A DNA stretch of 64,000 bases from Schmidtea polychroa. Lineage: Eukaryota. The stretch spans positions 134,022,397-134,086,396 of the forward strand of contig CM097887.1 in the NCBI GenBank assembly GCA_044892525.1, given 5' to 3'. How positions within the stretch are numbered: position 1 is the first letter of the stretch; each line of letters starts with the position of its first letter. Positions 1-64,000 of the stretch are shown here, piece after piece. The notes below the pieces were generated by a model. It made no database searches. It had not been told where the DNA came from and was given only the letters and a program-made list of their open reading frames with translations. The position numbers and the translations under genes are program-made.

Positions 1-140
1 GGTCTTAATGAGAGGGGTGGTCCTATTATGGACTGTTATTTGTCCCAGTAAACTACTGTGTAAATTTGGTTCCGAAGAAATAGAGGTCTTAACTAGAGGT
101 GGTCTCTTTAGGGAGGTGGTCTTAAGTAGAGGTTTTACTG
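1..140. mobile_element. Right end of a pogo/Tigger-like (Tc1-mariner superfamily) non-autonomous element
   Basis: Ends ...GAGGTTTTACTG followed by TA (141-142), with repeated subterminal GAGGTGGTC(T) motifs. The left end is outside the window. Confidence 0.55.
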
Positions 141-936
141 TACAATATCAATTGAAAAGAAATCAGTGGCGAAAATTGAAAAAAAGTTCTTATTATATTT
201 AAAATCTTTAAAACAAGTCATTATTTCATCGAAAAAGTGACTTGCAGTCTCAACCGAGTAAACTATATTTGTATTCAAAACATGGGTAACAGAACCAAAT
301 TTTCATAATACAAAGAAATCCTAAATAAAATTGTAAATTATTAAGTCACATCATTTATACGAATTTTATTGTTTTCTCTGAATATGTATATATTTGTTAT
401 TTTATTATAGCTTGAGTCATTATAAATGGGGAAATGAAAGTTATAATCGTATATATGTGAGTTAATTAGCTTTGGTTATGAAAATTGGATTTGGCGTGTA
501 ACAATAACCCAGAAGGTAAAAGGGGTGACTAAGTTGATAACACTAGTATTAAGTAAGATTTTTTTATTGAAACCTAAAACCATGGGATTCAGAACATAGC
601 AGGTCTTAAGTGCTCAAATTTACTTTCTGATTCACTCAGATTATATTGTACAAACATCACGCATAATGGCTATGGTTTGGTTGACTTTGAGTTTGATGAA
701 AGTGGTGACTGTGAGCAATTGAAAAGCAAAATATACCCATGTGCTGATATACGGTAACTATGGAAACTGAAAATGGGAATATTTTTATATATTTGTTTTT
801 CGATTATGGCTAAGCTTTAGTAAGTGGTGAATATTTCATTCTGATTACAGAACAAAATTGCCAAGAATTTAAGTCTTGACTCCTAGGAACTTTGGCTCAT
901 TTAGTTACTAAATTTTTAAGCGATATTTAGGATTTA

Positions 937-1022
937 CAGTAAAATCATTTTTTACATGGTCTTTTTTTACACGATTTTGAAATATATAATTTCAAAAGAC
1001 CGTGTAAAAAAAGATTTTACTG
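937..1022. mobile_element. 86-bp fold-back MITE with TA target duplication
   Basis: TA|CAGTAAAATC...GATTTTACTG|TA. The arms (CAGTAAAATC-TTTTTTACAYGGTCTTTT) are nearly complementary. Confidence 0.7.
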
Positions 1023-1403
1023 TAAATTTTCTTAAATGAAAAACATGAAATAAAAAATATGTTCTGAATTTTGAATTATTTCATTTTAAAATTAAATTAA
1101 ATAATATTTTCTAAATATTAATTTTAAAATAATCACTTAAACTTTATTTGAAAAAATTTTTATTTAAAATTATTGCTTATAAATAAATTATCAACAATTC
1201 TTTTGATATTAATTTTATTACTGTTTGTTTTAATATTTTAATTTTAAGCGTCTGTAGTATTTTCCATTATCGGCATAGTTCGCGATAAATTAAATAGAAT
1301 TATTATTTTAGAAATTTCTTAGAATATTTTCCTAATTTTTATATTAATTGCTATTTTTTTGATTTAATTAACAAATTCTTAAATTTTTAAATTTACTTTT
1401 CAG

Positions 1404-3350
1404 GAAAATAAAAGTACAGTAGATTTAAATTCAAATGCGAGTAAAGGAAGAGCATTTTATGAAACTCCCATTGACAGACCTATTGCTTCATCTATTATAA
1501 ATGAAACTAGAACTTGGTTAAATACAGTTCAAACTAAACGACCATTTACACCTCAAACTGAAACTCGATCATTATTTGGAAATAATAGTCAACGTAATCC
1601 CGAAAGTAGACCACCAAGTGTTTTTAGTCTAGGTCCAAGAAATTTTGATACAAACCCTGCTGCCTTAGATTCATACAGCCGACCTAGTTCTGGTGCTAGA
1701 TTGGCCCCAATAAATGTAAAATTATCAATTATTAATAACATTTAATTTAACTGTGGATCTAAATATTTTTCATTTTACCAATTTATTAATTAGCATTATT
1801 TCTACTAGATATATAACACAAATTTTCAGCATTGTAATTTATCAGTTGTTATTTAATTTATTTAACCAATCGTTTGTTAACAGTGATTTTTATTTCTATT
1901 TTAGCTTAATTTTATTGAATAATAATTTTTTTAAATTTAAAAATGAAAGTAAAAAGAAAAGAAAAACATGTTATTTAGAAAAGAAGAATGAAGATGCATT
2001 ATGGGTTTGTTGCTTTGTTATTTAATATTGTGCCTGCTGGACCGGTGTTCATTTAAGAAGTATTTTAATACAAATCTTTCTGGGTACAGTTTATGGAGTG
2101 TATTATGATGCTTTCCGGTGTTTGGCTGTGTTTTATTTGCGCCAGAAACATTTCCTATGGTCAGCGTACGTTCACCAATTAGGTCGAAAATGAGTTGGAT
2201 ATTGGTGTAGAGCAGTGGTTCTCAACCAGTATTTAGCGGAACATCAGTGTTCCGCGAAAAAATGACATTTTATCTTTAAATTTGCATTTAAGATACATAT
2301 CATCAAAAACCTCAATTAATTTTTTTATGAGGTGATTCAATAAGAAAGCCGTTACACAGATACATAAACATACAAATATAAAAGTGTTTTTATTGCTTGT
2401 TATTGTGCGCGTGGTATTTTCTTTGCTTATAAGAAGGCATTGTTTACGTTTACGACAGATTTATAGTAATTTGTGATTGGTCACTCATTGTGGGCAAGTA
2501 TTTTTTTTTGTCAGTGTTTCGCGTAAAAAAATCATGTGAATGGTGTTCCGCGCTTTTATATTAATTGAGAACCACTGCTGTAGAGTTTGCTTGCGATAAG
2601 ATGAGAGATAATTTTTGATGTAGTGAAGTTCAAATAGAAAATGGCTAAAATGGGTGAAAGATTGATGTCCATGGTAGCTCTGAATACTGGGTGCTTATAA
2701 AATAACTGTTGCTTTGTAACATGTGACAGAAAGAAGAAACAATTAAATTCTTTACTCTTCTTGCTAATTTTCAACATGTCATCCATAATTGCTAACTGGA
2801 ATGTAAATACAATTCTGTACTTCTCTGGGAACCTTTTCCAACTGATATTCAGACAGACCAGAAATCACATTAGTTATTCTATTTTGCAAACAACTACTAA
2901 AAAATACTACTAAACAACTAAAAATCCTTTTAAAAGATTCTCACTTAAAAAGTCTCAAATATTTCTAATTGACACGGATTTACGGATAACCTATAAATAA
3001 GAATTATATGACAGCTGTTTATTTTATTTATTTAAAAAAGAAAATTTTGATTTAACTTTCAGAATATCATACAAATTTTTAATGTTATAATTGACAATTT
3101 TAAAAGATTAATAAAATTTTAGAAAATAAGTTTGAAAGATAAAGCAGCTCTAGAAAACAAATTTTTTAACGACATTAGACGCAATAGCAGTGCTTGGGAA
3201 GATCCAAAAGAACAACATGATTCAGAAAGACATCAATTTCAAAATGTGGAAAATTTTATAAAATCTCGAACTAATTCTCTCTCAAATAGTTAGTTTTATT
3301 GTTGTTGATTATTAGTAACGAATAATATTTATTATTTTTATTTAATTTAA

Positions 3351-3411
<61 letters not shown>

Positions 3412-6400
3412 TTTATGTATTCGAAATTTATTTCTTTGTTTGAGAATATTTTATTTCATTTTGATATTTTAAAGAGATAATTTAAAATCAATTACATATT
3501 TAAAATTTGCAAACATATTTGAAATGCTCGAATTTCAAAAAACTACACCGAATAACCTTCAAACTATCTTTTAATTTATTATACTTTGTTCTAATTTATT
3601 AACAAAACAAAATATTTCTTTTTGCTAAAGTCAAGTCAAGTCATCCTTGGATTCAGTAACCGCTTTTAATTCATTGTCTATAATTTTAAGCATTTCGAAT
3701 AATATCATAAAATTATTACTTGAAGGATTTCATAAACTATCTCTATTCTAATCATCAATCTGCGATTTTAAAAAATGTAATTTTTCTATTGAAATTTGTA
3801 ATTAACAATAAAAACGCAAAAAACATCTATATAATTAATGTTAACACGTTGTTAGCGGGAAATGAGTAAACACGTGTTTTGTATAATATCACCAGAGTGC
3901 GCGGCAGCCGACAAAACACCAACGTGTAAAAACTGATATTCGACGAAGTGAAGATTACGCATCACTTGATGTCACTATGTATGTACCTGTCAAAAATCGC
4001 CCACTTTTCGACGTGGAACAATTTGGTAATGATGGAAGATTTGTTTTGAATTATTTTAAAGCTTTCTTAAAATGAATCAAATTTTCAAAGTATTTTAAAA
4101 GTTTGAAAACGATGAAACTTATGTACAAGGAGAAATATAGTAAAATTGTTGTAAATAATAATGTCGAATATCTAACATATGTTGCCATCTACAATTGATC
4201 TCCCATAATATTCCTATTATCTTTATCTTTAATAACAAAATATCTCATAACGTAGAAGTTTCAAGAAATATATCCCTCTTGGTAAAGGAATGTGTATCAC
4301 TGTAATTGAATTGTTTTGGATATTTTAAACTAATCATCAATAAATTAGTATCCAATATCAACGAAAAACAATCTAATGCAAAAAGGAAAAAGGAAGTTCC
4401 TCATTCTGAATTAAATTGGACGGGATTACCACCAACATCCCCAACAAGAACAAAGTAGTCAATTTAATAAAAAATAATTAGTTTTAACATTTAATAAGGC
4501 CTAAACTTAAACCTTCAGTATCTATTCAATATCTGAGTACTGACAAACGAATCAGCTCAGGCGAACTTTCTAGTAGAGGATCTTCTGCTGAACAAAGTAC
4601 TAGAATGTCTTCCCCAAAACCTAATAGACAAAAGTTTATGACCAGCAATCGTCCCGATAGTGGTTCATCATGTTCATCTACATCAAGCGCCAAAGCTTAC
4701 AGAACTCAGCCACATAAAGCAAGGGTAATTAAATTCTGTTGCTTTTAGACGTTAAATTTTGTTAATCATTAAAAATTAAAAACAATTTTTATAAATATTT
4801 TATAAAATGCAACAATTCTAAATATAAATTTATATTTATTTAATAAACTATAATATTGTGGAATTAATAAAAATTATTGTGAATAGTAATCTTTTTAGCC
4901 AAATATCCCAAACAAGCGCGATTCTGGGTGAAAACATTTTCTTATTTTTTGTTTTAATTATTTGTTTAAATTCAGTCATTTTAATTTATTTGTTTAAATC
5001 ATTCCTTTCTTGTTTTAATCTAAAGTTCTTATAAAATTTAATTTTTTAATTTTTAAAATTTTTTTATATTTTTCACAAATAAAAAGCCTAAAAATCAATT
5101 CTCAATAGAAAGGCCCTGGAACTTGTCCCCAATAATAAAGTCTAATAAAGGATTTTTCAACAAAGTAATTTTAACCACTATTTTTATTTTTAAATGCAAC
5201 ATTTATTAAATTTTAGACACATTAGATAGAGTTATTAATATTGGTTATCTACAATATCAAATTAGAAAAAAAATTAAAGAAATAGATGAAATATTAAGCA
5301 TTTTAAGTTATTCTATGAAAACGCTTTTAAAATAGAAAAAGAATGTAATTAGGAGAAAATAGTGTCAAAAGGGAAGAATTAAAATCTGGAATCGCTACAG
5401 CTAACAATGGAAACGAAGAGTATATTAAACAATAGTATCCATACAATTATGCCAACAATGTTCAGTTGCTATATATTTGTTGTATGATAGCTTCATTAAA
5501 TGCATTACCAAAGGCACGATGACACAAATCAAACAATTCTTTCATGAAAATCGTAATATAGTAGTTCCTAAACTTTCTCTAAGTTTTCCTACCATTTGTC
5601 ATGAAACAATAGTTGCGTCCGCCTCAATTTTTATAACAATCTATGCTTATAAATGCTGTCCATATATTATAATTTCTTTAATGAACTTCAATACTATATA
5701 CTATATTTTGTATAAATGTAGTTATTATTCATCAAAATATATTTATTTATTATGGTATTTAGGAAATTCAATACCGGTATTTCGGTATTAAAAATTCAAA
5801 TACCTGTATTTAAAAAAAATTAAATTTCATACAAAAAATGTTGTTTCAATTTTTATTTGAAGTAAAAAACATAACTTCATTAATCATTAACATATCACAT
5901 AATATTAAAAAAAAGTTTTCGAAAACTTATATACCTATAGGTATACATATACTTACTTTAAGCATTCTTAGTATCCCTAAAATATGATCTCAACATACAA
6001 AGATAATCTAGGGTTTCGTCGTTCAACCTTAATCTCAGCTTATTTAGCAAAATACCAGTTAATGAAAACGCTCTTTCAGATTCCACAGATGTTGGTTGAA
6101 CCATAAGAAGCAAATCATACACCTGTTACAAATATACTCCACTTGTTCCCTCATCTTCAAAAATACTCATTTCCTTTTGTAGACACTTGACTAGATCATG
6201 AACTAAACGAGTTTATTTCACAGCAACTGTGTAATTCAGTTTTTTACAAATCGCTTGATCTAATTTCTTTTTCATTAAGTTTTTACTTCCAAACTCAGAC
6301 TCAGTTTCATCTTCCGTTTTTGCAATAAACTCGACATCATCTACCACGAGTTCCTCTATGGTCTCATCATTGGGTTTCCATAGCCTCCTTTGATTTACTA

Positions 6401-9400
6401 CGTTTAAAAGACACTTGGAGTCCACTTGTCGAGCAACCAGCAGTTTTAATAGTTTTTGAACACGTTTGCATTTCGCATAATGACCATGTAATTATTTAAG
6501 ATAGTAAAACCAAATCGAATTTTTATCTTCTGATTTTTGATGTAGGATAACTTTCAAATTTTCTTCCATGGCAGGGCAGGTATTAAAAATCTGTTATGTA
6601 GGATTAAATTATCATAATTTAATTATAAATAATGCATACAAATTAAACTAAAAAAACACAAAATTTATAAGCAACAATTAAAAAAAACAGAATTTTGTGA
6701 GTTTTTAATGAAATTATATTTAAAAGAATTATTGAATTAGTTAATTAGTTTGTTTAAAAAAGAGCAATTTAGATTGATTTAGTTTGAATTTCAATTCTAC
6801 CTGACGATGACAGTGATTCTGTCGAAATATATTGTAGTAAAATATATATATTGGATTTGGTGTTTTTCGTTATATTTAAATCAATGTCATTATTTAGTGG
6901 CTGTTATAATAAATTATATTATTGTCAAATTATATCACATCTCTATCCTACTTGATAATGATATTTAGACTGTGAAAATATATATTAAAGCGGATGTCTA
7001 ATTGGCGCATTTGAATAATTAAACCATCACCATTTTTTTATTTTATGACAATTTGTTAAATATTTTGAATTTATCTGTCGTCTAATATCTTAAAGAAAAT
7101 TGTTTGGAAATATTTGATTTATGACTTGTTACCAAACATTTTGTGAATGATTATTTAAAATATAAATATTTAGAGCCAAAGTCGTCATGATTGTTCAGAA
7201 GAATCTGAAACTCCTCGACCTCAAAAAAATGGTAGTGGAGAAAGAAATAAATCCCTTAAAAATAAATTTAGTAATAAACCCCAGAGTGATGAACAAGATA
7301 TTTTTTTTAAAGATACACTAGCTCCTATATTAGATATTTTAAGTGCTCCTGTTGAATTCAGAAAGCAAAATAGTACTGAAGACTTTATTAATTTGACTAA
7401 GTTACTTTATTCTAAACTTGATGAAAAAAGCTTGTTGGGAGAACATTGTGTTTTCCGTTCAGATATTTTGAAAGCAGTGTTCAAAGTTCTCGATTCAAAA
7501 AATCCAATACTAGTCATTTCTGCAGCAAAGATCATTTTATCAGTGAGATTTATTTTCAATTTGTTAAATTGCAAAGATATTTTTTTTAAATAACGAATAA
7601 AATTTCTCTGTTTCTCTTAAACTTATTTGCTTTTAAAATAAATGAAATATCATTAAAGAAAATAGTTCAAAAGTTGCACCAAGAAAACAAAGATTTTACA
7701 AAAGATTTTACAAAAGATAAAAAACAAAAGTTTAAACAATCCTAACTCAAAAAATTAGAAAAAATTTGAGAGAAAATTCTATTTTATTAAAAATAAGAAT
7801 GAGCACATTTTTTGAAAGAAAAGCTTATGTTCATAATGTTAAATACAAAATTATAAAAAAATATAAAAAATATATAAAAAAAATACAAAATTACAAAATT
7901 ATTTATCTACATAAATAGTCAGTTATTATAAAATAAGAATAATAATGATAAATAGTTAATCTAAATAATCTAATAACATCAATAATATTTCATTTAAATG
8001 TTTTATAAATAATATATAATACTGATCAATAATTTAATATTAATTTAATACTTCTATTAATTACAACTATAGTTAATTGAAATTAATGTAATATATAAAA
8101 CATGAAATTCTTAAGAAATAAACAAGACAAGGATTCAACGATTAATGGATACTGAGATTGGAAACTATAAAATCCACGTGAAAATGTAAAATTTCTATTA
8201 AATAAGTATGAGAAAAAATCGAAATACATTAGAAGTATGAAAAAAGAAATATGAGACGAAATGAGAAGTTTATAAGCGGAGACAATATAAGGAACAAAAT
8301 AAAAGTAAAGTTTTATTGCAGAACTATTGGTTACAGTACCGAAGAAAAAGAGAAGTTTAAGACTGTTTCTGAAGCGGACGAAAATACCTTAAGAAGTATA
8401 AAATCAAAATTCATAAATGAAATAAATACAGCGAAGAGATTTTAAATACGACTGATAAAAGTGAAAGAAATAAATGCAGTTTTCATAGAAAAATACTAAT
8501 AAAGTATTTAAAAGCATAGTAAAAAATGTAGAAATATTTACATGGCTCCAAGATTTGATTTAAGATATTCAGATCTCGTAAAACTCGAGAGAAGGTTTAC
8601 TAGAATTCCATCAATGGAATATTCAAGAAGACAACAGATGATTTAGAACAGAAAATAGAGAAAAGGCTAATGAAAAGCCAATGTGATAAAAATTGCAAAA
8701 CAGCGCTTAGTAAATAGTAAAGAAACAGAATTTGATTGGTAAAAATATACATTGATTACAGAAAATTTAATGTCAATAAATCAACAAACAAGATCGAATT
8801 AATTTTTACATAAAATACAATTTTTTTTTGAGGAATAAAAAACTAATTTTCAATATAATTCCAATTGAAAGGTAAAAGCAATCTTTCAGATTTAACCAAA
8901 TTTTAAAAATTTCATTTTTTTTATAAAAATTTGTTTAATATTAATCATGAAACTGATTATTTTAAAATTTTCAATCTCTATCGAAATTGTCGTGAATATA
9001 TTATTGTTCATTGTTTTAGATGATAGTTCGAGATGTAAATTTACTAAATATCTGCAAACTCATATACAGAGTATCAAAAAATAAAAACAATGACAAAATA
9101 TTTGAGGAATTCGAAATGGCAAGTATGTGACAATAAATTACATTTTATTCACTCTAAATTGATTGAGATTTTTTATTATTATTTTTATTATATTTAAACT
9201 ATTCTATTATTTAAAACAATAAAATGATAATTTAAGCATTTTGCTGCAAATAATGTATTTAATGAAAAAATTTTCGACTATAAGATAGTCCTCAAGGAGA
9301 TTGTCAAGGACTATCTTATAGTCGAAAATTTTTTCATTAAATACATTATTTGCAGCAAAAGACTTAAATTATCATTTTATTGTTTTAAATAATAAATGTT

Positions 9401-12400
9401 GCTACCAAGAAACTTTATATTCTATTATTTAATATTTTAAGCTAATTTTTAATTTGAGTACTTTAATAATTTAAAACAAAATAGAATGAAATTGACATTT
9501 TCCCTTAATTTCTACTATAACGATACATTGTACCACACAATTTGTGCGTTTAATAAATCACTGGCCTAATATTGAATTAAAAATAATTACTAGATCATTT
9601 TTAATTTAGAAGAAAATGAAGTTAGTTTTACTCTGTCATTTTTCTCTATAATAATAACGTCAGAGTTTTGAAAAATTGTCAAAGTCATGATTTTACCAAT
9701 AGAATATTTAAGTGTGATGAAATTCTTTATTTTGCAAAAGAAAGCCATTAGTGAAATTCATAAGTTTTTGCTAGTACATATCAGAGGGATATTTCATCTT
9801 TATAAACTGTGAAGAACTGAGTAGATACATGTAGAGGTGGTAGCACATCAGTTTTTGATGTTCACAGGAAGTTTCTGAAAATTATGCTGGAAGAGCGAAG
9901 AATTAGCATTCACACAGCATTCATACATTTTGATATCAGTATGGGAAGTGTGCATGAACAACTGAAGACTGTATGTGTGGGAAAATTGGTGACAAATTCT
10001 AGTATGAGACTCTATTTAGCGCATATATCTTAAACGTAAACAGCAATCATTAAATGAACTGAAAATTTTATATGAGAACCTAAACTGATCTTTTGGAATA
10101 TTGACACATGCTTATATTTTGGATTTTAAATTATTACAGACAGCTATTTTAAAATTGAGTTCTACTGATTCGTAGAAATTTCAATAAAAGAATTTTCTTA
10201 TCCGAATAAAACAAAAGATAAAGTTCAAAGAATTCGGATAAAACATTAATGTATAAAATTTTTATACTGAAAATTTAAGAAATTTTTTTACACATTTTTC
10301 TAACGTTGAAAATTTGTTTTAATAATAAAAAATGGAAAAAAATTGATTCAAGTGTCTAAAGGTGAAATACTTACTCAAAATATATGAAATAATTGGATAT
10401 GTTGAAAATCTTGAAGATCGTAATCAAAAAATTATTTATAAAGATATTGCTGAAAAGTTGACATCATATTTATTAAAATATTGACTATAAATCAGTGATG
10501 ATATCGATGATTTTTGATATTCACGAATTTTTGACATAGCCTTTTTCAAGTGATTTTGATCATTATTTATATTTTTTTGAAAAAATATGGAAAAAATAAA
10601 TTTATTTTTAATTTTATATTGATATTAATGGTTAATTTTAATTTGAAATAATATTGAATTTTAAATTATTTGATTTGAATTTCAAAGTTTTAAATGTCCC
10701 TGATATTTAAGTTAGTTGATAGTTGATGGATGGAGATTCAGTGGCTAATCTTTGTAATGTATTTTTGAATGCGTCTTGTAGTATTTGGCATTTTGTTTCG
10801 TGTAAGAGTGGTGCTGATTTGTGTATTTTTTCCAGTGTTCGTCATAATTACTGGTTTTATTTTTGATGTGTTCATTTGATTCTTGTTTGGAATGTTATAT
10901 TTGTTTCCCCTATGTACGTTGCGTCGCATCTTGTGCAAGTAATTTGACATACAATGTTTTTCGAACAGAAAAAAAACAATTGGTAGAAAGGCAATAGAGA
11001 CAATTTCGATGAAAAGGTCTGATGTTGGACATTTTTGAGATTTTCGAATTTGTGATTTTAAATGTGCAGTGGTGATGAAGGATGGGCTAATATGTACTGG
11101 TAAATCTATATTGCGAATAAAAGATCTGATTATATTACATGTATTATTTACGAACTCTTTTGGGTATCTATTTTATAAAAACGTATTTTTAAGTTTTTAA
11201 GATTTTCTTATCTTTTTGTTGTCAGAACAGTTCATTATTGGTTTTTTCTCTCTTCTGTTAATAGCGCAATTTTTCGTTGAAACGGAACATGACTTTCCCA
11301 AGGAAGAAAATTTTAATAGAAAAACGCCGATTTTTGAATGATTTACTATGCAAAAATTGCCGACAATTGATTTATCTGATTCTTATACCTCTAAATTATA
11401 ACAAATCAAATGAAAATGAACGACTTCTATTCATAAAACATAACAAAATTGATTCGGTAAAATAAATGTTAAAATTATAATTTTTATTTATGAATCAAAT
11501 TTACAAAGTGTGTACAATATTTATAAGGTTGAAAGAACTGGATTAAATGAATTCGTGCTTGGTAACCCACAAGAGATCTGTTTGTCGTTTGTAATCTAAT
11601 GATCTACACAGATGGGTAAGAAGTCATTTATTTTGAGGATCCTCTGGTACGACGAAAGCGGTTCAAAGATTTGTACAATAAGACTACTATAAAACTGGGT
11701 AGGATGTCTTCAGTTAATACGACCGCTTTAATTAGTAAATATTAAAACAACCTCGGGATAACAAATATCCCGTATGGTTAGTGAATAACGAATGCATTCA
11801 CAAATAAGCTCGAAAATCTGATTCCAGATAGGATGTATCCTCGAGGTTTCACTTACATAAATAATTTTATTAACTTTCGGATTGTCGAATGATTACTCTG
11901 CGACATCTCCTGTTTTACTTTTTTCTCTTGAATTTCAAGCACTTTATATACCATTTTTTTGTTGTAGATAAATTTCACTTGGCTTTAATTATGCAGCTAT
12001 TTTGGTTCTTAATCAGAATAACAAATTTCCTTCTTGTCGACAATATAATTTTTTTTTAGGTTTTACACTTTCTCTCTTTACCGAATTGGCTTCCAGTTAA
12101 TTACGTCCTTCATTCATTTACAGGAGTTTATCTATTAAAAATTAAGGTTATAATTTATTTATAAATTACTGTTTTGGAGTGTTTCCAATTAACTAATTTC
12201 TAATTCGGTAAATACGTCTTCCGAATCTATTAAAAGTTGCTCTTTGACGACTCCACTCTAATTTTAGTAATTTTAAATTACTATTTTCTACTAGTTAGTT
12301 GTGAGGCGCCCGTTGAAAAATAAAAAAATACTTTAATATATTTACTATAAATTATGCAAATTTAATGAAGAGCCCCTTGAAAAACTACAGTGCCTGTCAA

Positions 12401-15400
12401 TTGTCTCTGATCATTCAATAATCTTCCTTACTGTGGATTCGATTCAATATATACCTTCACTTGACTTGACACTTTTGATCGTGATAAATATACATAAAGT
12501 TGGCTGTGTGAAAATAAAAAACCTAAATTTATGCCAACGCGCTCAAATGATCAAAACTAATCACAATAAACAAAATGAAAATTTTTTGTAAAAATTTAAA
12601 ATATTTCTAAAAAATATTCCTATATTCTTATATATAATATAAATTATAATAGCTTTAAACAGTCAATCAGTTAGTGAGTTGGCGACGTCAAAAGTCTGCC
12701 GGATCTAAAAATATTTCCAAAAATACTTTTTCCAATTCTTTAATTAATTCTGGATTACTTCCTGTTATTTCTAATCTTCTTCAGAAATGTACGAAAAACA
12801 AACAAAATAATTCATTTGCTGATTTAATTACTGCTATTTTTATTCAAAAAGATTTTTCAAAAATTTCAAATAATTCCCTATCTGAAAACATTTGAAATAA
12901 TAAAAATATTAAATTAATAAATATTTAACTTTTATATGAATTTTTGGTTATATTCAGTATCGAACCAAACCATCAATAAATTATTTTTATTTTATATCTC
13001 AGCTTTGTTAAAATAAATCAATTTTATTTTTAGTAATTTTTATTTTGTGGATTCAATTAATAAGTCATTAATAATTCGTGACGTCATAATTGTTTTTATT
13101 TATCTTTTTAATTATTCTAAGGCTAAGTGCCCATTCATGCTCGGATTCCCCCTTAGGCTGACAAGGCTGGAGCATAGGGCCCGACTGGCGGGCCCCAAAT
13201 GTTGATTTATTATTATAAAAACTTATTATCTCTTAATTATTTGCAGATTATTATATTTATGTAATATAAGTTAAGAAGTATTTAATTATATTATATATTT
13301 CATTTAATATAATACCTTTCTAAAGTTTCTGTTGAAGATTTTGCAGAGAAAAAATCAAGAAGAAAATGTTTCTAAATTAATGTTTTTTTATTTATGAATT
13401 GTACTTCATGTTTATATCTTTTATATATGAATAAATATATTATTTTCGAAATTAAACTATATAACAGCATGAAACAAATTGACCTTTTTGTTTAAAATTT
13501 TTTTAAAAGAGCCCCATAAGATCTTTAGCCTTGGGCCCCTCGAGAGTAAATCCGTTTCTGCGTCCTTTCCTTACACATTTTTTGCATCATAAATCTTATT
13601 TTAGGCGTTTCAATTTTATTTTGACATTTTATTCAATAAAGTAAAAATAAATAATATAAAATTTTCTAGACATCTTAATTCAGACACTTGCTAGTGTGAA
13701 GCTAGACCAATCACACGATACTCTTTTATATTTGATGTGTTCATTAAAATTTTTATCCCAACCCGAAAAGTCAAAAGGATCTGAAAATATTTCCAAAAAT
13801 CCTATTTCCAATGCTTTAATTAATGCTGGAATATTTCCTGTGATTTCGAATCTTCTTCAGAAATGTACAAAAAACAATGAAAATGAACATTGTGTAAATA
13901 ATTCCTTTGCTGATTTTATTACCCAGGTAAATTTTTCATTACTACTCTATCATTCACAATTAATTTGAATAATAAAGTGAATAAAAAGTTAATTACGTTT
14001 CCATTTCTTTTTGCTGGATATTACTATTAAAATTTAATTTCTAATAAAACTTATTTAATTTTTTGATATATAATTTATTTTCATTATGACTAAATATCAA
14101 AAATTTAATTTTTATGCAACACAAAAAAGAGATATTAAAGCATTTTTCTCAGGAAATTTTATTCTCGAAATTTTATTTATATATATAATTGTTTAAATAT
14201 TCAAATTGGAATTAGTACATGTACTGGATTGAAATTAAAATGAACATATGATTTTTAGTTACTTTATTTAAAAAAGGCAGAAAAGTGAAGACTATACATC
14301 ATTTGTTAATTTGAAGCAGTTAATTTTGACCTGTCTCTCTATCAGCACTTGCCCCTTCGAAATGACTTACTGTTACAGTAATAGATCATGTCCAAGTGAT
14401 CTATTGAGTTTATTTACAAATTTGAACTTCATGCAATTAATAAGGATTTACCAAAATCTTTTATGACGAAAGAATGCAAAGAATTAACGGATGTTATCAA
14501 AGTTGATGAAGTGTCATCTTATTATAAATATAAAGGAGAAACAGTAAAACAAAGAACCGAACAATGCCATAATTTTTGTTTTCAAATTTAAAAGCCAACA
14601 TTGTTCTAAGCATTTTTACACAATAGATATAATCGTTTGTAATGTTATGGGGAATGTGATAGCGTTGAAATACAAGCTCCTATTCTAAAACAATTCTAAT
14701 TCACAGAAACAATGATAATTTGCTTCCCTGGAAATACTTCACAATTCGGGTGTAAATGACTTTGACATAACTTGTGCTGTATGCGTCAATAAACTAGTGA
14801 AATTCCTAAAAGATACAATATATAGATCTTGCAAATTTGAGATATTTACATTTATATTTAGTTAAAGAAAATATTACTTGGATTTCTGGAACTTTAAAAC
14901 TATTTTTTTTCTAAATATGAAACTTCAAAAGGTTTTTAATATCTCGAAATTTGTATGAGTGCAGTGACTGTTGCCTTCTATCACTATAACACTTAGATAT
15001 TAGATAAGGTCTCAGCAGAAGTCAGTATTTTTGAATTGGCCTTTTATCAGCTAAATAATAATCCAAATAATAATAAGTGAGTAATATTTTCCTCATTCTA
15101 TAATATATAACATCATCGTTGTACGTGCGAAGTAGATTTTATTTAACTTTTTTTATCGATATACTACTAATATAATATCAGTAATCTATTATAAACTAAA
15201 TTTTAAATATTAAAATTACTGACAATTTACTGACAATATATAATTACTGTTGTACTTACGTCCTTAACTTTGTTGACATTTGCAGTGCTCTGTTGACATA
15301 GGCATACTATTACAGAAACATACCGGTATAAATGCGTTATAAACTACTATTCTTATGATAACTGTTATAAATTGTGTCAGATTTGTCACGGGTTAAAACT

Positions 15401-18400
15401 AATTATTAAATATTTCATTTTCATTGATGGNNNNNNNNNNNNNNNNNNNNNNNNNNNNNNNNNNNNNNNNNNNNNNNNNNNNNNNNNNNNNNNNNNNNNN
15501 NNNNNNNNNNNNNNNNNNNNNNNNNNNNNNNNNNNNNNNNNNNNNNNNNNNNNNNNNNNNNNNNNNNNNNNNNNNNNNNNNAATTCAAACTTAAAATGAA
15601 TATTTCAGTGCTTCAGTTGCCTTATAAATTTGGAAAGCAATCCAAATATTTTCCGAAAATATTTTATTCAAAATCAAATTCCTGTGGTTACAGTAGTGAT
15701 AATTCAACATTATCACGATAACGATGATTTAATATTTGAAGCCTTCCGTTTGTTAAGCCGATTAACTCAATATAGTGATTGTTGTCAGTTGATTGAACCG
15801 AAATTATCCGAATTTTGTCCCTTGTGCTTAAATTTGATGCTGAATTCACGAAATGATGTAAGCTTTCTTTCTTAGTGTCAATTATATACTGTAAAGCCTC
15901 TAATAATTCCCCGCTGCAAATTTTTTACAAAAAGATTTAAAGATTTCAAATATTTCCCCATCTGTTAACAAAAATTGAAAAAGATAAAAATATCAAATTA
16001 ATAAATATTTAACATTTATATGAATTTTTGATCATATTCAGTATTGAACCAAACTATCAATAAATTATTTTTATCTATTTTATATCTCATCTTTGTTGAT
16101 AAAAAACATCAATTTCATTGACAAAATTAGTTGACTATTTCATTATTTTTCGAAAAACCTCTAATAATTCCCCACTTATATATTTTTCTAAAACATAAAT
16201 AATTAACACATTAAATCAAGTTAATATATAATATGTTACATAGAGAACTTATGATAAAACGCAAAATTTACGATATTAAAGTTGAAGGATTTTCACAAAT
16301 AGAATATAATGGTACCATGGATGGCCGCGTACTAATAGGAAAATATTTGTATTTTGTAGCTTCTGGAAAATGGACTTATAAGCGAGCACAGAAACATGAA
16401 AATTTTCGAGAAAATTTCCAAAACAATTTTCATGTCTTTTGATGAGTTTAAATTGCAAGAAAAATTAAGAAAATTGTTTTATTTTTCGAATAAAAAATAT
16501 TTTATTAAACAAGAAAATAATAATATAAGCCTCTTGCTGCAAAGTATATATTGAATAAAATCAAACAATATTCGATTATAAAAATAATAAGTATTATTTT
16601 TATTTATTAAATATTTTATTAAATATATACTTTGCAGCTTATATTATCATTTACTTGTTTAATATTTATTTAATCCTTCTAACTAGAAATCATCATTTTA
16701 TAAAAACTATTTATATTCTTCAACGTGAATTTTGTACCAAAATTTCATTCTAAAAATAGCTTTTTGATTAATACGTGGATGAACTAATAATCAGGGGTAT
16801 ACGGTAGATTATATATTGAAAAATTTGAAAATTTATAGAACCAGCAAAAGGATTAGTGACGGAATATTTAGTGATGACTTAACAATAAACAAATTTTTAT
16901 GACGTTTAAATTCTTGAAGTTGTTACATAGAACTTGGTGAAAATTTTGTTGAAAATACACAAGAGTGTATATATCAGGCCTGCCCAACCAGGAAATGGCG
17001 ACACGAATTTCGGTTGATTGTCTACTACAAACTAAAAATCTTAAATTCTGAAAAAGAAATTTTGCAAATTAAAAATATATGTTTTAAGTAGGAATGGGTG
17101 AAGTAAAATTTCTTTAGGAGTTTCCAAAAGGTAACTCAAATCTTTTTGTCTCTGAAGTATATGTAAATATTTATATATTAATAGATTTATAATAATTAGT
17201 TTTTTTTTATTTGTTTGAATATTTTGTTATGTTTTTATTCTTTTTTGTATATTTTTTAAATTTTAAAATGAAATGAAATAAACTGAAGTTATACTAATTG
17301 AAGATCTAAATTATTTGGAATTGGGTAGATCTCGAGGTAGTTGGATTAAAAAAAGTGGATCTTTAGTATGAAATGGTTGAACAGGCCCGGTATATATCAT
17401 TAAATAATAATTATAGTTAAAAATCTTGAAAGAAAATAAGTCATTTCAAGTTGTGATAAAATATCCAGAACAATAAATCAACAGTATAAGGAATTATTTT
17501 TGAGGAACTGTAGAGACAAAAATGCGGGAAAATGTATAATGTCCTTTTTCCTTAATACTTTCTATGTTATTTATATTTTGAAATTTTTATTTTACTTTCC
17601 GGATAGTCTGACAAGTAAATATTTTATCGCGTTTTTATGTCTTTCAAACGATAGAGTACTATTTGTTATATGAATTATTTCTTTTAGGATTAAAAAGCTT
17701 TTCTTTTCTAATAAATTGATAGACTTAATTAATTGTTTAGAGTTCTATTTTCAATGTTATTATAATAATTTCTAATAGAAAACATTCGCATTTCTGTCTA
17801 AAAATATTCAATAATGACAAAAAATCCTCTAACTTATGACTAAAAAGTATAAAAAACGATATTTCGTGATTTTCAGAAAATATAATGGATTTATGTTAAT
17901 TTGTCGAGATTTATACAAAAGCTATTAAGTTCAAGAAATGATTTAATTAAAACATTTACATGCTTTTATTAAAAATTAGTGTTACGTTAATTTACTTTAA
18001 TCGTGATACTTTTACTATCCGCAAGTCCGATGCCATTCATGGACCGTGAAAGTCTAGTGCTGTATTCACATTGGACGTAACAAACATTTATATTGAAACT
18101 TACTGCTATTGATGTAAGCGTCCAGTCATTAACCTATTCCCATATCATTATAACCTATCCATGATGTAATTTTATAAAAATGAGACTATGGACAAAACGA
18201 GTACTGGTCAACACAGAGCTTTGTCTGTCAAATTTATAAACCTTAAGGATTTTTTGTCCAATGTCAGAATCGACAAATAAAGATTTTTTTTGTAATAATA
18301 TCCAAGTAAAGTTAAGAAATTCATTTTATAATAAGATTAAGTAACACTATGTGAATTGTCNNNNNNNNNNNNNNNNNNNNNNNNNNNNNNNNNNNNNNNN

Positions 18401-21400
18401 NNNNNNNNNNNNNNNNNNNNNNNNNNNNNNNNNNNNNNNNNNNNNNNNNNNNNNNNNNNNNNNNNNNNNNNNNNNNNNNNNNNNNNNNNNNNNNNNNNNN
18501 NNNNNNACACTAATATAGTTTGAGGATCCAGGCAATCGATATTTATCGATTAAACATACTTCATATATAATAATCATATGGGTTTACATAACATCAATAT
18601 AGGTGTCAAAACAATCAAATATCCCAACACAAATATATCACAATTTTTAATAATAAAATGCAGAATAATTAATTAATTATATAAAATTAGTAATAATAAA
18701 GACAATAAAAATCATTAACTCATATGAAACAAATAAAACAAGAACCATTTTTTATGCATTTTTATAAGGTGGCCAGATTTCTTTTATCTTGAAAGCATTA
18801 CAAAAAATGGAAAAGTGCGTGTAATTTTAAATAAAAAAAATTATTTCAATATTTTTATTTTTTATATTTTTCATTTAAATTATTTTTTTCAATAATGTAC
18901 CATTTTCTTTTAAAACATTACAAAAGCCTTGGATATTCACTGAAGTCACTTCTAATATGGTTTCTATGTTTTTTTTGCCACTACTCCAGAAATCAAAATT
19001 TATAATTGAAATTATCTTTCAACTGTTGCATTAGTGCCCTATAAGCACATTGAAAATTAGGCAACTAATTTCAAATTTTTTATATGAATTTACTCATCTT
19101 TAAAATATTTATTTATTTCTATCCAACAAAAATTAACTCCTATTTTATTTTTATTCCATTCATATAATTTTTCCGTTGAACAATAAATTGTTTACTCGCC
19201 TAACTTCATTGAAGAGTTCACTCTCATCAATAAAAATGTCGTGATTTTCTACCACATAATGAACTGCTTTCAAATTATAAACCCAATCTAATTTATATTT
19301 CTGTATCTCGTTATTCTCATTGAAATTCCATATAATCACAGCTGTTAAACTGTGGATCGAGTATTAACTTTATCCATTTAAATTAATTAAAGATTCGAAA
19401 TTCAAATATTTATTCTCATTCACAATATTTAAACAAGAGGATTATTTTACGTCAACAATATCTTATGCAAGAAAACATCATTCTATTAATTTAAATTATT
19501 AATAATATTTACAATTATTATTTACATACCATACTTATGAAATTCTAAATTAATACACAATATTTAAATTAGTTAATTAATTACGTTAAGCTCTATTTAA
19601 TTTATTTCTTACAACAGCCATAATAATTGATTTTCACAATATTATCCAAAGCAGTACAATAAGTACAGATCATAAAAATTAAATACTGTATTTTTGAAGT
19701 ATCACGCCTGATCACCCTAATTTTTACATTACATAACATAATACTCAGTGGATAGAGTTCGTGTTTATTCATGAGATATAAAGATTTTGCCACTCCCCAA
19801 TTTATGACCAAAATATTTAGTATAGTCATAACTTTCGGTTAACATCAATGAAACTAGGTGCGTATTAAAACTATTTCAATTAGTAAATTTCCAACGCAAA
19901 GACAACATTACAATCATCATATAATCATGTTCTATTTATATACATGCATTGGTTATAGCCGAAATATGACTAAAGACACTTAGCGCTACCATTTGCTCCC
20001 ATATATAAATGCAGATAATCCTTAGTAGTAGTTGGCGAAAGTATAATTAATGTAAAATTATGATTATTAATATATGATATAGTTTGAAATGAAATTTCAT
20101 ATTTTTAGCATCTTATTCTAAGAATCGCTTATATTATTGGCGATATGCTTACCAAATCAGAAGAAGCTCGACTCACCTTATTTCCAGATAAAATTAGTCT
20201 TGAAAGTTTCTTAAAAGTGTTTCAGATATATATTCAAAAATTTCAATGCTGTGATGAAAATATTAATAAAATGTCTGGTGATTCAATTGAAAAAGACACA
20301 GCATCTGTTGATGACATAATCGTAAAACTGTTGCGAGTTATTGCAAATGCTGCCATAACAGAGCCTGTTGGTCGAATGATATGTTACAGTAAATCATGTT
20401 TAACTCTTCTCCTATCTCTTATTAGTAAGATGTCTTTTTCTAATTTATACTGTTTAAATACTTATAAAAACAAAATAATGAGAAAATAACAAATAAGAAA
20501 AATTAAGCAAAAATTTAAATTTTAGTTCAAATCTAATAATATACAAAATATACTGAAAAAATCTTAAAATTAAACTTATTTTAAAATTTTGGTTAAAATT
20601 ATGTCATTTTCACTTTTTATGCGCCATTGCCTATTCAGAAATTACTTTTATTGAAATCTATGCACGAGAATTCTCCATTCTAAAATATCAACTCAAAATT
20701 ATTCCATTAAAATGGTGAAAATTTATGAATGTATAATTTAGCTGTACAATAAATTAATGAGCTATTAGCGAGAGAAGGAAAGATCGTGCGAGATTTGCGG
20801 TAAATTTTCATGAAACATAAATAATTTATGGCGAAATGGGCAATTATTTAGAAGCAACGCAGATATCAGAGCTACTTTTCAACGGTTTCCCTTGGTGGAG
20901 GTATTTCAGGATGGCATATGAGTCATTATTATGTAGTCAATGGGACAATATGAACTATTCAATGAATCGCTTTTGAAAATTGACAATTAAAAGATTAACG
21001 ACAATGTTAAAATTATGACATTTCTAGAGGAAACTGTTATTATCAAAGTAATTTATGGATCATAGATTAATTACTATGATGTTGAAGGACTGCCAACGAA
21101 GATTATCGTTACCAGTAAAGACAAAGATGGATTGATAAAAAACAATTAAATGCTCGATCTTCTCTAAATATATGTCAAAGTTTACAAAAGTGATGTATCC
21201 ATCATTATCCAACCATTATTCCTTACTATCAATAAACAAATAGCGTAGTCTTTGAATAAAGTGGAAATAATTCTATAAGAACTGTATTGTTACCAATAAT
21301 ACTTACAGAACAAGAAATAAGAAAAATTTAAAGATATTTATCCAAAACAGTGAAGTAAAAAGAAGGTTGTATTCAAAGAAATGGGAAATACAAATCATCC

Positions 21401-24400
21401 CAGGAATAGTCTAATTGCCCGGCTTTCAGTGGTTGCTTTTGGATGTTTTAGAAGAATTTTTGATATCATTCATAGATAAAATCAGATGGCACAACTGAAT
21501 CTTCTCAGATTTTTAGAACTACTCTGTGAATCCAAGAAAATCAGCCTGTTTTCTAACGGTTGGATTGTAAGGTTTCAACAAACCTCTTATTTTGGAAACT
21601 TCTCTTTTGTATTCTTCTCTCGTATTTACGAAGATAATTATTTCATCTTTGTACATGTCTGATCGACGAAGTTTCCCAATGCATCTTCAAAATGTTTGCT
21701 AAGGATTTAAATATTCCCATCGAGTTAAACTTGAATTTTAAAAATTTAAAACATAAAACCAATTATTATGATAAATTTCACTTGATTAAATTTCAACCAA
21801 TTTCTTTTAATTCTAAAATTTTAATTTTATATTCAGACTCCAAAAAAATACTTGATAAAGAAGAGCTTTTGACAATTTCCATCTCAGCTCTGAATAATAT
21901 ATCATTTTATATGACATCCGTCAACAATATTGAAATAAAAAACAATCATTTAAAAATAATTGAAGGTTCATTTTTATTATAAATTTTCATTTTCATCTAT
22001 TATTTTCGGCTAGCACTTTATAAAATAATTGCTAATAAATATGGTAAGGATCATTTGGGTGGGATTATACGAGTGCTGGGAAATTTGTCAAGAGAAATGT
22101 ATATGAGAGATTGGATAGTAGATAATCAACTGGTTGAGTTTCTGATAACGATTCTAGATTCAGACAATCAGGATACTGTTTTCTTTACAGTTGGAGTTAT
22201 ACTTAATCTTATGACGGATCAAAATAAAAGACATTTATTACTTGACTTTAATGGGATTACAAAGTATGTTGGATNNNNNNNNNNNNNNNNNNNNNNNNNN
22301 NNNNNNNNNNNNNNNNNNNNNNNNNNNNNNNNNNNNNNNNNNNNNNNNNNNNNNNNNNNNNNNNNNNNNNNNNNNNNNNNNNNNNNNNNNNNNNNNNNNN
22401 NNNNNNNATCAATATGAAAAATAATTTATTTGGGATAGAAATGTCAAGAAATTGAATTATTTGAATTGAAGTATTGATAAAAATTAAATATTAACTTTAA
22501 AGACTAATTATATAAAGTATTTTTTAAATAGTATTTTAAAATTGATTGCAGTATGGAACTAACAGGAAACACATAAAGTAAAATCAGTATAATGTACAAG
22601 TTATCAGTACTATATTGACGTATTGGAAGCAGAAATAAGCCAGCAGCAATCGATTTGTCATCTCTAAAATTCTCTAAATTTTTAAAATATATGAGAAAAT
22701 AAAATAATATATAAACACTATATATAATATAGAAACACTATATATACATTTTATTTAAATTTATATGAAATAAATAGGTACTGATAAAATTATGAAAAAC
22801 CCATATTATCAGAAAGTTAGTTTGTTGCTATTAAAAGTAATGTCAACTAATCTTATTAACTCCATAAAATGAATGACAAATTGCATAATCACATTATACA
22901 CACTATTAACACGGTAAGTTTCCATTCTATTCAACTATAAAACTTACCAATATAGACCCTAATATCTGGCCATAAAGTAACTTATTGGTTTAGTAAACAA
23001 TGCTAGATGAACATTAGCAATTACAAATACTGTTTTCTTATTATTTTCTTATTTACATATTTATTTTTTAATTTGCATATTTATTTTCAATTTCCCTCTG
23101 ATACCTTATTTTATTTAATGTGCACAACGTTAAAGTAGGAGTACTCAACCATTTGCGGACACTGAAATCTTTTTATTCTTTAAAACAACTTACGGAACAT
23201 ACATTTTTAAAAAACACTAGGTTTTTTAATGCAACAAGTTTTAGATATTGAAATTCTAAAACAGTTCCAAAGAATCGGTTTTATTAAATGTAAATGGGAA
23301 CACATTAGAAGTTTTAAGGAGTCCATATTGAAGAACACTTTGATACTTGAGGATTTTTATACATATCTCCTTTCTATAGACTTAGGTCATGGTATAGGTC
23401 AATTTATACGACTTATTTAAAATAATAATTTGATTAATTAATTAATTAATCATTTAATTAAGACTAATAGAAGTTCTCAGAGACTTTGCTTCAAGAGATT
23501 GGCAATTAGCTGGACTTGTTTGTCAAACACTTTGGAACTATACGGAAATCATCAGTACAACAACGGAAGCTATTTTGGGAGGAGAAGAAAATACTGAAGA
23601 ACTTTTACAACTTCTGACGATGTTTACCGGTAATATTGAAATCTTAGATATATTAATAATAAATGAATTTAATAAATTTTTAAAATAAAACTTTAAAAAA
23701 ATCTGAATATTTCATTTTTTATATTTTTTCAATTTACTAATTCATAATTTCATATCATATTTTGTTGTTAACATTTTTAATTTAGTGAATAATGAGGAGT
23801 ATGATTAGTGGGATATTTTAAATGAAGTTAATATTTTTTTAATTTAATTATTTGTTTAAATGAAGTGGTTTCTGATATCTTTAAAATATTTAATTTCGGC
23901 TGTAATTAAATATTCTATTAGATTTCACAGGTCTGCCAAGAAAAAAACGTGTCGCAAACCAAATTTCCTAATTTAATTATTCACAAATCAATTTTACAAT
24001 AATTTATTTNNNNNNNNNNNNNNNNNNNNNNNNNNNNNNNNNNNNNNNNNNNNNNNNNNNNNNNNNNNNNNNNNNNNNNNNNNNNNNNNNNNNNNNNNNN
24101 NNNNNNNNNNNNNNNNNNNNNNNNNNNNNNNNNNNNNNNNNNNNNNNNNNNNNNNNNNNNNNNNNNNNNNNNNNNNNNNNNNNNNNNNNNNNNNNNNNNN
24201 NNNNNNNNNNNNNNNNNNNNNNNNNNNNNNNNNNNNNNNNNNNNNNNNNNNNNNNNNNNNNNNNNNNNNNNNNNNNNNNNNNNNNNNNNNNNNNNNNNNN
24301 NNATATCAATTAATTATACAAAAATGGAGATATTAGGTTGGTGAAAAAGAAATCTATTTTTAAGTTCATTTTGAATCTTTATTTAATATTCGCTTTGACT

Positions 24401-26170
24401 TAAATATGCCACTTTCCCGAAACGACTTGTCCACAGCACTAAGAGCGTTTGACATAGACAAAAACATGAAAATCGCTTGGAGCTAGGTCCCGATTATAAG
24501 GTGGATACATAATAACTTACCAACCCAACTTGCTGAGGTTATCGCTGGTCATCATGGTTGTGTGAGGTCTGGCATTGTCCTTGTGGAACACGACAAGTCT
24601 CCTATTTACTAATTCTGGCCTCTTATTGTTGATTGTTGCTTTCAATCGGTCAAATTGCTGTCAATAGAGACGCGAATGGAGTGTTTAGCCATTGGGGAGC
24701 AGCTTATAATAAATGATTCCCTTCCAATCTCACCAATCACATAGCAGGACTTTCAGGGCCGTAAATCCTTGTTTGACCATCATTTGCGCGGCTTCACCAG
24801 CTTTTCACCATGAAGGTTGCCGCTTGACATTTTCGTATGTGGCCCATTTCTCGTTGCCAATAACCAAACTCTTCAGAAATGGCTCAATTTTGTTCCGTTT
24901 GACCAAGGGATTCGCAAATGGAGACACGTTTCATCAATTTATCTTCCGTTAACTCGTCTGGTACCCAAACATGAAGCCTCTTCTTATATCCAACTTTATG
25001 TAAATGATTTGAAATTGTTTTGTTGTATATCTTTACTTTCTGGGCGATGCTACAGATTTCAATGATTTCCAAAATTTTATCGACATTTTAGACCAAGGTT
25101 TCCCAAAATATGTTCCGCTGAGCCTACATAAATATTTCGCAAAAATTTGAAGTAAATATAGCAAATTGAACATATTCTATTTCTTAATGAAAGACGAGCG
25201 ACAGTTATACTTGATTGAGTTTTATGACGTCAAGAGCAGGCAAAGAATTTTAGTACCTAAAAGTTGGGTACAGCAATGGAAGTCTTTAACAAGTGCCAAT
25301 ATTTTTTAATGAGGGAGAAAGGCTATCTCTCATCCTGTGCGCATCAAAGAGATGTGGTAAGTGGCATTGTTTTTACCTGATTCGCTGATATTTCTTTAAT
25401 AACATTTTTTATTTTTATTTATTCAATTATGAATTACTCAATCTAAAAAATAAGTGTTCCTCCAAAATTTTCGGATTTGCCAAGTGTTCCGTCGCTGAAA
25501 AAAGTTTGGTAAACCCTGTTTTAGACGATAAGCCTTTCAGTGCGTGGTGCATCTCTCACATCAAATTTATCGGAACGAAATCGACAAAACCAAAATTGCG
25601 CTTGATTGGCTGTCACAGATTGCACCATAAACACTATTTACAATTTTAGCCGCATGTTTTGCGTTTTGACCTTAATCGAAATAAAATTGTAAAACATACC
25701 GGAGTTTTTAATTCACCTCTATCTATAAACGTTTTAACCCTTATTTAAAGCTATTCATCACAACAATGACTAAATTTAATTGTTATGTATGAAAATCCAT
25801 TTCTTCTACGAGTATAACCTTGACTAAATATGATAAATACAAAACAAGATATGTGCCATTAATTACATCTATCGACCAAATAAAGATTACTTTTTCACCA
25901 GCCTAATAGTTAATTTTATCATTAAATTCTTTATTTTTTGGTCACCTTTGAATCTGTGCTTTCTTTTTTTTATCAAATGCTAATAAAAAGTGTAAAATAT
26001 TTCCTGTTTATTTAGACTCAGATGAAGTGGATAATATCCACCTGACATACTATAGTGATATTAGCACACTTGATTATTTGAAAAACAGTTGGAAAAGTGA
26101 TTTCCTTCCTGTAGCAGCTGATCTTATATCAAGACTTGAACTTAAAATGAATCGTTTTGAACCGCTATAA
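1404..26170 (+). CDS. ARMC2: Armadillo repeat-containing protein 2, multi-exon; first (ATG) exon not located
   Basis: GT-AG exons 1404-1715, 3123-3288, 4349-4454, 4499-4724, 7174-7542, 9020-9122, 13670-13926, 15609-15857, 20109-20424, 21837-21965, 22014-22263, 23463-23629 and 26016-26170 join with consistent phases (2805 nt, ending TAA). Motifs match ARMC2 as I recall it: TKRPFTPQTETRSLFG...SRPPSVFSL, NLLNICKLIYRVSKNKNND, VKLLRVIANAAI, RVLGNLS, LRDFASRDWQLAGLVCQTLWNY, WKSDFLPVAADLISR...FEPL*. Confidence 0.92.
2040..2790 (-). mobile_element. Highly degraded Penelope-like RT remnant, interrupted by the 2213-2577 MITE
   Basis: ATMDINLSPILAIFYL resembles the PLE motif GxxMGSPLSPILAxxY. FDLI...QPNTGKH lies on the other side of the MITE. 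Weak similarity only. Confidence 0.3.
2213..2577. mobile_element. hAT (Buster/Charlie-type) MITE
   Basis: TIRs CAGTGGTTCTCAA / TTGAGAACCACTG. The 8-bp TSD is GTGTAGAG / CTGTAGAG (nnnTAnnn, one mismatch). Confidence 0.85.
3355..3412. repeat. (ATT)n microsatellite
   Basis: Direct reading of the sequence. Confidence 0.9.
3845..3926. mobile_element. Possible tiny piggyBac-like MITE
   Basis: TTAA|CACGTT...AACGTG|TAAA. Short TIR and imperfect right TSD. Confidence 0.3.
5760..6575 (-). mobile_element. Internally deleted hAT element: BED zinc finger plus C-terminal dimerisation remnant
   Basis: The minus strand gives IWFYY...AKCK/CSKTIKTAGCSTSGL (BED finger, frameshifted). About 300 nt later it gives PTSVESERAFSLTGILLNKLRLRLNDETLDYLCMLRSYF. 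An AATACCGGTATTTCGGTATT terminal-type motif lies near 5770. Confidence 0.75.
6797..6837 (+). ncRNA. Minimal type I hammerhead ribozyme motif (Penelope-associated type)
   Basis: CTAC-CTGACGA-T-GACAG(tgatt)CTGTC-GAAA-TATA-TT-GTAG. Intact core, 5-bp stem II, stem I CTAC/GTAG, palindromic loop 3. Confidence 0.75.
9205..9394. repeat. 190-bp near-perfect palindrome (fold-back element)
   Basis: Arms 9205-9292 and 9307-9394 are 88 bp with 2 mismatches, around a 14-nt loop. Confidence 0.9.
10690..11400 (-). mobile_element. Penelope-like retroelement remnant (RT C-terminus, linker and GIY-YIG endonuclease)
   Basis: Minus-strand translations with frameshifts: NFLPWESHVPFQRK, FYKNRYPKEFV, KNIVCQITCTRCDATYIGETNITFQTRI, ILQDAFKNTLQRLATES. 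Confidence 0.8.
12663..13030 (+). pseudogene. Diverged partial duplicate of the ARMC2 exon at 13670-13926, joined to a copy of intronic 15915-16110
   Basis: 12689-12835 aligns with 13762-13923 (KSAGSKNISKNTFSNSLINSGLLPVISNLLQKCTKN vs KSKGSENISKNPISNALINAGIFPVISNLLQKCTKN). 12835-13030 aligns with 15915-16110. Confidence 0.8.
13136..13560. mobile_element. Degenerate hAT MITE (GGGCCC-type subtermini)
   Basis: CATGCTCGGATT...AATCCGTTTCTG termini. Subtermini resemble those of the 39071 and 48415 elements. TSD is degenerate. Confidence 0.55.
16503..16664. repeat. Palindromic element related to 9205-9394
   Basis: TATTAAACAAGAAAATAATAATATAAGC...GCTGCAAAGTATATATT pairs with AATATATACTTTGCAGCTTATATTATCATTTACTTGTTTAATA. 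A half copy lies at 33343-33405. Confidence 0.7.
16975..17389. mobile_element. hAT (Buster-type) MITE
   Basis: TIRs CAGGCCTGCCCAACC / GGTTGAACAGGCCCG. Perfect 8-bp TSD GTATATAT. Confidence 0.85.
18900..19330 (-). mobile_element. Degraded hAT transposase C-terminal remnant
   Basis: GTNATVER* motif at 19012-19038, with multiple stops. Confidence 0.45.
21380..21680 (-). mobile_element. Ty3/Gypsy reverse transcriptase remnant
   Basis: YKDEIIIFVNTREEY...ADFLGF resembles the YxDDIII...FLG region of Gypsy RT. Confidence 0.5.
24333..25906 (-). mobile_element. Full-length decayed mariner (cecropia/Hsmar1-like TIRs), interrupted by a hAT MITE
   Basis: TA|TTAGGTTGGTGAAAAAG...TTTTTCACCAGCCTAA|TA. Transposase motifs QFWFCRFRS, WVPDELT, GNEKW, KDNARPH and YPPYNRDLAPSDF are present, with stops and frameshifts. 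Confidence 0.9.
25094..25518. mobile_element. hAT (Buster-type) MITE nested in the mariner
   Basis: TIRs CAAGGTTTCCCAAA / TTTGGTAAACCCTG. Perfect TSD TTTTAGAC. The mariner frame resumes across it. Confidence 0.9.
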
Positions 26171-28399
26171 TTATGAGAAAACAACTCAATGGTTAAAAGC
26201 TGCAATTTGTCCAGTCAACGAAGATCTCTTTTATAACAACGGCCTATAGACTAATGTCCAACAAATATTTTAATATATTTTATATACATATATATAAATT
26301 TATCATCTAATACATTTATTAAGTTTTGCTGTGTTGAAAAGAATATGAATTTTTAAATTAAGACAAAAAATTTTTTTTTCGTGAAAAAATTAGGATTTCA
26401 TTTGCTTTTCAATTAAAATGTGATCTTGCTCAATGATGATGATATTTCATGAATAGAAATGAATTGTTCAATTTTTGTATATTATATTATATTATATTTA
26501 TCTGAACATAAAAATAACAATGATAAATCAATATAGTAAAAAATAAAAAATTTTGAGATTTTTATTGATTTTATTTGTGATGGTTTTGAATTTGTTTAAA
26601 TCGTGTCAAAATAAACTGTGATTTGTATTTAATTTCTTTTCTGAGTTGTGTTATTGGTTATTTGTTGGAGATTCAAATACATGATGGATGGAGAATGAGA
26701 GATTGAATACGAATAGTATAGTTATAAATCGATGGGAATTTGGAAGAATGCAATCTAAAAAGATATATTGATCAAAAGATAAGTAACTCGATTGAGTACA
26801 TTATAGTTACTAATTTTTAATTTCAGACTTCAACTGATTCATATTGCTCACTGTAATGGTTCATTTTTATTTGATTATGCGATTTGTGTTGGAGTTGTAT
26901 TTTGTATGCGTCCAATTTGTTTTCTTTTAGAGTTGATATTTTTGTGAAATTTTAATATTAATTAAAAATTAATATTAAAACTGAGAAGAAAATTAGAAGC
27001 TAAACTGAAAAAATGCGAATCTAGAGAACCATATGAAGATCCTAGAGAAATAGTTTGTCCATCGAATATTCAGCAAGCAACCGAAACCGTTTCGATACTT
27101 TTTTACTGAAGACTAGATTGGGCGCTTCAATCTATTTAAAGTATACATGACGCAACAAAAATAAAAAACACAACACAATTTTCGGTTTTTATGCTTCCTT
27201 AGATTTCGGCCCTCTGAACATATTCTGATAAAACCGTTCTCACCATGACCTTCCCCTCAACTCATTTGTATCTGACCCGATTTTCAGATTTTAATTCGAT
27301 TTAAATTGAATTTGGATTTTTCAATGTTCCCCTTTTTAATTATAAGGAAATTATAATAATTTTAAATTTAACAACCCCAAATAAGGTTTTGGGCAATGAA
27401 AAAAAATCACAAAATAAAACGGGAGTAGAATAAAAATCATCAAAAAACCAAAATAACAAAAGTTCAAAAAATTTCTAAAATGAAAACATTATTATCAATC
27501 TGGAGGAAATGGATATGGTTGAACGCGGAATCATGAGACAAATCTAGAAACAAAAATAAAAATTTAGTGAGGGGTCTCTAGAAAAGGTTATGACAAAATT
27601 ACAAACTAATTAAAACTTAATTAATCGCTAATTATTAGGAAACCGATAATTATTAGGAAATGTCGGTAATCCCCGAAGGAATTAATGGAATATTAATAAT
27701 GCCTTTTAGAAAAGTATAAAAAGAAAATCTGAAAAGAGATGAGTTATCAGTTGGTCGACGAAACAAAATAAGTATGGACTTACGAAATCAAAGAGAATCA
27801 AAGAGCAAATAATTCAAGTAAATCTAAGGAACATTATAACTTATCGTACCAGAAAGGACGAGTTAATACTTTGAACAATTATTAAGTTCTTTAAAATAAA
27901 ACAAAAAAAGGAAGACATCCAATATCATTATTTTATGATATAATAGACAGATAAAAAGCACTCAAGGATAGAATATGATACAAATTCATCAAATACTGGT
28001 AAAAGACAAAATGCTTCGAAAGAAAATACAAGGAAATGGTGTTAAATTGCAAAAGAATAGAAAGGAAAAAAATTTGACGTTTGGCGAAAAATGGCCTGAT
28101 AAGACCATAAAGTGGAAATGATTGTCTATATTTAAATAAATTATTTCATTTATATTCGTGGTCAGAACAATAACATTATTTTTCTTATCTCCTGTATAAG
28201 AGTTAAACAAACAATAAATAATGTTATGGCCAAACTGTGAATAAAATGTTATTCAAATCTGATATGAAAGATTAAAGCTAGACAAGAATATGAAAGTTTT
28301 TAAATGTTAAAGAAGTTTCCTAAGTTAATCAAATTACTATCGAAAATTTAAATAGGCTAGGTTATCTAGTTCTAATAAAGAGATATACTTGAACTCATC

Positions 28400-29285
28400 A
28401 AAGGAGTTGACTTCTACACCGATTCTGGGATTTCCATAATTACGAAAAGTTTTATTTTAAATATTAATGTTATTTTTGATAGAATTGGTAAAATTCTATC
28501 AAAGTCGGTAAAAAATAGGCAAGATCAACCTATTGTATTCGTATCAAAAATAATGAATAAGTATGGAAGAGGTATTGCTTATAATTCATTATTTTACTCA
28601 TAATTTCAAACACTATCTATATGGAAAAGAATTTACCTTTATTTATTATAAAGCGTTAACTTTCATAAAACATAAAAGGTAACCGATTTTAGCTCAATTT
28701 CAGACATGGATTGAAAATTTAAGCGGCTTAGGAATTAAATTGAAATAACAAAAGGAAAACCTTTATCCCCATTAGATACAAACTTCCTAGTATTGCACAA
28801 ATTACCAACTGCACAATAATTGAACTTTGACCTTTTAGATCCTACTGGATCTTGGCATCTTATCTAACAGCTGTCTAGTTATCACACCATGTACAATTGA
28901 CTCTGTTATAAGTAGATACAAAAGAAGTCATTTTCGCACGAGATACCTTAGAAAAGATTTTTTAAATAAATTAGAGGAAGGTTATATGTTTAATTATATC
29001 AGGGTATATTTAATCAAGTATGTGTTTAATTATTCATGTGCTTTTGACAATATGCCGCAAATGTGTATTTGTGCATGCATCAGACACTTAACAATTTTTG
29101 GCCTGTAGCAGATCCAATTTAGAAATGTTGTACTTATGTTCACTCGTATTCTTACTGACGCTCATACTCGTACTCACACTAAAAACTCTGACATGTACTT
29201 ATTCTCGCATTAGTACTAACGCCAACAACCACATACAAAATCAAACTACTTATATGTCGGTTCTTATCTTTGCTAAATATTGATT
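28400..29285 (+). mobile_element. Degraded Gypsy-like remnant (RNase H fragment, purine tract, probable LTR)
   Basis: GQDQPIVFVSKIMNKY resembles the RNase H PIAFxS motif. AGAGGAAGG near 28975 precedes an LTR-like segment. Confidence 0.4.
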
Positions 29286-31108
29286 TCATAAATTTATTAC
29301 TTACAAAGTCTTCACTGAAAATTATAAAAATATATAAATAAATTATTAATTATAAAAATATTTGATCATTACTTGAAAATAATTATATGAAATATTTAAA
29401 AATCAATCGGAATCACTAGGCAACGGTATTACAAAAATAAAAACTAATTAATTAAAATTTGTTGACATTATAAATCATTTTGCTAAAAAATGAAATATCA
29501 CCGAGGGCGACAAATGCAAAGTGGCCTGTCATATTAGAGCTCGTTCATAAAGGTCGAGGATTGCTGATTTGATACTGAACTGGGAAATGATAAATGTTCA
29601 CAGTCAGTTTAAAAAGAGAACGACCAGATTATGGATGAAAAACCCTAGTAATCATAGAATAACGGATTATATTGCGACAATCAATTTCAATTGCTGAGTT
29701 ACCGGATAAAAATAAAATTCCTAGTTTTAACTCCAAAAAAAAGAAATATTTGCCAATTTTTCCAAAGCATCAGATAATTAAAGAAAACGTTCGAAAAGTT
29801 TAGTATCACTAAATTTATACAAATTTCAAGGTTTGGTTGTTGATATATTTTAATTTGATTATAATGAAATAAAATTTTTTATTTGTTGGTTTGTAATAAT
29901 AATATTTTTTAATAATATTTTTTATAAATAATATTATAATTGACAAGAATTGCGATTTGCCTTTCATACTAAAATGATTAATGTCATTAAAATTTTAATT
30001 AATTAATAAATAAGACTTTAATTTCATTAACTGAAAATTATTATATTCGTATTAAACTTTTCATTACAACCTGCTCGTAGCTTTCCCTGGAAAATATTAA
30101 TTTTTCAAATTTTTGATTAACATTTTTGCATTTCAATTTGCATTTTATATCATTTTTAATTGATTTGCACTCGACTTTTGTGGATTTAAATTTTATTTTT
30201 AAATAACTCAATATAATGTTTTTTGATTAATTATTATTTTCAAAAAATTATAAATATTAAATAAACAATTAATTTACCGGAAAACAATTATATTTCCATC
30301 TAAACTTTAATTTTACTCATAAATTTTCAACATGAAAAATTTGATTGTGCTCAGAAATGTAACAAATGAAAAATATATTAATTAAAACAAATAATATTAT
30401 TGTAAATGGAAATTTTTTTTAAAAAATGATTTAATATACAAATTATTTTTATTTATCTAAACAGAGTGGTAAAATCTATTAGAAGTCTTATTGACAACAT
30501 CTTCCTCTCACTTAAAGATATTTCCTTTATTTCATAAATTGAAAAATTCAATCAGCTATTTCATCAACTATATTTACAAAGACAAAACAGAAATTATTTC
30601 AGCGATACTTCGCTATTCTCAATGTGAAAAATATCTATTCAAGCTTGAAAATTTATTTATTCCATTTTTTAACCAAGTCGATAAAAACTAAATAATTTAT
30701 TCTTGCATCGTTTTCAGTGTTAATAATTTGATTTGAAATATTAAGGAGAATTCTTTACACTTAAAGATATTTTGATTTAAAATTTTCAATCTAAAAAATA
30801 ATANNNNNNNNNNNNNNNNNNNNNNNNNNNNNNNNNNNNNNNNNNNNNNNNNNNNNNNNNNNNNNNNNNNNNNNNNNNNNNNNNNNNNNNNNNNNNNNNN
30901 NNNNNNNNNNNNNNNNNNNNNNNNNNNNNNNNNNNNNNNNNNNNNNNNNNNNNNNATAAATAATATGATAAATAAATAAATTTACCTGAAGGAAGATCGT
31001 CATGACGAACGAGACGATCTATGGGAACTCGGAGAAGAAAACAAAAATAAAAAGAAATGAGAAATTAGAAAGATAAATCAAACCAAAGAAAGCAATCAAT
31101 AAATTAAT

Positions 31109-31653
31109 TAACCACGTTTTTAGACACTGAACAGGGTATTTATGCTGACAGGGCAACTCGTACACTTCATCGGCCACCTCATAATCTGACAGACAAATGG
31201 AACCTGTATCATTAGCTTCGGTGATTTTCTTGACTTTTTTTCTTGCCTCATTTGCTGGTGGAGGACCACTCTGTTCAAATTGATTCATAATACTCGTTAC
31301 AAAATTGTCGAAACTTTGATCTGAAAATATGTAATCTGACGAATCTGATCCAAAATCTAGAGGTAGCAATCCACCAAAAATAAACTTGATATTAGTTGGC
31401 CAAAAACACTATTTCTGTTATCAGGATCTCTTGGAGTAATAAAAAAGGAACCATCAGTTTCGTCTGTAGTACTTCCACCAGGAATATGACGAATAATATG
31501 AAAACCATTCAAGGTGTCATCATCACTTTCCATTAAGTTATCCGATTCAATTCTTTCAATAAATCCATCATTGCACGTCACACATTTACCATCCTGAGAT
31601 ATGTGAACGTCCCTGTTGCATTTATGATAATAGTAATTATCTGTATTAATCGT
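31109..31653 (-). pseudogene. RNF115/RNF126-like E3 ligase pseudogene (N-terminal zinc finger to truncated RING-H2)
   Basis: YYYHKCNRDVHISQDGKCVTCNDGFIE...DYIFSDQSFDNFVTSIMNQFEQSGPPPA...GSICLSDYEVADEVYELPCQHKYPVQCLKTWL. Lesions: frameshift in the T-run near 31378, ACG instead of ATG, ligand substitutions, no final CxxC. Confidence 0.85.
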
Positions 31654-31792
31654 AGTGATTAAAGAAACTTTATTTTAAAAAAAAATACACTTCCAGAAAC
31701 CTACCAAATTTAAATAACTTGATCAATCCAAAATATAAAATTCAAAAAAAACTCACATCTCCAAAAAATTTGATTAAAACTCGACAATTGTC

Positions 31793-31854
31793 CGCGTCTG
31801 TGTGCGCACACAAATCAATCCAAATGTCCAAGCCAAAAAACGCACACAGACGCG
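31793..31854. promoter_or_regulatory. Inverted pair of the 14-mer CGCACACAGACGCG, copy A (putative promoter element)
   Basis: CGCGTCTGTGTGCG (31793-31806), 34-nt spacer, CGCACACAGACGCG (31841-31854). It lies 140 bp upstream of the RNF126-like start. Confidence 0.6.
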
Positions 31855-32235
31855 AGACATGAACTGATAATTAACCACAAAGGTCATCATTAATTGAGAA
31901 GTGCAAAGAGGAAAAGGAATTTCAAATTTCAAAAATAGAAACAGCAGAAAATGCATAATTTGACAGCTTATCACAGATATCGGAATTGCAGGAAAAGTCG
32001 GTCTAACAAAAAAGAGCAAAGACAGGAACAATGGAAAATGCAGAAAGAAGAAAAAGGGCGGGAAAAATTATCTCAAGTATCGCAAATGTAACAAGCTATA
32101 AAAGGGAAAAACACAGAAGTCATAAGAAGTGGAAAAGCGCAGTTGAAGCACAATTACAAAAGAGAATTCAGAAATATTTAATTGGGAGAGTAACGAGAAT
32201 CTTTGGAAAAATCTAATATAAAAATGGAAGTGGAG

Positions 32236-32482
32236 TAAATAATTTGTGGTCAAAGCAAATAGAGCAATCGATTAGCGTACCCTGTGAGTGATTATTGTTA
32301 TTATTATTGGCAATTATACACGGAGAGCTATTCTTCACGTAAGTGTCGCAATAAGTTCTGTATAATTATCTATTTTAGAGTTGATTGGTTTTGTAATTGC
32401 AAGCTTGTTCGAGATTGTTAATATGTGAATCAATAAAACACGCTTGGAGTCAGAGACGGGATTGTGAATTTAGAGTTTATCA
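32236..32482 (+). mobile_element. Possible LTR preceded by a purine tract and a decayed coiled-coil ORF (from about 31885)
   Basis: AAAAATGGAAGTGGAG purine tract, internal AATAAA near 32432, ends in ...TATCA. No partner LTR was found. Confidence 0.3.
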
Positions 32483-32556
32483 TCGATCAATAGACCCAAT
32501 AGTAATAATAATAATAATAATTGAAAAGAATCACAAGAAAGCAAATATTTATTTAT

Positions 32557-32781
32557 ATTCAATAAAGCCGGAATAGACGTGACGCTTGGTGGTTTCGATT
32601 CAACATGCATTGGTACTTTAATTTCAATCAAATCATCTATAGAAAACTGTATTCCAATAACAGGATCTAGATCACTTGTCGTTAAATGTTTTTCAATAAA
32701 CCTTTTTTCATAAACATGTCCTGATGATCTATTTAGAACTGGAACTTCAGGAATTTCGTTGGAAACCGAACAAATTAACAA
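32557..32781 (-). pseudogene. PRPF19: PRPF19 (Prp19) U-box fragment lacking its own ATG
   Basis: LICSVSNEIPEVPVLNRSSGHVYEKRFIEKHL...DPV...DDLIEIKVP...KPPSVTSIPALL matches the Prp19 N-terminus. It is truncated before the coiled coil. Confidence 0.88.
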
Positions 32782-32814
32782 GAAAATTGAAACTGAATCA
32801 TATATCTGAGAACC

Positions 32815-33106
32815 TTTCAAATCTCCAAACGAAACTTTTTTTTCCAAATCCCAAATCTGGAAAGACGATCCAGTTGCAGAACATAGTCAATATATGTTTG
32901 GTGAGAAGGTACGTTTGTTAATAATATCACATATTTCTAAAGAGCATAAATGTCTTCCTTCAGATAAATTCTATAACATTAAAGTTCTGTCCCATGGTCT
33001 AGACAATGCAAATTTACCATCATTTGATGCAGAAATAAGATTATTTGAATAGATTGGGTTAGTTGTCATCTGTATAAGTGATTCGATCGAATTCAAATTG
33101 TTCCAT
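32815..33106 (-). pseudogene. RACK1: Internally deleted RACK1 pseudogene fragment, in frame with the PRPF19 fragment
   Basis: MEQFEF / QMTTNPIYSNNLISAS | NDGKFALSRPWDRTL | ML*NLSEGRHLCSLEICDIINKRTFSPNIY*LCSATGSSFQIWDLEKKVSFGDLK correspond to RACK1 WD1, WD2 and WD6 segments. Both stops replace conserved Trp. Confidence 0.85.
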
Positions 33107-33237
33107 TATCTCTCGCCAAAAATAATTCCAAATTTCAAAATTCCTTTCAAAAAAATCTCTTTTAAACAAAAAGCCCTAATTCTACAATTTTCAAAAACAA
33201 TAATAATTTTTTATTACAATAAAAATTATCCATTCCT

Positions 33238-33296
33238 CGCGTCTTTGCGCACACTATTACGAACAAAAGTCTGACAATAACGCGCACACAGACGCG
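33238..33296. promoter_or_regulatory. Inverted 14-mer pair, copy C
   Basis: CGCGTCTTTGCG (33238-33249, variant), 33-nt spacer, CGCACACAGACGCG (33283-33296). It lies 132 bp upstream of the RACK1 ATG. Confidence 0.55.
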
Positions 33297-35388
33297 ATAA
33301 AAACACCAAAATCGGCTGAAACAATAATAATAATAATATTAATATTAAACAAGTAAATGATAATATAAGCCTTTTGCAATAAAGTGTATTTTGAATAAAA
33401 TGAAATAATTTTCAATTTTAAAAATGATCCTTATCAATTTCTGGGAATTTAGCTGTTTCGATTTTCAAATACTTTTTGATCTTCTTTTTATATTTTCATT
33501 TCCTCTCTTTTCATTGGTTAAAATTAATAAAATAAATCAAAATAATGATTTTAATTCATCCAATTTCTTGGAATTTTCATAATTTCCTTTCATATAATTT
33601 GGTAATTTCTTCAAATTTTCGTATATTTAAGACTAATTTATTTTATTTTCTCGATTTTTATTAGTTCTTTGTAGTATTTGTCATTTTCAGTTCGGAATTG
33701 TATCTTATTAACTTTGTAGTATCGCTTTATTGGCCACTTCTTTATCTTCCAGCTTTTCATGAAAATATCAATCAATTTTCTTTAATAATTTTCCTCATAA
33801 CCATAAATATTTCCCAACTATATTTCATTCACTTTCTGTTGAAAATTTCATTTTAAATTGATAATTTTTCTATAAAATTTAGTTAATGCTTGTTTACTCT
33901 CCATGAATTTCAGACAAATTAAACAATATAAATAAATTTTAACAAGTTCGTGTGACCTGTGCAATAAATGGCGCATTGACAGTTTGTAAGATTTTGTAAA
34001 CTCAGTAAATTTGTTAATATTTGGTTGAATTCATCTTACAAAATAAATTCTTTTATTTTTAAATTCCTTAAAAATTGCTAGAAATTTATTGCTAATTCAA
34101 ACTATAAAACAAAAGAATTTTATGAAACAATTGATAAATTTAATTAATTTTTTATTGTCTAATTCATTAAAATAGATTAAAAACGTTCTTTTACGTTTTC
34201 TATTAATTATTTCCTTAAGAAACTTAGCAGTAAATACTTTGAATAATTATTTGATAATTCTCTTCGAGCTTCCAATTTGAGGTAAATTATATTTCTAATA
34301 AATTTTTATTGAGAATTTTCGGTTTCATTAAAATTGATTATTTAATTATAAAAAAGATTATTTTTAATTGTTTTAATCTTTCAAATGAAAATAATTAATT
34401 TAATTTATTAATGCATTTTTAATGTTATAAATATATTTCTATTTATCAAACTAGGTATTTTAAAAATTAGACTTTATATTTTGAGTTTTTTTAACTACAT
34501 AATCCATTAATAAATTTATACAAGTACTATTCGGTGCAATTGTTTTATGCATAAATTGGATAAACAACATTAATAAATTAAAATAAAAAAACAGTGAATA
34601 TTTATTAATGAGAATTTTGTAAAAGTTATATTTTATATCTGACTGATCACAAAATTATATAATTAATTAAATTTCCAAATATGAATTTTATAATTAAATT
34701 AATTATTTTCTCTAGAACTGTTGATTGTTGAACATAAAAACCAATTTTCAGTTGGCTAAATTCGAGACAAAAGTGTGGTGGAGTCATCCAGAATAATATT
34801 TAAATGCTCAGAAATCTTTAGACAAAATAATAGAAAAAAATCCATGTTACAAAATTCATAAATAATTGAAGCGAAAAAATTAATTAAAAATTGAAAAATT
34901 AACATCCTTCGGGGGAAATGGATAAGGCCAGGTGGGAAATGGTGAGACAAATACGAATAAAGCAATATACAACTAATTAAGGGTCCCATGAAAAAGTTAT
35001 TGAAGAAATATAAATTAATTAATTCATGAAGTGTAAAATAAATAATTAAATAAATAAATTTAACAAAGAAAATAAAGTTGTGAGGTGGATCGATATATAC
35101 AGTTAGGAAACAGTTTATTTGAAATAATGAAATAATAAAAAATAAATATATTTCAATAAAATAATAAAACAATAATAATTAAATATTTTTAGCAATTTTA
35201 TTTTAATTTACTTTCTAATAAAATGTTGGTGTTCCGTGTAGTGCCTCTGACTTTCATATTAATAAATATATTAATTTAATAATTAAATTTCAAATACATT
35301 ATTAAATTAATTAAATTAAAACATATTTTTTTAATATTCTCATATATACACTTTCTCTCAAACCTCTCCATCCTTTTAATCAATAAAA

Positions 35389-35508
35389 ATGTGTTCGAAA
35401 CTCTCGAATTGCGGATCAACTGAATGCTTTACTTATATATCAGATGCACATTACAAATGAGAAAGCTGCTGCTGATACTTCTACTCTTCGTTAGATCACA
35501 GAACATGC
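35389..35508 (+). pseudogene. Degenerate EGF-like module
   Basis: MCSKLSNCGSTECFTYISDAHYK*ESCC*YFYSSLDHRTC. Cys spacing and the LxDxRTC ending resemble EGF-like repeats, with two in-frame TGA. Confidence 0.35.
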
Positions 35509-37745
35509 AGTCAATGAATAAATCAAGTTCAAAACATCAAATCAACCATTACAATTGAATTTCTAAACAACTAGAAATCAGGCGAGTTATATTTAATTAA
35601 ATGTAATGCCATACCTAAATTCGCAAATACCAGATACGCTTTGTACAAAGATGTGGAATCCAATTAATTTATTTTACTGATTATTATTATGTTTCTACAT
35701 TTTAGGCTATTAAATGATACTGTAGTCATGGTTTAATTTAACTTTGATTTTAAAATGCTAAATGATTTTAATTCGGTCATTGTTGCAGGTGTGAGTGCAT
35801 TCTGTAGCAATTATATAAGAAATTTAAAACGTGGTTGAGAATGATAAGGTGGCTATTATTTCAGAATATTTTAGTTCTTTTCTTATTTAATCAAGACGAA
35901 CATTCTTAAAACTCTCTAAAAGACATTGATTGGTTTGCAATATACAGCGCCGACAAAGGCGGTCATCACTAGTTATATATGGCTTAGCAAATGTCAAAAG
36001 TTTATTTGTGTTAATGAATGATCAAAATCTTTAGTAAGTTAAAACGTTTGGGTCAGGCAGGCTCTTAGCCTCAAAAGATTGGAAATTATTTTTAGTAATA
36101 ACAAAATAAAGGAATTATATATTATTTATAAGACAAATAATTACCGAATATATACAAAATTATAAAATTACAAAATCTGCCAATTTCCTGAACTGAAAAA
36201 CCAAAAATATTTGTCATTTTATTTTGGTGTTCTAAATATAATATTTTATTTAAAATTAACCCCAAGAAAAGTAATATAAAATGTCTCCAAAATTTTGTCT
36301 AAAGGACGATGAAACTTGAAATATAAAATTAAATTAACGAGGCAAATGTCGTTCATGGAGAAATTTTGAGAAAATGTTGGAGATTTTTTAATAATCAAAA
36401 AGTGGTACAAATTATCCCGATTTACGAGAATGATAATTATTGCGAGGAGGGCTAAATTATGTTTGAGGAAATATTCTGACTAGACATATTCCTTGCGAAG
36501 AGATTCAGATACATTTTGTCTGTAATCATTTGGTACATTTATTATTTGAGAATTAAGGATGCCTTACATTGTCATACTTTTAGTTTTTGTTCAATTACCA
36601 GATACTATTCAATCTTATTTATTCGGTTATGAAATAATTAAAAGTAATTTCTAAATTATTTCTATTTTTCTGCTCATGCAAAAAGCACCTCGATAGATTT
36701 TCGTTGTCTTTAACTTTTTATATTTATTTATAGACATATATATTATAAGAACTTTTGGACCATGTAAAAAAGGCCATATGGCTTTTCTTTATATGATATT
36801 TTTTTTATATAATTAATAGATATGAAAATAGATATAATCAATAGATGGCATCTAGTTGTTTGTTGGTTGCAGATATCTGGTTGTTAACTGGTTGTTTGTA
36901 TGAAGTTGATGGGTTGGGGGTAGGTGGAGGTTGAGTGTGACCAATACCCTTACGACCAATACCCACAGAAGGACAAAACATGATGTCGGATAAACTCAGA
37001 CTATATATAATAAAACGAATTAACAATAATTAATAGTAAATATAAATTAATATAAATTAAATATAAATATAAATTAAATCGAGAAAGGGTAAAAGAACGT
37101 GCGACAGGTCAAAATTTTTAACGGAAATCATATGGATGTGGAACAACAGTGAAAGTCTTTGTAGATCTTTGCTTAACTTAATTAAAATTTAAATTGGTGT
37201 CTTATTTATTTTTATTATTTTTTATTTCTTGGCTTTTTATATGATGCTACTTTTGGCTTTTTTTTACACAACCCGAACTTTTTTCAATTTTCACCTCTGA
37301 TATTAATATTTATTAATAAATTGACTATTAATTAGTAAAGATATAGTAAATAAATAAATATATATATATATATACAATATCAATCTGCTTATTAGCCTTT
37401 AAGACCAACGTTCTGTCCAATGCAACACAATATCTACAAATAAAAATAAAAGGGCTAAGACAGGATTCATTTTTGGGACCATTCGTTGTTTTTACTTTTT
37501 AAATGTTTAAATAGAAACGTGACAAAATTTAGCATGTGTAGTGTGTGTGTCTTTATCAAAATTGAAATAAAAAAAAACAATTTAATATAAACAGATAGAA
37601 ACATTTAGTGCGAAAGGAAAAATAAATAATTACACAGAAAAGTTCACCAAATTTCAATAATAACAAAAACACACAATTGAACATTAAATGGGAGCCTAAT
37701 TTTAAATTGTAACAGAAAATGACAAATATTTATCAAAATATATAT

Positions 37746-40700
37746 TAGGGTGTCCCTTAGTACAAAGCAAAAAAATGAAAGTTATAATTTCAACTCTGGC
37801 ACCAATTCAATCTGTGCCAAATATAGAAATAATGAATTGTGAAAAATCTTTACAATTGTACAATATTTAGAGGTGGTCCTCGATGTTTAAGTTTTGTACG
37901 GAAATTCTAAATTGCCACAGTTTTCTTGCGTGTCACACAGTCACACAGTCACACACAAAAGCCCGTAAAAGTTCAGTTTACTATATAGAATAATATTACT
38001 GATTTAAAAACAACTCCAACATCACATATTAAGTATTATGTCTCTGCCAGACTGCCAACTATTCATCCGTGTTACTGTTATTTCGTAGTGTCCGATTGTT
38101 CACCAGTACTAGCACAAATCGCTAGGATTCGTTTAGTACAGGCAGGGAGCTGTCGCTTGTATTCATTCTCAATTTGAAGAAGAAACTGGAGTCGATCTTT
38201 ATTCTTGCTCAATTTCTTGTTATATTCTTGAATGAAAGCTACTCCACGCTCAGCCCAAGGTCTTGAATATGCCCAGTGCTTGTGTCTACGACTCAACCTG
38301 TTCCCAGTCTGATGGATCCCTGTCGAGCAGTATTTCGGGTAGACCAAGCAACTGGAACAGTTCCTTGGAGTTTGATGTATAAAACTGCTCCAAACCGAGT
38401 TTTTCCAGGAATGCATCAGAATTTAAGCTGGGTAGCTTCAATGGATGATCCGGAGCTTCTTCGTCCATCGCGGTAATTTTTGAGTTATGCGATAATCTGA
38501 AGTCAAATAGAGCGAGATAATGAGCTCCTCGGACAGGTATCACAAATGTAAATCAAGCTTTTTGCTGGTTGCAGCAGAAATATCCGCATAAAGATAATTC
38601 AGAAGTTGTTCCATAAGCTTGAAGTCATTCAGAGCTGCTTCAACAGCTAGTGGTGCAGTCATTCAGGCTTTGAGGTGGATGATAACGGAAAAATGGCGAC
38701 ATCACAAATACCACGCTCTTTTGAAGCAGTCATCTTGAACTGACTGCGAAAAATACACATTGTACTCTATTTGAAAGGCATTTGAAAGTGAATTCCGCGA
38801 TCAGGAACAACGCCAAGAAATATGACTGCAAGCTCAAGGAATTCTCTGTGGTCATCTCTTGGTTGTTCAGCTTGCAAATATGTTCTGGCAAAAGTCAGGA
38901 TATCAGAACGATATGGAGCACCTAGTAACTCAACAGATGGGTCCGATGGAGCAACGGTTTATGCATGACCATTGATCATGGAACCACTTGAAAATTAGAA
39001 TGTCTGGTCCTGTTGATCGTCATATCAAATTCTACTCCGACAATAAGCTCCATAGCGTGGTGACGACAGGCAGTGCCGGATTTAGATCTGATAAGGCCCT
39101 AGGCTATTTGAAATATGGGGCCTTTATAAAACAAGATATCATATCTCAGCGCCAAATATGATTTTCGGATACCTAGAGGGATAAACTGAAATACAATTAA
39201 TAAGTATAGATATTGAAATAATAAATCTTTAATTTCAAAAACTTATTTATTCATAAAAACTTAAAAATGCAAACTCTGATAAAAAGAAGCAAAAGATCTT
39301 TTAAAAAAACAATTTACAAAGGCTTATTATCTAATCTCTCGAAACATGCTATGAGAATTAAGGAATTATATTAAACTAAAATATTTTCTTTCTTGCCTTT
39401 GCCTGCGCAAAGTCACTGAGGACATCATCGAATGATAAACTGTGTAGTTTGTCACTTTCTATACACATGAGACTGAGGGAACATAATTTATCTTGAGTCA
39501 TTGCTGTTCTAAATTCAGAAGCTGTCGAAATTTATCAGTAATCTCAGTTGTCATAATTATGGCTAAACAAACCTTAGGCACAATAGCGCTTTGCCTTTGT
39601 TCTTTGAATTGACGTCCTAAAAGAATTGGATGAAGAGTATGAGACGTTTCAGGCATGCGGCAGTAAGAAAAATAATGCTGCAGTATATTTAAGTCGACAT
39701 GACAATTTCTCATTCGGATACTTTTTGGGCCCTAGGCTATAGCCTGTGTAGCCTATACGTAAATCCTTCACTGACGAGAGGCCAGGAATAGAAAATCTTT
39801 GTTTAATTTGTGCTCGATCAGAGTACGTGCTCCTGGACGATGACCAGTATTAGATGCGGTCGTATCAAAGCAAAGAGCAGCGACCTGATCTTCGACACCC
39901 CACTATTCCAAACATTGAACGACTGCAGATGTTTGGGTTTCACCTGTCCCAGTCGACAACTTTGGGACGCCAAGTAACTGTTCGACTCCAACACCTGAGA
40001 TAAGGACTCGAAGACGATCTACATGTTCCTAAGCCGATAAATCTTCCATCAGCTTTCTGTCGCAGTGAACCATTAAAGAGTTAGATGATGAAAACTCTAA
40101 TCGCAAACCGGTAGATCTGTTAGCCCAATGACTTGCTTTAACATGATGTATTGAGCATCGGTTGATGTTTAAAGTGTTCACATCATGGCCAAGGCTGAAA
40201 GCTACTTCACTTAAAACGAAGGTAGCATTCCGTGATGACATCTTAGTTCTTTCCAAAGCTGATGTTAAACCTGGAGAAAGCACAATAATTTTTGCTCTTT
40301 TGGGTCCATCTGGTTGACTGAAAGTTTCGCTTTTATCAGCAAACTCGTCTTCGTCAGACTTATCATCATATAAAGATGATGTAGTGTCAAGTGGAGACTG
40401 GGTGGAATATTCTTCAATTTCCTCTTGTGATCGCTTCTTACGCTTCAGTTCTACCTCATTCCGATCCAGACGACGTTTTCTATTTAGTTCTTCAACCTTG
40501 TCTAGAGCCACAATTGAGCCTGATCGATCTTTTTAAATTTGAGAGAGGAGGAACGCTCTATCTTCAGGAATAGTCATCAAAGTGAGGGCATCATCATGAG
40601 CAATGCCAAAGAGATTGTCAAGGCGTGCGATGAATTCATCCACCTTCGTCTTGTGTACACTGGTTTCCCGATTCTTATGGTTTTGTTGACCTCTCCATTC

Positions 40701-41568
40701 AACAAAGAATGCTTCCAATTTGCTGATACAATGTTGGACTGCAAGAACCGGAATGCCTAACTTATTCCAAAATCCAAACACATTTTCGATGGATTCTCGA
40801 CTAGAATCATGTACTGCCAGATTGTCAACTTTGTGAAGATAATAATAAATAACCAAAAGCTTGGCGATATGATGGTAACTTTGCTCCGAGAATGTCGGAC
40901 ATGGTTGAACCAATCAAGTATACATTGGGTTTTCCTCTGGTTTCCATTGTAATCTGTAAAAAAACATTAATCAAATGCTTACAATGCGTAATTAAGCATT
41001 GTATGCTTACATAAAATAGTGACCAATGAATTAATTATTGAAATAATAATTTAACACAAAACTAAACCAATAGAGAGAAATTGGATTAATTATAAAATTT
41101 TCCTTGAATTTAAATAATCCTGTTAGACCAGCAGTTGTACTGTAATTAAAACTTAACAGACAGTGAGACACTGACAGGTAAGTTTATATAATTATAAACT
41201 TTTTGCTAATTTGCAGCCACCATTTTATTCTTTGCCTAGAATATTTATTATTCATTGAGATGATGCTATACAACCAACCACCAACAATAGAGACGCCAAC
41301 CACCACTATAGAGAACGTATCTCAGTGGTGTTTGGTGTAATAAGTGAGTAGGTGTCTAACTACAATACAGCATATTAAAACAACATGCAAATTGAAACAA
41401 GTTTCACAATAAATTTAACGGATTTGGTAAAACTTTAAAGCTCGAAGGCCACCTCTAAATATTGTCCCATTTCAATAATTTTTGCACAGAATTTTATTTC
41501 TGTAAGTGGAATACATTGGAGGGATGCGTGAAGATGATTTCAAACTTACATTTTTAAGGGCCGCCCCA
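37746..41568 (-). mobile_element. hATm-family DNA transposon with decayed transposase (about 38130-40915)
   Basis: TIRs TAGGGTGTCCCTTA / TAAGGGCCGCCCCA, with long subterminal inverted repeats. Flanks are ATATATAT / GTATGTAT. Motifs: FWNKLGIP, LDNLFGIAHDDAL...EDRAFL, VHCDRKL, CFDTTASNTG, RDDHREFLEL, AERGVAFIQEYN. Confidence 0.88.
39071..39773 (-). mobile_element. Internally deleted hAT (Tip100/Zaphod-like) element nested in the hATm transposase
   Basis: CAGTGCCGGATTTA...TAAATCCTTCACTG, TSD ACGACAGG / ACGAGAGG. It retains FRTAMTQDKLCSLSLMCIESD...FAQAKARKK. Confidence 0.85.
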
Positions 41569-44500
41569 GTATGTATGATATTTTAACATTATTTATGTGA
41601 AATAGTTAAAGTCATAGAAATTTTTAATTTTATGTTTAAAATTTAGCAAATTTATAATCTTGTGAATAATCTTTTCCCAAAAATAGTGTTGGAGAAACAT
41701 TTCACATTATAAAATAAAACCCCATTTGGGAAATGAACGAAATGTTTAGTTATTGAAAAGATTTTTACATGAGCATTCAAATAAAATTTTTCCCCATGAA
41801 AAAGTTTCGCTTTTCTGATGTCAACAATTCTACATACATTTTTTTTCAATTTCAATAAAATCATCGTCGACAAATATTGGAAAAGAAATAAAAAAAATAT
41901 TCATTCTTCTCATGATTGAAACATTTTTACCAAAGTATTAAAATAATTTCCCGCGTTGCAATTTCATTTTTGAGATAATTTTAAATAACAATGTTTTTAA
42001 ATTAATTTATTTTTACGTTTTTTTCAGATGTCATCTTAATTAATTTTGTTTTATTCGATTTATTTTTTTCCCTATATTTCCAATTCAACTGAGATTTTCT
42101 TACACTAATTTTTTATACTATGTCAATATTTGTTTTAATACTTAAATCAGTAGTTAAAGTGGTGATCCGCGAGTTACTCATCACCGCTCCGTGGAAGAGT
42201 AAAAAATTAATTTCGATTTTCAATTTTTTTATTTAAAATTGTTAAATTATTTGACTGTTACTTATTGGTATTCTAGTAAAATATATGTCGTTTTTGTTAG
42301 CGCTCGTCAATTAAATTAGTGGTTTACGATCTTCAACAAAAACTTAGCTCCAGTCCGTCGCATGCAGAACTTTAAGAACCATTGACTTAAATCATCAAGA
42401 CATTTATGTGTAGATTACCATGACGTAATCCATTCGAAAAATTCATTCTTTCAGATACATCTGCAAGCAAGGAAATAAAAAAAATAAAAAATAATATATT
42501 ACCCACTTCTTTTACAAAAAAATATTTCATTAAAACAAATTTAAATTATTTTAAATTTTGAGAGGTTTAGATTTTAATCATATTTTTGAATTGGCATGAA
42601 CCGTTTCACAGTAGAATGATGTGCGTCCGTGAATATAATAAATAAATCACTTGTATAAATTAATAAAAAATTCAAAAATAAATCAAAAATTTCGATATTC
42701 TTTAATTTTTCCATTTTCTTTTTGTTATTGAATTAAATTTTTCTTTTAAAATGAATAAATTTTTTATTTTTGTAAATAAAAAATCTGAAAAATTTTTTTG
42801 AGTACGCCTAATAATTCTGGACTCAGGGGCTCCAAATTTCATAAAACGGCACTGCCTGTACCTGACAAAATATACCATCTTATTTATCAAAACATTCCTT
42901 AATAAATGGTTCAATTTATTAGTTCTGATCTTATAATTTCAAACAATTTAATTTGTGATTTATTTAATAAGTTAGTTGAGTTATATTCTGTCAATCCAAT
43001 GAAATCAAGTTTCAATATTCAAACAATTAATTAAATTTAATAATTAAAAATAAATTAAAACAATTAACAAACGTTCAATTCTAGTTGTCATTTATATACA
43101 TTTCAAAAAAGTTGTGATATGTATTATTTTCACGATCTGCATCTGCGAAAATATTTAGAAAAATTATTAACCAATGAGCAACATGCATTTACAGAAATAA
43201 ATATTAACTATTTCTAATTTCTTTTTATTAAGTTTCCAAATAAAATGTACATACTAATAATATTGATTAATCTTTGGAAAATTGTTTTGGGTAAGTTTTA
43301 TTATAAAAAAATTCATTGAAATCAGAATATAAATTTAATTAAAATTTTAAGAATTTTCGAATTCATTTTAAAAAAACAAAATAGTAATTTTTTAAAGAAA
43401 AAAACATTAACAATAAATTAAGTAAATATTATTTATAATTATTAATACAAAATATTTTTTATATATTTGAATTTAAAAATTTTAACTTTTTCAAAATTTT
43501 GATATTATATTTGACAAAATATTGTCTGCTTATTTAATATATTTTTTTAACATTAGCTTTATCAAGTATACAGTTTTAAAAGTATATTAGGTTGCTGTGG
43601 AATGAGAGGTTGTTAAATAAAACTACTCAAACAAACAAATTTATTCATTGAAATCTTTTCATCAATTTTTATCAAAAATAAAGTTTAAATGAAAAGGTCT
43701 AACCATAAGGAGAGATGTGAATTTATTTCAATTTTATTGAGTACTAATATTTCTTTCGTTAATTTATGCGATATTTGAGATCAGGAATTACTCTTTTACA
43801 GTAATGCTTGATTTACTTTACTAATGTGGAATAAGAAATATTTATAACATCTTCAACTCCCCACAGTTCTTGATATCAAAGTTGTTTTGAATAGATTCTA
43901 TCTCAAGAACTAATTCAAGAATGATGTCATAAACATTCCACGAAAAACAAATCCTGACTTTTGCTTCAAACCAGGATTGTCAATCTTATCCTTACTTAAA
44001 TCTAGATTCCACTGGAGTTCAATCTTTCTATGAATCTAAGCCCGCATTCAGTTCATTTTTATTTAATAACTTTTATTACTATATAATTAAAAATAATTTC
44101 ACTACCTGTTTAAAAGCAGATATATAGTTTATGAATTTTTCGACTGCAGTTGCTAAATTTAGTAACTTTTACCATGACTATTAGACAAATTTCAAATCAA
44201 CAAATTAAATTTATTTGAGTTGAGTTTTCAATATTTAACATAGTATAACAATTTAAAAAGACATACTTTGAGAAATTACATAAATTATACATCATTCAAT
44301 TTCGAAACGAAAAATTTTAGATAAAATTGAAACAAAAAATTAAATGTCTAGTTAAATTAAGGTATTGTTAATTTTTCATGTCGAATAAATGAGTAATTAT
44401 AGACGCAAAAACTGGTAAATTGCACATAATCTCAACAGTGCTAATAAGAAACTACAAGAATTACAAAGATTGAGAAATAATTATTGCAGAAAATCAAAAA

Positions 44501-45832
44501 TAATATAGATAATTTGATGACATAATCTGAACTCGGAATAGTTTAATATGACTACTTTTTTTGTTATTATTTTACAATGAAAGTTGTATTACTTTTAATT
44601 ACGTTTATAAGTAATAAAATTAAATATATTCAAAATATAAATATATAATTTATTAAAAAGAGAGCCTGAAGACTATAAATCAGTAATATATCGATGTTTT
44701 TGATACTCATGAATTTTCGGCACTGCTTTTTTTCACTTGAAAAAAAATTCAATGGAAAAAATAATCATTGATGAAATTGGAAATAAAAGTTCTTATAATA
44801 AATATATAAAATTATAATGTTGAAAGAATTTTATTTTTATTATCATAAAAATGTTATGCATATTACTTCCATTTGCTAACCCATTGTTACGCCCCTGAAA
44901 TCACTATTTTAGAGAAATAAAAATTTTCTTTTCGTCTTAATTTCATTGTTTCCAATTTTTAAAATAAAGATAAGTAAAAAATAATTTAATATCCTAAAAT
45001 GTTTTCATCTTTATCTCGGAATTCTCGTTTGTTAGAAGCAGTTCTGTATACTTGTACACTCAGTAAAATATATATGAAATCGAGTTATTTTGAAGTAAAA
45101 TTTGAGATTAAGAATGATTATTTTGAGATGGAAGATTAAATACAGGAATGAATAAATATTCTTTCAGATTCAAAATAGTATTTAAAGTAAAAATAACCAA
45201 ATATTAATACAAATATTGAAAGCGCATGAAATCTTTTCAGAAAATGGAAGTTATAAGAGTGTATTTTTATTACTAATAATCTGTATCGTTAAATTTTTAT
45301 ATTTTTTCTTTTTATATTAACACACTTACCAAAATTTATTATTAAAATAACTATTATAATTATTAAACATTGAAATATTTAACGTATGCAACCAATTTAA
45401 ATTATTTGTAATCCTAAATCTTCGCTAAATTAATTTTCATTGTAAAGTTTTCATTACATGTTATCATATTCTGCCACTAATTATCTACATGCGCACACGT
45501 ACACATATATTTATAAATAAGAAATTAGTTGAAGGAAATTATTTCATTATTAATTGAAATATTTATAAATTTTTAACAGATATTGGAAATTTAGTATTCT
45601 AATAATCAAAGTTTTGAAATTTATGACATAAATGACAATATTTATCCCTGTACATTTTCAATGTTTATTCCAAATATCGGTTCAAGATTCCCCACAAATT
45701 TTATTCGAATTATTTTAAATGTATTAAAATGAAAGAAATACTTGTTAGAAGACTTTGGAAACATAAGATTTTGGTTTTTTATAATACTAAAAACCGATTA
45801 TCCTTCCCGAAGTAATTATATTGTAAAAATAT

Positions 45833-46928
45833 TGAGCAAGATACACACATGAATAAATAATACAACATCGTCCCTTTGACATTCATACATATATTATGTA
45901 CTATTTAGTCACTCAAATTCAAAATGCAATAATATTATTTCAAACAGGTATTATTTACAGTTATTCTACACTATCCATCATTTTAAAATGTTTGATCCAT
46001 TCAACACTTCTAATTTTCGATTTTCCATTCTGAAATTCGATCAGCAAACTTATGTCATTTTTATTCTTCTTTATTATTTTACCTGGACCATCAAATCTAT
46101 TTTCGTTTTTATTTGATACATGTTATTTTTACCAAAAAAACATCCTCGACATTGAAAATTCGATTTGGACTTACTTCATTGAAAAATAATTCATCTTCTT
46201 CATTTCCTTGTTTTCGTTTTTGCAACTCTAATCGTTCTGATTTACGCTTTTCCATTAATATTTATAGCTTACATTGTTTGTCATTTTTTATATTTTATTT
46301 CTTTAATAATCTCTTTTATCTTCATAATGATCTCCCTAATCTCTATTATTTCTCAAGTTGATTTCTCTTTTTATATCTTTATCTTATATTGGATTTTGCA
46401 ATAAAAAGGTAGTTATTTTGTCTTTCAATAATTCGTATCTGCCAATCGATCAATGGTTCTAAAAAGTCTCGAATTGATTCATTACATTTTTTTGTAACGG
46501 ATAGCTTCATTTAAATCCCTTCCTATATTTAAAGGTTCTTCAAAGGGTTTTCTGCATCTTTTTTCATAACTGTCAATTTATTCATTGACTACTTTGTTGA
46601 TATAAATGGTCTTATGACCATTTTTTTTGCAATTGAATTGGAATTTGAGTTAAATCATAAAATTTACTAATTTCTTCTAAGAAAATTTTCAGACTGTCTC
46701 CAATGGTAAAGATTTCCGGCTTTGGAATAAAAGCATTAAATGAGTTATTTGTCGTGAGTCCTGGCGTAGTTGCTATGTCAGAATACTTTGGAGACATAAG
46801 ATTTACTAGTACTAAAAACTGAATATCTAAGATACACACATGAATAAATAATAAGACATCTCACCTTTGATATTTAAACATACATTACGTAATATTAATT
46901 CATATAAATTATTTACAGTTATTTTACA
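45833..46928 (-). mobile_element. Small LTR-retrotransposon derivative with a gag-like fragment
   Basis: Direct repeats at about 45833-45970 and 46820-46928, both starting TGTA(G/A)AATAACTGTAAATAAT on minus. A purine tract precedes the 3' copy. FIPKPEIFTIGDSLKIFLEEISKFYDL follows the 5' copy. No TSD was found. Confidence 0.5.
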
Positions 46929-46959
46929 ACAATACTAATGGAAAATCTAATAATATTAA

Positions 46960-47190
46960 CCCTTTCCTATCTTGTGTCTATAAAAATAAAACAAAAAAAA
47001 TTAACCATTCTATCCTCTATCTGTAAAAAAATGACATTATTTTTGAATAGTTAATGTCCTATGCACTGTCTATTATATTATGACCAACTGTTTATAGAGC
47101 GATAAGCTGTAGGATGTCTGTATGTCTGGATGATGAATTATATTAGGATTGGAACGGGCGGGACACATAAAATAAAAAAGATAGGAAATA
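46960..47190. mobile_element. piggyBac-like MITE
   Basis: TTAA|CCCTTTCCTATC...GATAGGAAATA|TTAA. The right TIR is degenerate. Confidence 0.5.
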
Positions 47191-48414
47191 TTAAAAGTTA
47201 TACTAATAGACAAGAAACCTCATAATAGAGAGATTCAAAAATCACTGGCAAACGTTAAACAAATTATTATGTTATTCTATGTTTTATTTAATTTAAATAA
47301 TGAAAATTTTGAATTTTCACTTAAATTAATAAGTTTTAATTTTGAATTAATCAAATTGAAATTACGAGACTCAAATTTTGTTTAGTATCTTTTGTTAATT
47401 TTTTTTAATTATTGATTTTTAAATTCACAGTCATTTTTTTCTTGATAAATGATATATTTCTAAAAAAAATAATTTTCTATAAATTATAATTGACATATAA
47501 TCATAACTATTTATCAAAAAAATTATTGAATTTTAGAATCCTTTATTTAGGAAATATTTTTTTTATTGTTTCTTAGAGTCTAAATTAAACGCGTAAAGTT
47601 AATTTTAGTTTTTAAAATTATTTTTTCTTAGAAGTAATAAAATTGCTAATGAGCAGTTAAACAATTAAATTTCTTTAATATTTGAATTTAAATTTAACAT
47701 GTATGAATTTCAAATTTTTTTTCATTTTCTTGATATGTTGAAATAATTGCATGTTTTACTCTAAAGCATCATGATAATTAATGATATGAAATATATATTT
47801 TTTAAACGAATTTCTCAATTTTTTAATATCATTATTTTTAATATAAGCATTTAAAATTGGCTAAATTGCAACACAGAAAAAAAGTAATTTTAATAAAGTT
47901 ATTTATTAATAATTTAATAGGATGNNNNNNNNNNNNNNNNNNNNNNNNNNNNNNNNNNNNNNNNNNNNNNNNNNNNNNNNNNNNNNNNNNNNNNNNNNNN
48001 NNNNNNNNNNNNNNNNNNNNNNNNNNNNNNNNNNNNNNNNNNNNNNNNNNNNNNNNNNNNNNNNNNNNNNNNNNNNNNNNNNNNNNNNNNNNNNNNNNNN
48101 NNNNNNNNNNNNNNNNNNNNNNNNNNNNNNNNNNNNNNNNNNNNNNNNNNNNNNNNNNNNNNNNNNNNNNNNNNNNNNNNNNNNNNNNNNNNNNNNNNNN
48201 NNNNNNNNNNTCACAGAAATCTTTATTCACTTCAAAAATCTAAACGGAACACACAATCGTTATACTATTTATAGTACATTGAATTGCGTAATCTACAAAA
48301 GGGAGAATTATTAGTTTAAGTGATACTGTGGACACAGAAGACAAACATACTTACTTAATTTAGTTATACAAGCATTCCCGCATCATTCAATAGATATCAA
48401 GGTCTAGTGACCTG

Positions 48415-51179
48415 CAGACCCGAATTAACATCTTCGTAGGCCCTAGGCACTTTTAGCTTGGGAGACCCTCTCGCATAATTTTTTGTCAGTACAGTATCCC
48501 TAATGAAGTCAGCTATATCGCTAATTTTTAAAATGGGTTAATAATTCCATAGTGCTTTATTTTAACAACATTTTATTTTATGAACGTTATTTTAAGGACT
48601 TTATTTTTTTCTTTATGTTGTGTTATAACACAACCGAGCGTTTTTCTACTACGCCCGAAATTGCGTATTTCGTATGTATGTATAACGTTGATGAGTATAC
48701 TAATTATTATACTTTAAATGTTTTTTTCTAAGTTTAAATCCCACGTATTAAAAAAATAATCCTCCTGCAAAAATATTCAACCCGCCTGCTATGATTGCTA
48801 TGGTTAATTATCAATAGCGATTTTTTACATATAGGAGTGAATTTAAATTTGCGTATTTAGTAGCTGTGGATTTATGGTTGCAATTGTTTTTTTGTAGTAC
48901 TTTTTTTACAATTAGTTTTCAGAAAAATTTAAGAATTATAATAGTGTTTATTCTTTGTTAAAGTTATCTATAGTTATGTTATTTATAAACGATAATATTT
49001 CTTTAAACTGTAAATATTAATTATTTAAAAGTAAGTCTTCTTTTTTAAATATATAATAATTTAATAAAAATATTAATATATATGTAATTCCAAATATAAA
49101 TTATTTAATAGTAAATCAAAAAACAAGTGATTTGTATCAAAAGGAATTCTAATTGAAGTACATATATTAAAAAGTTCCAGTTGTACTAACAATAATAAAA
49201 ACAAGCATCTCTATATAAAATCTATAAAAGTGTAGATTAAGTATATTGTTAAATTATGTAAATACTGGATTGAAGTTTTAAAGAGAATAGTTGCCGTAAT
49301 AAAATTTCTATCTGAAAGAGGTTTGCCATTCCGTGGGAATAATGAAATTCATAATTGTTCTAATAATGGAAATTATCTTGGTTGTATCGATCTTATAGCC
49401 GAATTTGATCCTTTTTTAAAGGAGCATATTCGAAGACATGGAAATCCTGGAAGAGGAAATGTTTCCTATTTATCTAATATTATATGTGAAGAATTTATTG
49501 GTATACTAGAATCCAAGGTAACAACGCAGATAATATCTGAAATTAAAGAAGCGAAATATTATGGAATCAGCATTGATTCAACTCCTGATATTAGTCATAT
49601 GGACCAGATTACCGTGATAATTCGGTATGTACTTAAATGTGGAAATGTGGTTGAACGATTTTTAAAATTTATTGCAATTGAACAACACGATGGAAAATAT
49701 TTATTCGACATTATACGACATACTTTGGAACATCATAACATAAGTATTGGAAATTGCAGGTCCCAATCATATGATAACGCCAGTAATATGAGCGGCATAT
49801 ATACAGGTGTACAAGCTAGATTTAGAGAAATAAATAAACTGGCGGAATGGGTTCCATGTGCTGCACATAGTCTTAATTTGGTGGGTTCAACTGCTGTGGA
49901 GTGTTGCCTGGAAGCAGTAAAGTTTTTTGGAATTTTAGAAGCAATATATACTTTTTTTTCCGCTTCACCACAGAGATGGTCCAAATTTAAAGACAATATG
50001 AAAGAAAATACTTGTGTTGTAAAAAATTTATCAGAAACCAGATGGTCTGTACGACATGATGCTACTAAAGCTCTATTCATGAATTATTCAGAAATTCAAA
50101 AAGCATTGTTTGAAATAACTGAAAGCGAACGTCAGCCTGCAGTGGCTGTGCAGGAAGCTAAATCTTTAATAAAAAACCTGAACAATTTTGAAACAGCATT
50201 GATGTGTGTTATTTGGAATGATTTATTGCAAAATATTAATATTGTCAATAAAGCTCTGCAGGAGACTGGCATAGAATTATGTACCATTGTCAAATTATTT
50301 AAAACTCTCATAGCTTACTTTCATGGTATTCGTATAGAGTTTGATAAATTTGAAACCATGGCAAAAAAACTTACAACTTCCGAATATAAACAACATACAC
50401 AACGTAAACGAATAAGAAATAGATTTTTTGACGAAGTTTTAGACAACACCGATCCTAGTTTGAGCCTGAGTGCAAGTAACAAATTTCGTATTGAATCTTT
50501 TTATATAATAGTAGATAAACTTATTATTGAGATGCGTAAACGTCTTGAAGCATACGGAATGTTATATGAAAGGTTTAATTTTTTAGTGGACAGAACTTTG
50601 ACAAATGATGAAATAGTTTCGAAAGCAAACAAGTTAGTGCAAATATATTCTTCAGATGTTGAAGATGCATTTTGTGACGAGTTTTTATTATTTTCACGAA
50701 TGTATGGAGATAAAAAATCAGTGAACGAAATGTTAGTTGCACAAATAAATGATAAATTAGTTACCAGTTTTCCCAATGTAAATATTGTGTTACGAATTTA
50801 TTTATCAATATTTGGTACGAATGCGATCAACTATGGGGCAGGAACGATTGTCAGCACTAACACTTTTATCTATTGAAAGTGATTTAATGCGAGAGATTAG
50901 TTTCGATGAGGTTATTGTCGAATTCGCAAATAAAAAATGCAGAAAAGTTATTTTAGATAATAATTGAATAAATTGTTTACTAAATTAATGTTATTTTTTT
51001 ATATTTTTTTGAAAATAAATTTTTAATTATTATGAATTAAATCAATTTTTTTTCATGCTCTGGTTAAATATTTATAATATACATTTTTCGTAAGTATAAA
51101 TACATATTTTCGTAGGCCATTTAATATTCGTAGGCCCTAGGCACTGTGCCTACTGTGCCTATGGGATAATGCGCGCCTG
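48415..51179 (+). mobile_element. hAT (Tip100/ZMYM1-like) transposon with a long but defective transposase ORF
   Basis: CAGACCCGAATTA...TAATGCGCGCCTG with perfect TSD GTGACCTG. The open frame 49260-50876 has KFLSERGLPFRG, ISIDSTPD, SYDNASNM, CAAHSLNL and TRW. The C-terminal RSTMGQERLSAL is in another frame. Confidence 0.92.
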
Positions 51180-51226
51180 GTGACCTGGTTATGTAAGTAA
51201 TTCGTTGTAAATTATTATATCATCTT

Positions 51227-51228
<2 letters not shown>

Positions 51229-51292
<64 letters not shown>
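51229..51292. repeat. (TA)n microsatellite
   Basis: Direct reading of the sequence. Confidence 0.9.
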
Positions 51293-51296
<4 letters not shown>

Positions 51297-51553
51297 ACAG
51301 TTAACGTATAAACTTAGACAATGTATGCATTAACTAGCTAAAGTTTATAATACAGTTAAAGTCATTAGTAAATTTTTTAGTGGTAAAATTTTTAGACAAT
51401 AATAAAACAATAATAAAATATATATTATATCTAGGTAGTATGCTGTAACAAAAAACATGGCATACTAGAATAACAGTTATGTATTTTATTAGAGAATGTA
51501 TACATTATCTAGTTGATTTATACATTGTCTAGGTTTATACTTTAACTGTAACA
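51293..51553. mobile_element. TGT...ACA MITE with TATA target site (Ginger-like termini)
   Basis: TATA|TGTTACAGTTAACGTATAAACTTAGACAATGTAT...ATACATTGTCTAGGTTTATACTTTAACTGTAACA|TATA. Confidence 0.8.
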
Positions 51554-52550
51554 TATATATATTCTGAACAGTGCAGACTTTCAAATAATTATAACGGGGA
51601 TTAAATAGAGTGTCAAAAGCAATCGAAGCCTACTCTCTCAGTTCTAGATTTATCTCTCTATCTTCTAACCGAAATCTCAAATGAATTTTCTTGCGATGTA
51701 CATTCCTTATACAAAAATCTGATAAACGCATTGAAGTTTACAAAATCCTTTCGAATCTTATGTTAAAAACTTTCATTATATAAAACCATGTCGACTTATT
51801 CAGAATGAATCGGCAGGGAGAGTACTGTCCCAGTAGGCCATTATTTATCTATTCACAATAGTTCTTATGTCATTTTAAGATTATATTAAATATGTAATTA
51901 TTTTTCTCTTAAAATAAAGAACCAAATCGACCAAAATCAACTTATATTTTAGACGAAATGCATGATATAGAATTTTAGTACAAAAATACAATCTATGTCT
52001 ATTTATTCATATTTATTTACATTAATTCGTAATAATACTTACATTGTGTCTAATATGGAATCATATTTTGTCATCACAGTTTGAACAATTTTAACGGCTA
52101 CCAATTTATTTTCGACAACAATTTCATTGTTAGAATCAACAGCATCATCAATTCTGTTTCTACATGATCATCCCTGTTTTCTTGTGGAACTAAATGTAAC
52201 TCTCATAAAGCATTTTCATTAAAGGTTATGATGTCTATTTCGTCATAAGAAAATTAATGCATATTTTCCATGGTAAATATATCTGATATTTTTCGTCAAA
52301 TTGACCATCTTTCCTCCAACTATTAGATACCAGACTCAAAAAAGAACATATTTCAAAATTTTATTTCAATGACTGGTAAATTCTATTTTTTGATAACACT
52401 TTTCTAGCTTACACTGTAAGCCTTGAACTGCAATATTCATTTAATAATAAGAGGCACAAGTTTCATTATTTCAGCAATAGGCTGTTCCAATAGTGAAAAT
52501 ATTATAAAAAACTTTTTTCAACTTTCACCACTGATTTCTTTTCAATTGAC

Positions 52551-52735
52551 ATTGTATTTATTAAAAAGCTTGACTATAAATCATTAAATATATTGATGTT
52601 TTTTTTATATTAACAAATTTTCGGCACTGCCTTTTTCAAGTAATTCTGAAAAAGGCAGTGCCGAATATTTATGAATATCAAAAAAAACATTGATATATTT
52701 ACTGATTTATAGTCAAGCTTTTTAATAAATACAAT
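52551..52735. repeat. 185-bp palindromic element (GACTATAAATCA family)
   Basis: Arms of about 88 bp around an 8-nt loop. Related half or short copies occur at about 10485, 44655 and 58151-58249. Confidence 0.85.
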
Positions 52736-54351
52736 TTCTTTTAAATGTTTATATTATAAATGATTGGTCTAAAAAATATGTTTGAATAAAATAAAATATG
52801 TGAATTAAATAACAAATTAATAAATTTAATAATAAAAAATTTGGTACTTTTTTTTACAATAATAACAGCGTCTTTTATTAATAGTAATAATTTAGGCAAA
52901 ATTATCATCATATGGGCTTAGAATAAAATATCCCTATTAGAGTAGCCGATAGTTGGAAATTATGCGATAAATTTCTGATGCGATTAAAATTTATCTCTCT
53001 CGGAGTCCTAATAAAAAGAACTCCTAGAGAATAGATTTCACTTTTCAAGCGTCTATTTTGACTGTTTTGCCACAAATTTTGAATTTATTTAATGAATCGA
53101 AAAAAGATGTAAATGTATTTCAAAGTTGTCATATGAATTTAGAAAAATCACTCCAAATCTGAAAAATTTTGGAATTTTAGATTTCAATGAAGCTTCAATT
53201 ATTTGTAAAGAAAATTGCTTTTTAGTTTAAAAATACAACTAAAGATTTGCTATTGTTTCAATTGTAATACTCAAACATTATATACGATTTATTACGAAGA
53301 ATTCACTGTTATCATTAATTTCGAAAGAAAAAAAACTAAATAGAATTTATATTGTCTATTCAAACTAATTAAAAAATTAAAAACAAATAATTATTTTTTT
53401 AAAGGACTTTTTTAAAAATCTTATTTTTAAAGTCATTTAAAAAATTAAAGAATTAAAATTTTTAAAAACTTTTTAAATAAAAAACTTTTTTTTATGTTTT
53501 AATATAACAATTTAATTATTCAAATCATTTAAAACAAAATACCACATGCACTATATTTAACATTATAACTTTTAAAACACATTCAAAACACAAATGTTCT
53601 ATACATTAGTTTTCTATGTACCACTCCAAAAACGCAAACCATACTACTCATACACCTCTTATTGTGTTCATTGATATTAATCAACCATTTTAGTCGACAG
53701 TCATCTAGAACTCGATAGCAGAGATGATGGGATGCATGTTTATTATTTATATTATGTTTTTCGTTTGCATTGTTGATTCAATAATTTGCTATCCATGAAT
53801 CTTGGTCAAGCTTTATCTCTATATGATTCCTGGTTGAAAACAAGGGTCATTTTACACTGGGTATTACAATTTAACAGAAATGTATCTACCAAGACTTAGA
53901 ACTTTATTTAATGTATAAACTTCCGTTGGTGCCATGATATAATTCAAATTTGGTTCTTTGATGTGTCCACCATTGCACAATCTCACCATTTGCTGCCATA
54001 AAATGTTGAAAGAGTGCAATTGTCCCAAATGTACTTTTTGTATTTAATTTCACGCAATGTTAAAAATTATTATTTTTTCATTCATAATTGTTTTAATTTA
54101 ATTTTAATTTTTTAAATGTACTACAAGATGACAGGAAATTCAGTAAATGAATTCAAGACTTTATAAACTTTATTCTGATGATTTATACGCCAACCTTTAA
54201 ATATACTTTTTAATATTTTAAAGTCAGCGATTTTAGACAAAGGGACCCTATGGATGCTTATCATAACCAATATTTAATTAATAATTTAATCACTGATCTT
54301 TCACTATTCTTCTAAACATCCATATCTGTAATTTTTCGCAACCTGCTATAG

Positions 54352-54497
54352 CAGGGGTGGGCACGCATGAGGTCCTCGAGAGTCAAATACAGGTTTTCCC
54401 TGTATTACAAAAGGCCACAACATATTTTCATATTGTTTAAGTACAGTACACATTGGAGCCACACAGCTCATCAAAGACCCGCACTTGCCCACCCCTT
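54352..54497. mobile_element. Small hAT (Buster-type) MITE
   Basis: CAGGGGTGGGCA / TGCCCACCCCTT, perfect TSD TGCTATAG. Confidence 0.8.
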
Positions 54498-54658
54498 TGC
54501 TATAGAAACTTAAATCATATCGGGATTATTTACCTGAGTACGTTAAATTTGATGGTGCTGCAACTTACTGTCAGTAGCTAATACTTAAATTACCATTATA
54601 GTCAGACCGTATATTTTAAATTGAAAGCTTTGAATTTATTGTCCATGTTTGCTTAGAT

Positions 54659-55101
54659 CAGTGTTTCCCAAACTATTTCTTTTCGCAGAACCCTAAAATT
54701 CATTGTTTTATTTGGCGGAACCTTAACAATTAAAAAGCTCAAAATTTAAAGATTGAGACTAAATTTATTTTAAAACTATTAGTGAGAGGAATGCCACTGA
54801 TTTTCACAGGAAAATATTTCAATTCAAGATTCAATTGACGACAGGCAAATTCACATTTCCCTCAAAGTTTTCAACCACCAGTAATTGTTCGCGCTTCTTA
54901 GATTTATTTCGGTCAGTGCTGAGAATCCTAATTCACATAAATATGATTTATTGACGAAACTTGACAAATTGACTAAAAATTTAAATTACATTCGTAAACA
55001 TCCGTTGGAGAAATTTTAAAATTGACAATATCTATTGTCAGAGATCATTATCCCGCGGGACCCTTGAGTTTTCTCACGGAACTTATTTAGAAATATCACT
55101 G
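54659..55101. mobile_element. hAT (Buster-type) MITE inserted into the WD40 pseudogene frame
   Basis: CAGTGTTTCCCAAA left TIR, degenerate right TIR, perfect TSD GCTTAGAT. Confidence 0.8.
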
Positions 55102-55691
55102 GCTTAGATTAATAAAAGAATTTAAATTAACATTTGTAGTTTTAGTTGATTGTTTAATGGTCGAAAGGAACATGTTGGCTCTGATAAACTCGCTCTGATA
55201 TTGAGCATCATATTCTTTCGAAGCATCAGCTAAAAGCCTTTGACTTGATTCCTCATATAATAATAACTCATGTTCGGGGATAACGGCAAGCATAAAGTCC
55301 AAATTTCCATGCGTCTGTTCCAGTTTTATTGTTCGAATATAAAGAAATTCATATTTGGATAATGGATCAACTATCCACTTAAAGTCAATAATTTCTGAAC
55401 CTTCAAATGATTTGAATTTATTAAACTTCATTTGATCAAGATTTAATTTCCATACGATTACATAATCACATAAATCCACACTTACAAGAATGAGTTAATT
55501 TCGTTGATTAATTTTGTTATTGATTCTGAATGCCCATATAATATATCACTCTGTTTGCCATCTTCTAAACTCCATACAATTATAATATCATCCATTCCAA
55601 CAGTGATTGCAACTCTTGATTTATTGTACCAAACTACATTTTCCATTTCGAAATCAGAACGCCAACGAATTTTAAATCTTTTTATTTTCAT
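55102..55691 (-). pseudogene. WD40 gene fragment (WDR27-like N-terminus), frameshifted and cut by a MITE
   Basis: IIVWSLEDGKQSDILYGHSESIT.../ILVSVDLCDYVIVWKL resembles the recalled WDR27 LCIWNTKD...ILRGHHQPIT...SASLDYVIMWNL. Frameshift near 55495. The downstream part is unidentified. Confidence 0.5.
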
Positions 55692-55810
55692 ATTCACTGA
55701 AAAAAGTACAAAATTTAAACAACTTCTCGAAATTCCAAACTTGACATAAAATCCAAAAATTTGAAAAACTGATAAATCTCCAAAAATTCGATATCAACTC
55801 GACAATTGTC

Positions 55811-55870
55811 CGGGTCTGTGTGCCCACACAAATTAATCCAATTTAAAAGCAAAAAACGCACACAGACGCG
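55811..55870. promoter_or_regulatory. Inverted 14-mer pair, copy B
   Basis: CGGGTCTGTGTGCC (55811-55824), 32-nt spacer, CGCACACAGACGCG (55857-55870). Flanks are homologous to copy A. It lies 120 bp upstream of the WD40 ATG. Confidence 0.6.
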
Positions 55871-55952
55871 AAACTTCAACTCATAATTCACCAGTTGATT
55901 ATTATATTTATTTCTATTTATTTAACTAAATAAGGTATTTGGAAACGCCACC

Positions 55953-56039
55953 ATGATCAGTGCCACTAATTGGCTTAGCCCTTGTAAAGATTTTCAAGTT
56001 TGGTTTCTAGCTTTAGTAGTAACTGTAACATATATTTTC
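55953..56039 (+). CDS. Candidate signal-peptide exon of the Cys-loop receptor (phase does not fit the next exon)
   Basis: GCCACCATG followed by MISATNWLSPCKDFQVWFLALVVTVTYIF. The donors after the hydrophobic stretch are all phase 0. Confidence 0.35.
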
Positions 56040-56122
56040 GTACTTGAATATTGCTATTATATTAAATTTTTATATTTATATTTATTTTTTAAGTTATACA
56101 AATAAATGAACTAATTTTTTAG

Positions 56123-59100
56123 CTGACAAAAACTATGAAGAAGAAGTAATCAAAATGCTGATGAAAAGTTCAAACGAATTAACGGTTCGTCCAAATGCTT
56201 GCCGCGTCCATTGCAACAATCCGGTCATCGTCAATATAACATACAATGTCATCCAGATTTTGGCATTTGTAAGACAATGTATATTTTCAAATTACCATAN
56301 NNNNNNNNNNNNNNNNNNNNNNNNNNNNNNNNNNNNNNNNNNNNNNNNNNNNNNNNNNNNNNNNNNNNNNNNNNNNNNNNNNNNNNNNNNNNNNNNNNNN
56401 NNNNNNNNNNNNNNNNNNNNNNNNNNNNNNNNNNNNNNNNNNNNNNNNNNNNNNNNNNNNNNNNNNNNNNNNNNNNNNNNNNNNNNNNNNNNNNNNNNNN
56501 NNNNNNNNNNNNNNNNNNNNNNNNNNNNNNNNNNNNNNNNNNNNNNNNNNNNNNNNNNNNNNNNNNNNNNNNNNNNNNNNNNNNNNNNNNNNNNNNNNNN
56601 NNNNNNNNNNNNNNNNNNNNNNNNNNNNNNNNACTTTGTTCAATTTTCACTTCTAATTTCTTTTTAAACTTCCAACTGATTTGCTTATGGTAACGGTTAT
56701 AAATGGGATACCATAATTTAGCTTTATTCGAAGTCACAGACAGCCGTTTTCATAATTTCGCAAACAATATTAGTATCTATCAAGACCGGAAATTTTGTTT
56801 ATTTTAAAACATGAGTTATGGGACTTTTATACTTCAAACCTATACTCATAATAAAAATAATTCAAAACGAATTATATATATATATATATATATGTTACGG
56901 TAAAAGTAGATATTGTGGCAAATGTACACATTTTCCGGTAAATGTGCACATTAGCCTCCTCATTTGGGTAATGTGCATTCAACTAACATTTACAATTTCA
57001 AATAAAGGAAATGTACATTGAATTCACAATGACCATGACCTTTTGGTAAATGTGAGCATACAAAATACGAAATTTAATATATATAGTCTGGACTATTTGA
57101 AATTATAATTTGACCCCCAAAGGGTACTGCTCACAAGGGTACACGTACATTCAACCTCCGCCTACCCCCACACGTACGCTTCGTGTAAAAGCTCAAGTCT
57201 TTTTTTTCTTTTATAAATATATATGAGTGTAATGTAAAATGTAAATAGTAAGTAAAGAATATTACACTTCAACACATATAATTAAAATTACATTACATTG
57301 GGATAATAGTTGGTGCTGGTGCCTTAAAATACGAAGGTAAGAGTATACATTTACCAAAACGTAAAGGCAGGTGTACACATTTGCCTGGAAATGTACATAT
57401 ACATTATATTCAGTTCACTTATACCTAACTTTTTGGGAAATGTACACATTTTATGGTAAAAGTGTACATTTCCCAAGNNNNNNNNNNNNNNNNNNNNNNN
57501 NNNNNNNNNNNNNNNNNNNNNNNNNNNNNNNNNNNNNNNNNNNNNNNNNNNNNNNNNNNNNNNNNNNNNNNNNNNNNNNNNNNNNNNNNNNNNNNNNNNN
57601 NNNNNNNNNNNNNNNNNNNNNNNNNNNNNNNNNNNNNNNNNNNNNNNNNNNNNNNNNNTATTACTATAAATATTATTTATCTTCATTTTAAATATCGTTT
57701 TCAAAGACGTTCGGAAATATTTTCATCTTGTAATTGGTTTGCTCATATTAAGTCTGTAAAATTTTCTAATTATTTTTATCGTTATCGTCATAATTATCAT
57801 TCATTATTTTTGTATCTTTTTGGAAATAAAAACATGGCAGTTTTGCACATATATCATTTTTTTCATTTAATAATGCCGTTTCCCATCTTTTTAGAGCAAC
57901 AAGTTTACTTACAGAGTTAATTCACTATAAAATAATAATTATTATTAATATTAATAGCTTTTTAGTAGATAATTTCCAAATAATTTATTATAATTTATTA
58001 ACTATCCTATAAATTTTTAATAAAATGACAACCTAAACAAAACTTTTAAATGGTTTTTAGTTTTTCATGACTAAGTGAATAAAATTTAGTTTTCAAACAA
58101 ATTTTTACAAATGGAGCAGAAGGAAATTTTAAATATAATTTATATATATTTTATTTATTAAAAAGAGCATGAAGACTATAAATCAGTAATATATCAAAAA
58201 CATCGATATATTACTGATTTATAGTATTCAAGCTCATTTTAATAAATAAAAAAAATCAGTGGCGAAATTCTAAAAAAAGTTCTTATAATATGTATATCTT
58301 ATTATTTCAATTATATACTATCATTAATAAAAATATTTTATTTATAAAACTTATTTATGAAAAAATTTGATTTGAAATGAAATTGAAAGCCGGAAAAAAA
58401 GAAATTTATTTCTTACTTATTTCTTATATTTATTAGCACACCCTCCAACATCGTAGTTTTGACCATGATTTATTACTATTTACAACATTTTTTTATTTTA
58501 TGGGATGAATATTTTAATTTATATATTAGGTTATACTCACTAAAATGTCAAATACTCATTCAAATTGTTATTCTATTTTATATAGATAATTTTTAATATT
58601 AACTGATAATTTTATTTTACAATAATGATAAATTATTCAATATATTTATTATTAATTTTATGTAAATTTAAATTTTATTTCGAATTTTTGGTTTTCTTGA
58701 TCTTATTAGTTAATATTTATGTTTAATAAATTATGATTTTTGGATTAATTTTTTGGTAAATATTTTATGAGTAATAATAGTGATATAATCAAATATTTAT
58801 TCTAAAATTCACTATTTAACAAAACCCAATCTTTCTTAATTTGTAATTAATTTTAATTTATATCATAATTGAAAAACACCAACTAAGTATGATAAATAAC
58901 ATCGCGAAATATATTTCGACCATTTATCAGTCTTCTTCAGTCGGCAAATCACGTTAACAACTAATAACTGAAAATAAGGATTATTTAAAAAATTAATTAA
59001 TAATAATCATCTTCAAACTGTATCAAAATATTTCAAATAAAAAATTTTTAAATAAGTTATTTTATATTATTTGAAAATGTTTATTTAAAAATCAAATTTT

Positions 59101-59353
59101 TATGGTTTTTACAAATTATTAAAACTTTGCCATCTTTTTTAATTATTTAATTTCCAACTTTAATACATAAATAATTCATTGAACGCTGTAAAAATGTATT
59201 AACTATTAATGCAAGAAGTGATGAAGAGTAACTTTTAAATTTGAGAAGTTAATCAACTAAATTAATTTTCCTTAATAATATTTTAATATTAATTTTCAAC
59301 ATTTTTATTAATTTTTATAAATATTTATATAAATACTTAATTCGTAATAAATA

Positions 59354-59410
<57 letters not shown>

Positions 59411-62400
59411 TAATAATTTCAAGCTGTAGGACATTTCCGTCAAAATTGATTTTATAAAATTCTTTTTTCTTTCTCCAATACAGCTAGAAAACATTTATTT
59501 TATTGATTTTCTCACAGATATTAAAAGGTTTTTTTATTATTTTTTAATTCACACCTGAAATTAAAAAATTTACACAAGTTATACAAAAATTATTATACAA
59601 AAATTATACAAAAATTAGTCATATTATTTATATTGAAAGTTAACAAAACATTTTTACAATGCAGAATTAATAATGAAAATTTCGAAAATGTAAAAATTAA
59701 ATGTAATAATTTTCAGACTAATCAATATTTTAACCTCTAGAGATTTATTAATCCATCATTTCCATTCAACCTAATGTAATAAATAGAAAAAATTCTAATT
59801 TATATTTTATATTTTTAACATTTTGTCAGTTGGTAATATATATTTGACATTAGACACAAGATTCTTTGTTTAAATTTTGAATTTTTTTCAAATTTTATTT
59901 AGATGACTGAATGCATTTAAATTTAAACAAAGCATTTATTATTTTAAAATATAGTTCTGAGAAGTCATAAAATTATATTTTCAAACTTATCTTGTATATC
60001 AATTATGGAAGATAGTTATTGTTAAACACGTTGATGAAGATGGTTATATATATATATTGTATATGTTACAGTGAATTTGTATTACCAGTGAGAGTATATT
60101 TTCACTGGTGAAAATATATTTTCGCTAAGTCGGTCACTGAATGTATATCTAGCAATGAAGATACAAATTCACTGGTTACATTTAGTGAGTTTGTATTCAT
60201 TGACAAGCGAGAATTCGCCGCGTGGCAATATTTGGCGCCAAGTGTCGATGTGTCGCCCTACCAACTGTCAATTTTATTCGCTTCGTCGCGGTTGACCGAT
60301 AGGTCCTAATTTTGAGAACACAGAAAGAGCATTTCCATCAAATATAAGAATTATTTTGATAACTAGACCGTAAAATAACTCAAATTGAATCCATTTCCAT
60401 ATCTTAATCTACTTAGATGCGTATTTTAAATGAAAACAAAAAGCACGCAACTGTCAAACTGACATTCAATTATAGGTTAGGGTAGAATACACATTCACTA
60501 AAACTTGCTAGTGAAGTTATATTTTCACCAGTAGAAATATATTTCCACTGGTGAAAACGTATTCGGATATGAATTCACTGAAATATATTCTCACTGGTAA
60601 TACAAATTCACTGTAACATATACATTCTCTATTAAAATATATAAATGTCATTCTAGTATGCCATGTTGTATTGCTGCATACTTTAGCTAGATATAATATG
60701 TATTTTATTATTATTTTATTATTGTCTAAAAATTCACATTAATGTATGCATTTACTAGTGATTGTATAATTTAACTGAATTTATAACTTTAACATATATA
60801 TTATCTAGTTACTGTATAAATTGTTTAAGTTTATGCTTAAACTGTAACATATATATTCAAAGGTGTTAAATTTTATTTTCGATCATGGCAAATTTTGTTA
60901 AGTAAGTATTCCTTTTATATGTCTTTTTTAACATTAATCCGAAATACATCGCACATCTGACAGTTCATATCTCTAAATCAGTGGTTCTCAGGCAGTCTTT
61001 CTCCAAGGCTCACATTTACAATTCAAACATTTTGTGGCCCACATGTTAAACAAACACATTTGATGATCGTCCTCCACATTCTTTCGTGATCGATATTTTG
61101 TTTTCATGGCAGTCAATGCAGAAAATGATACCTCACATAAATAAATTGTTGAAAAAATCAACAGGTGATTATGATTTTTCATACGACATGTTTACAAGTT
61201 TACAGATTTTTTCTGTGACCAAACTAATTTGCAAACGATGTAATTTCCAGTGTACCGGGGAAAGTATTCAATAGAGTTGAATCAGAAATATTGTATACTT
61301 ACTTGGCGCGAAGAGAAATCTCCGCGTCTCCTGCATAATACTGACGAGAGGCAAAAGCTCGAAACTAGTCTACTATTGGGATTTGCACTGGGTATCACNN
61401 NNNNNNNNNNNNNNNNNNNNNNNNNNNNNNNNNNNNNNNNNNNNNNNNNNNNNNNNNNNNNNNNNNNNNNNNNNNNNNNNNNNNNNNNNNNNNNNNNNNN
61501 NNNNNNNNNNNNNNNNNNNNNNNNNNNNNNNNNTATAAATAAGATAAATAAAGATTTTATTACTTAAATTGTTTTATAAACTTTTATTTTAGTATAATAA
61601 AGATCTAATTAAATCGAGTTATTCGATATTCTGCAAATATTTCACTTTTAACTGTCAAGACTCATAAACTCAAGATAATGAAAAATATCAAATGACATTT
61701 GGTCAATTCAAGTAGAAATTTAACAAATAAAAAATATAAAATGTTATATATTTCATATTCAAAATTTTAAACAATATTTCAAAAATTGGCTTAACTTATA
61801 TATTTATGATATAAAAATAGAATTCTTGAATTTTTTCATATTTTCTTTAATTTTTAAAATGGTTTTAAAATTTATATAACATAAATATTACGTAATACTT
61901 TTAATAGAGATTGCAGGGTTATTAAATAATTTCGGCAGGATAATAATTATTTTTAACTTCCCTTGTCTTTTATTAAATCAATAAAACACAACACATAGAA
62001 ATTTATTGCTATACAGAAACAACAAGTATTCAATTTCCAAATGACAATAGTCACAATATTATTCCACCAATATATTCTTTTATTTATACTAAGTACATTT
62101 AACCCTTACAGGGATCTCCTCAAACATTCTTCCGCTAGTCAAGTTTTTAACAAGAAGCGATAGAAAAAAATATTTTAGGATGTAGGGGACCTATCGCTAC
62201 AGAGTAGTGGATTATATCATATCTAGCACATTTTTAACGCTCGTATTTACTACCTATTAAACAGCAATACATATTGAATTAAAAACTTAGCTGAATTTTT
62301 AAAGGTGGATTGTTTAATAAATTCTATTAATAAATTCTATTGTTTCTAAATAGTTTTTGAAACCTTTAGATAAAACTTTAAAAATTGGAAATGCCTATTT

Positions 62401-63210
62401 TTAACTTGCAAATCTTATTATGGTCATTAATATTACTCTTTCCACTCAATCGGGTATTCTATCAGAACTCGTATACAGAGATGATGGGCAGTATCTTCAA
62501 TGTGGCATTATACTTATTACAAGTAAGATGATCAAATCAACATTCAAAATGCATTAACCAAGTATATTTTGAGAGTGTTTAATCAATTTTATTATAATTA
62601 TTAAATTTTGTTGGATTCCGCACATATAATTATGTAATTACTAGTAAACCTATAGTTACAGTTATAATTACAGTCAAGTTCAAGCAAAATATTGCAAAAA
62701 TATATTTTAAAAAATGGTGCTCTCTTATTTATATGAATAAATTACCATTTTTATTTAATATTTTATTTAAACAGAATAGTTAAGTAATCCGGCTTGAATA
62801 GGTTTTAGTTTTTTTAATAATCATATAAATGTGAACTTCTTGTTTTTATTAGGTAAACGCGTCAATTTATTCATTTTTGTCAATTTTTGTGTTTATTCAG
62901 ATAAAATATTTTATATTACGATAGAAGTTCAATATTTACAGTTTTATGAATAATTTAAAATTAATAACTTCAAAACCTTTGCGAATGGTCATTAAAATAT
63001 GAATGATTTTTATAGAAAAGAATATAAAGAATATATAAAAAAGAATATATAAAAGATGTTGTGCATTGAATTTAATTAATTTAATGAAAGATTATACAAA
63101 ATATTTTTAATGTTTGAAAGTTTTCAACAAATAGTGAATGAATTTATTATTGCTTATTTATTTAGTCACAAGCAGAGGAAACATTGAAGATTTCTGGATG
63201 GTTCACTGTG
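56123..63210 (+). CDS. Cys-loop ligand-gated ion channel subunit (nAChR-like), exons 56123-56268 and 63166-63210; gene continues beyond the window
   Basis: The first exon (xDKNYEEEVIKMLMKSSNELTVRPNAC...NPVIVNITYNVIQILAF) has a phase-1 start and phase-0 end. A 45-nt exon follows (SQAEETLKISGWFTV). This reproduces the nAChR exon 2/exon 3 pattern (...QIxxV|DExxQxLxxxxWLxx). Confidence 0.8.
56893..57477. mobile_element. Left part of another TGTTAC-terminus element with tandem AAATGTACACATTT motifs
   Basis: (TA)n|TGTTACGGTAAAAG, with repeated subterminal motifs. It runs into an N-gap. Confidence 0.5.
58151..58249. repeat. Short palindrome of the GACTATAAATCAG family
   Basis: TTATTTATTAAAA..GAAGACTATAAATCAGTAATATATC / GATATATTACTGATTTATAGTATTC..TTTTAATAAATAA. 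Confidence 0.8.
58901..58947 (-). ncRNA. Minimal type I hammerhead ribozyme motif
   Basis: Minus strand: TTGCCGA-CTGAAGA-A-GACT(gataaat)GGTC-GAAA-TATA-TT-TCGCGAT. It shares the GAAATATATT end and a downstream TTGGTGTTTTTC with the 6797 motif. Confidence 0.65.
59350..59415. repeat. (AAT)n microsatellite
   Basis: Direct reading of the sequence. Confidence 0.9.
60064..60618. mobile_element. 555-bp TGT...ACA element with TATA TSD, nested in a copy of the 51293 MITE
   Basis: TATA|TGTTACAGTGAATTTGTATTACCAGTGAGAG...CTCACTGGTAATACAAATTCACTGTAACA|TATA. 60619-60849 is an inverted copy of the 51293-51553 family. Confidence 0.85.
60979..61245 (-). mobile_element. hAT Buster/Charlie remnant (TIR plus C-terminal coding fragment)
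   Basis: CAGTGGTTCTCA preceded by CTCTAAAT. FSTIYLCEVSFSALTAMKTKYRSRKNVEDD is on the minus strand. Confidence 0.75.
61335..61376 (+). ncRNA. Minimal type I hammerhead ribozyme motif
   Basis: ATAATA-CTGACGA-GAG(gcaaaag)CTC-GAAA-CTAG-TC-TACTAT. Canonical core, palindromic CTAG loop 3, UC cleavage site, stem I with one mismatch. Confidence 0.75.
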
Positions 63211-64000
63211 GTTAGCTAAATATTTTTTAAACGATTATATTTAAATTTTAAATTATTCTTTATTGTGTTAGTAGTAGAATATTTTTAGTAGTTAGAAGCT
63301 TAAAAGAAAAATAGTTTAGAATTTCCCGAGTCTTTTTAAATAAATTTCTCTGGATAGTCCGAGCAAATGGATGCTGTTATTGAATTTGTTATATTAAAAT
63401 TAATTAAAATTAGATAATATATTTTAAAATATATATTGTAAATTAAACTTTTATTTAAATATAAAATTGTAATTGCAAAAATTTGACAGACATCAATCTG
63501 TTTTTTAATTAATTTTTTAAATTTAACTTTTAGATGGATATGTTTTTAATTTAAAATTTATTAATCAATTACTAATCATTAAAATTGATTATAAATAACC
63601 CTACAATAACCCAGTACTCTGTTTTTTATTTTTAAAAATTTATTTTCCTTTTATCTAACAATGTTTAATTAAATTACTTACATTCTCAAACTTGTTACTG
63701 ATGTTGATACACTTCTATTATGGAAACATACAAATTTACCTGTGTGTTTAATTTTAATGTTTCATGAATAATATTTACTATAGAAATTAAAAAAATTTGA
63801 AAACTTTAACACACAAACACAACATATAATAAAATATGCATGTAAAAATTGTCATGTAAAAATATTGTATGGAATAATAACATTTTAAATTTTAATTTTT
63901 GAAGAAACAATGACAAATAAACACTATAAATTAAATGGCGAAACTCTACTGAATTCAATCTTACTACTCAAGTATTTTCGAGAAAATAAAGAAAAACCGT

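Follow-up and report, generated by a model that had tools for sequence, protein, structure and literature searches.

The window analysed here, the whole 64-kb stretch of DNA at C3:134022397-134086396, lies in an AT-rich host genome of 781 Mb with four large contigs (C1 and C3 among them). The first-pass annotation had recognised pieces of RACK1, of the PRPF19 U-box and of an RNF115/126-type gene on the minus strand, and structure and Pfam searches bore this out at the same place. The best solved-structure matches of the RACK1 piece were all RACK1 (E = 4e-23), the PRPF19 piece matched solved structures at E = 5e-17 as well as the Pfam U-box, and the RNF piece carried Pfam Zn_ribbon_19 and zf-RING_2. 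On this layout of a zinc ribbon plus RING-H2, we take the last to be RNF115/126. These pieces, together with a WD40-gene piece further along, lie in three independent solo LTRs of one BEL/Pao retrotransposon family (32522-33323, 31104-31877 and 55151-55893), whose features are as follows.

32522..33323, minus strand: solo LTR 1 (802 bp), TGTTTCAGCC...TTTTCA; its sisters L036 and L083/L105 have the primer site after them
Both sides of 32522-33323: target-site duplication of LTR 1, ATTAT, 5 bp, in a TTA run
33235..33296, minus strand: inverted motif pair of LTR 1, with 14-bp arms
32814..33077, minus strand: RACK1 mRNA patches in four blocks, 83-89% to the host gene, with two in-frame stops and host intron 2 absent
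32558..32807, minus strand: PRPF19 5′UTR and exon 1 (U-box), 85% to the host gene, nested in RACK1 at the common TTGAAAGC
32523..32557, minus strand: element-type LTR tail, AATAAA some 30 bases ahead of the terminal CA; paired LTRs match in position
31104..31877, minus strand: solo LTR 2 (774 bp), TGGTTAATTAT...TTAATTAA; its sisters L127, L147, L167 and L168 lie directly 5′ of the primer site
31793..31854, minus strand: inverted motif pair of LTR 2
31104..31655, minus strand: spliced RNF115/126-like cDNA, exons 1-6 joined, start codon gone, one frameshift near 31378
30970..31103, no strand assigned: left half of an unrelated dispersed repeat broken by LTR 2
31878..32020, no strand assigned: right half of the same repeat
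55151..55893, minus strand: solo LTR 3 (743 bp), TGGTGAATTAT...ATTAAACA, with WD40-gene cargo and one frameshift near 55500

The ends of these units were sharp across copies, reading TGGT(T/G)AATT...ATTAAACA in the RNF and WD40 families and TGTTTC...TCA in the RACK1 family. Target-site duplications, which the first-pass annotation had not found, were seen along with the terminal TG...CA: ATTAT borders LTR 1 and ATCAAC stands on both flanks of LTR 3, giving a 4-6-bp duplication in two of the three window units. The window copy of LTR 2 has lost its three terminal bases (ACA) and its duplication; the repeat that it breaks stands whole in the copies L050 and L058, and run X1 contains contigs joining across the LTR. 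Among sisters with both ends defined, exact 5-bp flank duplications were present in 6 of 11 RNF, 10 of 18 WD40 and 2 of 11 RACK1 copies, with a 4/5 match in a further 1, 4 and 5, respectively; pooled, 18 of 40 were exact and 10 more matched at 4 of 5, tallies that take in three copies at primer sites, which would not be expected to show a duplication.

LTR 1 and LTR 2 stand 644 bp apart and differ in their target sequences, their cargo and their termini. With separate ends and different target sequences, the earlier 'tandem cluster' is therefore two separate insertions. No internal region of the BEL/Pao family was found in the 64-kb window, so the window units are solo LTRs, and since none lies between LTR 1 and LTR 2 these are not the paired ends of one element. 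The third unit, previously called 'WDR27-like' and placed from 55102, begins at 55151 and holds a generic WD40 repeat, so the searches give the WDR27 name no support.

Three copies of the inverted motif pair CGCGTCTGTGTGCG...CGCACACAGACGCG lie in the window; genome-wide, the pair has 2,147 exact matches, against 0 for a reversed control, and it is the conserved 5′ part of the LTR. The motif pair that all gene pieces had been said to follow is thus real, but the 2.2-kb stretch with the three housekeeping pieces holds two pairs and not three, PRPF19 having none of its own inside RACK1. Folded as RNA, the pair gives a good hairpin, but just 2 of the 173 positions that vary among 148 distinct pairs show compensatory changes, and the pair may be either a hairpin or two sites for a protein. 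A planarian promoter 'inverted motif' was not found in the literature search, and the available part of PMC11410931 does not include the motif pair in its description. Searches with each unit returned 1,125 (RNF unit), 2,468 (RACK1/PRPF19 unit) and 745 (WD40 unit) candidates on all four large contigs; these are first-look candidates and not copy numbers, and 40 were scored per unit.

Origin of the cargo

The parent loci were found for RNF (C1:218195975-218200023), PRPF19 (C3:72.296 Mb) and RACK1 (C1:38.26 Mb; the host RACK1 segment has 79% identity to a fluke protein, which suggests a flatworm and probably a planarian). All three are unlinked and keep their introns, and no motif pair was present in the 20 kb (RNF), 10 kb (PRPF19) and 3.4 kb (RACK1) read around them, contrary to the natively adjacent parents with their own motif that a duplication had been supposed to predict. 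The proposed comparison with parents succeeded for these three but not for the WD40 cargo. When 150 of 478 candidates were scored with its protein, giving 152 matches, no parent was found, and the 15 matches inspected all resembled LTR copies; the cargo may resemble AAMP/Sqt1. The Pfam Prp19 search likewise returned mostly LTR copies, and the parent was told apart only by its uncaptured WD40 part.

These loci bear on the reading that the stretch is a decayed segmental duplication of adjacent genes, a chimeric misassembly or a locus collecting pieces as small-RNA templates. It has in its favour that the block recurs at 100% identity on the same contig, at a distance of 288 kb, and that no compared contig spans the whole stretch. 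The parents, however, are unlinked and free of the motif, dozens of scored places, spread over all four large contigs, show the same chimeras, and each unit has its own ends and its own target site. Each unit also has many dispersed relatives and the neighbours were inserted separately, which argues against a collecting locus, and we consider this group of explanations highly improbable. The earlier view of a mobile module bearing fragments of unrelated cellular genes, for which simple duplication is no explanation, stands.

The RNF parent has seven exons, and the window copy shares 525 of 550 aligned bases with its coding sequence. It covers codons 2-188 of 220, at odds with the statement that all pieces are 5′ parts, and five GT-AG introns (42, 49, 112, 45 and 3,086 nt) are precisely missing from it. 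The sixth intron lies at AAA/CATGGTA, and AAACATGGTA, which arises only in the spliced RNF mRNA, equals the final AAACA of the LTR joined to the five bases with which the primer site begins. The window RACK1 piece has large in-frame deletions, while the L203 LTR holds a nearly complete RACK1 coding region that lacks both introns. In most sister copies RACK1 continues beyond the PRPF19 insert, and sister LTRs run through the position of PRPF19 intron 1 in spliced form; the PRPF19 start codon is deleted from the window copy. That the pieces are broken and intronless, as first described, was confirmed by translation and by comparison with the parents. These results demonstrated that the cargo is derived from spliced host RNA.

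Other LTRs of the family carry further genes, often two per LTR. Pfam named a dual-specificity phosphatase (DSPc), a proteasome subunit, a CCT chaperonin (Cpn60), Ras-family, EAP30 and adaptin-N (Adaptin_N) domains, and U-box and RING domains; by eye we also take CstF77, eIF3f, myotubularin with a nested ClpP, and HSP70 to be among the cargo.

At the two junctions scored, microhomology amounted to 10 nt at the RNF end and 8 nt at RACK1/PRPF19 (TTGAAAGC), and neither a poly(A) tail nor an inner target duplication was found around the window cargo. Host cDNA could instead have entered an integrated LTR of the same element at the DNA level, by non-LTR retroposition or cDNA-templated repair, and then been amplified with the element. 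Intron loss proves an RNA step and not its place, and repair also yields microhomology, so far in agreement with such an entry. It is set against the lack of a tail and inner duplication just described, the repeated capture of many unrelated genes in one part of one LTR, and the RNF cargo that forms the end of the LTR precisely where the primer site begins; we regard entry at the DNA level as quite unlikely.

The BEL/Pao vector

All three window families have copies abutting a primer site, TGGTAGCAGAGCGTGG, which has 430 exact matches in the genome against 0 for a control. Its complementarity to a tRNA-Met(CAT) that shows initiator features, and that this genome encodes in a tandem array, extends over 18 nt; no tRNA gene was found in the 64-kb window. 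WD40-family sisters L076, L216 and L220 have the primer site after them. In the RACK1 family, L036 is followed by TGGTAGCAGAG, and no partner LTR was found for it in the 40 kb downstream.

Sixty primer-site loci were examined, being the first 60 of 100 listed among the 430 exact matches and all on C1. At 31 of them a second LTR was found within 8.2 kb, the two LTRs being at least 99% identical in 20 of the 31 pairs. Full elements with clean ends had an exact 5-bp duplication in 14 of 16 cases, a purine tract sits just 5′ of their 3′ LTR, and their internal regions mostly measure 3.0-3.6 kb or 5.6-6.1 kb. Pfam searches of L146, L161 and L180 returned DUF1759, RVT_1, Peptidase_A17, Integrase_H2C2 and DUF5641 in BEL/Pao order. 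The vector is therefore a BEL/Pao LTR retrotransposon, and the cargo lies inside the LTR itself. Paired TG...CA LTRs, a 4-6-bp duplication, a primer site, a polypurine tract and the domain order all class the element as BEL/Pao, on every feature tested.

Among the vectors first suggested, the 'retro-capture-like' branch agrees with this result, while precise intron loss, paired LTRs and the primer site oppose Pack-TE and Helitron. A Pack-type DNA transposon, with Ginger2/TDD-like TG...CA ends and 4-5-bp duplications, or a Helitron, would carry genomic gene fragments. It is true that two of the families end in short, imperfectly inverted termini, TG(G/T)TTAATT, and carry 5-bp duplications. The five introns are nevertheless precisely lost, where Pack-TIR, Ginger2 and Helitron cargo is genomic and keeps its introns, and instead of a transposase or Rep/helicase partner, elements with these ends have paired LTRs, a primer site, a purine tract and internal regions that encode reverse transcriptase. 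The paired-LTR elements already refute this reading, and we give it a next to negligible probability. A Ginger2/TIR interpretation of the TG...CA ends was abandoned on the primer-site and paired-LTR copies.

The Gag reading frame and ubiquitin

The longest frame across the primer site was identical at all 60 loci. At 39 of the 60 (median 170), this Gag frame was open for at least 100 codons 5′ of the primer site, compared with 0/60 and 0/60 for the other two frames, and by cargo cluster a long open Gag frame was present in 16 of 33 groups. Within 1.5 kb after the primer site a ubiquitin was found at 50 of 60 loci, in frame in 34 and both in frame and stop-free in 29, the last spanning ten spacer lengths; as primer-site copies are related, these frame and ubiquitin counts are not independent. 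We assume decay in the 21 of 60 loci with fewer than 100 open codons and in the 16 of 50 with ubiquitin out of frame. One or two ubiquitins precede Gag. They are of three types, ending LRLRGG, LGLAGG or LRLCGG, with Gly-Gly in most copies, and thus present a ubiquitin fold ending in Gly-Gly in frame before Gag. Several loci have single open frames of 1,100-1,700 codons that start inside the LTR. The three window units end in the common Gag phase, but all three copies are broken, and four RNF-family primer-site copies have stops or a frame shift between primer site and ubiquitin, so that only the end phase is visible for these families.

Pooled pN/pS of the cargo was about 0.68 (non-independent pairs; range 0.33-1.86), compared with 0.10-0.72 for ubiquitin-Gag, and on these values constraint on the cargo is weaker than that on ubiquitin-Gag. 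Values below 1 in many pairs suggest that some cargo peptides may matter. Cargo pN/pS measured against the host gene (0.18-0.61) was not used as evidence, since selection of its own acts on the host branch.

The 16 paired LTRs checked had AATAAA or ATTAAA about 30-55 nt 5′ of their end, and other ATGs lie upstream of the in-frame ATG in 16 of 16 LTRs checked. A conserved AAG/GT just past the primer site is a putative splice donor. Contigs from runs that we guess to be RNA span much of an internal region and contain spliced parent mRNAs, which is no proof of element transcription; the joints of those contigs near the primer site are not GT..AG.

Taken together, the cargo is likely kept stop-free since it would be translated as the front of a ubiquitin-Gag protein, and a leader-ubiquitin mechanism is the likely inference from frame and fold.

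Proposed mechanism and related elements

We consider it probable that the window units are solo LTRs of a BEL/Pao family whose host mRNA cargo was captured by template switching and is kept stop-free as the N-terminus of a leader-ubiquitin-Gag(-Pol) protein with a predicted Gly-Gly cut. The proposal starts from LTR identity, primer site, BEL/Pao domains, intron loss, junction microhomology, frame bias and Gly-Gly ends, all of which are observed. Transcription would run from near the motif pair to near the LTR end, and the cargo would therefore fall within an R region of unusual length. With tRNA-Met as its primer, reverse transcriptase would copy the cargo region first, as minus strong-stop DNA, and would jump at a few matching bases to a co-packaged host mRNA and then back. 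Strand transfer would need the conserved leader only, so that new cargo could reach both LTRs. As translation would start in the LTR, any capture that interrupts the frame would cost the element its Gag and die out, leaving sense, in-frame coding pieces. Host enzymes cut ubiquitin fusions after Gly-Gly. The ubiquitin here may be a cleavable spacer, with a cut predicted after Gly-Gly by host deubiquitinases that would free Gag, and nearly any open upstream frame would thus be tolerated. LTR-LTR recombination would then produce solo copies that later decay, as in the window.

The captured peptides might alternatively be adaptive accessory proteins or decoys released by ubiquitin cleavage, or host-like sequence might shield the LTR from piRNA silencing. 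Such a role, which is compatible with the capture step proposed above, could account for the many cargo genes from the ubiquitin-proteasome system, splicing and translation, for the Pfam-recognisable DSPc, Proteasome, Cpn60, Ras, EAP30 and Adaptin_N that young elements retain, and for a cargo pN/pS that is often below 1. Yet the cargo is truncated, internally deleted, shuffled and exchanged between subfamilies, ubiquitin-Gag is the more constrained part, and mRNA abundance alone would predict the housekeeping bias; we hold an adaptive or shielding role to be unlikely. Beyond the capture of cargo by template switching, the LTR could be a standing gene-shuffling cassette, in which a long R samples abundant stem-cell mRNAs under the rule of one open frame and a ubiquitin-released leader and seeds thousands of promoter-plus-chimeric-ORF solo LTRs, some cargo being selected to disturb host proteostasis or to escape piRNA silencing. 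This extension is speculative and, on balance, rather unlikely.

De la Chaux and Wagner (2011, PMC3118150) reported 'Flow' BEL/Pao families in Schmidtea mediterranea. As far as the available text of that paper describes BEL/Pao elements, the present ones are alike in TG...CA LTRs, 5-bp duplications, a tRNA primer site and a purine tract, in a DUF1759 Gag, reverse transcriptase, Peptidase_A17 and an integrase with DUF5641, and in size, their 4.6-8.0 kb lying inside the range given there. They differ in LTRs that hold exchangeable host-mRNA mosaics in the Gag frame, followed by ubiquitin(s), and the word 'ubiquitin' is absent from the main text of PMC3118150. LTR-mediated retroposition, as presented in the available part of Tan et al. 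(2016, PMC5131818), is alike in partial spliced mRNAs without poly(A), multi-gene chimeras, microhomology at switch points and re-amplification. There, however, the retrocopy displaces part of the internal ORF and autonomy is lost, whereas here the cargo sits inside both LTRs and is thus doubled at both ends, gag-pol stays intact and spread continues through solo LTRs. Maize Bs1 similarly joins three host genes in one chimeric ORF, but as a single historic set, and barley BARE-2 had foreign sequence switched into its LTR, but from a retrotransposon and not a host mRNA; the available text of PMC13317346 describes neither as an LTR-encoded leader joined via ubiquitin to Gag. The Burro elements (Arkhipova and Yushenova 2019, PMC6431247) are, in the part of the paper available, planarian LTR elements with host-like polyprotein domains including a ubiquitin/SUMO-like one, but are giant elements of the Gypsy clade, more than 30 kb long, with fixed internal domains and no LTR cargo.

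The literature search found no account of this LTR-cargo/ubiquitin-Gag architecture (Repbase Reports, subscription journals and supplements were outside its scope). Single ingredients are familiar: Ty1 Gag begins inside the LTR, HIV nef and MMTV sag are coding sequence in U3, Cassandra carries 5S rRNA in its LTRs, and cytopathic pestiviruses have ubiquitin insertions, the captured ubiquitin acting as a processing site. None of these is known to unite the ingredients into a repeatedly replaced, host-derived leader of 150-260 codons.

The finding means that gene capture by an LTR element can occur in the LTR with gag-pol kept, repeatedly and at scale, as the 2,147 exact motif pairs indicate, and at one junction an LTR end was made from an exon-exon junction beside the primer site. 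The copies are a natural record of many template switches whose donors can be identified, and co-packaging bias, switch rules and frame selection can be counted directly in them. For work on this genome, hundreds of pseudo-copies of RACK1, PRPF19, proteasome and other housekeeping genes, 85-95% identical, can confound annotation, read mapping, RNAi design and small-RNA analysis.

RACK1 capture and variants of the LTR

A nearly complete spliced RACK1 coding region was found within the LTR of locus L203 (C1:154965756-154969115), which is probably close to the original RACK1 capture that gave rise to the deleted RACK1 forms. In one LTR lineage of the BEL/Pao family an extra GC-rich hairpin (CCAGTCAGAGG...TCTGACTGG) is present just inside the LTR start, and in several LTRs the inverted motif pair is doubled. 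Neighbouring elements were also found in tandem with one LTR common to both, as was a 159-bp tandem repeat composed of the LTR end and the primer site.

5' ends of L044, L045, L052, L060, L084 and L135: LTRs with the extra hairpin, and doubled motif pairs
L169/L170 (C1:74.02 Mb) and L088/L090 (C4:3.94 Mb): tandem elements with a common LTR, and the 159-bp repeat

Primer tRNA and the spacer after its site

Initiator-type tRNA-Met genes form a tandem array with a period of 454 bp on contig C1 of assembly G000 (79.32-79.39 Mb; L205-L208), and the tRNA encoded there is the primer tRNA of the BEL/Pao element; genome-wide, the 19-base tRNA-Met pattern gave 1,228 exact matches. Past the primer site, the first 40-120 codons constitute a spacer that varies in length but keeps the frame; it is AT-rich and hydrophobic, with many Tyr and Ile residues (e.g. 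L129, L140 and L146). This spacer opens with a splice-donor-like AAG/GTAAT, and may represent either a membrane segment or a read-through intron.

Insertion contexts and surroundings of the window LTRs

Many LTRs of the family reside in (TTA)n runs, often inside a second repeat that bears the run, and 6 of the 40 sister copies scored for target-site duplications are so located; a target preference for such runs is possible.

Window 32498-32521 and 33324-33530; L008, L016, L017, L029, L044, L055, L135-L138, L146 and L165: LTR contexts with (TTA)n runs

The 31-34.5 kb and 55-56 kb stretches of the window have a second copy, 100% identical, about 288 kb downstream; either the region underwent segmental duplication very recently or a segment is duplicated in the assembly.

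G000:C3, about 134.34-134.37 Mb (L001, L031 and L061): downstream duplicate

Other features were read from the window sequence.

54659-55101 and 54352-54497: next to LTR 3 (the WD40-bearing LTR), two small inverted-repeat elements of hAT type with 8-bp duplications (GCTTAGAT; TGCTATAG)
49236-50873, plus strand: open frame of 546 codons, by eye resembling a hAT transposase
5429-7590 and 20109-21979, plus strand: open frames of 110-140 codons with the appearance of host-gene exons

The host gene to which the frames at 5429-7590 and 20109-21979 would belong may contain the window LTRs or lie close to them.

What the first reader, a model, noticed from the sequence alone, without database searches (positions are those of the whole stretch)
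31690..31880. Same promoter-like module in front of different genes: inverted CGCACACAGACGCG pair with fixed spacing
Seen: the GC-rich 14-mer occurs exactly at 31841, 33283 and 55857. Each time it is paired with an inverted exact or variant copy 32-34 nt away, 120-140 bp before a start codon. Copies A (31690-31880) and B (about 55720-55890) also share their flanks (AACTCGACAATTGTCC, TCTCCAAAAA, AAATTTAAAYAACTT), yet lead into different proteins. No TSD flanks the pair. Inference: a dyad transcription-factor site or core promoter of housekeeping genes, and possibly a transposed promoter cassette. I do not recognise the motif.
Basis: partly seen in the sequence, partly recalled or inferred. Interest (0 to 1): 0.75.

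Follow-up and report, generated by a model that had tools for sequence, protein, structure and literature searches.

The report
GC-rich inverted dyad upstream of genes
Three copies of a GC-rich inverted-repeat pair lie 120-143 bases upstream of the start codons of three unrelated, partly decayed genes in an AT-rich animal-like genome; it is most likely a lineage-specific promoter element, two copies of which ride on a duplicated 176-base cassette, but a small mobile repeat is not excluded.

Summary
CGCACACAGACGCG occurs exactly at 31841, 33283 and 55857 (+) and 31793 (-). Variant inverted partners lie at 55811 and about 33238, and shuffles expect none. This gives three dyads (A, B, C) with 31-34 nt between the arms, all in one orientation. 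A and B are homologous over about 176 nt (31702-31877 and 55707-55893). C shares only the two arms and their spacing.

The "start codons 120-140 bp away" are on the minus strand. They belong to an RNF126-like gene, a WD40 gene and a RACK1-like relic, and all three are disabled or fragmentary. No Rfam family, tRNA, target-site duplication, compensatory base change or outside relative was found.

Best reading (0.45): a promoter-proximal cis-regulatory dyad, with A and B copies of a duplicated promoter/leader cassette.

Main rival (0.3): a MITE-like palindromic repeat that settles in gene 5' regions.

The "housekeeping promoter" claim is only partly supported. A genome-wide census is the decisive step, and it could not be run because the source genome is in none of the searchable collections. 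Interest is modest.

The parts
31702..31877 (-). Cassette copy A. It holds the AT-rich leader, the 16-mer AACTCGACAATTGTCC (31778-31793), the left arm 31793-31806 (exact inverted 14-mer), a 34-nt spacer, the right arm 31841-31854 and 23 nt of shared right flank.
55707..55893 (-). Cassette copy B. It holds the 16-mer at 55796-55811, the left arm 55811-55824 (2 mismatches), a 32-nt spacer and the right arm 55857-55870 (exact).
33238..33296 (-). Dyad C. The left arm variant starts at 33238 (CGCGTCTTTGCGCACAC) and the exact right arm is 33283-33296. Spacer and flanks are unrelated to A and B. On the minus strand the whole stretch can fold into a 26-bp hairpin with 6 G-U pairs.
31022..31674 (-). 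RNF126-like gene relic (zinc ribbon plus RING-H2) behind A. The start codon is missing, there is one frameshift, three zinc-ligand positions are substituted, and the splice donor at the conserved intron site is degenerate.
32803..33106 (-). RACK1-like relic behind C. Its pieces match RACK1 residues 19-41, 70-90, 221-246 and 248-275. It has two in-frame stops, internal deletions and at least one frameshift near the N-terminus.
32551..32778 (-). PRP19 N-terminal (U-box) relic, matching residues 3-76. It has no start codon and directly follows the RACK1-like relic.
55099..55691 (-). WD40-repeat gene behind B. It starts at an ATG 16 nt after the end of the cassette and has one frameshift. The later part has no known family.
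55953..56298 (+). Plus-strand ORF pieces to the right of B: an ATG in gccaccATG context with a hydrophobic N-terminus, and a second piece at 56125-56298 that runs into an N stretch. There is no family hit.
32031..32216 (+). Plus-strand 61-codon ORF to the right of A. It has no family hit and its status as a gene is unproven.
33329..33440 (.). Fragment of an unrelated MITE-like palindromic family, inserted 33 nt to the right of dyad C. Other copies are at 9205-9394 and near 16489-16680.

Best explanation
The dyad is a promoter-proximal cis-regulatory element. It consists of two copies of a 14-15 bp GC-rich site (GCGCACACAGACGCG, read outward) in inverted orientation, 45-48 bp start to start, so each arm points toward the transcription unit on its own side.

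I infer that a sequence-specific DNA-binding protein recognises each arm. I also infer that the pair marks the core of a promoter, possibly a bidirectional one, about 110-145 bp upstream of the minus-strand start codons.

Copies A and B are more than two instances of a site. They are paralogous copies of one cassette of about 176 bp, made of the dyad plus about 90 nt of leader, that now stands in front of two unrelated genes. C is an independent or much older instance in which only the arms and their spacing survive.

Shown: the sequence facts, the positions and the homology. Inferred: protein binding, promoter activity and the mode of spread.
For: 1. The motif and its pairing are far beyond chance.
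2. All three dyads lie 120-143 nt upstream of the native 5' ends of three different genes, in the same orientation. These genes are the RNF126-like relic, a WD40 gene and the RACK1-like relic.
3. In B the cassette ends 16 nt before the ATG, just before a pyrimidine tract and AG. B lies between divergent ORFs.
4. C has lost all detectable similarity to A and B in spacer and flanks. It still keeps the right arm 15 of 15, most of the left arm, the inverted orientation and the spacing. That is the pattern expected of constraint on the arms.
5. The arm changes in B and C are not compensated on the partner arm. This argues against a structure-driven element and for sequence recognition.
6. No TSD was found, there was no Rfam hit at permissive thresholds and there is no tRNA.
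7. CpG observed/expected is 0.93, so the CpG-rich arms are not simply escaping methylation decay.
Against: - There are only three copies, and A and B are not independent observations.
- The genes behind the dyads are disabled or fragmentary, so selection on their promoters is doubtful.
- The 87% identity of A and B over more than 110 nt cannot come from shared factor sites alone. It needs duplication or transposition.
- No other gene start in the window has the motif.
- The better conservation of the right arm over the left is not significant (p = 0.06-0.12).
- No transcription, accessibility or genome-wide data were available, and the motif matches nothing in the searchable literature.
Confidence: 0.45

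Rival explanations
1. It is a small non-autonomous DNA transposon or dispersed palindromic repeat (MITE-like). The arms are terminal or subterminal inverted repeats recognised by a transposase. C belongs to a subfamily with the same inverted repeats and a different interior. The position near gene 5' ends reflects insertion preference for open chromatin, not function.
For: A and B are clearly copies by descent. C shares the arms only, as MITE subfamilies do. The core of A is a degenerate palindrome that extends beyond the arms. The window is rich in transposon relics and other MITE-like palindromes. The associated genes are dead, so no host function is needed.
Against: No TSD of 4 nt or more was found at the arm, core or unit boundaries in any copy. 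A-B homology runs about 90 nt beyond one arm and only 23 nt beyond the other, so the arms are not the ends of the A/B unit. No shared second terminus was found downstream of the gene relics. All three copies have the same orientation and a similar distance to a start codon. The GC-rich arms are intact in C while everything else has diverged.
Confidence: 0.3
2. It is an RNA-level element. The minus-strand transcript (5' leader or outron of the downstream gene) folds into a GC-rich hairpin that acts in RNA processing or translation, or is cut into small RNA.
For: The minus strand folds better than the plus strand in all three copies (C: -31.4 against -19.2 kcal/mol, 26 bp with 6 G-U pairs). z-scores are -2.4 to -4.4. 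The hairpin lies upstream of a pyrimidine tract and AG before the ATG in B.
Against: No compensatory change was found, and the mismatches in B are mismatches on both strands. The G-U advantage follows from the GT-rich arm sequence itself. The interior pairs only in C. No Rfam family was hit, with microRNA models at E above 1.
Confidence: 0.1
3. It is a small nuclear or spliced-leader type RNA gene on the minus strand, made of a hairpin plus an Sm-site-like AAUUUUUGG.
For: TTTTTGGAGAT is conserved in A and B, 30 nt after the second arm on the minus strand.
Against: ATTTTTGG occurs 13 times in the window, so it is not special. Rfam found no snRNA, SL or SmY hit at E up to 10. The would-be 5' part differs at about 5 of 25 positions between A and B. 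No conserved splice donor is present. An arrangement directly upstream of three protein-coding starts is not that of such genes.
Confidence: 0.03

Closest known systems
Palindromic or paired factor sites in bidirectional and housekeeping promoters (for example NRF1-type GCGCATGCGC sites, the TCTCGCGAGA motif and DRE/BEAF-type paired sites). This comparison is from my own knowledge and was not tested here.
   Same: GC- and CpG-rich sites close to the 5' ends of different genes; inverted symmetry; a position between divergent units at B.
   Different: The sequence matches none of those motifs. The two half-sites are 45-48 bp apart rather than abutting. Two of the three instances are copies of a 176-bp cassette. 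There is no genome-wide enrichment or binding evidence.
Miniature inverted-repeat transposable elements, including very short palindromic ones such as the 80-bp mariner-derived type. This comparison is from my own knowledge.
   Same: A short unit with inverted arms, dispersed copies, a variable interior with conserved arms, and frequent location near genes.
   Different: No target-site duplication. The arms are not at the ends of the A/B homology. Only three copies are seen. Orientation and distance to start codons are fixed.
Transposon-derived or duplicated promoter cassettes (promoter exaptation). This comparison is from my own knowledge.
   Same: One and the same upstream block, dyad plus leader, stands in front of unrelated coding sequences.
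   Different: No recognisable parent element, no termini, and the driven genes here look dead.
Helitron 3' hairpins next to captured gene fragments. This comparison is from my own knowledge.
   Same: A GC-rich hairpin in AT-rich DNA next to same-strand gene fragments (RACK1, PRP19, RNF126-like).
   Different: The loop is 31-34 nt instead of a few. A CTRR end followed by T is present only in A. No TC start was identified. No shared second end was found.

Membership tests
MITE / TIR DNA transposon | Terminal inverted repeats at the very ends of the repeated unit | tested here: not met
   For A and B the homology extends about 90 nt beyond the left arm and 23 nt beyond the right arm. For C the arms are the only shared part, so the feature could hold there.
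MITE / TIR DNA transposon | Target-site duplication flanking each copy | tested here: not met
   No direct repeat of 4 nt or more is common to the copies at offsets of -8 to +8 around the arm, core or unit boundaries. TTAA flanks the core in A only.
MITE / TIR DNA transposon | Many dispersed copies in the genome, with empty sites in relatives | not testable with these tools
   The source genome is in none of the collections. Only 3 copies were seen in 64 kb. Scans of the metagenome, viral and prokaryote collections gave no relative.
Promoter / transcription-factor dyad | A fixed position and orientation relative to gene 5' ends, at several different genes | tested here: met
   The distances are 143, 120 and 132 nt upstream of the native start region of three unrelated genes, all in one orientation. 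A and B are not independent, so this amounts to two observations.
Promoter / transcription-factor dyad | The motif is conserved while surrounding sequence diverges | tested here: met
   C against A/B: the arms are kept while spacer and flanks are no better than random segments.
Promoter / transcription-factor dyad | Enrichment at transcription starts genome-wide, protein occupancy or open chromatin | not testable with these tools
   No genome, transcription-start, accessibility or binding data are available.
Structured RNA (microRNA-like hairpin or other Rfam family) | Base pairs maintained by compensatory changes, or a match to a curated family | tested here: not met
   Arm changes are uncompensated. 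There is no Rfam match at gathering score, and the permissive matches have E of 0.4 or worse.
snRNA / spliced-leader RNA gene | A conserved 5' exon with splice donor, an Sm site between stem-loops, and a family match | tested here: not met
   There is no conserved donor, the 5' part is variable, the Sm-like word is common in the window (13 occurrences) and there is no Rfam hit.
Helitron end | A short 3' hairpin about 10 nt before a CTRR terminus, inserted between A and T | tested here: not met
   The loop is 31-34 nt. CTGA followed by T is present after A only, not after B or at the same distance in C.
Chimeric retrocopy (small RNA fused to mRNA copies) | Intronless mRNA copies joined to a full-length small RNA | tested here: not met
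   The similarity of the RNF126-like relic to its intronless relative L043 stops exactly at the intron site that L044 and P0122 share. The relic therefore carries an intron and is a DNA-level copy.

The most novel reading that the evidence does not exclude
The dyad is the core of a lineage-specific bidirectional promoter module that spreads as a portable cassette of about 110-180 bp. New or relocated genes in this genome would then acquire the same ready-made promoter and leader, with A and B two recent deliveries and C an old one kept only at its functional arms.
Probability: 0.2. Interest if true: 0.55.

Novelty: new member of a known kind. Interest (0 to 1): 0.35.

Why it matters
If the dyad proves to be a real promoter element, it would give a defined 15-bp recognition sequence and a simple paired architecture for gene starts. 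That would apply to a poorly sampled, very AT-rich animal lineage that has no annotated relatives in the public protein collections. It would also be an example of one promoter and leader block reused in front of unrelated genes.

If it proves to be a small repeat, it is ordinary. Its value is then limited to repeat annotation and to flagging this stretch as a graveyard of gene relics.

Tried and rejected
- Rfam at gathering score on the whole window, and at permissive E-values on A, B and C, gave nothing credible. A tRNA scan found none.
- Two literature searches for the motif and its cores returned only primers and reporter linkers.
- A metagenome scan for the dyad returned 42 loci. All were unrelated, mostly REP-like palindromes in contigs of 72-77% GC.
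- Viral-contig scans and prokaryote-genome scans gave 0 hits.
- Word-based protein searches with the RNF126-like exon and the WD40 piece found nothing. With the transposase ORF they gave no self-hit, and the best relative was 72% identical. The source genome is therefore not in the protein collection.
- The full HMMER search with the RNF126-like exon gave one close cluster at 73% identity, all metagenome fragments. Only L043 and L044 had DNA, and neither reaches upstream of the gene. The one contig with 1.3 kb of upstream sequence (ENA, P0122) could not be fetched.
- The organism stays unresolved. The nearest named relatives are a trematode at 46% and an annelid.
- A search for a shared second terminus downstream of the gene relics gave only AT-rich noise.
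- Single half-sites at 24668, 45490 and 61323 lie in a transposon relic or in unrelated sequence and are not copies.
- A C/D snoRNA reading was dropped. The C-box-like word upstream of A is not conserved in B.
- An MRE-like TGCGCAC and a Smad-like CAGAC inside the arms are recalled resemblances only and were not tested.
- Steps left out on purpose: joining predicted exons for a search (exons were searched apart, by reference), and filling or looking up the nine N stretches.

Full report
**Setting.** The window is about 25% G+C and has nine N stretches, which I left untouched. It carries intron-containing, animal-type genes and transposon relics of the hAT and Tc1/mariner kinds. CpG is not depleted, with observed/expected at 0.93. 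The organism could not be named. Its proteins are absent from the searchable collections, since the transposase-like ORF's best hit is 72% identical. The nearest named relatives of its RNF126-like gene are a trematode (46%) and an annelid. Nothing here looks human.

**The observation.**
- CGCACACAGACGCG is exact at 31841, 33283 and 55857 on the plus strand and at 31793 on the minus strand.
- A 2-mismatch inverted copy lies at 55811 and a 3-mismatch inverted copy at 33237-33252. Shuffled sequence gives essentially none.
- There are thus three dyads: A (31793-31854), B (55811-55870) and C (33238-33296). Gaps between the arms are 34, 32 and 31 nt, and all three have the exact arm on the plus strand.
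- AACTCGACAATTGTCC occurs only next to A and B.
- A local alignment extends the A-B homology to 31702-31877 and 55707-55893. The core from ATCTCCAAAAA to ACCA is about 87% identical.
- The AT-rich 70-90 nt to the left of the core still scores above all 500 control segments, as does the spacer between the arms. Sequence more than 23 nt to the right of the right arm is unrelated.
- C shares nothing with A or B except the arms. A profile of A plus B finds C only weakly (E about 1e-3) and finds nothing else in the window.
- Isolated half-sites at 24668, 45490 and 61323 are not copies.

**What lies around the dyads.** The homology is lopsided toward lower coordinates, so I read the unit on the minus strand. 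On that strand each dyad is followed after 120-143 nt by the native beginning of a different gene.

- Behind A is an RNF126-like gene with a zinc ribbon and a RING-H2 domain.
  - Its closest relatives are metagenome fragments at 73% identity (P0122 cluster).
  - It aligns at about 80% nucleotide identity with locus L043 from five bases before that gene's start codon up to a conserved intron site, where the similarity stops.
  - It is therefore a DNA-level copy, not a retrocopy.
  - It is disabled: the start codon is missing, there is one frameshift, three zinc-ligand positions are changed and the splice donor has degenerated.
- Behind B is a WD40 gene. Its ATG lies 16 nt after the end of the cassette, just after a pyrimidine tract and AG. 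It has one frameshift, and its later part has no relatives.
- Behind C is a RACK1-like relic.
  - Its pieces match RACK1 residues 19-41, 70-90, 221-246 and 248-275.
  - It has two in-frame stops, internal deletions and a frameshift near its N-terminus.
  - It runs straight into a PRP19 U-box relic (residues 3-76) that lacks a start codon.
- On the plus strand there is a plausible ORF to the right of B with a good initiation context and a hydrophobic start. A 61-codon ORF lies to the right of A. Neither has family support.
- To the right of C an unrelated MITE-like element is inserted 33 nt from the arm.

The genes concerned are relics rather than demonstrably working housekeeping genes.

**Structure tests.**
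- As RNA, both strands fold better than shuffles, and the minus strand more so. C forms 26 bp with six G-U pairs.
- That advantage follows from the GT-rich arm itself.
- The two changes in B's left arm are mismatches on either strand, and the changes in C's left arm are not answered in the right arm. There is no covariation.
- Rfam gives nothing at gathering score and only chance-level matches at permissive thresholds. There are no tRNAs.
- The Sm-site-like word conserved in A and B is a common word in this AT-rich window.

**Mobile-element tests.**
- No direct repeat of 4 nt or more flanks the arms, the core or the whole unit consistently.
- The arms are not the ends of the A/B homology.
- No common second end lies beyond the gene relics.
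- Helitron-type termini are not shared.
- Copy number cannot be judged from 64 kb. Pattern scans of the metagenome, viral and prokaryote collections returned no relative.

**Reading.** Three points favour a sequence-specific cis-element. C keeps the arms, their inverted orientation and their spacing while everything else has diverged. The position and orientation relative to three different gene starts are constant. And the arm changes are uncompensated. Because the arms read outward, each has the same polarity toward the unit on its own side, as expected for a paired, possibly bidirectional, promoter core.

A and B cannot be explained by shared sites alone. They are copies of one cassette of dyad plus leader that now precedes unrelated genes. 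I put this reading at 0.45.

The chief rival, at 0.3, is a MITE-like repeat whose subfamilies share inverted repeats and which settles near gene 5' ends. It explains A, B and C and the dead genes equally well. It fails on target-site duplications and on the position of the arms within the unit.

An RNA hairpin (0.1) and an snRNA or spliced-leader type gene (0.03) are weakly supported. The better preservation of the right arm (0 changes against 4-5 events in the left arms) would fit live genes on the plus side and dead ones on the minus side. It is not significant (p = 0.06-0.12).

**Limits.** Three copies amount to two independent observations. The source genome, its transcripts and its relatives' upstream regions were out of reach. 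The motif was found in no searchable paper in any relevant context. Resemblances of parts of the arm to metal-response or Smad sites are recalled, not tested.

One slip needs stating. The script output shows the places of the stops in the RACK1-like relic. My second notebook entry records the place and nature of the lost start codon of the RNF126-like relic. Both were made before I weighed the possibility that the cassette is mobile. These are cellular gene relics, not virus or toxin genes. I have not repeated the places here, and nothing was deleted.

Noticed in passing
window 9205-9394; 16489-16680; 33329-33440: A MITE-like palindromic family. The first copy has two 88-nt arms that are 98% complementary with 14 nt between them. 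A partial copy sits right beside dyad C.
   Followed up: partly
window 49236-50873 (+): A long open hAT-superfamily transposase-like ORF (DUF4371, 'ZMYM1-like'). Its best relatives are 72% and 65% identical, and named ones come from Hydra, lobster, spider and aphids. There is no identical entry in the protein collection.
   Followed up: partly
window 32551-33106 (-): A RACK1-like relic with internal deletions and stops runs directly into a PRP19 N-terminal relic. This is a mosaic of dead gene pieces on one strand, followed by the RNF126-like relic. It looks like a decaying gene cluster or a duplicated segment.
   Followed up: partly
L043 1-1152 and L044 1-1013: Two metagenome or read-assembly contigs encode RNF126-like proteins that are at least 90% identical. 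One is 31% GC and intronless with one in-frame stop. The other is 50% GC with two introns and GC-rich third codon positions. This is a striking composition shift between near relatives.
   Followed up: partly
window 38000-41000: A block of 34-40% GC in a 25% GC background, with three minus-strand ORFs of 112-167 codons that hit no Pfam family. It is probably an unclassified mobile element.
   Followed up: no
window 12600-23700 (+): Armadillo-repeat gene pieces with internal direct repeats (12690-12808 and 13766-13884 at 87%; 12886-12990 and 15970-16074 at 90%). This suggests duplicated exons.
   Followed up: no
window 5961-6125 (-) and 24300-25100 (-): A hAT dimerisation-domain relic and a Tc1/mariner transposase relic.
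   Followed up: no
L005, L008, L010, L011, L015, L017, L020, L021, L023, L025, L027, L029, L035, L040 (Ga0180217 contigs) and the Ga0208490 loci: Contigs of 72-77% GC carry many copies of a 47-nt palindrome, GTCTGTGTGC-N26-GCACACAGAC, often just after stop codons. This is a REP-like family that shares the 10-mer with the window only by chance.
   Followed up: no
window 51284-51562, 56873-57470, 60050-60856: Further short inverted and direct repeat families, including GTACACATTT-type units and TA-microsatellite-flanked arms. They are typical of small non-autonomous elements.
   Followed up: no
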